A stretch of 46,449 nt of DNA, taken from contig CAZBFB010000037.1 in assembly GCA_964491085.1 (NCBI GenBank), positions 1 to 46,449 of the forward strand. Direction: 5' to 3'. Source of the stretch: an uncultured Gammaproteobacteria bacterium. GTDB taxonomy: Bacteria; Patescibacteriota; Patescibacteriia; CAZBFB01. Under the pieces are notes generated by a model. It was not told where the DNA came from. It saw only the letters and a list, made by a program, of their open reading frames with translations, and searched no databases. The translations under genes and the position numbers were made by a program. Positions 1-46,449 of the stretch are shown one piece after another. Numbering within the stretch: the first letter of the stretch is position 1; every line of letters starts with the position of its first letter.

Positions 1-40
1 ATAGTTCACTTCGATATTTCTAAGTATCGAAGTAAACTAT
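1..40. repeat. imperfect hairpin repeat (family F)
   Basis: acttcgata (8-16) pairs with tatcgaagt (25-33). Flanks extend the pairing to 1-40 with one mismatch. Stem theme (ttcactt/tttactt ... aagtaaa) is shared with 126-161 and 552-591. Confidence 0.6.
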
Positions 41-125
41 TAAAGGTTGTATGCAAGATATTCGATTAGAATTAATCGACGGAAAATTATTCGGGTTTGC
101 CAAACAAAAATTAGAACTGTAATTC

Positions 126-161
126 CATTTACTTTCATACTAGCAAGCATGAAAGTAAATG
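126..161. repeat. hairpin repeat (family F)
   Basis: Perfect 13-bp stem catttactttcat / atgaaagtaaatg around a 10-nt loop. Confidence 0.75.
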
Positions 162-278
162 AACAAGATGGTATGAATCAATTTTTTGAAATGCCAGCTC
201 GGACAGAGTTGCTCAATAGATTTCCGCAACACAAGGATGTGATAGAAAAATTTACTCGGATTTGAACCGCCACCCCAT

Positions 279-551
279 ATGGCAACCATTAAAAAGAAAA
301 TCTGGCCACAATATTTTGGGCTGGTGGCTTCGGGAAAGAAAAATTTTGAACTCCGCTTGAATGATTTTGAAATTCAAGAAGGGGATAGGATGATTCTTGA
401 AGAGTGGGATCCAGAAAGAAAACAATATACCGGTCGTAGTATCACAAAAATTGTCACGTACGTTACTAAGTTCAAACCGGAGCAACTTTTTGTCTTGTGG
501 CCCGAAGAAAAAATTAAAGAAAAAGGGTTGCAAGTAATATCTTTACAATAA
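279..551 (+). CDS. ASCH / DUF3850-like small beta-barrel protein
   Basis: 90-aa ORF. The pattern IWPQYF..SGKKNFELRLNDFEIQEGDRMILEEW matches the DUF3850/ASCH signature (KKFE.R.ND..f..GD) as I remember it. Confidence 0.7.
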   Translation: MATIKKKIWPQYFGLVASGKKNFELRLNDFEIQEGDRMILEEWDPERKQYTGRSITKIVTYVTKFKPEQLFVLWPEEKIKEKGLQVISLQ

Positions 552-591
552 TCCATTTACTTCCATACGTTAACGTATGGAAGTAAATGGA
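552..591. repeat. perfect 40-bp palindrome (family F), likely terminator of the ASCH gene
   Basis: tccatttacttccatacgtt / aacgtatggaagtaaatgga are exact reverse complements. It starts one base after the stop codon at 549-551. Confidence 0.85.
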
Positions 592-682
592 CAGCAGGAG
601 TTATGCTTGGAGAAAACTATTTCTTTTTTGTATTTTTTATAACCATACTGCTGACGCGAGTGGTTTATTGAATTTATCTAGT

Positions 683-1147
683 ATGACCAAACTTTTAACT
701 CTTTGTTTGATCCACGAACCTGGTCGAATATTGTTGGGCATGAAAAAACGGGGATTCGGGTATGGGAGATGGAATGGGTTTGGCGGAAAAGTGCACGCGG
801 GGGAGAGTATTGAAGATGCGGCGGGGCGTGAGTTGCAAGAAGAAGTGAGTATCACGGCGCGGGTGATGATTAAGCGTGGGGTTTTGGAATTTGAATTCCA
901 AGGCAATCCAGATATTCTTGAGGTACACGTGTTTCAAGTTAACGGATATGATGGTGAGCCGACTGAATCGGAAGAGATGAAACCGCAATGGTTTAGCATT
1001 GATCAAATCCCGTTCGCGGACATGTGGCCGGATGACATTCATTGGTTTCCCTTGTTTCTGGCCGGAAAAAATTTCCGTGGTCGGTTTTTGTTTGATGAGC
1101 GTGGCAGTAAAATTTTGGAGACGAAGTTTTTGGAAGAAACAATGTAA
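683..1147 (+). CDS. MTH1/NUDT1-type Nudix hydrolase (8-oxo-dGTP diphosphatase-like)
   Basis: Nudix box GGKVHAGESIEDAAGRELQEEVSI. Long collinear matches to human MTH1 as remembered: LLGMKKRGFG.GRWNGFGGKV, VHVF, WF..DQIPF.DMWPDD..WFPL. Start moved from 587 to ATG 683 because the upstream codons run through the 552-591 palindrome. Confidence 0.9.
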   Translation: MTKLLTLCLIHEPGRILLGMKKRGFGYGRWNGFGGKVHAGESIEDAAGRELQEEVSITARVMIKRGVLEFEFQGNPDILEVHVFQVNGYDGEPTESEEMKPQWFSIDQIPFADMWPDDIHWFPLFLAGKNFRGRFLFDERGSKILETKFLEETM

Positions 1148-1332
1148 GCGTCATTGGATCCTATCGGTTGCCGGCGATCCTTCCGGGATGATAAGGGGGA
1201 GTGTGGGGGCGAGGAGAAAATTGGTAGGGGATAAAGGGCTTGCTTTTTTATCTTTTGGTTGCTAAAATCGTTTTTAAAGCTGTATTTATTTTCTTAATAA
1301 GCTACTGAAGCTATAAGCTAAAAGCTGTTCCC

Positions 1333-3009
1333 ATGAGTACTCGTGCAAAAAATCGTTGGGCTTTGGGCGGTATTATAGTATTAGCGATTGTGGCTGGTTT
1401 GACGGTCTGGCCGAATCTGCCAATTAGCCCGTACTTTCAGGTATTTAATCGCCAAAAATTTCATCTGGGTCTTGACCTACAGGGTGGTACGCAATTGGTT
1501 TATCGCGCGGACACAGCCCAACTGCCAAGTAGCGATCTCGATGAGGCGGTAGCATCGGTGCGTGATACCATTGAACGACGCGTCAACGTGTTTGGTGTAT
1601 CTGAACCGGTAATCCAAACCACCAAAGTCGGCGCGGAGTGGCGTGTGATTGTGGAATTACCGGGCGTAAAAGATATCCGTCAAGCGATCCAACAAATCGG
1701 GGAGACACCACTGTTAGAATTCCGTGAACAAAATAATGCGCCACCACCGGCTTTACAGATCGACGACCGGCGTGCCTTAGAAAAGTTTAATGCCGAAGCT
1801 AAAACCAAAGCCGCACAAGTCCTGCGTCGCGTTAGGGGCGGTGAGGACTTTGCTAAGGTGGCCACGGAAATTTCTCAAGATCCGGGTTCCGGTAAGAATG
1901 GCGGCGACTTGGGTTTCTTTGGTCGCGGCGCAATGGTACCAGAATTTGATAAAGCATCGTTTGCATTAAAAACCGGGCAAATTTCCGATTTGGTCAAAAC
2001 ACAATTTGGTTATCACATTATTAAAAAAGAGGCCGAGCGTAAGAACGATAAAGGGGAAGACGAAATCCAGGCCCGTCACATTTTGATACTCACCAAATCA
2101 GAACAAGATTTTTTACCAGCCCAGAATCCTTGGCAGTATACCGGTTTAACCGGCAAACAGCTAAAGCGCGCTCAAGTTGTCTTTGATCAAACTACCGGCC
2201 AACCGGAGATTTCTTTGCAATTCGACGATGACGGCGCAAAATTATTCGGTCAGATTACCGCGCGTAATATCACTAAACCAGTAGCTATTTTTCTTGACAA
2301 CGCGCCGATCTCAACGCCAATCGTCCAGCAGGCGATTCAAGACGGTCAAGCCGTTATTAGTGGCAACTTTTCGGTTGAAGAAGCAAAAATGTTGACGCAA
2401 CGCTTAAATTCCGGGGCTTTGCCAGTGCCCATTGTGTTGATCAGTCAACAAAATGTCGGCCCAACCTTGGGCAAAGCATCAGTTGATAAAAGTTTGGTGG
2501 CCGGTTTGGCGGGCTTAATCTTGGTGGCCTTGTTCATGATTGTAATCTACCGTTTACCCGGTCTGATTGCTGTGGGCACATTATTGTTATACACCGCTAT
2601 TTTGTTGTCTTTATTCAAAATAATTCCAGTAACCTTGACGCTAGCGGGCATTGCCGGATTTATTCTATCGATCGGCATAGCGGTGGATGCGAATGTTTTA
2701 ATTTTTGAACGACTGAAAGAAGAGCTCCGTAACGGCAAGCCGGTGCGGGTGGCGATTCAAGATGGTTTTTCGCGTGCCTGGACGTCGATCCGCGATGGTA
2801 ACTTGTCCACCCTGATCACCTGCGCCATTTTGTACTGGTTCGGTTCAAGCTTGCTGAAAGGGTTTGGCTTAACCTTGGCTTTGGGTATAGGCGTGTCCAT
2901 GTTCTCGGCAATTATCGTCGGGCGCGTTATTTTTGAAATGCTCCCGGTCGCGTGGTTAGAAAAACATCCGTGGTTGTTGGGCGGGAAAGCTAAGAAGCTA
3001 GAAAGCTAA
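1333..3009 (+). CDS. secD: protein translocase subunit SecD carrying an inserted parvulin-like PPIase module
   Basis: N-terminal TM helix, then LGLDLQGG, RVN.FGVSEP, ELPGV and IGETPLLEFR motifs. P1 head has FLDNAPISTP..ISGNFS.EEA..L...L..GALP. C-terminal six-TM SecD/F domain. Residues ~132-262 resemble PpiC/parvulin: GEDFAKVA..SQDPGS..NGGDLGFF..G.MVPEF....F.L..GQIS..V.T.FGYHII. Confidence 0.92.
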   Translation: MSTRAKNRWALGGIIVLAIVAGLTVWPNLPISPYFQVFNRQKFHLGLDLQGGTQLVYRADTAQLPSSDLDEAVASVRDTIERRVNVFGVSEPVIQTTKVGAEWRVIVELPGVKDIRQAIQQIGETPLLEFREQNNAPPPALQIDDRRALEKFNAEAKTKAAQVLRRVRGGEDFAKVATEISQDPGSGKNGGDLGFFGRGAMVPEFDKASFALKTGQISDLVKTQFGYHIIKKEAERKNDKGEDEIQARHILILTKSEQDFLPAQNPWQYTGLTGKQLKRAQVVFDQTTGQPEISLQFDDDGAKLFGQITARNITKPVAIFLDNAPISTPIVQQAIQDGQAVISGNFSVEEAKMLTQRLNSGALPVPIVLISQQNVGPTLGKASVDKSLVAGLAGLILVALFMIVIYRLPGLIAVGTLLLYTAILLSLFKIIPVTLTLAGIAGFILSIGIAVDANVLIFERLKEELRNGKPVRVAIQDGFSRAWTSIRDGNLSTLITCAILYWFGSSLLKGFGLTLALGIGVSMFSAIIVGRVIFEMLPVAWLEKHPWLLGGKAKKLES

Positions 3010-3024
3010 GAAGCTAGAAAGCTA
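2988..3024 (+). repeat. 16-bp tandem repeat (agctaagaagctagaa, 2.3 copies) spanning the secD stop codon
   Basis: Copies at 2988-3003 and 3004-3019, plus a partial copy. The secD TAA (3007-3009) lies in copy 2. It belongs to the agct-rich spacer family also seen at ~1300-1330, 10377-10442 and ~13995-14040. Confidence 0.8.
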
Positions 3025-3029
3025 TTTAT

Positions 3030-4145
3030 ATGTTCATTCTCAAGCATAAAAATTTCTTCTTCGCCTTGTCGGGCATACTCGTGGTGGGCGGATTGATTTC
3101 GCTTGCCTGGTTTGGTTTGCCGTATGGGATTGATTTCACCGGCGGCGCGCTGATGGAAGTCCGCTATGCTGGCACCGCACCGAGTGCGCAGGCCGCCGGT
3201 GATGCGTTGAAACCATTTAATCTTGGTGAAGTGAGCGTGCAGTCAACGGATAACAATGGTTTGATTATTCGGTTTAAAGAAGTTGATGAAGATACGCATC
3301 AAAAAATTTCCGCGGCCATGCGCGCCTTGGATACCACCGCGGCGGTCATCGCTCCGGACACAACAAAATCAGTCGTACCAGTACAGTCGCCCCAAGCAAA
3401 AAAACCCGCCATTGGTATTACGGCCACCGACGCGCAAGGTAATGTGATTAATTTGGGTCAGGGCATCACTGTGGAAACGGCTTCGCCAGTGATCAAACCA
3501 GAACAAGTCAGTGTGAGTCAGACCAGTTTTGAAGAATTGCGTTTTGAATCCATTGGTCCGTCGGTCGGCAAAACATTAAAACAGCGCGCCAAGTGGGCAA
3601 TTGTGTTGGCGACCATCCTGATTATTTTGTTTGTCGGTTGGTCATTCCGTCATGTCTCAAAGCCGGTGGCGTCATGGAAATACGGCTTGCTTACGATTGT
3701 GGCTTTGATTCACGATCTGGCCATTCCGATGGGTGTGTTTGCCATTCTCGGGTATTTTGGCAAAGTGGAAATCAGCGCGGCATTCGTGGCGGCCATGCTT
3801 ACTATTCTTGGTTATTCAGTTAACGATACGATTGTAGTGCTTGATCGGGTGCGTGAAAATTTGTTGCGCGATAAAGGCGACACATTCGCCGAAACAGTCG
3901 GCATCAGCTTGGATCAAACTTATCTACGCTCCTTTTTTACGTCGTTTACTACCTTATTGGCTTTAACCGCGGTCTATATTTTTGGCGGTCAAACGATTCA
4001 GCCGTTTGCCTTGGCATTAATTATCGGTATTGCCGCCGGGACGTATTCTAGTATCTTTATCGCCAGTCCGTTGCTGGTGGTGATTGAGGAAGGGCAGAGA
4101 AAGAGTAACTCGTCCGCCTCGGATCGACCGAGTCGAGACGGGTAA
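3030..4145 (+). CDS. secF: protein translocase subunit SecF
   Basis: N-terminal TM helix, GIDFTGG motif, SIGPSVG, and a C-terminal six-TM SecD/F domain (YSVNDTIVVLDR.RE). Lies directly downstream of secD. The periplasmic domain is longer than usual. Confidence 0.92.
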   Translation: MFILKHKNFFFALSGILVVGGLISLAWFGLPYGIDFTGGALMEVRYAGTAPSAQAAGDALKPFNLGEVSVQSTDNNGLIIRFKEVDEDTHQKISAAMRALDTTAAVIAPDTTKSVVPVQSPQAKKPAIGITATDAQGNVINLGQGITVETASPVIKPEQVSVSQTSFEELRFESIGPSVGKTLKQRAKWAIVLATILIILFVGWSFRHVSKPVASWKYGLLTIVALIHDLAIPMGVFAILGYFGKVEISAAFVAAMLTILGYSVNDTIVVLDRVRENLLRDKGDTFAETVGISLDQTYLRSFFTSFTTLLALTAVYIFGGQTIQPFALALIIGIAAGTYSSIFIASPLLVVIEEGQRKSNSSASDRPSRDG

Positions 4146-4168
4146 TCCGTAACTAGTAACTTGTAATC

Positions 4169-4202
4169 AAAATACTTCCGTGATAAGCGGAAGTATTTTT
4201 TG
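4169..4202. terminator. bidirectional intrinsic terminator between the convergent secF and pilin-like genes
   Basis: 10-bp stem aatacttccg (4171-4180) / cggaagtatt (4188-4197) with a 7-nt loop. Flanked by an A run on the left and a T run on the right. Confidence 0.65.
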
Positions 4203-4206
4203 TAAA

Positions 4207-5601
4207 CTATTCGGTGGGAAAAAATCCTCTGGTGATGTTTATAGTACACTGGGCACCCTGTGTAAGTTGTGCCAGAGTAAATAGATTTGTTGAATCAGCC
4301 AAGGGGTCACTAAGTGGTCGGCCGCCGCCACACCCGGCCCCAGGTCCTATATTATAAGTATCATCCCAGGTTGGTGTCCACCAGGATGCGTCATCATTGA
4401 TTTCTATTTTCAAGTAAAAACGCATATTTGACGGATCGCATGGCTTAGGACCATACTGAATCACCGCATTCTCAATGGTGGATGCGCCGCCCGTAGGAGT
4501 AAGGACAAAATTACGTGTTTGCTCATCAAGATTGGTGTAGGCAAAACTGATTGGGCCGGCAGATTTTCCCGGATCAGTCGTGCAGTAACCCCACAAGCGC
4601 ATCTCGTCAATATAAGCATTTTGTTCAAAATTTATGGTGCCAGAGAGGATGCCTTGTTTGCATTCATAACCTTGATTTTGTGCATTGAGCGTGCACACTT
4701 GGCCGATTGCGCAAGCAGTGCCGCGACAACTTCCGCCGCGTTCTTTAATGTAATACTGTTCGCCGCAAGTATCAGGAGAACTAGAAATAGAAACATACTC
4801 GCTTCCATTTATTGTGGAAAATTCGCGCTCTTGACCGCCTATTTTAACAGGAGTAACAAATATTTGGGGAGTAATATCTTTCATGCTGACACACTCGGCT
4901 GTTAAACTGGCTAGATTTTTAACAACCAGAGGACGTATCTGACGAAATGAGGTAAGATTTGGATTAATAAGATTAAGAATTGTATAGGATAGTAGGGCCA
5001 ACACCACACCCATAACGGAATTTAAAATAGTTTTTTGGGCATCGCCGATTCTTTCTGGATTACCAGCGGCTGTTAACCATTTAAATCCACCAATCGTGAT
5101 CATAATGACCGCCAAGAAGGCGACTGCGCTGACTACAAAATTATAAATGGTTTTAATATATTCACCAACACCACTAACGTAGTATTTTTCTGTTTGAGAA
5201 AATGCTCCGGGGTCAGGTGCCTTTTTGGTAAGTCCGGGAATGTAGGTATTAATAAAAATAGGTTTCCATTCTTTCATGAAACAAGTATCTTGTTCGGAAC
5301 ATGTGGGGTTATTAGGGTACACGTGCGGCGTACCACCGATTAGGCCAGCTACTTTTCTACATTCTAAAGCGGCTATGCCAGCGCGGCATTGTAAGGCCCT
5401 GGTTTGCTCGCCGGAACCGGTGACTACGCAACAACCGATGGTGGCATCGGTAATCGGACTATCAGCTAAAGCTAAAGCGGAGGAGGCGAAAGTGATCAAA
5501 AAGACACTAGCACACAAAAACAGTACAATAATTCTAACCCCACCTAACCTCCCCTGATGTAAGGGGAGGATGAGAGAATGTTTTTGTTCTCGTGTTTCCA
5601 T
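4207..5601 (-). CDS. TrbC/VirB2-like (T4SS-pilin-like) membrane protein fused to Cys-rich extracytoplasmic domains
   Basis: 464-aa ORF. Signal-like segment IIVLFLCASVFLITFASSALALA, then a ~90-aa Cys-rich segment. Two TM helices flank the loop KWLTAAGNPERIGDAQKTI, a pilin-loop signature as I remember it from CPR T4SS-pilin family proteins. A ~250-aa C-terminal domain carries many Cys. Confidence 0.65.
   Translation of the reverse strand: METREQKHSLILPLHQGRLGGVRIIVLFLCASVFLITFASSALALADSPITDATIGCCVVTGSGEQTRALQCRAGIAALECRKVAGLIGGTPHVYPNNPTCSEQDTCFMKEWKPIFINTYIPGLTKKAPDPGAFSQTEKYYVSGVGEYIKTIYNFVVSAVAFLAVIMITIGGFKWLTAAGNPERIGDAQKTILNSVMGVVLALLSYTILNLINPNLTSFRQIRPLVVKNLASLTAECVSMKDITPQIFVTPVKIGGQEREFSTINGSEYVSISSSPDTCGEQYYIKERGGSCRGTACAIGQVCTLNAQNQGYECKQGILSGTINFEQNAYIDEMRLWGYCTTDPGKSAGPISFAYTNLDEQTRNFVLTPTGGASTIENAVIQYGPKPCDPSNMRFYLKIEINDDASWWTPTWDDTYNIGPGAGCGGGRPLSDPLADSTNLFTLAQLTQGAQCTINITRGFFPTE
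5534..5575. repeat. small palindromic element (ctaacc..cccct family) inside the 5' coding end of the pilin-like gene
   Basis: 8-bp stem cctcccct (5548-5555) / aggggagg (5562-5569). Translated as ..LILPLHQGRLGGV.. Related in motif to 5942-6000 and 23289-23382. Confidence 0.6.
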
Positions 5602-5605
5602 GTTT

Positions 5606-7021
5606 TTACGGTTTAATGATTTTTATTTTTGGTCCTTCAGCCGTATCTTGCACTGTAAAACCGGCTGCGGTTATTTTTTTGCGTAGAGTATCGGCCTTGG
5701 TCCAGTCGCGGGTTAGACGCGCCTGTTCGCGTTGCTGGACTAACGCTTGTACTGCCGGAGGAATTTTAACGGATTTTTCTTTTACAAATAGATTCAACCC
5801 CAGCACGCGGTCAAATGCTTTCAACAAATCCTGTTTTTTTGGATCGGCGCTTTTTGCCACTTTCCATACCCATGCCAACGCTTGTGGCGTGTCGAGATCG
5901 TTGTTGAGTGCCGAGAGAAATTTTTTATCCAGGCCGGAATTATAACTCCCCCTAACCCCTCTTATCACCTGCCCTGAGCTTGTCGAATGGGTAAGAGGGG
6001 GGTTGATAGCTAATTCACGCAAATTTTTTAATCCTGTATCCGCCGCTTGCAGGGCATCCCAGGAAAATTCTAATTTTTTGCGGTAGTGCGTTGTCAAACA
6101 CAGATAGCGATAGGATAGAGGATCTAGTCCGCGGGCAATAACATCGGCGACCGTAATTATATTGCGCTCGCTTTTTCCCATTCTTTTTGAGCCGGCAACG
6201 GCGGGAAATACCAAAAAATCATTGTGTAACCAAAAGTGTGCCAACGGTTTTCCGTACGCCGCCACACTTTGCGCCACTTCATTCGTGTGATGAATGTTAA
6301 TATGATCAATTCCGCCGGTGTGGATATCGAACGGTTGACCCAAATATTTTCGCGCCAGCGCCGAACATTCAATATGCCAGCCGGGAAATCCAACCCCCCA
6401 CGGACTTGGCCATTCCATTTCTCGTTTTGCGCCAGCAGGAGAAAACTTCCACAACGCAAAATCGGTTTTGTTTCTTTTTTCGCCCACGGCAATCCGTTCG
6501 CCGCCGCGCAATCCTTTTACATCCAAATGCGCAAATTTTCCGTACGCCGGAAATTTTGCCGTGTCAAAATAAATTCCATCGCTGGTTTTGTAAGTAAAAC
6601 CCTTGCGTTCCAAAAGGCGCACCAAGGCAATTTGTTCTTTAATGTGATCCGTCGCCTTGACTAGGTGAGTCGGCGGCTCGATATTGAGTTTGGCCGCGTC
6701 ATCGAGAAATAATTCAGTATACTCGGTGGCGATATCCCACGCGGTTTTGCGCTGTTCGCGAGCGGCTCGAGCGATTTTGTCATCACCATCATCGCTGTCG
6801 CCGGTTAAATGACCAACGTCCGTGATATTCATCACCTGCTTGACCCGCCAATGATTATATTCCAGCGTGCGCTTCAAGATATCGGCAAAAATATAACTGC
6901 GAAAATTACCCAGGTGCGCCGGAGCATACACGGTCGGACCACAGGTATACATCCGCACCGCCGGCTTGATCGGCCGGAAATTTTGCAGGCGTCGGGTGGC
7001 GGTGTTGAATAACTGTAACAT
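5606..7021 (-). CDS. cysS: cysteine--tRNA ligase
   Basis: CGPTVYAPAHLGN (HIGH-type motif), GWHIEC, RMGKS (KMSKS-type motif) and the NNDLDTP helix. Confidence 0.95.
   Translation of the reverse strand: MLQLFNTATRRLQNFRPIKPAVRMYTCGPTVYAPAHLGNFRSYIFADILKRTLEYNHWRVKQVMNITDVGHLTGDSDDGDDKIARAAREQRKTAWDIATEYTELFLDDAAKLNIEPPTHLVKATDHIKEQIALVRLLERKGFTYKTSDGIYFDTAKFPAYGKFAHLDVKGLRGGERIAVGEKRNKTDFALWKFSPAGAKREMEWPSPWGVGFPGWHIECSALARKYLGQPFDIHTGGIDHINIHHTNEVAQSVAAYGKPLAHFWLHNDFLVFPAVAGSKRMGKSERNIITVADVIARGLDPLSYRYLCLTTHYRKKLEFSWDALQAADTGLKNLRELAINPPLTHSTSSGQVIRGVRGSYNSGLDKKFLSALNNDLDTPQALAWVWKVAKSADPKKQDLLKAFDRVLGLNLFVKEKSVKIPPAVQALVQQREQARLTRDWTKADTLRKKITAAGFTVQDTAEGPKIKIIKP
5942..6000. repeat. palindromic MITE-like element inserted in frame in cysS
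   Basis: 9-bp stem cccctctta (5956-5964) / taagagggg (5992-6000). The 5' arm ataactccccctaacccctctt equals the intergenic copy at 23336-23357 except for one extra C. Confidence 0.75.
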
Positions 7022-7042
7022 AACTTATTTCTTATCTAGAGT

Positions 7043-7105
7043 TGTCATCCCAAATTTGATTTGGGATCCAGATTAACTGGATTCCAGGTCAGGCCTGGAA
7101 TGACA
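7043..7105 (+). repeat. 63-bp triple-hairpin repeat, copy 1 of 3
   Basis: tgtcatcccaaatttgatttgggatccagattaactggattccaggtcaggcctggaatgaca. Near-identical copies at 14052-14114 (inverted) and 34336-34398. Lies in the divergent cysS / 7155 spacer. Confidence 0.9.
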
Positions 7106-7154
7106 GTCATTGTTATTATTGTACCACAATATATATATCTGCTACAATATAACC

Positions 7155-7646
7155 ATGCAACCAGGATTCATCAACAAACCAAAAGAACAACTACTTCAAC
7201 CGACAACTGAACAAAAAGAACCGGTTGATTTTGCGGCGGAACAAACATCGTTTGAGCACACACTCCAACGCCGACCAGACATCAGTCGCGACCAAGCAGA
7301 ATTGGCGCGCCGCATTCAACAACAAGCTGTACCACGCCCGGCCGCACGCTTACCAAAAACTCCTCTGCGCCGCGAACTTGAAGTGGTGCTGGCGGAAGAT
7401 GTGTTTGATTTTATGAAACAAGCTCCGGCCGCGCAACAAATCATCATTCGTCAACGCGGTCGTGAAGTGTTGGACGAAATTGAAACCATGATCAAGCAAA
7501 CAAAAATTAACATTCGCAAAATTATCAAACTGATATTATCGTGGCTCAAACTCCTCCCGATCACGAACAAATACTTTTTAGAACAAGCGGCCAAGATTAA
7601 GACGGAAGAGATACTGAAGATAGCAGACATGAGGAGACAGAAATAA
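7155..7646 (+). CDS. hypothetical protein (no TM helix, no recognised motif)
   Basis: ORF with ATG at 7155, preceded by tacaat at 7143-7148. Charged and helical in appearance. Directly upstream of the TraD/VirD4-like ATPase. Confidence 0.5.
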   Translation: MQPGFINKPKEQLLQPTTEQKEPVDFAAEQTSFEHTLQRRPDISRDQAELARRIQQQAVPRPAARLPKTPLRRELEVVLAEDVFDFMKQAPAAQQIIIRQRGREVLDEIETMIKQTKINIRKIIKLILSWLKLLPITNKYFLEQAAKIKTEEILKIADMRRQK

Positions 7647-7654
7647 TTTTCATA

Positions 7655-7745
7655 ATTACTACGAAGGTACAAATCTTTACGAAACATACGAATAATTAAT
7701 TAACCCATTCGTACTATTCGCGTCCATTCGTAACTTCGTAGTAAT
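7655..7745 (+). repeat. ~90-bp tacgaa/ttcgta palindromic element, copy 1
   Basis: Terminal inverted repeats attactacgaag / cttcgtagtaat. Roughly 90% identical, by eye, to the reverse complement of 15499-15585. Confidence 0.9.
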
Positions 7746-7778
7746 ATTACGTAATAGTAATTGAAAAATCTCATACCC

Positions 7779-10373
7779 ATGCTCCAAACTCTTCTTAATC
7801 TATCAAATCCAAATTCGGCCCGGGCATTGCCGTTGGTTGATGTGCCCTTGGACGATTCTTTCGCGCCGGCGTTTTTTGTGGCCTTGGCTGTTTTGGCCGC
7901 ATTAGTCGGGGCGGCCCTGCTGGTGATTTTATTGTTGCGGCGCTATCGCGCTTTGACAGCCGGCTTGGAACGCCGGGTTTTATTGGTGACAATTCCTAAA
8001 GATCAAACTGATCAAGACCACAAAAAAGAACAGAGTGTGCAGAATATCCAAGAGGCGATCGGGGTGGCGGACGGTTTGTTTGCCAACCTGGGCGGGGTGC
8101 ACACGCGGCGTACGTTGAAAAAATTATTATGGGGTCGCACCGACACGATCGCGTTTGAAATTGTGGCCCAACACAATGTGATTTCTTTTTATGTAGCGGT
8201 TGACCACGAACTGCAACAATTTGTGGAACAACAGATTCAAGCGCAGTATCCGCACGCCCACATTGAGCTGGTGGAGGATTATAATATTTTTACACCAACG
8301 GGCGTGATCAAGGGCACGCTCTTGCAATTTAAGCGCGAATTTTTCTTTCCCATTAAAACCTACAAACAGCTCGAAACTGATCCGTTGAGCTCACTCACCA
8401 ACGCGTTAAGCAAAGTCAATGATCCGGAAGGCGCCGCTATTCAAGTCATCGTGCGTTCGGCACATCATTCTTGGCACGCGAAAGCCGCTTACATTGCCTC
8501 ACAAGTCCATCAAGGCAAAAAAATGAGTGAGGTCATGAGCACGAATTGGGCGAGTAAAATAGCGGACACTTTAGGTAAGGGTTTTTTTGGATTGATGCAA
8601 GCCATGACTAATTCACCAGAGAAACAGCGCGAGCAGGAGCGCGAAGAAAAAAAAGAATACCGTCTGTCCGATCGCGAGTCAGAAATGTTGAAAGGAATTG
8701 AAGAAAAGGCCTCGCACGCCGGGCTTGATGTTACCCTTCGCTTGGTTGTGTCCGCTGAAACCGAACCGCGCGCGAGTTTGTTGCTGGAAAATTTAGCCAA
8801 CGCTTTTTCGCAATTCAGCATTTATGAATACGGTAACGCGTTTGCTAAGTACACGCCGCGTTCGCTCCCCAACTTTATCCGTGGATTTGTGTATCGTTCG
8901 TTTGACGAGTATCACAAAGTGTTATTGTCAAGCGAAGAGTTGGCCAGCGTATTTCACTTACCTACGCCGTTTATCGATACGCCGAACATTCGTTGGTTGT
9001 TGGCAAAAAAAGCGCCGGCTGCCGCCAATGTTCCCAAAGAGGGTTTGTATCTCGGGTACAATTTGTATCGCGGCGTGCGCACGGATATTTTCATGAAACC
9101 GAAAGATCGCCAGCGCCACATGTATATCATCGGTAAATCCGGTATGGGTAAATCTTTTTTGATCGCTAATTTGGCGCGGCAAGATATTCAGAATGGGGAA
9201 GGGGTCTGCGTGATTGACCCGCACGGCGATTTGGTGGCGGATATTTTGGCCGGCGTACCGAAAGAGCGCGCCGATGACGTGATTTTATTTGAACCGGCCG
9301 ACATGTCGCGGCCGATGGGGTTAAACATGCTCGAAGCGGATTCGCCGGACGAGCGCGATTTTGCGGTGCAAGAAATGATCGCCATTTTTTATAAACTTTT
9401 CCCGCCGGAAATGATCGGTCCAATGTTTGAACACAATATGCGCAACGTGATGTTGACGCTCATGTCCGATCCCGAAAATCCGGGTACGATTGCCGAAATT
9501 CCGCGCATGTTTTCGGATGACGATTTCCAAAAACAGTGGGTAGCGAAAGTGACCGATCCGGTGGTGCGCTCGTTCTGGGAAAAAGAAATGGCTAAGACAT
9601 CGGATTTCCACAAATCGGAAATGCTCGGCTATTTAATTTCCAAAGTCGGTCGCTTTGTGGAAAACGAAATGATGCGCAATATTATTGGTCAGACCCATTC
9701 GGCATTTGATTTTAACGAAGTGATGGATAAGAAAAAGATTTTGCTCGTTAATTTGTCCAAAGGAAAAACCGGCGAGGTCAACTCGAATTTGCTCGGTTTG
9801 ATCATCGTGGCTAAATTACAAATGGCCGCCTTGAAACGCGCGAGCATCCCCGAAGAACAACGCCATGATTTTTATCTCTACATCGACGAGTTCCAAAATT
9901 TCATCACCGATTCGATCGCCACCATTTTATCCGAAGCGCGCAAATATCGTTTGGATTTGATCATCGCTCACCAATACATGGGGCAACTGGTACAAAGCGG
10001 CAATGACACCAAAATTCGCGACGCCGTGTTGGGCAACGCCGGTACGATGGTAAGTTTTCGGATTGGTGTGGATGATGCTGAAATTTTGGCCAAAGAATTC
10101 GCACCGGTATTTTCCGCCTTCGACATGGTCAATGTGGAAAAGTTTACCGCTTATATTAAATTATTGGTGGACAACGAAGGTATTAAACCCTTCAACATGC
10201 ACACGGTCCCGCTTGCCCCGGGCAACAAAGACCTAGCCGAAGCCATCCGCGAACTATCCCGCCTAAAATACGGCCGCGAACGCAAACTCGTGGCTGACGA
10301 AATCCTCGAACGCACGCAATTAGGCAGTGCCAAAGCCAGCGCGGAAACCCCGCCGGTGGAAGCGACGCTGTAG
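7779..10373 (+). CDS. TraD/VirD4-like (type IV coupling protein-like) P-loop ATPase with N-terminal TM helix and an unknown ~400-aa domain
   Basis: Walker A IIGKSGMGKS followed by VIDPHGDL, Walker B YLYIDEFQNF, and RKYRLDLIIAHQYMGQL. TM segment FFVALAVLAALVGAALLVILLL. ATG 7779 preferred over TTG 7761. Confidence 0.8.
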   Translation: MLQTLLNLSNPNSARALPLVDVPLDDSFAPAFFVALAVLAALVGAALLVILLLRRYRALTAGLERRVLLVTIPKDQTDQDHKKEQSVQNIQEAIGVADGLFANLGGVHTRRTLKKLLWGRTDTIAFEIVAQHNVISFYVAVDHELQQFVEQQIQAQYPHAHIELVEDYNIFTPTGVIKGTLLQFKREFFFPIKTYKQLETDPLSSLTNALSKVNDPEGAAIQVIVRSAHHSWHAKAAYIASQVHQGKKMSEVMSTNWASKIADTLGKGFFGLMQAMTNSPEKQREQEREEKKEYRLSDRESEMLKGIEEKASHAGLDVTLRLVVSAETEPRASLLLENLANAFSQFSIYEYGNAFAKYTPRSLPNFIRGFVYRSFDEYHKVLLSSEELASVFHLPTPFIDTPNIRWLLAKKAPAAANVPKEGLYLGYNLYRGVRTDIFMKPKDRQRHMYIIGKSGMGKSFLIANLARQDIQNGEGVCVIDPHGDLVADILAGVPKERADDVILFEPADMSRPMGLNMLEADSPDERDFAVQEMIAIFYKLFPPEMIGPMFEHNMRNVMLTLMSDPENPGTIAEIPRMFSDDDFQKQWVAKVTDPVVRSFWEKEMAKTSDFHKSEMLGYLISKVGRFVENEMMRNIIGQTHSAFDFNEVMDKKKILLVNLSKGKTGEVNSNLLGLIIVAKLQMAALKRASIPEEQRHDFYLYIDEFQNFITDSIATILSEARKYRLDLIIAHQYMGQLVQSGNDTKIRDAVLGNAGTMVSFRIGVDDAEILAKEFAPVFSAFDMVNVEKFTAYIKLLVDNEGIKPFNMHTVPLAPGNKDLAEAIRELSRLKYGRERKLVADEILERTQLGSAKASAETPPVEATL

Positions 10374-10376
10374 GCA

Positions 10377-10408
10377 GCTTACTAGCTTACTAGCTTACTA
10401 GCTTACTA
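10377..10408 (+). repeat. 8-bp tandem repeat gcttacta, 4 copies
   Basis: Four exact consecutive copies starting 4 nt after the stop codon of the ATPase gene. Confidence 0.9.
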
Positions 10409-10442
10409 GCTTTTAGGTGCAGTAGGTTTAAAAGCTAGTAAG
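10402..10442 (+). terminator. hairpin, terminator-like
   Basis: 13-bp perfect stem cttactagctttt (10402-10414) / aaaagctagtaag (10430-10442). T-rich tract follows at 10451-10464. Confidence 0.55.
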
Positions 10443-10486
10443 ATATTCCGTTTGCTTTTTTGTTTTGGTTAAACTAAGATATAGCC

Positions 10487-12055
10487 ATGTCCATAACTCT
10501 TTATCGAAAATACCGGCCGCAGGCATTTCAAGATTTGGTGGGGCAGGATCATGTGCAGAGGACTATCATGAATCAAATCATGACGGGCAAGGTGGTGCAT
10601 GCGTATTTGTTTACCGGCCCGCGGGGGGTGGGGAAAACTACCGTGGCGCGATTGCTGGCCAAAGCGGTTAATTGCACACAACGCACTGCCGCTCAAGCCG
10701 AACCGTGCGGGATCTGTCCGCAATGTGTCGGTTTGCAAGAAGCCCGTTCGCTCGATGTGATTGAGATTGACGCCGCGTCACAAACGGGTGTGGACAACGT
10801 GCGCGAAAATATTATCGCCGCCTGTCGCGTGCCGCCCGCCGAAGGCAAGATGAAAGTATTTATCATCGACGAAGTCCACATGCTTTCAACGAACGCTTTT
10901 AACGCCTTGTTGAAAATCATCGAGGAACCGCCGGCGTATATTTTATTTATTCTCGCCACCACCGAAATTCACAAAGTACCGGAAACTATTATTTCGCGCT
11001 GCCAACGATTTGATTTTCGTAAAGTGCCACACGCTTTGCTCGTGCAACGGTTGATGAAATTGGCAAAAGCAGAACAAGTGACCATCGAGCCGGCAGTGTT
11101 TGATCGGGTGGCCGTGGCGTCGCAGGGGTGTTTGCGCGATGCCGAAGGTTTGTTGGGACAAATTTTGGCATTAGGTGATGACACCATTAGCGAAGCCGAG
11201 GCAGATATTATTTTGCCGCGCACTGACAGTGGTCTCCTAGTTGAATTTGTCGGGTTGTTGCAGGCACGCGCCACCACCAAGTCGATTATTTTTGTGAATC
11301 GGTTAGTGGAAGAGGGCGTATTGTTGCCTACTTTTACGCATCATTTGATTTTATTTTTGCGCAAATTAATTTTGCTTATCACCGCGCCATCGCTGGCCGA
11401 TAGTGTTGACCGTTTTGCGCCAGCGGCCGAAGAGGCATTGCAAAAATTTGCGCAAACTATTCCGCTCGCTGTCACGCAAGCGTATATGAACCGGTTTTTA
11501 ACCGCGCGCGAAGAATTAAATCGCGCGGATATTGTGCAACTGCCGCTGGAGCTGGCGATTATTGATTTGTGCGAAACAAAAATCGTTATTACGCCACCCG
11601 CTCCGCCACCGAATAATACGGGATCAGCTCAACCGATTAAAATAGCGACTTCGCCACCAATAATGCGCGCCACATCACCAACCCCGGAACCAACCGCACC
11701 TCGAGCCCAGCCGCCGCTTGATACTACCACCATTACCCTCGAGGCCATTCAACAATCTTGGCGCAACATCACCAAAGCCGTCAAAGAGCGCAACCACACC
11801 TTGGCCGCGTTTTTAAAATTGGGAACCATAGCCAGCGTTGAGAAGAATACCCTAAGCTTGCAATTTCGTTATCAATTTTATTATGATCGGGTGAATGAAT
11901 TAAAAAACCGTCGCGCCATCGAAGACGCCTTGACAGAAGTATTCGGCATCCCTATGCTCTTGAATGTTCAACTCGCCACCAGCGAAGCGGCCGCGCTTGA
12001 TCCAGCGGTACAAGAACTTATCAGCGCTTTTGGCGGGGGAGAAGTGGTGGGGTAG
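10487..12055 (+). CDS. dnaX: DNA polymerase III subunit gamma/tau
   Basis: YRP..F.DLVGQ, GPRGVGKTT, the Cys zinc module CGICPQC, IIDEVHMLS and SRCQRF. Confidence 0.95.
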   Translation: MSITLYRKYRPQAFQDLVGQDHVQRTIMNQIMTGKVVHAYLFTGPRGVGKTTVARLLAKAVNCTQRTAAQAEPCGICPQCVGLQEARSLDVIEIDAASQTGVDNVRENIIAACRVPPAEGKMKVFIIDEVHMLSTNAFNALLKIIEEPPAYILFILATTEIHKVPETIISRCQRFDFRKVPHALLVQRLMKLAKAEQVTIEPAVFDRVAVASQGCLRDAEGLLGQILALGDDTISEAEADIILPRTDSGLLVEFVGLLQARATTKSIIFVNRLVEEGVLLPTFTHHLILFLRKLILLITAPSLADSVDRFAPAAEEALQKFAQTIPLAVTQAYMNRFLTAREELNRADIVQLPLELAIIDLCETKIVITPPAPPPNNTGSAQPIKIATSPPIMRATSPTPEPTAPRAQPPLDTTTITLEAIQQSWRNITKAVKERNHTLAAFLKLGTIASVEKNTLSLQFRYQFYYDRVNELKNRRAIEDALTEVFGIPMLLNVQLATSEAAALDPAVQELISAFGGGEVVG

Positions 12056-12061
12056 AGTAAA

Positions 12062-12155
12062 AAATTTCCAAATCACCAATTTATAAATTTCCAAATAATT
12101 AATCGCTGGAGATGATTTAATTGGTAATTTTATAAATTGGCAATTTGGTAATTTA
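12062..12155. repeat. ccaaat/atttgg hairpin repeat upstream of tRNA-Gln
   Basis: Left arm ccaaatcaccaatttataaa (12068-12087) pairs with tttataaattggcaatttgg (12129-12148). Same low-complexity theme as the insertion at 22501-22629 in rnpB. Confidence 0.75.
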
Positions 12156-12168
12156 TTATCTCCTAAAT

Positions 12169-12239
12169 TCCGGGATCGTCTAATGGCAGGACACATCCCT
12201 CTGGAGGATGGTATCATGGTTCGAGTCCATGTCCCGGAA
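12169..12239 (+). tRNA. tRNA-Gln (anticodon CUG), no encoded CCA
   Basis: Hand-folded cloverleaf. Acceptor TCCGGGA/TCCCGGA with U1-A72. D stem GTCT/GGAC. Anticodon stem CATCC/GGATG with loop CTCTGGA. T stem CATGG/CCATG with loop TTCGAGT. Discriminator A. Confidence 0.85.
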
Positions 12240-12327
12240 TTGAGGAGATAATTACCAACCGCCCACGCCGGTACGGCTGGATTTTTTATTTGCATAAAAT
12301 CATAAAAGGCGATAGAATAGATTCCAT

Positions 12328-13959
12328 ATGGTTTTAACCCATTTCACCCAAGGCGGTCACGGTAAACACGAATCACATCAGTCCATCGCGCCGCGCATCA
12401 AAGCCCTACTGGAGAAGCAGATTGAACGGCAGTCGCCTGCTTCGGATGAACCAAAAATCAGTGTTAATGAAGTTGTCGGCCGGGTGGCGTTTTTTTATGA
12501 ACGCCTGCGCAGTTTTATTGACTACAAAGATGAGCATCTTCTGCGTAAAAGCGCGATTGAGCGCATCCTGCGGCGACTGCTCGTGTTGCATCAAGATCCG
12601 CTCGCTATCAGCGATCATTTGATTCGGGAAATGATTGCCGCGCGCTATTTAGAAAACAATGTCATACCAGAAACAAAAATCGTCAGCGTGGCTGGCATAA
12701 TTGCCAAATATTTGTCGGTGCGTACTCGATTGCTTGAGGTATATGGGCACGAGCCGGGTAATCAGTTAGGGGATTGGCTATTCCGCTTGATGCCGGTTGA
12801 ATTGGAACATGAATTAGCCCCCAGCCGTCCCGAACAAGCATTTGTGAAAGCGCTCATGGAAACGATGGAGGAACAGGTGGTGCTGGAAGGCGCGCATATG
12901 AGTCCAGGCCAACGTCGCGCCCATCTCTTGCTTGCCAGTTACCGCGCTTTTTTGAAATCAGATAATTCGATGCTGGAGTATTATTTGTTGGTGGATACAT
13001 ATCCGCACTGGGTCGGGCAGAGCACGTCAGCCGCGATTGAATTGATTGTCCATAAATTTACGCGCATTCACGAAGGCATGCGCCACTTACTTGACCATCC
13101 GGCGCAGAGGCCAATATTGCGTTTGGCGCAAAAACTGGCTCTACTTTTCCAAATTTTATGGTATGTTTTGCATACTGCCGAAAATGCCGAAGCCGTATTG
13201 GCATCAAGTGAGCATTTGGAAAACACCATCCGTTCGACCTACCGTAAACTGTATGAAAAAGCGCGCACCAAACTGCGGCGCAGCGCGTTCCGCAGTATTA
13301 TTTATATTTTTTTAACTAAAGTTTTGGTGGCGCTGGCGCTGGAGTATCCGTATGATCTTTTTATTCGTCAAGAAGTAAACACCAAAGCGTTAACGATCAA
13401 CTTAATTCTACCGCCACTAATCATGTTTATTGTCGCTTTATTTATCCGTTATCCAACCAAGAAAAATTTACAAAAAATTGTTGATGGTTTACAGGGGTTG
13501 GTGACGGAAGGTGTGGCCAAAGGATTTAATTACCGTATTCGCGTGCCCGCCCATCATGGTTGGTTTTTGCAAGTATTATATTATCTGTTTTATGTAGTGT
13601 TGTACCTTGTTACATTTGGTTTAATCGGTGTTGGTTTGCAGTGGCTTCGTTTTAACATTGTTTCCACGCTTTTGTTCTTGTTCTTCTTAACGGTCGTGAG
13701 TTTTTTTGGTTATCGTATCCGGGTTGGTATTCGCGAGTTGATAGTGGAAGAGTCACATTCTTTTATCGCCGGTATTTTTGAGTTATTCGCCCTACCCATC
13801 ATCCGCGCCGGTCGTTGGCTCTCGTTCAACGTTTCCAAGATAAACATTTTTATTTTCTTTTTTGATGTGATCATCGAAGCGCCGTTAAAAGTAGTGCTAA
13901 ATTTGTTTGAAGGATTTGCCACCTTTTTTAGAGAAAAGAAAGAAGAAATCGATCAATAA
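12328..13959 (+). CDS. hypothetical multi-pass membrane protein (soluble helical N-terminal half, 4-6 TM helices in the C-terminal half)
   Basis: 543-aa ORF. Hydrophobic segments include IIYIFLTKVLVALALEY, LTINLILPPLIMFIVALFI, VLYYLFYVVLYLVTFGLIGVGL and VSTLLFLFFLTVVSFFG. No catalytic motif recognised. Confidence 0.65.
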   Translation: MVLTHFTQGGHGKHESHQSIAPRIKALLEKQIERQSPASDEPKISVNEVVGRVAFFYERLRSFIDYKDEHLLRKSAIERILRRLLVLHQDPLAISDHLIREMIAARYLENNVIPETKIVSVAGIIAKYLSVRTRLLEVYGHEPGNQLGDWLFRLMPVELEHELAPSRPEQAFVKALMETMEEQVVLEGAHMSPGQRRAHLLLASYRAFLKSDNSMLEYYLLVDTYPHWVGQSTSAAIELIVHKFTRIHEGMRHLLDHPAQRPILRLAQKLALLFQILWYVLHTAENAEAVLASSEHLENTIRSTYRKLYEKARTKLRRSAFRSIIYIFLTKVLVALALEYPYDLFIRQEVNTKALTINLILPPLIMFIVALFIRYPTKKNLQKIVDGLQGLVTEGVAKGFNYRIRVPAHHGWFLQVLYYLFYVVLYLVTFGLIGVGLQWLRFNIVSTLLFLFFLTVVSFFGYRIRVGIRELIVEESHSFIAGIFELFALPIIRAGRWLSFNVSKINIFIFFFDVIIEAPLKVVLNLFEGFATFFREKKEEIDQ

Positions 13960-14051
13960 ACATTCAACAAATTTTCAAAACCGGCGGACGAAGGAATAGC
14001 TTTTTAGCTGATTAGCTTACTAGCTTGTTAGCTTTCTAGAAAAAACAATTA

Positions 14052-14114
14052 TGTCGTTCCCGGCTTGACCGGGAATCCAGTTAATCTGGATCCCAAATCT
14101 AGTTTGGGATGACA
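14052..14114 (-). repeat. 63-bp triple-hairpin repeat, copy 2 of 3 (inverted)
   Basis: Its reverse complement aligns base for base with 7043-7105 and 34336-34398. Substitutions in the third hairpin are compensatory. Confidence 0.9.
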
Positions 14115-14133
14115 AAAGTAAAGTATCGCCATT

Positions 14134-14283
14134 ATGCTCTCTCCCCGAAGCTATTATTTTTCGCTCGGTCTCATCACCCTCCTTATCATCAGCGCTTTTA
14201 TAATGGGCAATCTTCTCGCGGCCGGCGTATTACTGGTTGCGCTTTTTGGCTTCAGGCGGTATTATTATGCGCATGTCCGTTAA
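14134..14283 (+). CDS. possible 49-aa small membrane protein
   Basis: ATG ORF below the track cutoff. It encodes MLSPRSYYFSLGLITLLIISAFIMGNLLAAGVLLVALFGFRRYYYAHVR, which has two hydrophobic stretches. It overlaps the first possible starts of the next ORF. No other support. Confidence 0.25.
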   Translation: MLSPRSYYFSLGLITLLIISAFIMGNLLAAGVLLVALFGFRRYYYAHVR

Positions 14284-15496
14284 ACCAACAAAAAACATCA
14301 ATACCACATTTTTTCGTGCTCATGACTTAGGCAAGGTCCCTTTTTGGATGGCAGAAAAAATGACAAGTGCTTTATTAGCTCCGCGCCTCGAACACTGGCT
14401 TGGTCTTCGCCCACAACGCGCCGGTTTGCTATATGATCACAAAAAAGGCCTCACTCTCCTCGGGAAAACAAGCGAGTGGCAAAATCTGAATACGCGCGCA
14501 CTGGATCATCTACAAACCGATCCTTATTTTGGCGAACAAGTCGTTAGTAATATCAAACGTTTAGCTCGCCAAATTTATAATTTATCTTATGATGTGATCC
14601 AGCGTCGCAGTTTAAGTTTTCCGCGACGGGGCGCGCAATCCCGCATTGAACACTTATTTAGCATTCTTGAAGAGATGAATCAGTATCTTTCCTTTGTCAT
14701 AATGCTCGATGCGCCCAGCGGCACATTTTCACAACAACTAAAAAGTATCATCATTGAACACGCTCACGAACGCGTGTTGTCTCGCCCGCCAAGCGAATAT
14801 TTAAGAGTGCTGTTGGAACCAGTAGAATTTTCTTTTGCCGAACAACAACATGATGAGTTATTGCTTTTAGCACAAGCCGTTCGTCGTCGTCCGCCGATGC
14901 GCAAGTTGATCGCTCACGGCGGCAACCCGCGCGATATATTAAATGAGATGACGCAAAAATACGCGCCACTCGCGCGCAAATTGCGCCGCCATATTCGTCA
15001 CTACAGCTGGATCATCACCGTGGGCGGCGGCATAGAAGACGCGCCCGCGCGATTGCTCACGGAACTCCAGCAACTTGTTAAAACGGATTTTAATCTTGAT
15101 CAGGCCATTGAAGAACGCGAACAATCAATTCGTTTGCGGCATGATCAGCAACGTTTATTGGTGCGTGAGTTGGGATTAACGGAAGAAGAGCGACACATGT
15201 TCAATTTGGCGCGAGATTTTTACAGCTCGGGTCGTCATGGCAAAGAAATGCTTTTACTGTTTCAGTCGGTGGTGTACGATTTAGTTTTAACCCACATCAA
15301 AAATCGTTCTCCAGAGGAATTGGCGCTCTTATCCGCGACAGAACTATCGCGCTTGTTGAGCCATAACACCTTTGATAAAGATACGCACACCAATCGTCGC
15401 GCCGGTTTTATATTTCTAGCTGGTGGTGCTAACGACGAGTGGCTCCTCGGCGCCAAACTGGATGCGTGGAAAGTAAAAAATTTGGGGAAAAAATAA
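14237..15496 (+). CDS. hypothetical soluble all-helical protein
   Basis: 419-aa ORF. The real start is uncertain (ATG at 14237, 14267, 14273 or 14348). No motif recognised with confidence. Confidence 0.55.
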   Translation: MRFLASGGIIMRMSVKPTKNINTTFFRAHDLGKVPFWMAEKMTSALLAPRLEHWLGLRPQRAGLLYDHKKGLTLLGKTSEWQNLNTRALDHLQTDPYFGEQVVSNIKRLARQIYNLSYDVIQRRSLSFPRRGAQSRIEHLFSILEEMNQYLSFVIMLDAPSGTFSQQLKSIIIEHAHERVLSRPPSEYLRVLLEPVEFSFAEQQHDELLLLAQAVRRRPPMRKLIAHGGNPRDILNEMTQKYAPLARKLRRHIRHYSWIITVGGGIEDAPARLLTELQQLVKTDFNLDQAIEEREQSIRLRHDQQRLLVRELGLTEEERHMFNLARDFYSSGRHGKEMLLLFQSVVYDLVLTHIKNRSPEELALLSATELSRLLSHNTFDKDTHTNRRAGFIFLAGGANDEWLLGAKLDAWKVKNLGKK

Positions 15497-15498
15497 AC

Positions 15499-15585
15499 AT
15501 TACTACGAAGTTACGAATGGACGCGAATGGTACGAATGGATTAATTATTCGTATGTTTCGTAAGGATTCGTACCTTCGTAGTAAT
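15499..15585 (-). repeat. ~90-bp tacgaa/ttcgta palindromic element, copy 2 (inverted relative to 7655-7745)
   Basis: attactacgaag...cttcgtagtaat. It ends 4 nt before the rmuC ATG. Confidence 0.9.
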
Positions 15586-15589
15586 TACT

Positions 15590-16525
15590 ATGGAACTCAC
15601 TCTTCTCGCTATAATCATAATTCTCGTTATCACTCTTGGAGTGGTGATCTTTTTTTTCTCCCGTAAGCTAGAACGCCTGATGACCGGGCATGATGCGCAG
15701 ACATCGTTTCAACTATTAAATCAAAACGTACAAACTGTGCACCAGCGTCTGGATCGAGCCGCACAAGCGGTGGCTGGTATGGCTAAAGAATTAAGCGTGG
15801 TGCAGGAAATGAACCGCCAGATGCAAGCGTTTCAAGATTTTTTTAAAGGCCCGAAAGTGCGCGGTTCGTTGGGTGAGCAAATTTTGACACAATTACTCGA
15901 ACAATATTTACCACGCGAGCAATTTGTTCTGCAATATAAATTTCAGAGTGGCCAGATTGTTGACGCCGCGCTTAAGACATCACAAGGGATTATTCCGGTT
16001 GACGCGAAATTTCCCCTTGAAAATTATCGCAAAATAAATCAAGTGGAAACGGACGATGAACGAGAACGGGCGCGCAAAGATTTTGTGCGTGATGTAAAAA
16101 AACACCTTCAGGATATTGCGAAAAAATATATTTTACCGGCGGAGGGCACCGTGGATTTTGCCCTGCTCTATATTCCGTCCGAGTCCGTATACTATGAAGT
16201 CATTCACTTGGAACACGAACTAACTGGTTTTGCGCATGAACTCCGCGTGTTTCCAGTTTCGCCCAATAGTTTTTTATATTTTTTACGAATTTTGCTCTTG
16301 GGTATGGAGGGTTTAAAAATCGAACAGTCATCACGAAAAATTCTAAAATTGTTGGCCGGCATTCAACAAGATGCCAAACGCCTCGGCGACACCATCGGAG
16401 TTGCCACTACCCATATAACCAACGCGAAAAACGCCATTGATCGGGTTAATAACGATTATGTCGGACTGACTACTCAATTCAACAGTATCCGACTCCTCGA
16501 TTCAGGAAACGATGACCACACCTAG
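15590..16525 (+). CDS. rmuC: DNA recombination protein RmuC
   Basis: N-terminal TM helix, a coiled region, then IVDAALKT..GIIPVDAKFPLENY and LLYIPSESVYYE, typical of RmuC. Confidence 0.88.
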   Translation: MELTLLAIIIILVITLGVVIFFFSRKLERLMTGHDAQTSFQLLNQNVQTVHQRLDRAAQAVAGMAKELSVVQEMNRQMQAFQDFFKGPKVRGSLGEQILTQLLEQYLPREQFVLQYKFQSGQIVDAALKTSQGIIPVDAKFPLENYRKINQVETDDERERARKDFVRDVKKHLQDIAKKYILPAEGTVDFALLYIPSESVYYEVIHLEHELTGFAHELRVFPVSPNSFLYFLRILLLGMEGLKIEQSSRKILKLLAGIQQDAKRLGDTIGVATTHITNAKNAIDRVNNDYVGLTTQFNSIRLLDSGNDDHT

Positions 16526-18296
16526 CTCATCATTCCAAAATTTGTGTTGGCAAATTATTCCGGCGGCCGCGCCGGAATTATTAGCGCAATTTCCCGAGCT
16601 AGAATCGTTGGCTGTGCAATTGTTGCAAGCTCGCGGAGTGATTAAATCCGATGTATCCGCGACTGTCAACCAACGCGCCGCGGAACGTTTTTTAACCCCA
16701 GATTACGCGACCGATACGCTTGATCCTTTTTTATTTCGTGACATGCGCCAAGCCACCGATCGTATTTTTGCGGCGATTACCGCCGGTGAGCCGATAATGA
16801 TGTTTGGTGACTATGATGCTGATGGCGTTTCCGCCGCGGTAATTATGGTTAGCACCCTGCAAGCGCTTGGCGCCCGGGTTGATCGATATTTGCCGCATCG
16901 CGAAACCGAAGGATATGGTATGAATCTGGCGGCGATTGAAAAATTTAGCGCGGCCGGCATCAAAATAATTATTTCCGGCGACTGCGGGATTGCCAATGTG
17001 ACTGAAATTAAACAGGCGCGTGATTTGGGAATGGACGTTATCGTGACGGATCATCACACCTTTCAAAGCGAACTACCGCCGGCGTATGCCATTATCCATC
17101 CCGGCATCCCGGGTGAGCCGTATCCGGATAAAACTTTGTGCGGCGGGGGAGTGGCGTTTAAATTGGCGCAAGGGTTGTTGCGTCATCCGCTGGCGGATAA
17201 ATTCTGGCAACGCGATGAACCGCGGTTGAATTTTGAAAAATGGTTGGTGGATATGGTGGCAATTTCCAGCGTGGCGGATATGGTGCCATTGCTTGGTGAA
17301 ACGCGGGTGCTAACTTGGTATGGCCTGAAAGTTATTCCCAAATCGCGCCGACCGGGTTTGCGTGCCATGCTTGCCAATGCCGGATTAACCGACCGCCAAG
17401 AAATCACCAGCGAAAACATTGCTTTTCAAATCGCGCCGCGCATAAACGCGGCGGGACGAATGGATCATGCCAACGCGGCTTACGAATTGCTCATGACGCA
17501 AGACGCCCAAGTGGCGCGGACTCTGGCTGATGCCTTGGAAAGTACCAATCAAGACCGCCAGCGTATGACCGAGATTGTGTATAACGAGGCATTGGAATTG
17601 GCCCGGGCTCAAGGCGAGCAATCGGTCTATATTGTGGCCAGTCGCGACTGGCCGTTGAGTATCGCTGGTTTAGTGGCGGGAAAATTAGCGGAAATGTTTA
17701 ATCGCCCATGTTTTGTGCTCACCCAGCGCAACGGATTTTATCAGGGCTCGGGTCGCGGCATTAACATTCCCGGCGTGAGTTTAATGACCGCGCTCGATAC
17801 AGCCAAGGATTTACTGGCCGGCTATGGCGGTCATCCGGACGCGTGCGGTTTGAAATTGCCGCCCCAAGGCGATTTTGCGGCAGTCGAAGAACGGCTTCGC
17901 GTCAGTTTATCACAACAATTAGCCGGCCGTGATTTGCGTAAAACCATCATGATTGATGCGGTCGTACGACTGGATCAAATCACTTGGGAATTGTATACTT
18001 TGTTAGAGCAATTCGCCCCGTACGGTTATCAGAATCCAACACCACGCTATCTATTAGAGCGCGTAACAGTAGAACAAATTCGTCCGGTCGGCACGAACAA
18101 CAAACACCTTCAGCTTTTCATCAGCCAAAACGGCGGCAAAGTGTTCAAAACCATCGGTTTTTCTTGCGGGACTTGGTGTGATCGGTTAGCAGTTGGCGAT
18201 CAGCTTGATTTGGTGATCGAACTAAACATAAACGAATGGAACGGAAACCGTAATTTGGAATTGAAATTAATAGACGGCAAAAAAACAGCTATCTAA
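16512..18296 (+). CDS. recJ: single-stranded-DNA-specific exonuclease RecJ
   Basis: DHH-family motifs GDYDADGVSA, SGDCGI, VTDHH and PRINAAGR. Overlaps rmuC by 14 nt. Confidence 0.93.
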   Translation: MTTPSSSFQNLCWQIIPAAAPELLAQFPELESLAVQLLQARGVIKSDVSATVNQRAAERFLTPDYATDTLDPFLFRDMRQATDRIFAAITAGEPIMMFGDYDADGVSAAVIMVSTLQALGARVDRYLPHRETEGYGMNLAAIEKFSAAGIKIIISGDCGIANVTEIKQARDLGMDVIVTDHHTFQSELPPAYAIIHPGIPGEPYPDKTLCGGGVAFKLAQGLLRHPLADKFWQRDEPRLNFEKWLVDMVAISSVADMVPLLGETRVLTWYGLKVIPKSRRPGLRAMLANAGLTDRQEITSENIAFQIAPRINAAGRMDHANAAYELLMTQDAQVARTLADALESTNQDRQRMTEIVYNEALELARAQGEQSVYIVASRDWPLSIAGLVAGKLAEMFNRPCFVLTQRNGFYQGSGRGINIPGVSLMTALDTAKDLLAGYGGHPDACGLKLPPQGDFAAVEERLRVSLSQQLAGRDLRKTIMIDAVVRLDQITWELYTLLEQFAPYGYQNPTPRYLLERVTVEQIRPVGTNNKHLQLFISQNGGKVFKTIGFSCGTWCDRLAVGDQLDLVIELNINEWNGNRNLELKLIDGKKTAI

Positions 18297-18360
18297 TTCA
18301 TCGCTATGTATAAACGGAATCCGCCACACTGGAAATAATGTCACTAGCCGTTTGATCATA

Positions 18361-18390
18361 TTATTTACATACTATATAGTATGTAAATAA
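18361..18390. repeat. perfect 30-bp AT-rich palindrome between recJ and rdgB
   Basis: ttatttacatactat / atagtatgtaaataa are exact reverse complements. Confidence 0.85.
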
Positions 18391-18440
18391 TATAACTAGT
18401 ATATTTTGAATACAAACATTTAGTGATTACAGGTTCGATT

Positions 18441-19031
18441 ATGAAAATAATTTTTGCTACACGAAATCAGGGCAAGGTGGAGGAGATGCGGGCAATTTTG
18501 GCTGGGTTGCCGGTGGAGGTTTTGAGTGTTGAGGAAATGGGGGTGGAAGGGGAGGCGCGGGAAGACGCTGATACGTTTGCGCAAAACGCTTTGCAGAAAG
18601 CGCGTTATGTTACACAACAGACAAGGCAGTGGGCGATGGCGGATGATTCTGGTTTGTGCATTAATGTGCTAGATGGCGCACCGGGAATTTTGACGGCACG
18701 CTGGGCGGGTGATAGAAATTTAGTTGAATATACGCTTGATAAAATGAGAGATGTTACTGAAGAGAATCGAGTAGCACACTTTGAAAGCGCGGTGGCGTTA
18801 GTGTCGCCGGAAGGCAAGGAATGGGTTTTCACCGGACGAGTAGCTGGATCACTGGCGATTAAACCGCGTGGCACCGCACATCCCAAATTACCGTATGATG
18901 TTTTGTTTATCCCTGATGGCCACGACAAAACATTTGCTGAAATGTCAGCTGAACAAAAAAACTCTATTAGTCATCGTGGTTTAGCGTTTCAAAAATTAAG
19001 AAGTTTTTTGCGGGAAATAATTGAAAAATAA
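18441..19031 (+). CDS. rdgB: RdgB/HAM1-family non-canonical purine NTP pyrophosphatase
   Basis: ATRNQGK, DDSGL.I..L.GAPG..TARW and ISHRG.AF motifs. Start set at ATG 18441. Confidence 0.9.
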   Translation: MKIIFATRNQGKVEEMRAILAGLPVEVLSVEEMGVEGEAREDADTFAQNALQKARYVTQQTRQWAMADDSGLCINVLDGAPGILTARWAGDRNLVEYTLDKMRDVTEENRVAHFESAVALVSPEGKEWVFTGRVAGSLAIKPRGTAHPKLPYDVLFIPDGHDKTFAEMSAEQKNSISHRGLAFQKLRSFLREIIEK

Positions 19032-19032
19032 T

Positions 19033-19344
19033 ATGAATAAATTTTTTTCGGAACAACCGCGAGAAATTGGAAAAATCCAGATTCCGGACGATGATATTTT
19101 AGGTTGGTTAAAAACATTGCGTGAGGGTGGGATGACGGATAAAGAGATTGATGATATTTTGATTCATCTTAATAAAGAATATGCCGATCAGCGTTTACCG
19201 CGTTTAGTGGAAGAAGCGTTGCAAGAATATAATGCGCGACGAATTACCAAAGGAGAAAATCCTTTGGCAGAGGGCGATATGCTGCAAGCATTAAAGCGCG
19301 TCGCTCGCCACGCCATCGAACAAGAATTGCGTGGTAAGGAATGA
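19033..19344 (+). CDS. hypothetical small acidic protein
   Basis: ATG immediately after the rdgB stop. No recognisable motif. Confidence 0.45.
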   Translation: MNKFFSEQPREIGKIQIPDDDILGWLKTLREGGMTDKEIDDILIHLNKEYADQRLPRLVEEALQEYNARRITKGENPLAEGDMLQALKRVARHAIEQELRGKE

Positions 19345-19438
19345 AATAAAAAATTACCCTTGTTTTTATTAGCAATTTTCCGCCCCGGGCGGATCATCCT
19401 CGGGCTGAATAAGTTGGCAATTTAATAATTTTCTCTTT

Positions 19439-20191
19439 GTGTCCCAATATTATAACCCGCAACGTACCAGAAATTTATTCGAGCCCAATGCTCGCGAGCC
19501 GTTCAAAATCAGTCGGTCGAAGATTGATCTGTTTTTAGAATGTCCGCGTTGTTTTTATTTGGATCGGCGTTTGGGCGTGGCCCGGCCGCCGGGATTTCCA
19601 TTTAGTTTAAACGCGGCGGTTGACACGTTGCTCAAGAAAGAATTTGATATTCATCGTGCGGCCGGATCGGCTCATCCGCTGATGACCGCGTACGGTGTGG
19701 AGGCGGTGCCGTTTCAACACGAAGACCTTGATGCTTGGCGCGATTCTTTGCGGCGCGGCATTCAATATCGGCATGAAGCGACCAATTTAATTATTACCGG
19801 CGGGGTGGACGATGTCTGGGTCTCGAGCGTGAGCGAATTGATCGTGGTGGATTATAAAGCTACGGCCAAAACAGGAGAAGTGTCGCTAGATGCAGAATGG
19901 CAAGACGGCTACAAACGTCAAATGGAAACGTACCAATGGCTTTTGCGACATAATGGTTTTGCGGTTTCTAATACCGGTTATTTTGTCTATGTAAATGGCC
20001 AGACCGATCGGGCGGCGTTTGATGGCAAGTTGGAATTTGATGTTAAATTAATTCCCTACACCGGTGATGACTCGTGGTTAGAAAAAACTATTACGGAGCT
20101 TCATAAATGTTTAATGGACAATACTATTCCGGCATCCGGTCCTGATTGTGATTATTGCGCCTATCGCCTGACGGCGGGGCAGTACGAATAA
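19439..20191 (+). CDS. PD-(D/E)XK nuclease, Cas4/RecB-like, with 2+2 cysteine cluster
   Basis: GGVDD...VVDYK (D...D.K core) and QMETYQWLL (Q...Y motif of RecB-family nucleases). N-terminal CPRC and C-terminal CDYC. GTG start. Confidence 0.75.
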   Translation: MSQYYNPQRTRNLFEPNAREPFKISRSKIDLFLECPRCFYLDRRLGVARPPGFPFSLNAAVDTLLKKEFDIHRAAGSAHPLMTAYGVEAVPFQHEDLDAWRDSLRRGIQYRHEATNLIITGGVDDVWVSSVSELIVVDYKATAKTGEVSLDAEWQDGYKRQMETYQWLLRHNGFAVSNTGYFVYVNGQTDRAAFDGKLEFDVKLIPYTGDDSWLEKTITELHKCLMDNTIPASGPDCDYCAYRLTAGQYE

Positions 20192-20240
20192 AAAGAGGAG
20201 ACAAGCGCTCGACAGCGTCTCGTCTCCATGGGTTAGGCCG

Positions 20241-21593
20241 TCAGGATGTTTTTTCTCGCCACGCCCGATGCGCTTCCAGAAATTTGGTACGCATATACTG
20301 GCGCGGCGGTTGGAGGATGTATACGCGAAACGGTTTGCGCGCAGTTATCGTTTCCGTAATCTCCTGGGCCGCTAATGGGGCTATTTGCTGGAGCGTTTTG
20401 GTTCCGGCGGTTGTTTCAACCAGCAGATCAGTGCCCGGTCGTGTAGAGGTAGCATGATTTTCATACACGACGAACTGGTTACCACTAGCCACGACCGCCT
20501 GTTCACGCGCCAACGCCTCCGCTTGAGTGGCGTACGCTTCAACGATGGTATCTCGGCCGATTTGCCAACCGAAACGTTCGACATTCAGGCCGCATTCTTG
20601 TTCAATCAAGCGCGTCAGGTCGACATCTGTCATGGCGGTTAGCACTTGGCGGGTTAGTGACCCGTTTAAGTAAAGGTACTTAATCACACAGCGCGCCAAA
20701 GCAGAAGCAAAAAACCTGGTTTGGGGATTACGGTACACCTCGCGAAACATGAGCGCTCGCGCTTTGAGAAATTTTACCAATAGATCGGGTTTGGTGAATA
20801 CGACTTGACCGTGGCTGATAGCCACCGATTCCCACAAGCCACACAACAACGGATTTTCTCTAGTCAGTCGTTGCAAGGCGTAAAATCCAGTGGAGAACAA
20901 ATACGGTTTACTGCTTTGTTCTGGCACGAGGTACAAAGGAATGTCCCGGGCGGTATAACTGATCTTATCCGCCACATCAAGTAATGACCCCAGCATTCCT
21001 TGGCCTTGTACCACGGCTGTTAGAGCGTCTTGATCCAGCCCGTATTGTTTGGCAAATTCTGGCCAAGTGGCAATTTCGAATATTTCGTTGAAAAAGTCAT
21101 CTTCATCCAACGAGCCATCGAGCGCGCACTCTTTGGTGCAATCACCGCCGGCTGGTGTGCGTGCGTCGTGTACCAGCGCCGCCACTCGCAACAGGGTTAG
21201 CTCTTTTTCAGCCAGATCATTTTGTGTGCCGATGAGTAAGGCCAAGGCGCCGGTGCTCAACACATGGTCAAAGCGGGTATGAGAAAAGCGGGTCAATAGT
21301 TCGGAGCGTTGTGAGGCGAGAAGTTCCGGGTGATATTTGAATCCAAACTGCCGCACTCCGGCGAGGCGATCTAGGCCGAACGCGCGAATGGTATCTTCCG
21401 TCAAACCGCCTCGCCGGACATGATAGCTGAATCCGGCCAAAGGCAGGTGAGCCGGTGCGCAGGCCACGCCGATCAACGGCAGGATTTCATGAGGCGGTGG
21501 TTCAGTGGCCCCGGGCAAAAAGACAACATCATTACCTAGTACCAGACGACCTGATTTTCCAGGCCGGTTGATGCGAGCTGTGAGCGAGGTCAT
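20241..21593 (-). CDS. HD-domain phosphohydrolase, SAMHD1/dGTPase-like (COG1078-like) with atypical metal motif
   Basis: TRFDH..STG, then AALVHDARTPAGGD where canonical members have HDIGHGPFSH. Later LLDVADKISYTARD aligns with the D.DRLDY..RD motif. Confidence 0.7.
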   Translation of the reverse strand: MTSLTARINRPGKSGRLVLGNDVVFLPGATEPPPHEILPLIGVACAPAHLPLAGFSYHVRRGGLTEDTIRAFGLDRLAGVRQFGFKYHPELLASQRSELLTRFSHTRFDHVLSTGALALLIGTQNDLAEKELTLLRVAALVHDARTPAGGDCTKECALDGSLDEDDFFNEIFEIATWPEFAKQYGLDQDALTAVVQGQGMLGSLLDVADKISYTARDIPLYLVPEQSSKPYLFSTGFYALQRLTRENPLLCGLWESVAISHGQVVFTKPDLLVKFLKARALMFREVYRNPQTRFFASALARCVIKYLYLNGSLTRQVLTAMTDVDLTRLIEQECGLNVERFGWQIGRDTIVEAYATQAEALAREQAVVASGNQFVVYENHATSTRPGTDLLVETTAGTKTLQQIAPLAAQEITETITARKPFRVYILQPPRQYMRTKFLEAHRAWREKTS

Positions 21594-21703
21594 GGTTTAC
21601 CTTCCTTGTCAAAGATTGTAACGCAAAAATCATATGCCAAGATTACCATACTGGAAATAAAGCGCTTGTTTGTTTTCCACAACGGCGTTACAATAGAAAA
21701 ACC

Positions 21704-22144
21704 ATGAATAAGCAGGTTAAATTATTTACTGATGGGGGAGCACGGGGTAATCCGGGGCCAGCCGCGAGTGGATTTGTAATTTATGAAGGCGAGCAAAAAA
21801 TTTTTGAGCAGGGAGTTTACTTAGGAGTAACCACCAACAACCAAGCGGAGTACGGCGCGATTTTATTTGGCCTGACCGCGGCGCGTGTTTTGGGGGCTAC
21901 GACGATAGATGTATTTATGGATTCGGAATTAGCCGTGCGCCAACTTAATCGTATTTATCGCGTTAAGGATAAATTTTTAGCACAACTGTTCGTCAAAATT
22001 TGGAACCTGTCGCAAGAATTTAAAAAAATTACCTTTTCACATATTCCGCGCGCAAAAAACAAAGCGGCCGATGCCATGGTGAACAAAGCGATTGACGAGG
22101 GCTTGGCCGGAATCCAGAAACCGACCGCGCTTCCCCTGAAGTGA
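21704..22144 (+). CDS. rnhA: ribonuclease HI
   Basis: TDGGARGNPGPAA.G, NNQAEY.A...GL, DSEL...Q and N..AD..VN motifs of type 1 RNase H. Confidence 0.9.
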   Translation: MNKQVKLFTDGGARGNPGPAASGFVIYEGEQKIFEQGVYLGVTTNNQAEYGAILFGLTAARVLGATTIDVFMDSELAVRQLNRIYRVKDKFLAQLFVKIWNLSQEFKKITFSHIPRAKNKAADAMVNKAIDEGLAGIQKPTALPLK

Positions 22145-22148
22145 AGCG

Positions 22149-22201
22149 CCGCCGACCAACGCAGACTGAAGCACAAGGTGCTTCCGCCGACCAACGCAGA
22201 C
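22149..22201 (+). repeat. 18-bp perfect direct repeat ccgccgaccaacgcagac (2 copies) flanking a hairpin
   Basis: Copies at 22149-22166 and 22184-22201. The hairpin gaagcac aag gtgcttc lies between them. Further cgcagac-type inverted repeats extend to ~22300. Confidence 0.8.
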
Positions 22202-22342
22202 GACACGCAGACAAAGCAGAAAAATTTTGTATTTTTTCAGCGACCGTCAGCGTAATGTCGGCGTGTGTCTGCGAAAACTTATGTCAGATAAGTTTTATCG
22301 GCGACCGGCGGCGTTAGTCCGTGCCCTCCCAAATGGGCGGGA

Positions 22343-22371
22343 TTGACTAGAAATAACAAATGTGCTAAAGT
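22343..22371 (+). promoter_or_regulatory. candidate sigma70-type promoter for rnpB
   Basis: ttgact (22343-22348), a 17-nt spacer, then taaagt (22366-22371) preceded by tgc (extended -10 like). About 40 nt upstream of the predicted mature 5' end. Confidence 0.35.
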
Positions 22372-22500
22372 TATTCTAGTGTTTTACTCTTTGAAAACTG
22401 GCGAATACAGTGTGTTGGGATAAAGATACGGTTGCTTGTGCCTCACTGGTGTGAGGCACAAGAGGAAAGTCTGGACACCACTGCCGTTGCCGGGCAACGG

Positions 22501-22629
22501 AAGCTCCAAATTCCAAAATCCAAATTCCAAACAATATCCAATTACCAAAATCCAAAATTTTAAACCTACCCGTTTAGGATTTAGGAAATTGTAATTTAGA
22601 ATTTGTTTGTGATTTGGTGCTTGGAGCTT
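22501..22629. repeat. 129-nt ccaaa/tttgg hairpin insertion inside rnpB
   Basis: aagctccaaattccaaaatccaaattccaaacaa ... ttgtttgtgatttggtgcttggagctt. The ends aagctccaa / ttggagctt are exact complements. Confidence 0.8.
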
Positions 22630-22861
22630 GGAATTTCCGCTGCCTGGTGGCGGCGGTTAGTGGTAGTCGGGAGAGCCGACCGGGAGAAGACGCTACATGC
22701 TATCAATCTTGATGCCTAGGCAATAGATTGATTCATGGTCAAACGTCGAATCCTCGGAACCCCTCTGGCGCTTTCGCGCCAGCACGGCCTTTTAGGCCGA
22801 GGGTGAAAAGGGCCACAGAAACAAAACCGCCATCGTGTCTCACTAGCGTTCAACACTCAAT

Positions 22862-22945
22862 CGATCCGAACAATCCGAATGATCCCGAATGACCCGAATT
22901 GAATTCAATTTGTGGCATTCGGATGTATTCGGGGTATTCGGATCG
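22862..22945. repeat. 84-nt ccgaat/attcgg hairpin insertion inside rnpB
   Basis: cgatccgaa (22862-22870) pairs with ttcggatcg (22937-22945). The interior is built of ccgaat and attcgg units around gaattcaa. Confidence 0.8.
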
Positions 22946-23288
22946 CGGTGTGACGAGCGGTAGCGAGGCACGATAGGTAAGGATGAAACCGTGAGCCCCG
23001 ATACCTGCTCGTATTTTGCGAGAGGGTATTGGGGATAACCCCATTTTGATTGCTTGTAAATGCGAGCGATCAGGACGGGGGAACGTAAGAGCTCACGCGG
23101 CTGGCGAGTGATCGCTAGACGGAGGCAACCTCTACCTGGTGCAAGGACGTAATTGTCCGCATGAGCTATTGAGAAATTGATAGCCAAGAGAAATAACCGT
23201 TCTGCCTCGTGCGGAGCATGAGGCATAGACAGAATCCAGCTTACCTTTATCCCAGCACATTGCATTCGAAAAACCCGAAACAAATTAC

Positions 23289-23382
23289 TTCCCCCTTAGG
23301 ATAAGGGGGACAGAGGGGGTTATGAACCCTGGGTTATAACTCCCCTAACCCCTCTTTCCGCCAGCCGGCGGATTAAGAGGGG
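23289..23382. repeat. cluster of cccct/agggg palindromic elements downstream of rnpB
   Basis: Hairpin tccccctta gga taaggggga (23290-23310). Element ataactcccctaacccctcttt...taagagggg (23336-23382) is homologous to the cysS insertion. Confidence 0.8.
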
Positions 23383-23400
23383 AATAATACAAAATTTTCC

Positions 23401-24837
23401 ATGTCCTCATCGCGTAAAAAATACAGCGAACTTATTTTTTCGGTTTTGCTGGTACCGTTAGATGCTTTGATGCTGGTGCTGGCTGGCGTATCTGCCTACC
23501 ACTTGCGTTTCTCCGAGCTGATTCAAGGCGTCCGGCCGGTTTTTTATAATCTCGCGCCCCAAACATTTTTACTGTTCACCATGTCAATAATTCCTTTGTG
23601 GTTATTGATTTTTGCGCTAGCTGGTCTTTACAGCCAGCGTTCCACTCGCCGTCTGTTTGCTGAGTTGTCGCGCGTGTTTGTGGCTTGCTCGCTTGGTATT
23701 CTACTTTTGATTGTTATCTTTTTCTTTCAACGCGAATTTTTTTCCTCGCGTTTCATTGTGATTGCACTGTGGTTTTTGGCCGTTAGCTACACCTCGGTGG
23801 CGCGCGGGCTGGTGCGTTCATTGCAACATGCCTTATTGCGGTTGGGGATTGGTAGTTTGCGCACGCTGGTGATCGGTAATGATGAAACCACGACGACTAT
23901 TTTAGCCACGCTTCGGGGTGCGCCGCGGTTGGGTTTTAATGTATTGGCTCGTCTGGAAACATTACCAGAACCGGAGGCGTTGATCCGAGAACAACTCACC
24001 GATTTATTGCGTCGGCATCGACTTGATGCGGTCATTATTACTGATCCGCGTTCGAACCACGATCAACAAGCCAGCGTGCTGACATTTTGCCAAGAACACC
24101 ATTTAAATTTTCGGTACGCCGCTGACGTGTTTAATGCCCAAGCCACCAATACAGATGTTTTGCCGATTGGCGGTATTCCGGTAATCGAAATAAAGCCGAC
24201 CCCGCTTGATGGTTGGGGCAGAATTGCCAAGCGTCTATTTGATATTATTGGCGCGCTGGTGTGTTTGCTGATTTTTTCGCCAGTGATGGTTTTAACCGCG
24301 GTAGTGATTGTGCTTGATTCTGGTTGGCCAATTTTTTGGCGACTGGATGATAATTCCGCTCCACGACGGATTGGCACCTTTGGTGAACCGTTTCGTTATT
24401 TCAAATTTCGTAGCATGTATAGCGGGACGCATAATCAACGCTATCGCAAGCTGGCCAAACATAATGCCCGCACCGACGGTCCATTGGTAAAGATTCCCCG
24501 CGATCCACGCATTACGCCGGTTGGTCGTTGGATCCGAGCGGTTAGCATTGATGAACTGCCGGAATTATTTTCCGTGTTAGTCGGCGACATGAGTTTGGTC
24601 GGGCCGCGTCCGCATTTGCCAGAAGAAGTGGCTAAATATCCGCCCCAAGCGCGCAAGGTATTACAAATCAAACCGGGCATGACTGGATTGGCGCAAATTT
24701 CTGGTCGATCTGATTTGGCGTTTGCCGAGGAAATTCGACTCGATTGTTATTACATTGAAAATTGGCGGCTATCACTTGATATTCTTATTTTACTAAAAAC
24801 CCCTCTGGCAATTTTACGTCGGCCGATTAAAGCGTAA
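23401..24837 (+). CDS. polyprenyl-phosphate sugar phosphotransferase (WbaP/exopolysaccharide priming transferase family)
   Basis: N-terminal TM helices. The C-terminal sugar transferase domain has KRLFDI, FKFRSM, DELPELF.VL.GDMSLVGPRP and KPGMTGLAQ. Confidence 0.9.
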   Translation: MSSSRKKYSELIFSVLLVPLDALMLVLAGVSAYHLRFSELIQGVRPVFYNLAPQTFLLFTMSIIPLWLLIFALAGLYSQRSTRRLFAELSRVFVACSLGILLLIVIFFFQREFFSSRFIVIALWFLAVSYTSVARGLVRSLQHALLRLGIGSLRTLVIGNDETTTTILATLRGAPRLGFNVLARLETLPEPEALIREQLTDLLRRHRLDAVIITDPRSNHDQQASVLTFCQEHHLNFRYAADVFNAQATNTDVLPIGGIPVIEIKPTPLDGWGRIAKRLFDIIGALVCLLIFSPVMVLTAVVIVLDSGWPIFWRLDDNSAPRRIGTFGEPFRYFKFRSMYSGTHNQRYRKLAKHNARTDGPLVKIPRDPRITPVGRWIRAVSIDELPELFSVLVGDMSLVGPRPHLPEEVAKYPPQARKVLQIKPGMTGLAQISGRSDLAFAEEIRLDCYYIENWRLSLDILILLKTPLAILRRPIKA

Positions 24838-24843
24838 GACGAT

Positions 24844-25012
24844 ACTACGAATATACGAATGAAGTACGAATTTACGAATTTTTCGTCCCGAGGACGATCA
24901 GCCTCTGGCTGAAATCTCACCTTAATTTGCTTTCATTCGTAAATTCGTCTCAATTCGTACATTCGTAGTAATTTTGTACATTCGTAGTAACTATTCGTAC
25001 ATTCGTAGTAAT
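24844..25012 (+). repeat. tacgaat-family composite element with variable core and three gtacattcgtagtaa units
   Basis: The arms actacgaatatacgaatgaagtacgaatttacgaattt ... ttcattcgtaaattcgtctcaattcgta align with 35584-35679. The core has hairpins tcgtcccgaggacga and tcagcctctggctga. Units at 24957, 24976 and 24997. Confidence 0.85.
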
Positions 25013-25014
25013 TT

Positions 25015-26166
25015 ATGAAAATCACGCTTGTTCATGATCACTTGAATCAAATCGGCGGCGCGGAGTTTGTCCTCAAACAATTTCATGAGCTTTGGCCTCA
25101 AGCCACGACCCACACGTTGGCGTACGACCGGCGTTTGCAAGATTTTTTTGGGACGCACACTTTTAGTACATCGTTCATCGACCGATTACCCGGACGAGCT
25201 CGTTTTTTGCGTTGGTATTTGCCCTTGATGCCGCTGGCTACAGAATCGTATCGTTTTCGTGAAACAGATCTTATTTTGTCTAACTGCTCGGCGTTTGCCA
25301 AAGGAATTATTCCGCCCGCCGATGCTTATCATGTGAGTTATTGTCATACCCCCACGCGTTATTTATGGACCGATACCCTGCAATATGTTGACGACTTGCG
25401 CGCTCCCCGCTGGTTAAAATTAATGTTACCGTTCTTGATCTCGCGTTTGCGTGCCTGGGATTGGCAAGCGGCCCAACGAGTGGATTTATTTATAGCGAAT
25501 TCGGGAGAGGTACAAAAACGCATTCAGAGATATTATCAGCGGCCCAGTAAAATAATTTATCCACCAGTGGATACGGCGGCGTTTAATTGTCCAGTGGAAC
25601 CAGCGCGTTATTTTTTGACTGGCGGGCGACTGGTGGCGTATAAACGATTTGATTTGATAGTAGAGGCCTTTAATCATTTGGGTTTACCGCTGGTAGTATT
25701 TGGCACTGGACCGGAATTGGCAACTTTGCAAAAAAATGCCAAACCCAATATTCGTTTTACTGGTTTTGTTTCGCAAACAACGCGGGCTGAATTATTTTCG
25801 CGTTGTCGGGCGTTCATCGCCGCGCAACGCGAAGATTTTGGTTTGACCACAGCGGAAGCGCTGGCCGCCGGGCGGCCGGTGATTGCTTACCGGGCTGGTG
25901 GGTCGCTCGAAATCGTGGCCGAGGGGATCTCCGGAACTTTTTTTGATGACCAATGCTGGGAAGCTATCGCGGACAGCGTGATTCATTTTACCGATCGTAA
26001 TTATCATCCCGCTGTCATCCGTGCCAGCGCGCAAAAATTTTCTAAAGAGCGATTCCAACAAGAAATGCTCGCGCTGGTGGATAAAATCGTTCAAGCCCGG
26101 CGCGAATCTTTACCACTGGAGACGGCTTTTCAACTTAAACGCGAGTCAGCTCATTCACTGGTATAA
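25015..26166 (+). CDS. glycosyltransferase family 4 (GT-B fold)
   Basis: E.FG.T..EALAAGRPVIA...GG..E motif (E-x7-E type). Typical length. Adjacent to the priming sugar transferase. Confidence 0.88.
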   Translation: MKITLVHDHLNQIGGAEFVLKQFHELWPQATTHTLAYDRRLQDFFGTHTFSTSFIDRLPGRARFLRWYLPLMPLATESYRFRETDLILSNCSAFAKGIIPPADAYHVSYCHTPTRYLWTDTLQYVDDLRAPRWLKLMLPFLISRLRAWDWQAAQRVDLFIANSGEVQKRIQRYYQRPSKIIYPPVDTAAFNCPVEPARYFLTGGRLVAYKRFDLIVEAFNHLGLPLVVFGTGPELATLQKNAKPNIRFTGFVSQTTRAELFSRCRAFIAAQREDFGLTTAEALAAGRPVIAYRAGGSLEIVAEGISGTFFDDQCWEAIADSVIHFTDRNYHPAVIRASAQKFSKERFQQEMLALVDKIVQARRESLPLETAFQLKRESAHSLV

Positions 26167-26212
26167 ATTTTCTATCTTTCGTACTAGTTAGTAGTTCTTA
26201 CCCCAGCATTAC

Positions 26213-28129
26213 ATGAAACATCGCCCGGCTCATCCGTTTATTATTCCTGATGGCGGTTTAGCGCTTGATCGTCCTTACACCCACGCCGAATGGGATCAAG
26301 CCGCCATTCTCGGCACCGGCGATCGACGCTCGTCAACTCTTCGGCACACGCAAGCGCATAAACGCTTGTCGATTTTGTTTGTGAGCATTGTTTTTTTACT
26401 TATCAGTTTATATGCGCGCGTGGCGTATTTGGAACTAGTTGCCGGCGATAAATATCGGGCTCGCGCCGAAGGTAATCGTCTGCACACGCAACATTTATTG
26501 GCGCCGCGGGGCGAAATTGTTGATCGCTTTGGCACAACGCTCGTCGCTAATGAAAGTCGGTTTGTGTTAAGTGTTTTACCGCAAGAAATGCCTCGCACCA
26601 TCAATGAACAAACCGCCGGGCTGGTAAAATTGGCTGGGGTAACCGGGCTTGATGCCAAAGATTTACAAACGCGGTGGCAGGCCATTAGCAGTCGTCGGGT
26701 GGCGGAATTGGTATTATATGAATCCCTGCCTCGCCTGGCCGCCTTGCGTTTTTATGAAGCGGCTAATAATTTTCCGGAGTTTCGTTTAAGCGCCGCACCG
26801 CGCCGCGTGTTTCGCAATTCAAGTTTGGCGCTCGTTATCGGTCAGACCGCGTACCCGGATGAAGCAGAATTACAACGTCAACCCAATTTGTATCCCACCG
26901 ATACTATCGGCGTGGCTGGTTTGGAAGCAGAATATGATCAGGCGCTACGCGGCACTATGGGATTAGCCACCAGTGAAGTTGATAATCGCGGCCGGACGTT
27001 GGCTATACAATCATGGCAGGCGCCGATTAGTGGTAAAAAGCTTGTCACTACCATTGATAATGATTTACAAATTGTGGCGACGGCCAGTATGCAAAAAGTT
27101 TTGGCGACGGCTGGTAAACAACGTGCCGCGCTAGTGGCGATTGATCCGCTTTCGGGCGCTATTCGGGCGCTTGTGAACTGGCCGCAATTTGACCCCAATG
27201 CTTTAACCGGCGAGCAGGCGAATGAGACCTACCAACAACTTATTAATGATAAAAATCGGCCGCTATTTTTACGCGCCATTAGCGGCTTGTACCCACCTGG
27301 CTCGACCATAAAACCATTTTTGGCTGCGGCCGGCTTGGCGGAAAATATTATCACTCCGCAAACCACCGTACTTTCGACCGGCGGCATGCGGGTAGGGCAA
27401 TGGTTTTTTCCGGACTGGCGAGCGGATGGACACGGCGTGACCAATGTAACTAAAGCGATTGCTGATTCCGTAAATACATTTTTTTATTTGCTCGGTGGCG
27501 GTGATCCGAATCGTAATATTCCCGGCTTGGGTGTTGATCGTATGCGACGCTATGTTGAATCATTTGGTTTGAATCAGCGGCTGGGTATTGATTTGCCGGG
27601 CGAACAGTCCGGATTTTTTCCATCACCGGAATGGAAAACCAGCGTCAAGGGAGAGCCGTGGTACATTGGCGATACCTATCATGCGGCGATTGGACAGGGT
27701 GATGTGTTGGTTACTCCTTTGCAAATGGCCGTGGCTACAGCCGCGCTGGCCAATTCCGGCAAAGTATTTAGACCATATTTAGCCGAGGGTCAGGGCATGT
27801 TGTTGCGCTCGGTCTTGCCGAGTGAGGAACATTTGGCAGTAGTTCGCCAAGCCATGCGTGCCGCGGTGGTAAATGGCAGTGCGCGGCGTCTAGCAAATCT
27901 GGCCTTTCCCGTGGCTGGAAAAACCGGCACGGCGCAAGGTAATACCAAATTACCACACGCCTGGTTCATTGGTTTTGGACCGTACGAAAATCCTACGCTC
28001 GCGCTGGCTATTATTGTAGAGGACGCCGGTGAAGGATCAGCGGTGGCGGTGCCGATTGCTCATGATATCTTTGCCTGGTATTTTGCTAATCGTGTGGACA
28101 AGACAGTTGACACTCGCGATCAAGATTGA
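26213..28129 (+). CDS. mrdA: penicillin-binding protein 2 / peptidoglycan D,D-transpeptidase
   Basis: N-terminal TM helix. Transpeptidase motifs PGSTIKP (S..K), DSVN (S.N) and KTGTA (K.G). Confidence 0.9.
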   Translation: MKHRPAHPFIIPDGGLALDRPYTHAEWDQAAILGTGDRRSSTLRHTQAHKRLSILFVSIVFLLISLYARVAYLELVAGDKYRARAEGNRLHTQHLLAPRGEIVDRFGTTLVANESRFVLSVLPQEMPRTINEQTAGLVKLAGVTGLDAKDLQTRWQAISSRRVAELVLYESLPRLAALRFYEAANNFPEFRLSAAPRRVFRNSSLALVIGQTAYPDEAELQRQPNLYPTDTIGVAGLEAEYDQALRGTMGLATSEVDNRGRTLAIQSWQAPISGKKLVTTIDNDLQIVATASMQKVLATAGKQRAALVAIDPLSGAIRALVNWPQFDPNALTGEQANETYQQLINDKNRPLFLRAISGLYPPGSTIKPFLAAAGLAENIITPQTTVLSTGGMRVGQWFFPDWRADGHGVTNVTKAIADSVNTFFYLLGGGDPNRNIPGLGVDRMRRYVESFGLNQRLGIDLPGEQSGFFPSPEWKTSVKGEPWYIGDTYHAAIGQGDVLVTPLQMAVATAALANSGKVFRPYLAEGQGMLLRSVLPSEEHLAVVRQAMRAAVVNGSARRLANLAFPVAGKTGTAQGNTKLPHAWFIGFGPYENPTLALAIIVEDAGEGSAVAVPIAHDIFAWYFANRVDKTVDTRDQD

Positions 28130-28165
28130 TAGGGTATTTGTATTCTTTATATATTGATAAATTTT

Positions 28166-28633
28166 ATGGATGAAAAAATATACGTTTCCGCGGAAAAACT
28201 TAGTGAACTAAAAAAAGAACTGGAAGAACTAAAAACCGTTAAGCGGCGTGAAGTGGCGGAGCGAATAAACGAAGCTAAGGACTTGGGTGATCTTTCCGAA
28301 AATGCCGAATATCAACAAGCCCGCGATGAACAGGGATTTATTGAAGGCCGGGTGATGGAGCTTGAAGACATGCTCAAGCGCGTGCAGGTAGTTGATAAAA
28401 CGCAAGCCACGGGTGGCACGGTGCGAGTAGGTTCTAAGGTGCGTGTCAAACAGGACGCGAATGACACTGAACAGTTTGAAATTGTCGGTTCACAAGAAGC
28501 TGATCCGATTAATTATAAAATATCAAACGCGTCACCACTCGGCAAAGTATTGTTGGGAAGAAAAGCCGGCGATACAGTAATTGCTCAACTGCCTAACGGC
28601 GAACGAACATATCTGATTGTAGCGGTAGAATAA
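28166..28633 (+). CDS. greA: transcription elongation factor GreA
   Basis: Coiled-coil N-terminus with A...GDLSENAEY..A..EQ..IE.R. C-terminal FKBP-like domain has SP.G..LLG...GD. Confidence 0.93.
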   Translation: MDEKIYVSAEKLSELKKELEELKTVKRREVAERINEAKDLGDLSENAEYQQARDEQGFIEGRVMELEDMLKRVQVVDKTQATGGTVRVGSKVRVKQDANDTEQFEIVGSQEADPINYKISNASPLGKVLLGRKAGDTVIAQLPNGERTYLIVAVE

Positions 28634-28718
28634 CCAAGAAATAAACCGTTCCCACCGGAGCGGTTTTCTGTTAGTAAATGATTTGACCGCGAGACCAACA
28701 ACGGAGTATAATTCTGCC

Positions 28719-30167
28719 ATGCAAAACGAATACGCTATTCGTCAAGAGCGTCTTAAAAGTATCCGCGAGCAGGGAATCAATCCCTACCCCGCCAGCGTGG
28801 TCCGGACACAGCTTATCAAAAATGTGGTGGCTGATTTTTCGGCACTCGAGACAACGGGCGCGGCTGTGGCCATTGTCGGCCGGTTGCGACTGATGCGTGG
28901 TCATGGCGGCTCGACGTTTTTTCATCTCGAAGACGGCTCGGGTAAAATTCAATGCTATATCAAAAAAGATGTGGTGGGCGAAGATGCTTACACCTTTTTT
29001 TCATTATTTGATGTGGGTGATTTTGTCGCGGTCAACGGCCTTGCTTTCCACACCAAAAAAGGTGAGCCGACTATTCAAGTAAAAACCATCACCCTTTTGA
29101 CCAAGTCCCTGCGCCCGTTGCCGGATAAATTTCATGGTTTGCAAGACATGGAAGCGCGTTTGCGCCATCGCTATTTGGATTTATTGATGAATCCAGAGGC
29201 GCGTGAGTTGTTCCGACGCAAAGCATTGTTTTGGAGCACTATTCGCACCTTCATGCTGGCTCAAGATTTTTTGGAAGTGGAAACGCCGGTGCTGGAAACA
29301 GTGCCGGGCGGCGCGGAGGCGGAGCCGTTCGTAACGCATCACCGCGCGCTCGATCGCGATTTTTTTCTGCGCATCTCGCTGGAATTACCGCTTAAACGCC
29401 TGATGGTAGGCGGCTATGAAAAAGTATTTGAGATTGGTCGGATTTTTCGTAATGAAGGTATTTCCACCGAGCACCTGCAGGACTACACCCAATTAGAATT
29501 TTATTGGGCCTATACGGATTACAATAGTTTGATGCAATTTGTGCAGGAATTATATCGTTCGATTGTGAAATCGTTGTTCAACAGTTACATGGTAACTAAT
29601 CAAGGGCGTACGGTTGATTGGGGGAAAGAGTGGAAACGATACGATTATTATGAATTATTTTTGGAACACGCCGGGCTTGATCTAAAAACCGTCACGGAAG
29701 CAGAGCTCAAGAAAAAAGCCGATACCTTACACATCAAATACGAAAAATTTGCGCATAAGGGTCGCTTGATTGATTTGATTTACAAAAAAACCGTGCGCCC
29801 AAAATTGATCGATCCGGGATTTTTGATTGATCCACCGGTGGAAGTAGAGCCGCTGGCCAAACGCAAGGCATCAGATCCGACGCGCGTGGAGCGGGTGCAA
29901 GTGATAGCCTGGGGCACGGAATTAGGAAAAGGATTTTCGGAATTAAATGATCCCATTGATCAGCGCGCTCGGTTTGCCGAACAAATGAAACTGCGAGCCG
30001 AAGGCGATGCCGAAGCTCAGCCGCTGGATCTTGATTTTGTGGAAGCGCTCGAATACGGCATGCCCCCGACGGCCGGATTTGGTTTGTCCGAACGCCTCTT
30101 CGCGGTTTTATCCGATTTACCAATCCGCGAAACGGTTTTGTTTCCGCCGATGCGAGAAAAAATGTAA
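28719..30167 (+). CDS. lysS: lysine--tRNA ligase (class II)
   Basis: OB-fold N-terminal domain, FLEVETP, IFRNEG.S..H..EFT..E, and GMPP.AG.G.G.DR-like LEYGMPPTAGFGLSERL. Start set at ATG 28719. Confidence 0.95.
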   Translation: MQNEYAIRQERLKSIREQGINPYPASVVRTQLIKNVVADFSALETTGAAVAIVGRLRLMRGHGGSTFFHLEDGSGKIQCYIKKDVVGEDAYTFFSLFDVGDFVAVNGLAFHTKKGEPTIQVKTITLLTKSLRPLPDKFHGLQDMEARLRHRYLDLLMNPEARELFRRKALFWSTIRTFMLAQDFLEVETPVLETVPGGAEAEPFVTHHRALDRDFFLRISLELPLKRLMVGGYEKVFEIGRIFRNEGISTEHLQDYTQLEFYWAYTDYNSLMQFVQELYRSIVKSLFNSYMVTNQGRTVDWGKEWKRYDYYELFLEHAGLDLKTVTEAELKKKADTLHIKYEKFAHKGRLIDLIYKKTVRPKLIDPGFLIDPPVEVEPLAKRKASDPTRVERVQVIAWGTELGKGFSELNDPIDQRARFAEQMKLRAEGDAEAQPLDLDFVEALEYGMPPTAGFGLSERLFAVLSDLPIRETVLFPPMREKM

Positions 30168-30284
30168 TCCCGAAAACAATTAATATCCAGCAATATCGCG
30201 AAGCGGATATCTATAAGTATCAGAAATTAATGGATACTTGTTCGCTGGCGCTCACGATACTAATAGATACTTATCGTAGACGAC

Positions 30285-30680
30285 ATGAAAAAAGTTTTAG
30301 TTTTCGGCACCTTTGACATTCTCCATCCCGGGCATATTTGGTTTTTGCAACAAGCGCGCCAGCAGGGGACACACTTGACTGTTGTCGTTGGGCGCGACAG
30401 TGTGACCAAAAAAATCAAAGGCAAGCAATCGCATTTCAATGAACGCGAACGTCTACATATGATTCAAGCCCTATCGTTGGTTGACCATGCGATACTCGGC
30501 GATCAACTGGGCAAACAAACAGTTTTAAAACGAGAACGACCGGACGTGATTTGCTGGGGTTATGACCAATCACCAACCATTGCCAAACATTTTGATGCTA
30601 AAATCCTTAAAGTAATTAAACAAAAAAGAATTAGCGCTTATCACCCACGCCGTTATGGTTCATCCAAGATTAGTTCGTAA
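30285..30680 (+). CDS. small cytidylyltransferase-fold nucleotidyltransferase, RibL (archaeal FAD synthase)/TagD-like
   Basis: GTFDILHPGH (H.GH motif) and a 131-aa length. Overall resemblance to RibL-type enzymes as I remember them. Substrate assignment is tentative. Confidence 0.72.
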   Translation: MKKVLVFGTFDILHPGHIWFLQQARQQGTHLTVVVGRDSVTKKIKGKQSHFNERERLHMIQALSLVDHAILGDQLGKQTVLKRERPDVICWGYDQSPTIAKHFDAKILKVIKQKRISAYHPRRYGSSKISS

Positions 30681-31107
30681 GCAACGGCATATCGTGGTGG
30701 CGGTGGCGGTGATTACTGATCCGGCGGGGCGTTTTCTGGTTTGTCGGCGCAATGACCCCCGTAATCCAAAATTTCATAATAAATTAGAATTTCCCGGCGG
30801 TAGTGTGGAAATATTTGAAACTCCGGAGCAAGCCCTCAAACGAGAAATTAAAGAGGAGATTGATTGTGAAATTGAAATTCACCGACTGATTCCTCATGTT
30901 GTTGTCAGCAATGTAGACGGGGCACGTCGCGGATTAAATATTTTTGTTTTATTTTTTCATGCGACCATTACCCAAGGAACACCGCAACCGTGTTCTTCGG
31001 AAACATTAGAATGTTTATGGCTAACTGAAGAAGCAATAAATAATCAAGCCACCCTACCCGGGGTAGCTCAAGTCATAGCTTTATTCCGCACCACCGCAAA
31101 AAAATAA
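30655..31107 (+). CDS. Nudix hydrolase
   Basis: Nudix box GGSVEIFETPEQALKREIKEEIDC. Overlaps the preceding gene by 26 nt. Confidence 0.82.
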   Translation: MVHPRLVRKQRHIVVAVAVITDPAGRFLVCRRNDPRNPKFHNKLEFPGGSVEIFETPEQALKREIKEEIDCEIEIHRLIPHVVVSNVDGARRGLNIFVLFFHATITQGTPQPCSSETLECLWLTEEAINNQATLPGVAQVIALFRTTAKK

Positions 31108-31112
31108 TTCAT

Positions 31113-32354
31113 ATGCTCGACATAAAATTCATTCGCGAACACGCTGAAGCCGTACAAAAAAATGCCAACCGTCGCGGCTATAAGGTTGATGTTGCCGCGG
31201 TGCTTAAATTAGACGAAGAACGTCGGGTGCTGTTGCAAGAGAGCGAACAAATTCGGGCTGAACAAAATAAACAACCAAAAAGCAAGCCGCCGGCGGCACA
31301 ATTAAAAACTTTGAAAGTAAAAAGTGAGCGGAAAAAAGAATTAGAAAAACGACTCACGGGAGTAGAGCTGGAATTAAATCAGTTGGCGCGACAAATTCCT
31401 AATATGATGGCGGGAGACGTGCCGGATGGCGGTGAAGATGACGGAATGGAAATTCGCAAAGTCGGAAAAATTCCTACTTTTGATTTCACACCCAAAGATC
31501 ATCTGGAATTAGGTGAAGCGCTTAATGTAATTGACGTGGAACGGGCGGTTAAAGTATCGGGTGCGCGCTTTGCCTATTTGAAAAATCAATTAGTGTTCCT
31601 GGAGCAAGCGATTATTCGCTATGCTTTTGACAGCTTGGTCAAAGCCGGATTTGAACCGGTCGAGCCGCCATTTTTTGTGTCGGATGAAGCTATGGCGGGA
31701 ATGGGATACTTGGAGCGCGGTGAAGGCACGGAAAAATATCATTTTGAAGCGGATAAATTATATTTACTCGGCACGGCCGAACACGCGCTTGGCCCGATGC
31801 ATAAAGATGAAATCCTTGAGGCCAAACAATTGCCGCGTCGTTACGCTGGCGTTTCACCCTGCTTTCGGCGCGAAGCCGGCAGTTACGGCAGAGACACGCG
31901 CGGGATTATGCGCATGCATCAATTCAATAAAGTGGAAATGTTTTCGCTGACCACGCCGGAAGAATCAGACAAAGAACAGTTATTGTTCTTGAGCCTGGTG
32001 GAAAAAATGTTGCAAGCGATCGGTTTACCGTATCGCGTGGTGTGTTTAGCCGCGCAAGATATTCCCCTGCCTAATTATCGGACATACGATGTGGAAACTT
32101 GGTTTCCGGCACAACAAAAATATCGCGAGACGCACTCTATATCTTCAACCACTGATTTTCAAACCCGCCGTTTAAATATCCGCTACCGCGCTGGTGACGG
32201 CACGCGCTACGTCCACGCCGTCAACGGCACCGCCTTCGCCACCAACCGCATCCTGGCCGCGATCATGGAAAATTTTCAACAAGCGGACGGATCAATCACG
32301 ATTCCAAAAGCGCTGGCGCCGTATTGCGGGTTTGAGAGGATAATATTAAAGTAG
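31113..32354 (+). CDS. serS: serine--tRNA ligase
   Basis: N-terminal coiled-coil arm. Class II motifs FRREAGS.G.DT.G..R.HQF.K.E and GTA.A..R.L.A..EN. Confidence 0.95.
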   Translation: MLDIKFIREHAEAVQKNANRRGYKVDVAAVLKLDEERRVLLQESEQIRAEQNKQPKSKPPAAQLKTLKVKSERKKELEKRLTGVELELNQLARQIPNMMAGDVPDGGEDDGMEIRKVGKIPTFDFTPKDHLELGEALNVIDVERAVKVSGARFAYLKNQLVFLEQAIIRYAFDSLVKAGFEPVEPPFFVSDEAMAGMGYLERGEGTEKYHFEADKLYLLGTAEHALGPMHKDEILEAKQLPRRYAGVSPCFRREAGSYGRDTRGIMRMHQFNKVEMFSLTTPEESDKEQLLFLSLVEKMLQAIGLPYRVVCLAAQDIPLPNYRTYDVETWFPAQQKYRETHSISSTTDFQTRRLNIRYRAGDGTRYVHAVNGTAFATNRILAAIMENFQQADGSITIPKALAPYCGFERIILK

Positions 32355-32379
32355 TAAATAATCGTTATTTTAAAGAATT

Positions 32380-32613
32380 ATGAAAACAATAAAGTTAACC
32401 AACAACGATCGAAAAAAATATTTTAGACAAATTTTTGTCAACCTTGTCTATGACAATATGGCCATGGAGGATGAAGCTATTTTTTCTAAAAAAAATATTG
32501 CTAAACGCTATAAACTGCAAATTGATAATTTGATCAAGGAGGGTGCTCACAAAAAAATCGTCATCCCTCATTCATATTATGTCAAAAACAAAGCCAACCT
32601 ATCGAGAAACTAA
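32380..32613 (+). CDS. small protein upstream of and overlapping the Fic gene; possible FicA-type antitoxin or detached N-terminus
   Basis: 77-aa ORF overlapping the Fic reading frame. It contains NLIKEG, one residue away from the (S/T)xxxE(G/N) Fic-inhibition motif. The region looks AT-rich. Confidence 0.4.
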   Translation: MKTIKLTNNDRKKYFRQIFVNLVYDNMAMEDEAIFSKKNIAKRYKLQIDNLIKEGAHKKIVIPHSYYVKNKANLSRN

Positions 32614-33138
32614 GTTCGGTATTATTTCGGTTGCTGAAATTGAAGCATTAATCACTGACGGTGTTGCCAATGTCAACGCTTTTTTGTTGCGCGAATCTGA
32701 AAATTTACCGATCAGCGTTAAAACAGCCAAAGGATTTCATGAAAAAATTGCCGGGCATATTTTTGGTGATGCGGGAAAGTTTAGAAAGAGCGAAGTAACT
32801 GTCGGAACGTATGAACCGCCATTTTTTTTCAAATTCCAGAATTAATGATCAACTGGGAATCCGATTATAGCGAGCGACACAAACACACAAAAAATCAAGA
32901 TGAACAAATTGAACTTCTGGCTTGGATGATGCATCAATTTTTATTGATCCATCCATTTTTTGATTACAACGGACGTGTTGCCCGCTTACTCGGCCAATTA
33001 TTTCTTCTGCAACACAAATTACCCATCTCCAGTTTCGTGGGTATTAAACCAACAAATTTTACAACTGCCATGAAAAAAGCAACTATCGATCATGATACAA
33101 AAAGCATAGTTACACTGATAAACAAAAGTATTCAATAA
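32579..33138 (+). pseudogene. Fic-domain protein interrupted by a -1 frame change at a T8 run
   Basis: Upstream part ..GFHEKIAGHIFGDAGKFRKSEVTVGTYEPPFFF stops at 32843-32845. The downstream frame continues QIPELMINW... and carries the Fic motif HPFFDYNGRVAR. One extra T in the run 32822-32829 would restore a single ORF. Confidence 0.7.
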
Positions 33139-33156
33139 GTAGACCCGAGAATAAAT

Positions 33157-34332
33157 ATGCCCCCAAAAACCTGGGTTGAAATATCCGCATTGGCCCTAAA
33201 ACACAATATCGCCACCATTCGTCGCGTCCTCTCAAACGGGGCGCGGCTTTGTTGTGTGGTTAAGGCGAATGCGTATGGGCACGGGCTTTTGGAAGTCGCA
33301 CAAATTTGCGCTGAAAACGGGGCTGATTGGCTAGGGGTAGATTCCCTTGAAGAAGGGCTAAAACTGCGTCAGAATGGCCTTAAAACGCCAATTTTGGTGC
33401 TTGGGTATACACCATTAGCCAACCTGGGCCTAGCTCAACCTAATGATATCGCTTTGACGGTGTACAATTTTGAAACCATTGACGCTTTGCCGGCCGGCAC
33501 AAAAATTCATATTAAAGTTGAAACCGGTACCAGTCGGCAGGGCGTGCTGATTGAAAATTTAGTTTTATTGGCCAAAAGAGCCGGGGAGCGGGGACTGATT
33601 ATCGAAGGATTGTCCACTCATTTTGCGAACGTTGAAGATGTGTGTGATCCGTCATACGCGCGAGAACAGTTGCAACGATTCAATAACGCGCGCGCCGCAC
33701 TGAAACAGGCGGGCTTTATTGTTCCGATTGCGCACACCGCCTGTTCGGCCGCAATTTTTTTATATCCGAAAACTCATTTTGACATGGTGCGCTTAGGAAT
33801 TTCGTTGTATGGATTATGGTCCGTGTCATTGCGAGGGAGCTCAAGCGACCGCGGCAATCGCATGGCAAACGAACACAGATTGCTTCGCGGAGTTTACCTT
33901 GAGCCCGTCGAATGGGCTCGCAATGACATAAAGCTAAAACCTGTTATCACCTGGAAAACAATTATCGCGCAGATAAAATCTTTACCAGCCGGCACGCCGG
34001 TAAGTTACGGTTTAACGGAACGCGTTGTACGCGATTCAACGGTGGCGATTTTGCCGATCGGGTATTGGGACGGGTATGATCGAAAATTATCTTCGTGCGG
34101 TGAAGTGTTAATTCATGGCAAACGTTGCAAAGTTCTTGGTCGTGTGTGCATGAATATGATTGTTGTCGACGTTACGGCTGTGCCGGACGCAAAACTCGAA
34201 GACGAAGTTGTGCTCTTGGGTTCTCAAGGCGATGATATAATTACCGCCGAAGAACTGGCGAAAAAAATCGGAACGATTAATTATGAAGTCGTGACGAGGA
34301 TTAACCCGTTCATCAAAAGGAGTGTGATCTAA
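33157..34332 (+). CDS. alr: alanine racemase with an in-frame repeat insertion
   Basis: VVKANAYGHG (PLP lysine), the VETGTSRQG region, ISLYGLW, and VSYG...IGYWDGY. Confidence 0.93.
   Translation: MPPKTWVEISALALKHNIATIRRVLSNGARLCCVVKANAYGHGLLEVAQICAENGADWLGVDSLEEGLKLRQNGLKTPILVLGYTPLANLGLAQPNDIALTVYNFETIDALPAGTKIHIKVETGTSRQGVLIENLVLLAKRAGERGLIIEGLSTHFANVEDVCDPSYAREQLQRFNNARAALKQAGFIVPIAHTACSAAIFLYPKTHFDMVRLGISLYGLWSVSLRGSSSDRGNRMANEHRLLRGVYLEPVEWARNDIKLKPVITWKTIIAQIKSLPAGTPVSYGLTERVVRDSTVAILPIGYWDGYDRKLSSCGEVLIHGKRCKVLGRVCMNMIVVDVTAVPDAKLEDEVVLLGSQGDDIITAEELAKKIGTINYEVVTRINPFIKRSVI
33825..33927. repeat. ~103-bp palindromic MITE-like element translated in frame within alr
   Basis: 11-bp perfect terminal inverted repeats gtcattgcgag (33825-33835) / ctcgcaatgac (33917-33927). 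Inner inverted repeat cgcggcaatc / gattgcttcgcg. Confidence 0.8.
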
Positions 34333-34335
34333 TTA

Positions 34336-34398
34336 TATCATCCCAAACTAGATTTGGGATCCAGATTAACTGGATTCCGGGTCAAGCCCGGAATGACA
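34336..34398 (+). repeat. 63-bp triple-hairpin repeat, copy 3 of 3
   Basis: tatcatcccaaactagatttgggatccagattaactggattccgggtcaagcccggaatgaca. Lies in the alr-ddl spacer. Confidence 0.9.
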
Positions 34399-34461
34399 TT
34401 TTATTTCTAGTGATGGCTGATTGCTTTTGACGGATATTTCCGATAAAATCAAATCACTCAT

Positions 34462-35583
34462 ATGCCTCATAAAAAAAACAAAATTCGCGTCGGCGTTCTC
34501 TTCGGCGGTCGCTCCGGAGAACATGAGGTCTCTTTGGTTTCGGCTAATGCGGTCATACAAAATTTGGATAAAGAAAAATATGAAGTGTTGCCGATTGGTA
34601 TCACTAAAGAGGGGAGATGGATTGCCGGGCCGATGGCTTTAGAATTATTAAAATTAGATTTGCAACCAAATAAAAGCAACGTACTGCTTCGTCCAGAACC
34701 AACCACCGAACTAGCTACCATCGATACCAACGCAACCGAAAAACTGGATGTAATTTTTCCAGTTTTACATGGGCCATATGGTGAGGACGGCACCGTGCAA
34801 GGATTTTTGGAAATGACCAATTTGCCCTATGTCGGTTGCGGCGTGCTGGCGAGCGCGGTGGGGATGGATAAAATAACCCAGAAGCGATTATTTCAAGCGA
34901 GCGGGATCACGACGCCAAATTTTATCGCGCTCGACGCCGAAAGTTATCAGCCAGAGGGGAACGATAGTGTTTCCCAACGCGTGCAACAAGAAATCGGTTT
35001 TCCGTGTTTTGTTAAACCGTCTAACATGGGATCAAGCGTCGGCATCAGCAAAGTAAAAATAATTGACGCGCTCGTACCGGCGTTCGCGGAAGCGTTTCGG
35101 TATGATCGCCGGGTGTTGGTCGAGCGCGCGGTGCTCGAACCGCGTGAGATTGAAATCAGCGTGCTCGGCAACGGCCCGTATGAAATTTCCGTACCGGGAG
35201 AAATCATTCCGTCCAATGAATTTTATGATTACCACGCCAAATACGTGGACGGAAAATCACAGAGCATTATTCCGGCCGCGCTCGAAAGTGAGCAAGTAAA
35301 ACAAATTACCGCTCTAGCCGGTCGCGTGGCGGAATTACTCGACATTGCCGGTATGGCGCGAGTTGATTTTTTGTTGTCAAAAATTACCGGCGAATTATTT
35401 GTCAACGAAGTCAATACCATTCCCGGTTTTACCAGCATTAGTATGTATCCCAAACTGTGGTCAGCCAGCGGCCTCGGGTATCAGAATTTACTCGATCGTT
35501 TAATCACTTTGGCCATTGCTCGCCACAAACAAAAACAAACTTTAGCTACCAGCTACACCGGAGCGGGGGAATGGTATAAATAA
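34462..35583 (+). CDS. ddl: D-alanine--D-alanine ligase
   Basis: V.FGG.S.EHEVS, HG..GEDG..QG.LE, the ATP-grasp segment KP...GSS.GI, and EVNT.PG.T..S..P. Confidence 0.95.
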
Positions 35584-35679
35584 ACTACGAATGTACGAAT
35601 GAGGTACGAATTTACGAATTTTAATCTGGGTTAGTGTGACTTCATTGGTAAATTCGTCTCGATTCGTATATTCTTAGTA
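35584..35679 (+). repeat. tacgaat-family element, homologous arms to 24844-25012 with a different core
   Basis: actacgaatgtacgaatgaggtacgaatttacgaatttt ... ttcattggtaaattcgtctcgattcgta. It fills the whole ddl-ftsQ spacer. Confidence 0.85.
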
Positions 35680-35682
35680 CTT

Positions 35683-36681
35683 ATGGAGCATAAATTTTCC
35701 AAAGGTTATCGCGCGATTCAACGCCAACAAAAGAAACCGTCGCGACGAGGGGTGGCCTTGCCCACGATTCGTTCTCATTCGAGTTCCGGCGGTGGAAAAT
35801 CTGCCATGCCATTTATCACCTTGCCATCGTATCGCAGTACGATCGGCTATTACGAACGCCGCAAAAATCGTTGGCTATTACCGGTAATCACTTCCGGTAT
35901 TTTAATCATGCTACTAGGTCTGGGTTATTTATTGTTTTTGAGTCCGCTTTTTACCTTAACCATCGTTAATGTCGAAGGTACGACGCGCCTTCCGCCAGAT
36001 TTGGTACGCGGCGTCGTGCAAGAACACACCAATCAAACCAAACGCTGGTGGTATCTACCCGGCAATAATTTATTTTTGATTGATGAGTACAATATTCGTC
36101 AACATCTTGAGGCCTGGGTGGATACAAAATCGGTGCGTCTAAAAAAACAATTTCCACACACGCTTATCATCACCATTCAAGAACGCGTGCCGGTGTTGGT
36201 GTGGCAGATCAATGACGAGCGGTTCATGCTTGATGAGGAGGGGATTATCTTAAAAACATTGACAGCGGCGGATTCATTTGATAGATTGATTGCCTGGACG
36301 CAAGCGACCGGCGTGACGGCGCGTACGGGCAAGCTTGGTGATGCGTTGATACCAGCGCCATATGCGCAAGCGTTGACTCAAGCGCTAGCCATGGCCGCGC
36401 AAACCGTTGGCGCGCCGATTATGGTAGTAAATTTTCAATACGGCGATGAACAAAATGTTGTGTTCAAAACCAGCGAGGGTTGGGACATATATTTTTTGTT
36501 AGCGGATTGGCAAAATGCTTTGGCGCGTTTGAAATTATTACTCACGCAGGCCGACGCCCCCAATCGCACTCAACTCGAATACATCGACGTGCGTTATGAA
36601 AACAGAATTTTTACCAAGCAAAAAGAGAAAACAATAAATCAAGAAAACAATAAATCAAGAAAACAAGAAGGGCTGCCCTGA
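35683..36681 (+). CDS. ftsQ: cell division protein FtsQ/DivIB-like (POTRA domain)
   Basis: Basic N-terminus, a single TM helix (LLPVITSGILIMLLGLGYLLFL), then I..V.V.G...L....V (POTRA-like). Lies next to ddl, as in dcw clusters. Confidence 0.75.
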   Translation: MEHKFSKGYRAIQRQQKKPSRRGVALPTIRSHSSSGGGKSAMPFITLPSYRSTIGYYERRKNRWLLPVITSGILIMLLGLGYLLFLSPLFTLTIVNVEGTTRLPPDLVRGVVQEHTNQTKRWWYLPGNNLFLIDEYNIRQHLEAWVDTKSVRLKKQFPHTLIITIQERVPVLVWQINDERFMLDEEGIILKTLTAADSFDRLIAWTQATGVTARTGKLGDALIPAPYAQALTQALAMAAQTVGAPIMVVNFQYGDEQNVVFKTSEGWDIYFLLADWQNALARLKLLLTQADAPNRTQLEYIDVRYENRIFTKQKEKTINQENNKSRKQEGLP

Positions 36682-36716
36682 TAAGATTTTGTTTTCTTGA
36701 TTTATTGATTTTTTGA
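36648..36716 (+). terminator. hairpin plus T run spanning the ftsQ stop codon
   Basis: 17-bp stem caataaatcaagaaaac (36648-36664) / gttttcttgatttattg (36691-36707), followed by attttttg. The left arm is the second copy of a 16-bp tandem repeat (36631-36662). The stop TGA 36679-36681 lies in the loop. Confidence 0.55.
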
Positions 36717-36724
36717 GTACTCCT

Positions 36725-37564
36725 ATGAAATCCGGTTTTGCGGTTCTGATTGGTCGTTCAAATGTTGGCAAGTCAACCTTGTTAAATTCTTTAGTTGGCA
36801 CAAAAGTGGCTATTACTAGTCCAGTACCACAAACTTCACGCGACACAGTACAGGGTGTGATTCATCGTCCACCCGGTGAAATTATTTTTGTGGATACACC
36901 GGGAATTTTTCAGCATACCCACGATGCGATTACAAAAAAACTAACCGAGAAAGCCAAAGATGCTTTACATAATATTGATGTGATTGTGTATGTGGTTGAT
37001 CCCACGCGTTCAGTTGGTCCGGAAGAACAAACGATTCAGAAGCTCGTCCGCGGAGTAGGGAAGCCAATCATTTTAGTGATCAACAAGACAGACAGGCCGG
37101 GGCGGTATCATGATTCATACTTATTGTTTGAAAAATTTGCGCAAGCCAAGATTGAGATATCAGCTAAACATGCAAAAAATATTGAAGGCCTGATTAATTT
37201 AATTTTTAGTTATTTACCGGTCGGGGAGCCACTTTATCCGGAAGAACAGAAAACGAACGCTGACCGAACATATTGGTTAAGTGAAATTATTCGCGAAAAG
37301 GCCTTTATGGTATTAAGAGAGGAGTTACCGTTTAGCGTTCATGTTCGGGTGAACGATTATCAAGAACGCGATAATGGGATGATTTATATCCACGCTACAT
37401 TGTTGACGCACACCAAACGTTACAAAGGCATGATTATTGGTAAGGGTGGTCAAACCATCAAGCAGATCGGACAGATGGCCAGAAAAGAGCTTGAGCTGGC
37501 GGTCCAGAAAAAGGTGTACTTGGAGCTAGATGTCGAAGTGCACGATTGGACGCGTGAAATTTAA
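36725..37564 (+). CDS. era: GTPase Era
   Basis: G1 GRSNVGKST, G3 DTPG, G4 NKTD, and a C-terminal KH domain (IIGKGGQTIK). Confidence 0.93.
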   Translation: MKSGFAVLIGRSNVGKSTLLNSLVGTKVAITSPVPQTSRDTVQGVIHRPPGEIIFVDTPGIFQHTHDAITKKLTEKAKDALHNIDVIVYVVDPTRSVGPEEQTIQKLVRGVGKPIILVINKTDRPGRYHDSYLLFEKFAQAKIEISAKHAKNIEGLINLIFSYLPVGEPLYPEEQKTNADRTYWLSEIIREKAFMVLREELPFSVHVRVNDYQERDNGMIYIHATLLTHTKRYKGMIIGKGGQTIKQIGQMARKELELAVQKKVYLELDVEVHDWTREI

Positions 37565-37707
37565 CCGGTCTTACCATTTAAGGTATCAACTATCACAAAA
37601 AGAAAATTCCGGACAAACTCCTCATGCGAATGAATAATGAATAGTGAATCAGAAATTGCGATCCATTATTCATGATTCGTTATGTTGGGGATAACTATGT
37701 CTAAAGA

Positions 37708-37732
37708 GGGCTTCAAGCTGAAGTCCTTTTTT
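37708..37732 (+). terminator. intrinsic terminator 144 nt downstream of era
   Basis: Stem gggcttca / tgaagtcc (8 bp including one G-U) with loop agc, followed by tttttt. Confidence 0.55.
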
Positions 37733-37818
37733 GTTATAATTTTGTTATATCACGAATTGAGTATAATCTTTATTTGGCTCAATTTGTGCTGGTATCATTG
37801 CTTATAGCTTAATAGTAT

Positions 37819-38793
37819 ATGCCCCAAACAATCTCCCTACCCGATCTGGACGACTTCCTGCTTTCGCTTAAAGCCAATAACTACTCCAGCGAAACAGTGG
37901 AAAACTACGAGCGCGATCTTTTGACGTTTCAGTTATTTTTGCAAAATGACGTGCGGTGTCAATTTAGTGACATCACTAAAAAAACAATCGAACAATACAA
38001 AGCATACCTTACCTCACGGGATCGACAGACAAAAAATCAACCAAACAATAAATCAAAAAAACAGCCCGTAGCAAAAAAATTAGCCAGCCATTCAATCAAT
38101 CGCATGTTGTCGGCATTGCGTTCATATTTGCGTTATTTAGAGCGCATGGATGATACTCCTCCCCTATCCGCCTTGGCCGTCACTTTAATAAAAACCGAAC
38201 ACAAGCAAATTAAGATCGGTGAATTCGAAACAGTCATTAAATTAATTGAATCACCATCCAGTTTGGAAGCGGATCAGGCGATCAGATTGCGCAATCGGGC
38301 GATGCTGGAGACGTTATTTGCCACCGGCATGCGGATTTCTGAATTGTTAGGACTTAATCGTGAACACATTGACGGATCAGGTCGAATTTTTATTATGGGC
38401 AAAGGTAAAAAAGAACGTTTTGTTTATTTAACACCACGCGCCACCCAACATCTTAACGCGTATTTACTGGCACGATCGGATACTGATCCGGCGCTCTTTA
38501 TCCCCTACCGCGGCGGTCGCGTTAGCAAACAAAAATCAGCTAAGCGCATTTCGCATAATTATTTACAAATGAAACTAAAACAGTATCGCGAACAATTACA
38601 GATCAATATTCCCATGTCGCCGCATAAATTACGCCACGCGTTTGCCACTTATTTGGCGGAAAGTGGCGCTAATCCAGCCGCCATTCAAATTTTACTTGGT
38701 CACGAATCGCTTGAGACCACCACTCGCTATGTCAATGCCTCGCAAAAATACGCCGAGCAATCACATCACAAGTATCACCCCCTTAAAAATTGA
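37819..38793 (+). CDS. tyrosine site-specific recombinase, XerC/XerD family
   Basis: SAM-like N-terminal domain. Catalytic region has TGMRISEL, KGKKER.V, HKLRHAFAT and LLGHESLETTTRY. Confidence 0.88.
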   Translation: MPQTISLPDLDDFLLSLKANNYSSETVENYERDLLTFQLFLQNDVRCQFSDITKKTIEQYKAYLTSRDRQTKNQPNNKSKKQPVAKKLASHSINRMLSALRSYLRYLERMDDTPPLSALAVTLIKTEHKQIKIGEFETVIKLIESPSSLEADQAIRLRNRAMLETLFATGMRISELLGLNREHIDGSGRIFIMGKGKKERFVYLTPRATQHLNAYLLARSDTDPALFIPYRGGRVSKQKSAKRISHNYLQMKLKQYREQLQINIPMSPHKLRHAFATYLAESGANPAAIQILLGHESLETTTRYVNASQKYAEQSHHKYHPLKN

Positions 38794-38824
38794 TTCTGTT
38801 TAATAATCTTGATACTATAAATTC

Positions 38825-40201
38825 ATGAATAAAATTAAAGATATCTTGGAAAATATTGTCAGCGCTCCGGCAGTGACACTGGAAAAAACAGTGGCGGCGT
38901 CAGAAAAAATTGGTCATAGCATTCTTAATAAAACACCGGTGCGGCGACTGGAGCAATATTGGCATACCCTCGGGCCGGGACTGACGACCGGCGCGGCTGA
39001 TGACGATCCGTCCGGTATCACAACCTACACGCAAACTGGCGCTCGTTATGGCTTTCAACTTCTTTGGCTGGCGGGATTCACCTTTCCGTTAATGGCTGTG
39101 GTGCAAGAAATGTGCGCTCGGATAGCGCTCGTCACCGGTCGCGGTCTGGCTGGAAACATTCGCGCTCATTATCCTCGTTGGGTGCTTTACACCGCTACCG
39201 CGCTTTTATTTACTGCCAATACCTTCAACCTCGGCGCTGATTTGGGCGCCATGGCCCAAGCCAGCCGGCTTTTGAATCCGAACTTGAGCTTTGCTGCGTT
39301 GGTGGTGGGGTTTGCCTTTGTTAGTTTGCTGTTACAAATTTTTACCACTTACGCCAGTTACGCTAAGTATCTTAAGTATTTGGCGTTAATTTTATTTGCT
39401 TATATTTTTTCAGCTTTGAGCTTGAATCTTAACTGGTCGGAAATTTTGCGTCAGGCGGTCATACCATCAATTAGCTGGAATCGCGAACAAATTTTTTTGA
39501 TTTGCGGCATTTTGGGAACCACAATTTCGCCCTATCTTTTTTTCTGGCAAACCGCACAAGAGGTTGAAGAAGAAATTTTGCGTGGCGAAACCACTCTGGC
39601 GCAACGCCAACGCGGGACCACCCCGCAAGATCTTAAGCGCATGCGCCTGGATGTGTGGTCCGGTATGTTTTTTTCTAATTTGGTAATGTTTTTTATTATT
39701 GTTACCTCGGCGGCGACCCTGTTTGCCAATGGTATTACTAATATCTCCAGCGCCGCCGAAGCCGCCCAAGCCCTGCGGCCGTTCGCTGGTGATAGCGCTT
39801 ATCTGCTTTTTACGATTGGTATTATTGGTACCGGCTTGCTGGCCATTCCCGTATTAGCCGGTTCTGCTTCCTACGCGCTCTCGGAAAGCTTTGGCTGGAA
39901 ATTTGGTTTGTACCGAAAATTAAAAGAAGCCCACGCGTTTTATGGCGTCATTATTATTTCCATGCTGATTGGTTTGGGATTAAATTTCATCGGCCTTGAC
40001 CCCATCAAAGCCCTGATCTATGCCGCGGTTGCCAATGGCCTCGCCGCTCCCCTCCTCCTCATTTTAATTATGCAAATCTCCGGTCGCAAACACATCATGG
40101 GCGAACACAAAAACGGCCCAATAACCACCACCCTCGGCTGGATTATAACCGGCACCATGATTCTCACCGGTGTCGCAACCATTCTGGTAATGATATTTTA
40201 A
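38825..40201 (+). CDS. NRAMP-superfamily (COG1914-like) transporter with non-canonical metal-site motifs
   Basis: GPGLTTGAADDDPSGITTY aligns with the TM1 DPGN motif. GTTISPYLFFWQ aligns with the TM6 MPH motif. About 11 TM helices. Confidence 0.82.
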   Translation: MNKIKDILENIVSAPAVTLEKTVAASEKIGHSILNKTPVRRLEQYWHTLGPGLTTGAADDDPSGITTYTQTGARYGFQLLWLAGFTFPLMAVVQEMCARIALVTGRGLAGNIRAHYPRWVLYTATALLFTANTFNLGADLGAMAQASRLLNPNLSFAALVVGFAFVSLLLQIFTTYASYAKYLKYLALILFAYIFSALSLNLNWSEILRQAVIPSISWNREQIFLICGILGTTISPYLFFWQTAQEVEEEILRGETTLAQRQRGTTPQDLKRMRLDVWSGMFFSNLVMFFIIVTSAATLFANGITNISSAAEAAQALRPFAGDSAYLLFTIGIIGTGLLAIPVLAGSASYALSESFGWKFGLYRKLKEAHAFYGVIIISMLIGLGLNFIGLDPIKALIYAAVANGLAAPLLLILIMQISGRKHIMGEHKNGPITTTLGWIITGTMILTGVATILVMIF

Positions 40202-40202
40202 T

Positions 40203-40275
40203 GGTACGAACTACGCCCGATTACGGAAAGTATGACTTTTTCGTACTTTCGTATATCTTTCCTAGTTCGTATTGG
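40203..40275. repeat. tacgaa-type hairpin filling the convergent spacer; probable bidirectional terminator
   Basis: ggtacgaactacg ... cctagttcgtattgg. The arms tacgaacta / tagttcgta are complementary. Confidence 0.6.
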
Positions 40276-40276
40276 T

Positions 40277-41524
40277 TTACGGCAAATACGGCAAAGGATT
40301 AATTGGCGTGCCGTTTTTTCTTAGTTCAAAATGTAAGTGCGGACCGGTGGTGAGCGGGCCGGCACCGCGCGTGCCGGGGGTGCCACCAACCAGGGCAATC
40401 CCCTGCCCACGCAAAACAAAGTCCCCTTCCTTTACCAAAAATCCTGAAACGTGCCCGTAAACAGTGGTAAAATTATCGCCGTGTAATAGCACTAAATAAC
40501 TATAACCAAAACCATTGTTTCGCACCTTAGCCACGATACCATTGGCTGGAGCAAAAATCGTACTACCGTGGCTAGCACGAATATCAATTCCCGGGTGCTC
40601 AAATAAATAACGGAACGGATAGGCGGGATCAAAAAATTCGGTGGTAATTTTTCGATTTGGCACGGGCCAAGTAAAAACCGCTTGACCCAAACGAATAATT
40701 TGATCTTGCCGCAATTTCTCGCGTAATAAAATTTCCAAACGCTTGATGTCTTTATCCGCCGCTTCTTGTTCGGCTTGCAGTTCATTGACCAATTCTTGGT
40801 AACGCGATTCAGAATTTTTTGTTTGCTGGAGTAAGGCCGTAGTGCTGGTCTGTTGTTCGCGCAATTCTTCCCGTTCGATCGCTAAAGCCGTGCGTTTAGC
40901 GTCTTGGGTAACTTGTTGAGTTTGCAAATTAGCGCGTTCTTGTTGTAAGTAATCTTTTAACGTACGAATTTCCGTGACTCGTCGCGCTAATTCTCGTTGC
41001 ATTTGATAAAGCGTCACTTGGGCTGAAAAATATTCTCCCAGCGAGCGGTATTCAAATAACGCCAACCATCCCCCGCGTTTTTGTAAAACCGCAAAATTTT
41101 GTAGCATACTCTCTAGCGTAGTAAGCGCCTCTTGCATGTCCAGCGAACGATCTTCAATCAATAAACGTGTTTTGGTTTCTTCTAATCGTAAACGCTGAAT
41201 TTCCACCGTCAGCGTATCGATGGTATTTTGTGTTTGTCGAGTTTTGCTTTTCAGCCAAGACACTTGATTATCAAGCGTTCTGGCTTTAGTGCGTGTTTGA
41301 TTTAAGGCTGTGGCGTATTCGGCCGCTTGTTTTTGCAATTCTTGAAAACGTTGGTTCAGCGCGTCCAATTCTTGATTGATTTCGGCGGCGGTTTTGAGAT
41401 TGTCCGGCTCGGCGCGGGCCGGCCTAGATAAAACCAAAACACTCACGACCAGAGTCATGAGTGTAACCATACAAAAACGAATCCAAACGCGACTAGATGG
41501 AATTAGTAAGTTGGTTGAGAGCAT
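40277..41524 (-). CDS. M23-family metallopeptidase with long N-terminal coiled coil (EnvC-like)
   Basis: HPGIDI, GHVS....G..V..GQ and GPHLHFE motifs. About 250 aa of heptad-like Q/E/L-rich sequence. An alternative start at 41470 (MVTLMTL) would remove the overlap with gltX. Confidence 0.85.
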   Translation of the reverse strand: MLSTNLLIPSSRVWIRFCMVTLMTLVVSVLVLSRPARAEPDNLKTAAEINQELDALNQRFQELQKQAAEYATALNQTRTKARTLDNQVSWLKSKTRQTQNTIDTLTVEIQRLRLEETKTRLLIEDRSLDMQEALTTLESMLQNFAVLQKRGGWLALFEYRSLGEYFSAQVTLYQMQRELARRVTEIRTLKDYLQQERANLQTQQVTQDAKRTALAIEREELREQQTSTTALLQQTKNSESRYQELVNELQAEQEAADKDIKRLEILLREKLRQDQIIRLGQAVFTWPVPNRKITTEFFDPAYPFRYLFEHPGIDIRASHGSTIFAPANGIVAKVRNNGFGYSYLVLLHGDNFTTVYGHVSGFLVKEGDFVLRGQGIALVGGTPGTRGAGPLTTGPHLHFELRKNGTPINPLPYLP

Positions 41525-42956
41525 GACGCAGACGATGTAAGCTGGTTGTTTGACCGAACAGCCATATTAAAACAAACGGCGAGGGTGAGATCGTTGTGCC
41601 GGAGAGCGCGTAACGCACTGGCCACAAGACAGAGCCGATCGGATAGCCCCGCTCCTGTATCCAGGATAGCACGGCCGATTCGATCGGGCTAGGCGCGGAA
41701 AAGAAGTCAATTGGTTGTTGTTCCAGCCAAGCGATAATTTCGGTTAAATAGCGTAATGTATCTTCGCGATTAGCTTGACGCCAGACCAATTCGTTCGGAT
41801 CAGTCAACTGTGGCGTGGCTAAAAACCGCAGTTCCTCGTTCGAGATATCCGAAAATACCGCGATGCGTTCACGCAAGACATCTAAAACTTTATGAGCTGG
41901 CACCGTTGCGGCCATTGATACTTTTTCTAAAGCTCGCTCGTAAAATAGTCGGGCGCGTTCGTAATACTCATCGGTCGCCAGAGCTTTCAGGTATTCGCGA
42001 TTCAACCAGCGTAATTTTTCAAAATTAACCATCGCGCCGCTTTTGTTAATGGCCGTGATATCAAATAATTTAATCAGCTCGTCGCTGGTATATTGCTCGC
42101 GGTCAGCCGTGGGGTTCCAGCCGAGGGTGGCGATAAAATTTAGCAAGGCGGATTCAAGATAACCTTGGTCAAGATAGGACTGTACGGACACATCCGCTTC
42201 GCGTTTGGATAATTTTTTCTTGGCGGCCCCGAGCAAAAGCGGCAAATGCACAAACTGGGGCGTTTGCCAACTGAATGCTTGATATAACAAAATATGTTTT
42301 GGTAATGAGGGCAACCATTCATCGCCCCGGATCACGTGCGTTATATTGCTATTATGATCATCTACCACACTAGCCAAATGATAGGTGGGGAAACCATCGG
42401 TTTTGATAATAACAAAATCGTCCAAGGTAGCATTGTTGACGGTGATGTTGTCGTGGATAATATCGTGCGCCGTGGTCAGGCCAGTCGGAATGGAAAATCT
42501 AATCACATGCGGCTCATTGGTTTGGCGTAGTTTGGCTTTAGCGGAATCAAGCGCGCGACATAAACCGTCATAGCGTGGCTGTTGTTTAGTTTTTTCTTGT
42601 TCGGCACGCAATTTTTCCAGTCGTTCGGCGGAACAAAAACAGGGATAGGCCAAACCTTTAGTAACTAGTTGCTCGGCGGCTGAACGATAGAGCGCCAAAC
42701 GTTCGGACTGACGATATGTCGGCTCGTCTGGCATCATACCAAAGCGTTGTAAAATAGACATAATCCCCTCTTCGGCGCCAGGTACCACACGTTTGCGGTC
42801 CGTATCTTCAATACGTACTAAAAATATGCCACCGGCGTGCCGCGCAAATAAAAAATTATACAGCGCCGTACGCAGGCCGCCAATATGCAAGGCGCCAGTT
42901 GGACTGGGAGCAAAGCGAACGCGGACTTTATTGGTTTTTTCTTCGGCAGTATTCAT
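41493..42956 (-). CDS. gltX: glutamate--tRNA ligase
   Basis: RFAPSPTG.LHIGG.RTALYN (HIGH) and KLSKR (KMSKS). Confidence 0.95.
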   Translation of the reverse strand: MNTAEEKTNKVRVRFAPSPTGALHIGGLRTALYNFLFARHAGGIFLVRIEDTDRKRVVPGAEEGIMSILQRFGMMPDEPTYRQSERLALYRSAAEQLVTKGLAYPCFCSAERLEKLRAEQEKTKQQPRYDGLCRALDSAKAKLRQTNEPHVIRFSIPTGLTTAHDIIHDNITVNNATLDDFVIIKTDGFPTYHLASVVDDHNSNITHVIRGDEWLPSLPKHILLYQAFSWQTPQFVHLPLLLGAAKKKLSKREADVSVQSYLDQGYLESALLNFIATLGWNPTADREQYTSDELIKLFDITAINKSGAMVNFEKLRWLNREYLKALATDEYYERARLFYERALEKVSMAATVPAHKVLDVLRERIAVFSDISNEELRFLATPQLTDPNELVWRQANREDTLRYLTEIIAWLEQQPIDFFSAPSPIESAVLSWIQERGYPIGSVLWPVRYALSGTTISPSPFVLIWLFGQTTSLHRLRHALNQLTNSI

Positions 42957-43668
42957 AATATAAAGTAATAATCGGAAAAACGATAACCGCTCGCATCATT
43001 CTGCGCCAGCGACGACGTGGTTCAACTAGAAAACGCCACAACCATTCCAGACCAAGCGCGCGCCACCACCGGGGGGCGCGTTTAATACTACCGGTTAATA
43101 CATCGAACACACCGCCGACACCGACCGCGATTTTTGCCCTAGCGCCTAGTCCGCGCACGCGGTTGATCCATAGTTCTTGTTGGGGGTGACCTTGGGCAGA
43201 AAAAATAATATCGGCCGTTAGCGCCCGTGCGTCAGCGGGATCGCCAGAAACGAAAATATCTAAATCAGGGTAGGTCGATTGTAAAAATTTCGTGAGGCGA
43301 ATCGGATTAGTCAGACAATCTTTTGGTAATAAAATAAAAACTGAATGGTGATTTTGTTTGGCCAAAGCCAACAGCGTGTGCGTTATATGCGCGCCAGTGA
43401 TTCGTTCTAGTATCGGCGACTGTAGCCAACGGCTTAGCACCACTAAACCAAACCCGTCAGCCAGACACGCTTCCGCCGCGCACAAAATCGCGTGATAGTT
43501 CGGATTCCGGTATGCCTCGAGCAGAATTTCCGGATTCGCCGTCACTAGGTGGTGGCATGATTGCCCCTTCAATATTTCGCTCAACCGGCTCGGGAGCTCG
43601 TTTGTGCTCACGTATTTGACGGGTACGCCGAGTAGCCAAATTATCTTTGATTCCTTGAATACGGACAT
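42928..43668 (-). CDS. WecB/TagA/CpsF-family glycosyltransferase
   Basis: GFG.V, Q.G.P.QE.W, VG..FD...G...RAP.W....GLEWL.R...EP.R motifs. Confidence 0.85.
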   Translation of the reverse strand: MSVFKESKIIWLLGVPVKYVSTNELPSRLSEILKGQSCHHLVTANPEILLEAYRNPNYHAILCAAEACLADGFGLVVLSRWLQSPILERITGAHITHTLLALAKQNHHSVFILLPKDCLTNPIRLTKFLQSTYPDLDIFVSGDPADARALTADIIFSAQGHPQQELWINRVRGLGARAKIAVGVGGVFDVLTGSIKRAPRWWRALGLEWLWRFLVEPRRRWRRMMRAVIVFPIITLYYEYCRRKNQ

Positions 43669-43779
43669 ACTGTTGCTGGCGAAAGCGACTAGAGGTCCGA
43701 TAGGTTGTAGGACCGCGACGTTTCATAATTCCACTATACCACGTACTGAATTTTTAGCAAGAAAAAATTCCACAAACTA

Positions 43780-43809
43780 TTGACAGGACGATATACTCTG
43801 GTGTATAGT
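43780..43809 (+). promoter_or_regulatory. candidate sigma70-type promoter of clpB
   Basis: ttgaca (43780-43785), an 18-nt spacer, then tatagt (43804-43809). Confidence 0.5.
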
Positions 43810-43813
43810 GGGA

Positions 43814-43840
43814 TTAGCACTCTAATAGCTTGACTGCTAA
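43814..43840 (+). promoter_or_regulatory. CIRCE-like operator (HrcA site)
   Basis: ttagcactc-N9-gactgctaa. One mismatch to the consensus TTAGCACTC-N9-GAGTGCTAA. Lies between the -10 box and the clpB ATG. Confidence 0.75.
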
Positions 43841-43844
43841 TTAT

Positions 43845-46449
43845 ATGCAAAATTTTACTTACAAAGCCCAAGAGGCATTACAAAACGCTTCGCAAATTGC
43901 TTCCGAATATAATCATCAAAACATTGATTCACCACATTTATTGTTGGCGTTGGTTAGCCAAGAAGACGGTGTTATTATCAGTATTTTAAAAAAACTCGAA
44001 ATTGATTCTGATGATGTGCGCGATCGACTCGAATCCACCATCGAGCGCTTGCCGCAAGTTTTCAGCACACACAGCGCCATTGGCCAAATGTATATCACAC
44101 CGGAGCTCAAACAAATTATGGATCAAGCCGCTAAAGAGGCCGGTAAATTAAAAGACGAATATATTTCCACCGAGCATATATTTCTGGCCATGCTCGAAGC
44201 GCCGTCTAAGATAAAACAGCTCTTGAATCATTATCACTTAACCTATGACCAGGTCTTGCGGGTATTGAGCGAAGTACGCGGTGAACATCGCGTTGACTCC
44301 CCCACTCCCGAAGCCAAGTATCAGGCACTGGCAAAATATGCTACCAATTTGACCCAGCTGGCGCGTCGGGAAAAACTTGATCCGGTAATTGGTCGTGATG
44401 ACGAGATTCGTCGCGTCATGCAAGTGTTGTCACGCCGTACCAAAAATAATCCCGTGTTGATTGGTGAACCGGGAACCGGTAAAACCGCCATTGCGGAGGG
44501 GGTGGCCCAACGCATTGTCAAAGGCGATGTGCCAGAAAGTTTGAAAGACAAAGAACTGGTCTCGCTTGATATTGGCGCACTAGTGGCCGGCACTAAATTT
44601 CGGGGTGAATTTGAAGAGCGATTAAAAGCCGTGCTCAAAGAAGTGATCGCTTCCGCCGGGCGCGTTCTTTTGTTTATTGATGAATTACACACTCTGGTGG
44701 GCGCGGGTGGCGCGGAAGGCGCGATTGACGCGGCCAATATGTTAAAGCCGGCGTTGGCGCGCGGTGAATTGCATGCTGTGGGCGCTACCACGCTTAAAGA
44801 ATATCAAAAATATATTGAAAAAGACGCGGCTCTGGAACGCCGCTTCCAACCGATATTCGTGGCTGAACCCAGCCAAGAAGACGCTATCGCTATTTTGCGT
44901 GGCATTAAAGAAAAATATGAAGTGCATCATGGCGTGCGTATTATTGATCCGGCCATTGTTGCCGCGGTCGAGCTTTCTAGTCGCTATATTTCTGATCGTT
45001 TTTTGCCGGATAAAGCGATTGACTTAATTGATGAGGCCGCCTCGGCTTTGCGCATGGAAATTGAAAGTCAACCGGAAGAACTTGATCGCCTAAAGCGGCG
45101 TATTATCCAACTCGAAATCGAGCGCGAAGCGTTGAAAAAAGAAAATGATAATGACTCAATGGCGCGCCTGGAGTCGGTGGAAAAAGAATTAGCTGATTTG
45201 AAGGAGCGCTCGCAACATTTAGAGATTCAATGGAAAGCGGAAAAAGATGTGATCATGAAAATTCGTGAGTTGAAAACGGCGATTGATAAATTACGCGGCG
45301 AAGCGGAAATGGCTGAACGGGAAGCTAATTTACAGAAAGTGGCCGAAATTCGTTATGGTAAAATTCCGCAAAGCGAAAAAGAAATTTGTGATCTACAAGA
45401 AAAATTGGTACGCATTCAGCACGGTCGACAGATTCTCAAAGAAGAGATCACCGAAGAAGATATTGCTCATGTGGTTTCGCGTTGGACTGGAGTGCCGGTG
45501 GCGCGGATGCTCGAAGCGGAAAAAGAAAAACTGGTGCGCATGGAACAAGCCCTAAAAATACGCGTTATTGGTCAAGATGAAGCGATCGGGGCCGTGGCTA
45601 ACGCGGTGCGTCGTTCCCGCTCCGGTATTGCTGAAGAGAATCGGCCGATTGGTTCATTTATTTTTTTGGGACCAACCGGTGTGGGTAAAACAGAACTAGC
45701 TCGCGCTTTGGCAGAATTTATGTTCAACGACCAACAAGCATTGGTGCGGGTGGATATGTCGGAATATATGGAAAAACACGCCGTCTCGCGCCTGATCGGC
45801 TCACCGCCAGGATATATCGGTTATGACGAAGGTGGCCAGCTTACGGAAATTATTCGTCGTCGGCCGTATGCGGTAGTGCTGTTTGATGAAATTGAAAAAG
45901 CGCACCCGGATGTGTTTAATATTTTGTTACAGATTCTCGACGACGGACGACTGACGGACGCTAAGGGACGCGTGGTTAATTTCAAAAACGCGCTGGTGAT
46001 TATGACATCAAACATTGGTTCGGAAATCATTCTTGATTTGGCCACCAAGGGCGCGCTGGGTTTTGAAGATCATGCGGATAAAAAACGCGGCACAGAAGAT
46101 CTAATGCGCGCGAAAGTTATGGAGGCCTTGCAAGAACATTTCAAACCGGAATTTTTGAATCGAGTTGACGAAACCATTGTTTTTAATACCTTAAGCGCCC
46201 CGGATCTCATGAAAATTGTGGAACTGCAGTTGGCGCATGTCAGTGAGCGTTTGGCGCGTCATAAAATCAAGCTAGATATCAGTGAAGCAGTAAGAAAACA
46301 TCTTGGTAAAGAGGGTTACGATCCAGTGTATGGCGCTCGTCCCCTGAAGCGCACTATTCAACACGAAATACTTGACCCCCTCGCTATGAAAATGATCGCC
46401 GGCGAAGTACACGACGGCGATACTGTCCGCATTGACAAATTTAACAAAC
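43845..46449 (+). CDS. clpB: ATP-dependent chaperone ClpB (3' end truncated by the window)
   Basis: Not in the ORF track because no stop is reached. My translation from ATG 43845 gives the Clp N domain, [13 protein letters not shown], Walker [10 protein letters not shown], the middle coiled coil, and a second Walker [10 protein letters not shown]. Confidence 0.95.

Follow-up and report, generated by a model that had tools for sequence, protein, structure and literature searches.

The window analysed here, a single stretch of 46,449 nucleotides, contains one type-A-derived RNase P RNA gene (rnpB) of approximately 847 nt at 22412-23258 on the plus strand (Table 1). RNase P RNA is among the best-studied ribozymes, and the product of this gene would be the catalytic RNA of RNase P, trimming the 5′ leader from precursor tRNAs. 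The surrounding genes are of the housekeeping type, encoding RecJ, an RNase H-like protein, a sugar transferase, PBP2, SecDF, DnaX, Ddl, FtsQ and Era, along with several aminoacyl-tRNA synthetases; no RNase III gene, transposase or rnpA was found within the 46 kb. The best relatives of RecJ belong to the Patescibacteria (Magasanikbacteria and Uhrbacteria, ~47% identity), and on the strength of such protein comparisons the host is judged to be an uncultivated, ultra-small and deep-branching Patescibacteria (CPR) bacterium. A lineage-specific neighbouring protein of 450 aa had no relative in the genome or metagenome contig collections. The RecJ-RNase H gene order is conserved in two other loci (L244 and L245), and rnpB does not follow RNase H in either of them.

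With respect to gene identity, a search of the whole window with the Rfam bacterial type-A model (RF00010) at its gathering threshold (100 bits) returned no call, whereas permissive filters recovered 22716-23259 on the plus strand (67.5 bits, E = 4e-20). In this whole-locus alignment the 3′ two-thirds of the match is convincing, running from P10/P11 through P12, P13, P14, P15 and P18 to P1, and including J11/12, J12/13, the 3′ strands of P7 and P5, J5/15, J18/2, P2 and P4. The 5′ third, however, is aligned to unrelated sequence, the real 5′ part of the gene being too far upstream. When the 5′ fragment alone was searched (22395-22500), positions 22416-22500 matched model positions 1-84 (26.4 bits, E = 3.4e-7), which comprise P1, P2, P3, the 5′ strand of P4, and P5. 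The shortfall in score is thus attributable to the insertions. Both matched halves lie on the plus strand and in the correct order; a sequence-only reading of the window, which had suggested this search, had named placement at split loci as the outcome that would count against a single gene, and that outcome was not observed.

Five helices (P1, P2, P4, P5 and P7; 14, 7 and, for the last two, 5 and 4 bp) pair across ~750 nt and join the two halves into one molecule. The ends are closed by P1 (14 bp) and P2 (7 bp), followed by P3 (12 bp), and P1 can be extended to 24 bp (22402/23268) with one A·C mismatch. The universally conserved P4 pseudoknot is carried by AGAGGAAAGTCTGGACACC at 22461-22479 and GACAGAATCCAGCTTAC at 23228-23244. 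Specifically, the expected pattern, GAGGAAAGUC(C/U)GG together with ACAGAAnCC(G/A)GCUUA and a bulged U, is found at 22462-22474 and 23229-23243. The CUGG/CCAG arrangement in P4 replaces a C-G with a U-A pair and is a true compensatory change, as the sequence-only reading had proposed; its coordinates for P1, the P4-bearing strings and the other landmarks of a single rnpB were likewise all verified on the sequence. The specificity domain is represented by J11/12 (ACAGAAA) and J12/13 (GGUAAGGGUGAAA) with P10-P12, and both CCACAGAAACAAAACCGCC at 22813 and GGUAAGGAUGAAA at 22976 are aligned to RF00010 with high posterior probability. Features specific to type A are also present, namely the base of P13 with GUAAGAG (the landmark GTAAGAGCTCACG was verified at 23085), P14, P18, and GNRA tetraloops in both L14 and L18. 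Overall, the conserved motifs GAGGAAAGUC, ACAGAAA, GGUAAGGAUGAAA, GUAAGAG, GCAAGG and ACAGAAUCCAGCUUA are intact.

What the core lacks is the region around P15. P16, P17 and P6 are absent, and no GGU (CCA-binding) motif was found in L15. The missing motif fits with tRNA genes that do not encode CCA, as is the case for the tRNA-Gln gene of the window. Upstream of P1 there is a weak promoter candidate, the search having returned one site where 1.6 are expected in shuffled sequence.

Table 1. Features of the rnpB locus, in window coordinates.
Feature	Coordinates	Strand	Remarks
Promoter candidate, sigma-70-like	22343..22371	+	TTGACT - 17 nt - TAAAGT, TG before -10; ~30-40 nt upstream of P1
rnpB	22412..23258	+	~847 nt P1 to P1; pairing extendable to 22402-23268
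P1 5′ strand	22412..22425	+	pairs with 23245-23258; 14 bp (13 Watson-Crick + 1 G·U)
P2 5′ strand	22428..22434	+	pairs with 23194-23200; 6 Watson-Crick + 1 G·U
P3 hairpin	22435..22462	+	12 bp, 4-nt loop
P4 5′ strand AAAGUCUGG	22466..22474	+	within conserved GAGGAAAGUCUGG; pairs with 23235-23242 (UCCAGCUU); conserved bulged U
P5 5′ strand CACCA	22476..22480	+	pairs with UGGUG 23137-23141
Expansion 1, J5/7	22481..22657	+	single 177-nt hairpin directly after P5; dG -82.7 kcal/mol, z -9.1
P7 5′ strand GGUA	22662..22665	+	pairs with UACC 23133-23136
P8 hairpin GUCGG GAGAG CCGAC	22666..22680	+	constrained fold
Expansion 2, P9	22681..22757	+	P9 extended to ~77-nt hairpin, non-repetitive; constrained fold
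Expansion 3, branch between P9 and P10	22759..22804	+	two small hairpins, 22765-22782 and 22786-22798
P10/P11 5′ strands	22805..22814	+	pair with 23124-23132
J11/12 conserved region ACAGAAACAAAA	22815..22826	+	RF00010 alignment
Expansion 4, P12	22827..22981	+	P12 extended to 155 nt; z -8.5
P13 and expansion 5	22990..23097	+	7-bp base; hairpins 22996-23033 and 23039-23080 in the loop; z -8.8
P14	23098..23121	+	GNRA loop GUGA; RF00010 and constrained fold
P15 hairpin GGACGUAAUUGUCC	23145..23158	+	reduced to 14 nt; 43 model positions replaced by 5 nt
P18	23162..23186	+	GNRA loop GAAA; RF00010 and constrained fold
Expansion 6, P19-like hairpin	23203..23225	+	between P2 3′ and P4 3′ strands; z -4.75
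Conserved GACAGAAUCCAGCUUAC	23228..23244	+	contains P4 3′ strand
P1 3′ strand	23245..23258	+	partner of 22412-22425

At 847 nt, the RNA is 2.3 times the normal length; the RF00010 model has 367 positions. Bacterial RNase P RNAs are usually quoted at ~330-450 nt, with E. coli M1 RNA at 377 nt. The starts of the two P4 strands are 767 nt apart, in line with the sequence-only estimates of ~750 nt and of a total about twice the norm. By the same measure, the distance is 235-489 nt in 72 rnpB loci from diverse genomes that include more than 10 CPR members, and 256-519 nt (median 268) in 88 metagenome rnpB loci bearing a 19-mer from J11/12. The sole comparable value was 691 nt, in L253, a locus described below. 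A genome scan with the P4 pattern GAGGAAAGTCTGGNCNCC gave 120 phylogenetically scattered hits that serve as a size baseline only, and loci that contained the 19-mer without the P4 motifs were ordinary rnpBs or chance matches.

To locate the additional sequence, the RNA was folded with the core helices fixed and P4 left unpaired. The result is a coherent type-A map in which all of the extra sequence falls into discrete hairpins and the core returns exactly in register after each insertion. Approximately 470 extra nt are distributed over six sites (J5/7, P9, a branch near P9, P12, the P13 loop and P19), where the sequence-only reading had counted three extra hairpins, and each insertion either prolongs an existing helix or occupies a known permissive site. 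Some 213 of these nucleotides form tandem-repeat hairpins, and the other ~250 nt are non-repetitive. Short tandem repeats were confined to the tips of J5/7 and P12, where Tandem Repeats Finder reported a period of 7 at 22505-22558 and a period of 9-10 at 22863-22899 and 22917-22943, respectively. The distal part of the J5/7 hairpin (~22501-22629) consists of heptamer TCCAAA[AT] repeats opposite their complements, and that of P12 (22862-22945) of CCGAAU-type repeats of 9-10 nt opposite AUUCGG repeats, arranged as stems of 7-9 bp separated by 3×3 loops. Short tandem units inside rnpB therefore lengthen a peripheral helix, as in RNAs with short tandemly repeated repetitive (STRR-like) sequences. 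The hairpins are real and two are built of short repeats, as had been claimed, but they are not near-perfect, the arms being 75-80% complementary. None of 200 shuffles was as stable as the native expansion hairpins (the z of -9.1 for J5/7 was measured on 22481-22661). The P8-P9 region (22681-22804) gave a z of -4.2, and its helix assignment, made by thermodynamic folding alone, is uncertain. P13 retains the L13 motif GUAAGAG at 23085-23091 in spite of an insert of 89-96 nt.

Several other identities for the extra sequence were considered and rejected. No group I or group II intron family matched at E <= 10 in 22300-23400, and no intron-encoded ORF was found. The ORFs on the locus are all short, the longest being an antisense frame of 146 aa with no Pfam match. 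Matches to microRNA families were generic to long hairpins and fell far below the thresholds of those families, and a possible internal terminator at 23030-23043 has a 5-bp stem of a kind no commoner than in shuffled sequence.

The expansions bear a signature of constraint at the RNA level. Neutrally decaying DNA palindromes should accumulate G·U pairs and their mirror A·C mismatches about equally often. The sense strand instead folds more stably than the antisense strand in all six expansions of the window and in all eight examined from other CPR RNAs (sign test p = 1.2e-4). G·U pairs favour the sense strand by 25 to 12 in the window expansions and by 53 to 26 in the other CPR RNAs, compared with 17 to 17 in the intergenic hairpins of the window. 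It is therefore as RNA, and on the strand of rnpB, that the expansions have been shaped. The bias supports a transcribed, functional gene; it is equally compatible with retention of the hairpins and with their structure-dependent excision.

Large rnpB expansions, while striking, are not unique to this genome and recur in other CPR lineages. A metagenome scan with the J11/12 19-mer revealed no close relative of the window rnpB. By chance, the scan also turned up two further loci, L178 and L132. The former is Ryanbacteria/Paceibacterota-like by its FtsZ and has a tandem-repeat hairpin in J5/7, the same site as in the window, made of ACGAAU, AUCGAAAU, CCGAAAU and UCGAAAC units and their complements; P12 of the latter is made of CUAAAxx tandem repeats. 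A heptamer hairpin also occurs in one intergenic spacer of L178.

Graded relatives of L178 were retrieved through the conserved ftsZ…rnpB…merR-like synteny, with its own FtsZ as the reference. J5/7 measures ~125 nt and P12 144 nt in L178 itself. In L247 (FtsZ 96% identical), L248 (89%), L249 (86%) and L250/L251 (71%), J5/7 is reduced to ~22 nt, with P12 at 115, 122, ~25 and 42 nt, respectively; in L252/L253 (67%) the corresponding lengths are ~95 and 74 nt. L252 and L253 are identical, as are L250 and L251, and each pair comes from independent assemblies. Comparison of L178 with L247 gives a gap-free core at 86-93% identity, whereas P12 aligns at only 55% and a 108-nt indel separates the two J5/7 regions; turnover is thus far more rapid in the expansions than in the core. 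The RNA of L253 (Ryanbacteria-like; 5714-6581, ~868 nt) is slightly longer than that of the window, with expansions in P3, J5/7, P9, P12, P15 (a tandem-repeat hairpin) and P19 and an additional pair of hairpins between the 3′ strands of P10 and P7. An insertion-tolerant alignment places the expansions at common hot spots (J5/7, P9, P12, P15 and P19) that are filled differently in each lineage, the P13 insertion being confined to the window RNA.

In terms of known systems, the window RNA agrees with type-A RNase P RNAs (RF00010; E. coli M1 and Thermotoga maritima) in having P1-P5, P7-P14, P15, P18 and the P4 pseudoknot, and departs from them in its large hairpins at J5/7, P9, P12, the P13 loop and P19 and in its lack of P16, P17, P6 and the L15 GGU. 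The 177-nt hairpin stands at the position of P5.1, the extra helix between P5 and P7 in type-B (Bacillus) RNA, and a ~22-nt hairpin is found at this position in L247, L248 and L250. Type-B RNA, however, lacks P13, P14, P16 and P17 and docks L5.1 on L15.1, whereas the window RNA is otherwise of type A and has no P15.1.

The closest published parallels are partial precedents. In Lui, Nielsen and Arkin 2021 (PMC8172020), the RNase P RNA fell below the RF00010 cutoffs in 10 of 35 circular CPR genomes; the diverged CPR examples show "large extensions of helices" or lack helices and need manual refolding, and UGG is absent in 23 of the 35. One extended P15 and several helix losses are shown. The window RNA, from the same phylum, resembles these in being missed at the RF00010 cutoffs, in its helix extensions and in its lack of UGG/GGU. 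It differs in retaining P13, P14 and P18, and that study describes neither tandem-repeat hairpins nor insertion at J5/7, and neither RNAs of ~850 nt nor turnover among close relatives. In heterocyst-forming cyanobacteria, rnpB has been reported to contain short tandem repeats (Vioque 1997, NAR 25:3471). The likeness lies in heptamer-scale repeats, which in the cyanobacteria reportedly lengthen P12, and in the occurrence of the same kinds of repeat in intergenic DNA; the window RNA comes from a different phylum, is far longer in total, and has repeats in J5/7 as well as four further, non-repetitive expansions. A looser analogy is offered by rRNA expansion segments, intervening sequences and CPR rRNA insertions, which are likewise lineage-specific additions at surface sites of an essential structured RNA and, in the last case, in the same phylum. 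The parallel with CPR rRNA, drawn in the sequence-only reading, holds to this extent but remains loose because those insertions are mostly catalytic introns or ORF-bearing and are spliced out, whereas the hairpins here (40-180 nt) have no intron or ORF signature and match no intron family. In the literature searched we found no RNase P RNA of ~850 nt, no insertion at J5/7, no tandem-repeat hairpin in a CPR rnpB and no turnover between near-identical relatives.

Support for the assembled sequence comes from an independent short-read assembly, L001 (ERR4904393), which is 100% identical over window positions 22400-22534, including the junction between P5 and the first insertion; this confirmation covers the first 54 nt of that insertion only. 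The organism is present in the runs ERR4904393 and ERR3478687. L001 and two further public short-read assemblies end inside or beside the locus, and the repeat copy numbers could therefore be mis-assembled. Further contigs covering the gene interior were sought through exact matches to three spurious ORFs (146, 140 and 64 aa), and none was found.

Taken together, these observations make it probable that the locus is a functional type-A-derived rnpB whose periphery has been extended by local, fast-turnover hairpins, most likely retained as expansion segments. That it is instead a decaying pseudogene or an assembly artefact, with the functional RNase P encoded elsewhere, strikes us as highly improbable. 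A score under the RF00010 gathering threshold, assemblies that break at the locus and a genome of which just 46 kb is visible could all be taken in that sense, but every conserved core nucleotide and long-range helix is intact, including the compensatory P4 pair; the core resumes in register after each insertion, with the first junction independently confirmed; the G·U bias indicates selection on RNA; and analogous giant CPR RNAs occur in independent assemblies as the sole rnpB in conserved synteny. The invasion by MITE-like elements favoured in the sequence-only reading, in which mobile MITE- or REP-like palindromes would have transposed into rnpB, is also improbable. The window is indeed rich in intergenic hairpins whose arms are tandem units of 7-9 nt, among them a dispersed family of the form ACTACGAAT...ATTCGTAGT at 7650, 15495, 24840, 35584 and 40202, and the expansions of close relatives are replaced wholesale. 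Moreover, 34 seven-mers are common to the J5/7 insertion and the spacer element at 12056-12160 (null mean 5.7, p = 0.002), so that part of the proposed kinship with intergenic repeats stands; the P12 insertion, for which it had also been proposed, shares no significant number with any spacer element of the window. Beyond this, no further copy of an rnpB insertion was found by BLAST in the rest of the 46 kb, nor were near-identical copies with defined ends detected there. Apart from the hairpin itself, no terminal inverted repeats were seen in the insertions, and no target duplications; the window contains no transposase, the unit sequence is different at every site, and the ~250 nt of non-repetitive expansion fall outside such a scheme, the sites being helix extensions or permissive positions. 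The insertions share an architecture and one motif with the spacers, but their membership in a mobile-element family is not supported.

A less remote alternative, although one we still regard as unlikely, accepts a functional gene but has the long hairpins cut out without religation, for example by RNase III, in the manner of 23S rRNA intervening sequences. What matures would then be a ribozyme in at least two pieces, joined through its basal helices. Reconstitution of RNase P RNA from fragments is possible, metatranscriptomes support the removal of large CPR rRNA insertions, and the sense-strand bias would be just as expected if cutting depended on folding. The duplexes formed by the J5/7 and P12 expansions are long and almost continuous, which makes them plausible RNase III substrates, but their stems are interrupted every 7-9 bp by internal loops, no intron family matches the locus, and the window contains no RNase III gene. 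In cyanobacteria, moreover, the STRR repeats reportedly lengthen P12 and stay in the active RNA.

On the favoured reading, a functional rnpB with retained expansion segments, the type-A catalytic and specificity core is complete and the extra nucleotides form self-contained hairpins at six peripheral permissive sites. These may originate in place, through the amplification of short units in the two arms of terminal hairpins, and the same process appears to fill the intergenic spacers of these genomes. The expansions turn over quickly by gain, loss and replacement, and would be transcribed and kept folded as RNA, most likely pointing away from the active site; they may be neutral or may have acquired a function.

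Tandem-repeat hairpins recur at the same sites in different CPR lineages, which points to a common mechanism that is still uncharacterised. More speculatively, and with a low likelihood in our estimation, an active process in CPR bacteria may build and swap such hairpins at permissive tips of structured RNAs and in spacers, with outcomes that differ between strains whose FtsZ is 96% identical. The most extreme RNAs (847-868 nt) might then have their hairpins excised, giving a naturally fragmented ribozyme, or have them put to use, for example as an arm that binds proteins or serves as a scaffold and so makes up for helices or proteins that have been lost. If the hairpins are in fact excised, these RNAs would represent a naturally split bacterial ribozyme. 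In the giant rnpBs, the growth of expansion segments can also be seen in progress in a small ribozyme, and since close strains differ by whole helices, the growth of structured RNAs by accretion can be studied in them. Standard annotation misses or truncates such RNAs, as seen here in the misplaced 5′ end, and genomes can therefore be wrongly scored as lacking RNase P. L253 is a second case, scoring 74.5 bits against RF00010, below the cutoff, with its 5′ end misplaced too.

Assemblies of the same organism break at the enlarged RNase P RNA gene (rnpB). Specifically, of three contigs from public short-read assemblies (ERR4904393 and ERR3478687), one (L001) terminates at window position 22534, while the other two (L002 and L003) begin at ~23295. 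These breaks lie inside or adjoining rnpB, at the heptamer array and the downstream CCCCCUUAGGAUAAGGGGG hairpin, and the gene is therefore found in pieces in most assemblies.

With respect to RNase P substrates, the tRNA-Gln region (12056-12262) is an unusual context. The 5′ leader of this tRNA, AUUAUCUCCU (12155-12164), is complementary to its 3′ trailer, AGGAGAUAAU (12243-12252), and this pairing extends the acceptor stem by ~10 bp. A tandem-repeat hairpin also lies directly upstream.

Other hairpins were observed elsewhere in the window (see table). Members of a dispersed intergenic family, positioned immediately 3′ of gene ends, have arms formed by TACGAAT-type units and share conserved ends (ATTACTACGAAG ... 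CTTCGTAGTAAT). Taken as a group, these hairpins in the window lack the sense-strand G.U bias seen in the rnpB expansions. Additional spacer arrays are built from AAGCTA / TAGCTTAC units, as well as from AGAAAACA facing TTGTTTTC, and some of these overlap the 3′ ends of ORFs.

Features and their coordinates are as follows.

Features of the window and of two other CPR contigs
Feature	Contig	Coordinates	Strand	Remark
T4SS pilin-like protein	window	4207-5601		
TrwB/TraG-like coupling ATPase	window	7761-10373		
Tandem-repeat hairpin	window	12056-12160		100 nt
tRNA-Gln(CUG)	window	12168-12240		CCA not encoded
543-aa ORF	window	12328-13959		no Pfam family
419-aa ORF	window	14237-15496		no Pfam family
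450-aa ORF	window	20241-21593	-	no Pfam family
Tyrosine recombinase	window	37819-38793		
Dispersed hairpins	window	7650-7750, 15495-15590, 24840-25014, 35584-35682, 40202-40275		intergenic
Spacer arrays	window	1290-1330, 2980-3030, 10374-10447, 13990-14045, 36615-36720		6-8-nt units
RNase P RNA, Ryanbacteria-like	L253	5714-6581		~868 nt; ANAN16-1 scaffold_13, 351 kb; L252 copy identical
Heptamer hairpin	L178	10220-10302		intergenic
RVT_1 reverse-transcriptase ORF	L178	10986-11975		near the hairpin

The pilin-like protein, coupling ATPase and tyrosine recombinase may represent the remnants of a conjugative or competence system or of an integrated element. Relatives of the 450-aa ORF product were absent from both the genome and the metagenome contig collections.

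Among other CPR contigs, the RNase P RNA of contig L253 is expanded at P3, J5/7, P9, P12, P15 and P19, and scores only 74.5 bits against RF00010, with its 5′ end misplaced. A further CPR contig, L178, has an rnpB carrying a J5/7 repeat insertion; it also holds an RVT_1 ORF and a nearby heptamer hairpin, in which AAGAGGT x 4.7 faces TCATAAC x 4.3.

Follow-up and report, generated by a model that had tools for sequence, protein, structure and literature searches.

The locus and its features

We analysed a window, i.e. the whole 46,449-nt stretch of contig CAZBFB010000037.1, in which an alanine racemase gene (alr) hosts a palindromic element. The ddl gene lies directly downstream of alr, PBP2 and ftsQ are in the same region, and all three are intact. 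The Fic gene neighbouring alr is visibly broken. The features discussed below are as follows.

33157-34332, plus strand: alr, intact alanine racemase coding sequence of 391 aa that hosts the element (ORF, Pfam and alignment)
33824-33928, no strand assigned: whole element, an inverted dimer of TGTC-tagged REP units, encoding V223-D257 of the alr product
33824-33861, plus strand: left unit (nhmmer match 33824-33860, E 9.7e-6, with an HMM from other genomes)
33862-33875, no strand assigned: spacer between the units, ATGGCAAACGAACA (14 nt, read from the sequence)
33876-33928, minus strand: right unit (nhmmer match 33928-33877, E 2e-4)
34336-34398, no strand assigned: TGTC/TATC-tagged canonical REP dimer of 63 nt in the alr-ddl spacer (window scan; DNA fold)
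7043-7105, no strand assigned: intergenic 63-nt REP dimer, second copy (window scan; fold z -5.3)
14052-14114, no strand assigned: intergenic 63-nt REP dimer, third copy, in opposite orientation (window scan; fold z -6.0)

The intergenic dimer next to alr begins 4 nt past the stop codon; its stems measure 8 bp, its loops 5 nt, its tails read CCAG, and its DNA fold reaches -17.3 kcal/mol (z -5.7). Three such canonical dimers in the window compare with 0.035 expected, and all three, with stems of 8-9 bp and loops of 3-5 nt, exactly fit the published metric of the CGTC-tagged REPs described by Di Nocera, De Gregorio & Rocco (2013, BMC Genomics 14:522; PMC3733652). Judged by its sequence, the host genome is a carrier of the CGTC/TGTC REP superfamily.

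Architecture and folding of the element in alr

The alr element is 105 nt long, i.e. exactly 35 codons, and is bounded by perfect terminal inverted repeats (TGTCATTGCGAG at 33824-33835 and CTCGCAATGACA at 33917-33928; 12 nt each, 100% complementary, 81 nt between them). The original prediction had rightly placed an element with perfect terminal repeats inside alr, but its lengths (~103 bp for the element and 11 bp for the repeats) need correction. The nested inner repeat that it described is also present (CCGCG-GCAATC / GATTGC-TT-CGCGG, with GATTGCTTCGC at 33878-33888). The tags are outermost (TGTC at 33824-33827, complement GACA at 33925-33928), an arrangement that Di Nocera et al. call an 'HH dimer'.

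The stem of both units opens with five Watson-Crick pairs (ATTGC/GCAAT), followed by a G.A-rich internal loop and then a variable hairpin. In the left unit, ATTGC (33828-33832) pairs with GCAAT (33854-33858), and a purine-rich internal loop (GAGGGA / GACCGCG) flanks a small hairpin (GC-TCAA-GC). The right unit reads TGTC-ATTGC-GAG-CCCATTCGACGGG hairpin-CTCAAGGTAAACTCCGCGAA-GCAAT-CTG on the minus strand and is of the '...TAAACTCCGCGAAGCAAT' subtype, which also occurs at four loci of other genomes (L058, L074, L101 and L115); the alr dimer is therefore a heterodimer. The tails of the alr copy are CGC (left) and CTG (right), against a family consensus of GCAATCC(A/C) and CCC in sibling copies, and the 14-nt spacer is the counterpart of the variable centre of the family.

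Folded as RNA, the element reaches -51.5 kcal/mol (z -4.6; none of 200 shuffles equals it) and, folded as single-stranded DNA, -26.5 kcal/mol (z -3.9). So stable an RNA fold, located exactly at a domain boundary, could mean that the hairpin works in the alr mRNA as a processing or stability site, as an inter-domain translational pause or as a segment that is excised, with the peptide incidental or never made. For many REPs, Di Nocera et al. make the case that they are transcribed and have their role as RNA (PMC3733652). However, an Rfam scan around the element finds nothing on it even at E<=10 (at gathering thresholds, the whole window yields just a tRNA), a recognisable cleavage or splicing motif is missing, and a length divisible by three with a stop-free frame is needed by a translated insert but superfluous for an excised one. 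The hairpins of the wider family likewise point to DNA, since GNA loops make up 34 of 59 triloops and the flanks read 5'-GA/GA-3'. We therefore consider a function at the RNA level unlikely.

The host gene and the predicted peptide insert

In the alr product, the Pfam domains Ala_racemase_N and Ala_racemase_C cover residues 10-220 and 263-389, respectively, so that the insert V223-D257 falls exactly in the inter-domain linker. As the original prediction proposed, the ORF reads through the element in frame (...WSVSLRGSSSDRGNRMANEHRLLRGVYLEPVEWARNDIKLKPVITWK...), and both flanks are contiguous alr in a single frame. The segment was also taken to be foreign to Alr, and comparison bears this out: almost none of the 119 best homologues carries it. 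About 12 residues separate W from L in the closest of them, which at 65% identity is also the closest Alr in the protein database; the linker of typical Patescibacteria homologues has 16-17 residues, and in the best solved structure (4y2w) 5 chain residues are unaligned opposite 33 in the query. No empty site was found in a near relative.

A short linker in other Alr proteins had thus been correctly anticipated, but the element is not an addition to a dozen-residue loop. Without it, the linker in the lineage of the window and of homologue P0002 comprises ~3 residues (W-S-V-K-L), which means that the element makes up nearly the whole linker. Either native residues may have been lost after the insertion or the repeat may now be structurally needed, and 'neutral' may then be too simple a term. 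The P0002 linker itself was considered as a decayed REP (TCCATTGCC against GTCATTGCG) and rejected, as the unit HMM has no match in L001. A protein search with the 40-aa insert peptide gave 0 candidates sharing three 5-residue words and is uninformative for that reason.

The AlphaFold model of Alr has a mean pLDDT of 85.6, with values below 50 at residues 224-253 only, and both domains are packed at high confidence on either side. This agrees with the extruded surface loop that had been raised as a possibility: according to the model, the insert most likely forms a disordered, extruded and floppy surface loop of 35 residues.

Replacement of nearly the entire linker could also mean that the insertion has inactivated or crippled Alr, i.e. 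that alr is a young pseudogene or is dispensable with D-alanine obtained otherwise. Patescibacteria are host-dependent and tend to lose biosynthetic genes, and the broken Fic gene next door would fit such decay. Yet the 391-codon ORF is intact, and the protein retains every one of the 57 residues that are invariant in an alignment of 74 sequences, K36 and Y284 among them. The integrity of ddl, PBP2 and ftsQ, the packing of the predicted domains and the inserts of 8-25 residues tolerated at the same loop in other homologues also speak for a working enzyme. Loss of Alr activity seems improbable on this evidence.

A repeat family shared by distant genomes

The element belongs to a class of palindromes present at no fewer than 120 genome loci in a dozen or more phyla, a count that is a lower bound. 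All share the layout tag-TCATTGCGAG-variable hairpin-GAAGCAATC-centre-GATTGCTTCG-variable hairpin-CTCGCAATGA-tag. The original assignment to an intergenic 'tcattgcgag...ctcgcaatga' class extends to a common inner architecture: the inner GCAATC motif, which the search pattern did not demand, is present in 234 of 254 half-units. Tags over 127 related dimers are CGTC (57%) or TGTC (36%). The 10-mers of the ATTGCGAG...GAAGCAAT unit are nearly invariant over these dozen or more bacterial phyla, and the unit also occurs in 74 viral contigs. Some units are single (L002 and L125), and dimers of the ATTGCGAG type are also found in a Rickettsiaceae genome (Tisiphia; L041 and L078). Copies within a genome resemble each other more than copies from different genomes do (L012 and L011/L022).

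A unit HMM trained on 198 units, all from other genomes, matches the window exactly twice, in inverted orientation, and the two matches are the halves of the alr element. That a model derived from other genomes recognises both halves is the decisive evidence that the element exceeds chance. A 36-nt copy identical to the left unit is moreover found between genes on three other metagenome contigs (L125, L126 and L127).

These observations bear on whether the segment might be an assembly artefact or else an Alr loop, ancestral or lineage-specific, with a chance palindrome in its DNA. In favour of that reading, neither the unit HMM nor motif scans reveal a further copy of the subtype in the 46-kb window, and the bare 11-mer of the terminal repeat has 2 matches there against 0.9 expected, which is not significant. 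The family matches of both halves, the identical unit in unrelated contexts, the homologues without an insert and the contiguous single-frame flanks make chance or artefact extremely unlikely. Short-motif scans of the window (CGCAATGAC, GATTGCTTCGC and GGAATGAC) give counts no higher than chance, and two sites (3641 and 30748) are ordinary coding sequence.

Several copies of the same element type lie in frame within genes, i.e. in uvrA (L025), in a radical-SAM gene (L069), in a Wzy_C gene (L101) and in ychF of a Daviesbacteria genome (L108); at all four loci, host Pfam domains or recognisable coding sequence are found on both sides. Among the family dimers, 35% have a length divisible by three, and any given frame is free of stops in 36-47%. 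This suggests that an in-frame insert does not require special adaptation.

Relation to CGTC-tagged REPs and Rickettsia palindromic elements

As described in PMC3733652, CGTC REPs carry a tag at one unit end (with TGTC and CCTC as variants), an 8-9 bp stem, a 4-5 nt loop and an unpaired 3-nt tail with the consensus CCA, and form mostly HH dimers with tags outside and a spacer of 1-100 bp. The alr element appears to fit the CGTC/TGTC-tagged superfamily. It shares with these REPs (i) the CGTC/TGTC tag; (ii) the A-T, T-A start of the stem, since its own stem opens ATTGC/GCAAT; and (iii) the HH arrangement, predominant in its family too, with a 14-nt spacer within the published range. At the family level, the likeness extends to occurrence in distant phyla, the lack of a known dedicated transposase and in-frame intragenic copies in housekeeping genes, uvrA included, and in part to the tail, as CCA(G) appears in the consensus.

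The differences concern mainly the unit itself. In contrast to published CGTC REPs, the alr units have a stem base of five Watson-Crick pairs (ATTGC/GCAAT, shared with CGTC-3, whose stem is ATTGCCGGG), a conserved purine-rich internal loop (GA / GAA or GAGGA / GACGAA in the unit type), a hairpin of variable length, and CGC and CTG tails instead of CCA. Patescibacteria as host phylum and alr as host gene do not appear in PMC3733652.

The likeness to Rickettsia palindromic elements (RPEs) raised by the original prediction appears to be literal: the describers of the CGTC family equate RPE-6 of R. conorii with CGTC-1 and its RPE-4 with CGTC-4 (PMC3733652). The in-frame intragenic CGTC dimers that they list include RC0378 of R. 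conorii ('SFLRKQESS...DSRFRRND'), in the same S...RND reading frame as the alr element. Unit subtype and phylum differ, and it is this published identification of RPE-6 and RPE-4 with CGTC families that links the element to RPEs. The alr case is thus a kind of event that has already been described (PMC3733652). Like an RPE, the element lies in frame in a conserved gene whose ORF it leaves intact. As a palindrome in an essential gene that would add a surface peptide, it resembles RPE-4 and RPE-6 and, more loosely, RPE-1, which is a longer, unrelated palindrome.

Our results suggest that the alr segment is very probably a selfish, non-autonomous REP dimer of the ATTGCGAG...GAAGCAAT type, inserted in the linker and translated as a tolerated loop. 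An inverted HH dimer of two CGTC/TGTC-tagged units would have landed between the PLP barrel and the C-terminal beta domain, where the gene remains open because 105 nt equal 35 codons and the S-L-R...R-N-D frame holds no stop. Transcribed and translated with alr, the element would yield an Alr with a hydrophilic, disordered surface loop, and the insertion would persist because the site tolerates it rather than through any function of the peptide. We infer translation and neutrality from the structure prediction and by analogy with inserts of both kinds, RPE and REP, in published cases from Rickettsia and other bacteria.

Possible remodelling of permissive protein loops

Most known cases of selfish palindromes that survive in essential genes as peptide loops come from Rickettsia and a few Proteobacteria, and the alr element extends the phenomenon to the Candidate Phyla Radiation. 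It also marks the Alr inter-domain linker as a recurrent permissive site, which may have been hit independently in at least three lineages (those of the window, P0075 and P0069); in the lineage of the window, the repeat may have become the linker itself. In small Patescibacteria genomes, the ATTGCGAG...GAAGCAAT unit and other palindromes may repeatedly remodel permissive protein loops. For annotation, such segments should be treated as repeat-derived and not as lineage-specific protein features.

A more tentative possibility, which we would not yet favour, is that the ATTGCGAG...GAAGCAAT unit is a distinct, undescribed branch of the CGTC REPs that serves as a recognition module for a single-strand-DNA enzyme and remodels Patescibacteria proteins. 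A literature search with the literal string TCATTGCGAG returned primer sequences only.

Putative mobility of the repeat

Perfect terminal inverted repeats, small size and many copies across genomes could also point to a classical MITE, i.e. a deletion derivative of an insertion sequence (IS) moved by the DDE transposase of that IS via the terminal inverted repeats. The element indeed resembles the in-frame bacterial MITEs of the Correia or Nezha type in being small and non-autonomous with such termini, and these MITEs are occasionally translated. They differ, however, in having target-site duplications and an identifiable parent IS. The alr copy has no target-site duplication (CCG|TGTC...GACA|TAA), and flanking direct repeats are missing in 117 of 127 family members. 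Transposition that depends on terminal inverted repeats does not explain the single units, no transposase recurs near the 120 loci, and the 30 window ORFs scanned contain none, apart from a XerC/D-type recombinase 4 kb from the element. A MITE origin is very unlikely in our view. The 'MITE-like' label of the original prediction was loose, and 'REP dimer (REPIN-like)' is preferable because both target-site duplication and parent IS are missing.

As in REPINs, two inverted REP units form a single long hairpin without target duplication, the features of the hairpins hint at single-stranded DNA as the substrate, and copies within a genome are more alike. REPINs differ in having GTAG-type tags and a RAYT gene with the same REPs on its flanks. 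No RAYT (IS200-like Y1 transposase) is found in the 30 window ORFs scanned, and none recurs near the 120 loci; CGTC REPs are likewise reported without RAYT (PMC3733652). All-against-all BLASTP of 3,329 ORFs from the 120 loci revealed no recurrent mobile-element family that could represent a linked transposase. To our knowledge, there is no known mobilising enzyme for CGTC-type REPs.

The GNA triloops, the tandem G.A motifs and the lack of target duplication and of a linked gene suggest that the spread of the REP dimers would depend on an enzyme that is not linked to them and acts in trans on hairpins of single-stranded DNA. With its 5-bp stem, tandem G.A loop and freely varying GNA-loop hairpin, the unit looks like a module for a widely shared single-strand-DNA enzyme. 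Insertion into pre-existing hairpins, with a palindrome running past the tags, was considered and rejected: of 127 dimers, 79 lack any extension and only 9 have one of at least 3 bp.

How CGTC-type REPs are mobilised, and why their core is conserved across phyla, is a question that the alr case does not advance but that the family data (i.e. the architecture of the units, the lack of both target duplication and a linked gene, and the occurrence in viral contigs) sharpen. The largest ORF cluster spans 11 of the 120 loci; the N-terminus of its longest member is hydrophobic and resembles that of a membrane protein.

The insertion in alr

The alanine racemase gene (alr) of the window is an intact open reading frame, and a palindromic repeat lies in frame within it, between the sequences for the two Pfam domains of the protein.

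Features of alr and its product
33157–34332, + strand: alr, alanine racemase, 391 codons, intact (open reading frame and Pfam)
Alr residues 10–220: Ala_racemase_N (Pfam)
Alr residues 263–389: Ala_racemase_C (Pfam)

From tag to tag the repeat measures 105 nt, i.e. exactly 35 codons, and encodes V223–D257 of Alr (context ...YGLWSVSLRGSSSDRGNRMANEHRLLRGVYLEPVEWARNDIKLKPVITWK...). The original prediction of a palindrome of ~103 bp, in frame in the inter-domain linker, thus stands for palindrome, frame and location, with the length corrected to 105 nt. The perfect terminal inverted repeats are likewise present, with 12 nt rather than 11 (TGTCATTGCGAG at 33824–33835 and CTCGCAATGACA at 33917–33928), as is the nested inner repeat (CCGCG-GCAATC/GATTGC-TT-CGCGG). 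Compared with shuffled sequence, the element folds stably both as RNA (−51.5 kcal/mol, z −4.6) and as ssDNA (−26.5 kcal/mol, z −3.9). The bare 11-mer of the terminal repeat is not significant alone in the 46-kb window, and the element matches no Rfam family.

All 57 of 57 invariant alignment columns are kept in the window Alr, so the gene looks functional. An AlphaFold2 model (74 homologues) has a mean pLDDT of 85.6, and residues 224–253 are its sole long low-confidence stretch (pLDDT <50); the prediction is therefore that the insert forms a disordered loop flanked by two well-packed domains, i.e. the structural outcome anticipated for it. Excision of 33824–33928 in silico leaves TGG TCC GTA AAG CTA (W-S-V-K-L), which implies that the repeat makes up nearly the whole linker in the window lineage.

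Family identity of the repeat

A search of GTDB genomes, one per species, for the pattern TCATTGCGAG-N65–95-CTCGCAATGA gave at least 120 matching loci, with ~17 matches expected by chance in the whole collection (uniform-composition estimate). The matches listed comprise 127 elements from Alpha-, Beta- and Gammaproteobacteria, Bacteroidota, Chloroflexota, Desulfobacterota, Planctomycetota, Bacillota, Ignavibacteriota, Campylobacterota, Atribacterota, Omnitrophota, Nitrospirota and others, including four Patescibacteria loci (L012, L030, L040 and L108). Their common half-unit consists of a CG/TG tag, TCATTGCGAG, a variable hairpin and (C)GAAGCAATC(C); beyond a variable centre the first half recurs in mirror image. 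The 127 elements have this inner architecture in common although the search pattern made no such demand, and a GCAATC-like motif occurs in 234 of the 254 half-units. A unit HMM built from 198 half-units, none taken from the window, has exactly two matches in the window, inverted relative to each other, at 33824–33860 (E 9.7e-6) and 33928–33877 (E 2e-4); the best other score in the remainder is only E ~4. On this sequence evidence the alr insert consists of two units of the TCATTGCGAG-type repeat family arranged as an inverted dimer, in agreement with the proposed origin from intergenic repeats rather than coding sequence. Its right unit is of the '...TAAACTCCGCGAAGCAAT' subtype, also present in L058, L074, L101 and L115, so the alr dimer is a heterodimer.

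This kind of element is already known, and the alr copy is a further member. 'CGTC-tagged REPs' were defined by Di Nocera, De Gregorio and Rocco 2013 (PMC3733652); they have a terminal CGTC tag (often TGTC or CCTC), stems of 8–9 bp with A–T pairs first, loops of 4–5 nt and a CCA tail, form mostly 'HH' dimers (tags outside), and occur in several phyla without an associated transposase. The authors equate Rickettsia conorii RPE-6 with CGTC-1 and RPE-4 with CGTC-4, which turns the suspected Rickettsia resemblance into a published family relationship. They also give examples of copies located in frame within genes, many of them repair genes; one is the RC0378 dimer (translated SFLRKQESS...DSRFRRND), which has the same S...RND frame as the alr element, and give the CGTC-3 peptides VIAGLDPAIH, whose implied stem (ATTGCCGGG/CCCGGCAAT) has the ATTGC/GCAAT base in common with the alr units. 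Of the ends of the listed elements, 57% have a CGTC tag and 36% a TGTC tag. The alr units resemble CGTC REPs in tag, A–T stem start and HH arrangement, but depart from the published stem and loop metrics and have degenerate tails. Judged by the published description, the alr element belongs to the CGTC/TGTC REP superfamily, an assignment at superfamily level rather than to one of the four published families. The ATTGCGAG unit may represent an undescribed pan-bacterial branch with a putative ssDNA-acting partner.

Insertion sites in Alr and other proteins

We compared the window Alr with its best 119 homologues, all Patescibacteria-type Alr (51–65% identity). Nearly all have 16–17 residues between YGLW and L(K/E)P; the closest homologue, P0002 (65% identity), has 12, so that linkers elsewhere are short, in line with the original description. 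P0002 appears to have extended a linker about as short as that of the window Alr after excision, by a 7-codon tandem duplication (NLKPNTY-NLKP). In a phmmer search of PDB sequences the window Alr query is broken at 221/255, and the best structure match, 4y2w, has just five unaligned residues at the insert site. These alignments mark the insert as foreign to Alr, as had been expected.

The same inter-domain loop carries other inserts: (i) P0075 (55% identity) has a single CGTC unit, ACGTCATTGCGAGAGAGTAGCACGAACGAAGCAATCCC (L002, 1034–1071), translated as TSLRESSTNEAIP (unit-HMM E 3.4e-7); (ii) P0069 (L123) has a C/G-run palindrome unrelated to the REP unit, read as PPYSPLKIRGEIGGV, and its YGLW-TWK segment (~135 nt) folds at −48.6 kcal/mol; and (iii) P0020 (L124) has an AT-rich non-palindromic insert. 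Several further homologues have non-palindromic inserts there. These three proteins carry independent inserts, and the linker is a recurrent permissive site.

Among the 127 listed dimers, 18 are flanked on either side by at least 60 open codons, and four are clearly within real genes, the host gene being recognisable on both sides by Pfam domains or coding sequence.

In-frame dimers within genes
L025: uvrA
L069: ELP3-like radical-SAM gene
L108: ychF, Candidatus Daviesbacteria genome
L101, 1270–2826: Wzy_C (O-antigen ligase-like) ORF, ATTGCGAG-type dimer

Three of these four use the ...RND exit frame, as in alr. In the Wzy_C ORF the 'PLKRG...EGxGGV' palindrome class known from P0069 is also present, in two copies. 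Dimer length is divisible by 3 in ~35% of the listed dimers, and 36–47% are stop-free in any given frame, so that roughly 1 in 7 insertions would leave a gene open. Selection at permissive sites is therefore a sufficient explanation, with no need for a special adaptation of the repeat. The alr element is most probably a tolerated selfish insert now serving as the linker between the domains of a functional Alr, and we infer that it is translated and neutral.

Unit anatomy and mobility

Each unit has a 5-bp stem base (ATTGC/GCAAT) with conserved purine-rich flanks, i.e. 5'-GA with 3'-GAA in 23 units and 5'-GAGGA with 3'-GACGAA in 12, which would form tandem sheared G·A pairs. The hairpin varies freely in sequence and length while keeping complementarity: stems of at least 5 bp occur in 54 of 229 units versus 7 of 229 shuffled ones, and 34 of 59 triloops are GNA loops. 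The GNA-type DNA mini-hairpin GCGAAGC is very stable. Flanking direct repeats are absent at 117 of the 127 listed elements, and the palindrome shows no extension past the tag in 79 of these 127, with only 9 extended by 3 bp or more. Together these features favour an ssDNA hairpin element over a TIR/TSD transposon, and we infer the mobilisation mechanism on this basis. The 'MITE-like' label is better replaced by that of a REP (HH) dimer; this structure and the missing direct repeats argue against a TIR/TSD MITE. An all-against-all ORF comparison revealed no mobile-element gene recurring near the 120 listed loci.

A 29-mer chosen from the idiosyncratic portion of the alr left unit has exact matches in three metagenome contigs (L125–L127), which have a 36–41-nt unit and nothing else in common with the window. 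In L126 this unit makes up the left half of another dimer, of 96 nt, which precedes a gene for a putative pseudouridine synthase; L125 and L127 have a single unit between two putative transporter-component ORFs (products read by eye). These matches speak for an alr unit that is multicopy or mobile. Copies within one genome are more alike than copies across genomes (L012, L011/L022). Among IMG/VR viral contigs, 74 stretches (L128–L201) also contain the dimer pattern; some of these stretches may be host flanks of prophages.

Gene neighbourhood and other repeats in the window

The alr region consists of housekeeping genes, with PBP2, greA, a class II aminoacyl-tRNA synthetase, a cytidylyltransferase, a NUDIX gene, serS and a broken Fic gene upstream, and ddl, ftsQ, era, an XerC/D-type recombinase, an Nramp transporter, an M23 peptidase, gltX and wecG downstream; no transposase is found in these surroundings within the window. 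Between serS and alr, the Fic/DOC-family gene (32380–33138) is broken into successive ORFs of 77, 100 and 97 aa in three overlapping frames, of which the 97-aa ORF alone matches Pfam Fic. In two other Patescibacteria contigs (L123 and L124), serS directly adjoins alr. Upstream of alr in the P0002 contig (L001, 458–2845), a gene encodes a 795-aa protein in which the D-Ala-D-Ala ligase unit occurs twice in tandem (two each of Dala_Dala_lig_N and Dala_Dala_lig_C).

A strict scan of the window (a tag, a perfect stem of ≥7 bp with AT at its start, and a loop of 3–8 nt) found four canonical REP units versus 0.035 expected. With their partners they form three 63-nt intergenic HH heterodimers of identical design, TGTC-ATCCCAAA-loop-TTTGGGAT-CCAG-ATTAA-CTGG-ATTCCNGG-loop-CCNGGAAT-GACA.

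63-nt TGTC REP dimers (strict scan and fold)
7043–7105: dimer
14052–14114: dimer, inverted
34336–34398: dimer, 4 nt past the alr stop codon

The CCAG/CTGG tails pair across the ATTAA spacer, and as ssDNA each dimer folds into a closed, cloverleaf-like structure of three hairpins (−17 to −18 kcal/mol, z −5.3 to −6.0). These dimers indicate that the source genome carries the CGTC/TGTC REP superfamily.

Long intergenic hairpins at gene ends (7655–7745, 15499–15585 and 24843–25010; also 22862–22945) have arms made of arrays of 'TACGAAT'-like (or 'CCGAAT') motifs and common ends (ATTACTACGAAG...CTTCGTAGTAAT), and are a second, distinct repeat family of the window. Further intergenic palindromes (12058–12158, 36628–36716, 10378–10445, 552–591 and 18358–18393) consist of short tandem units (AATTTCCAAAT, AAACAATAAATCAAG and TAGCTTAC) or perfect 18–20-nt palindromes. 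Several of these palindromes, located between convergent or consecutive genes, are candidate terminators.
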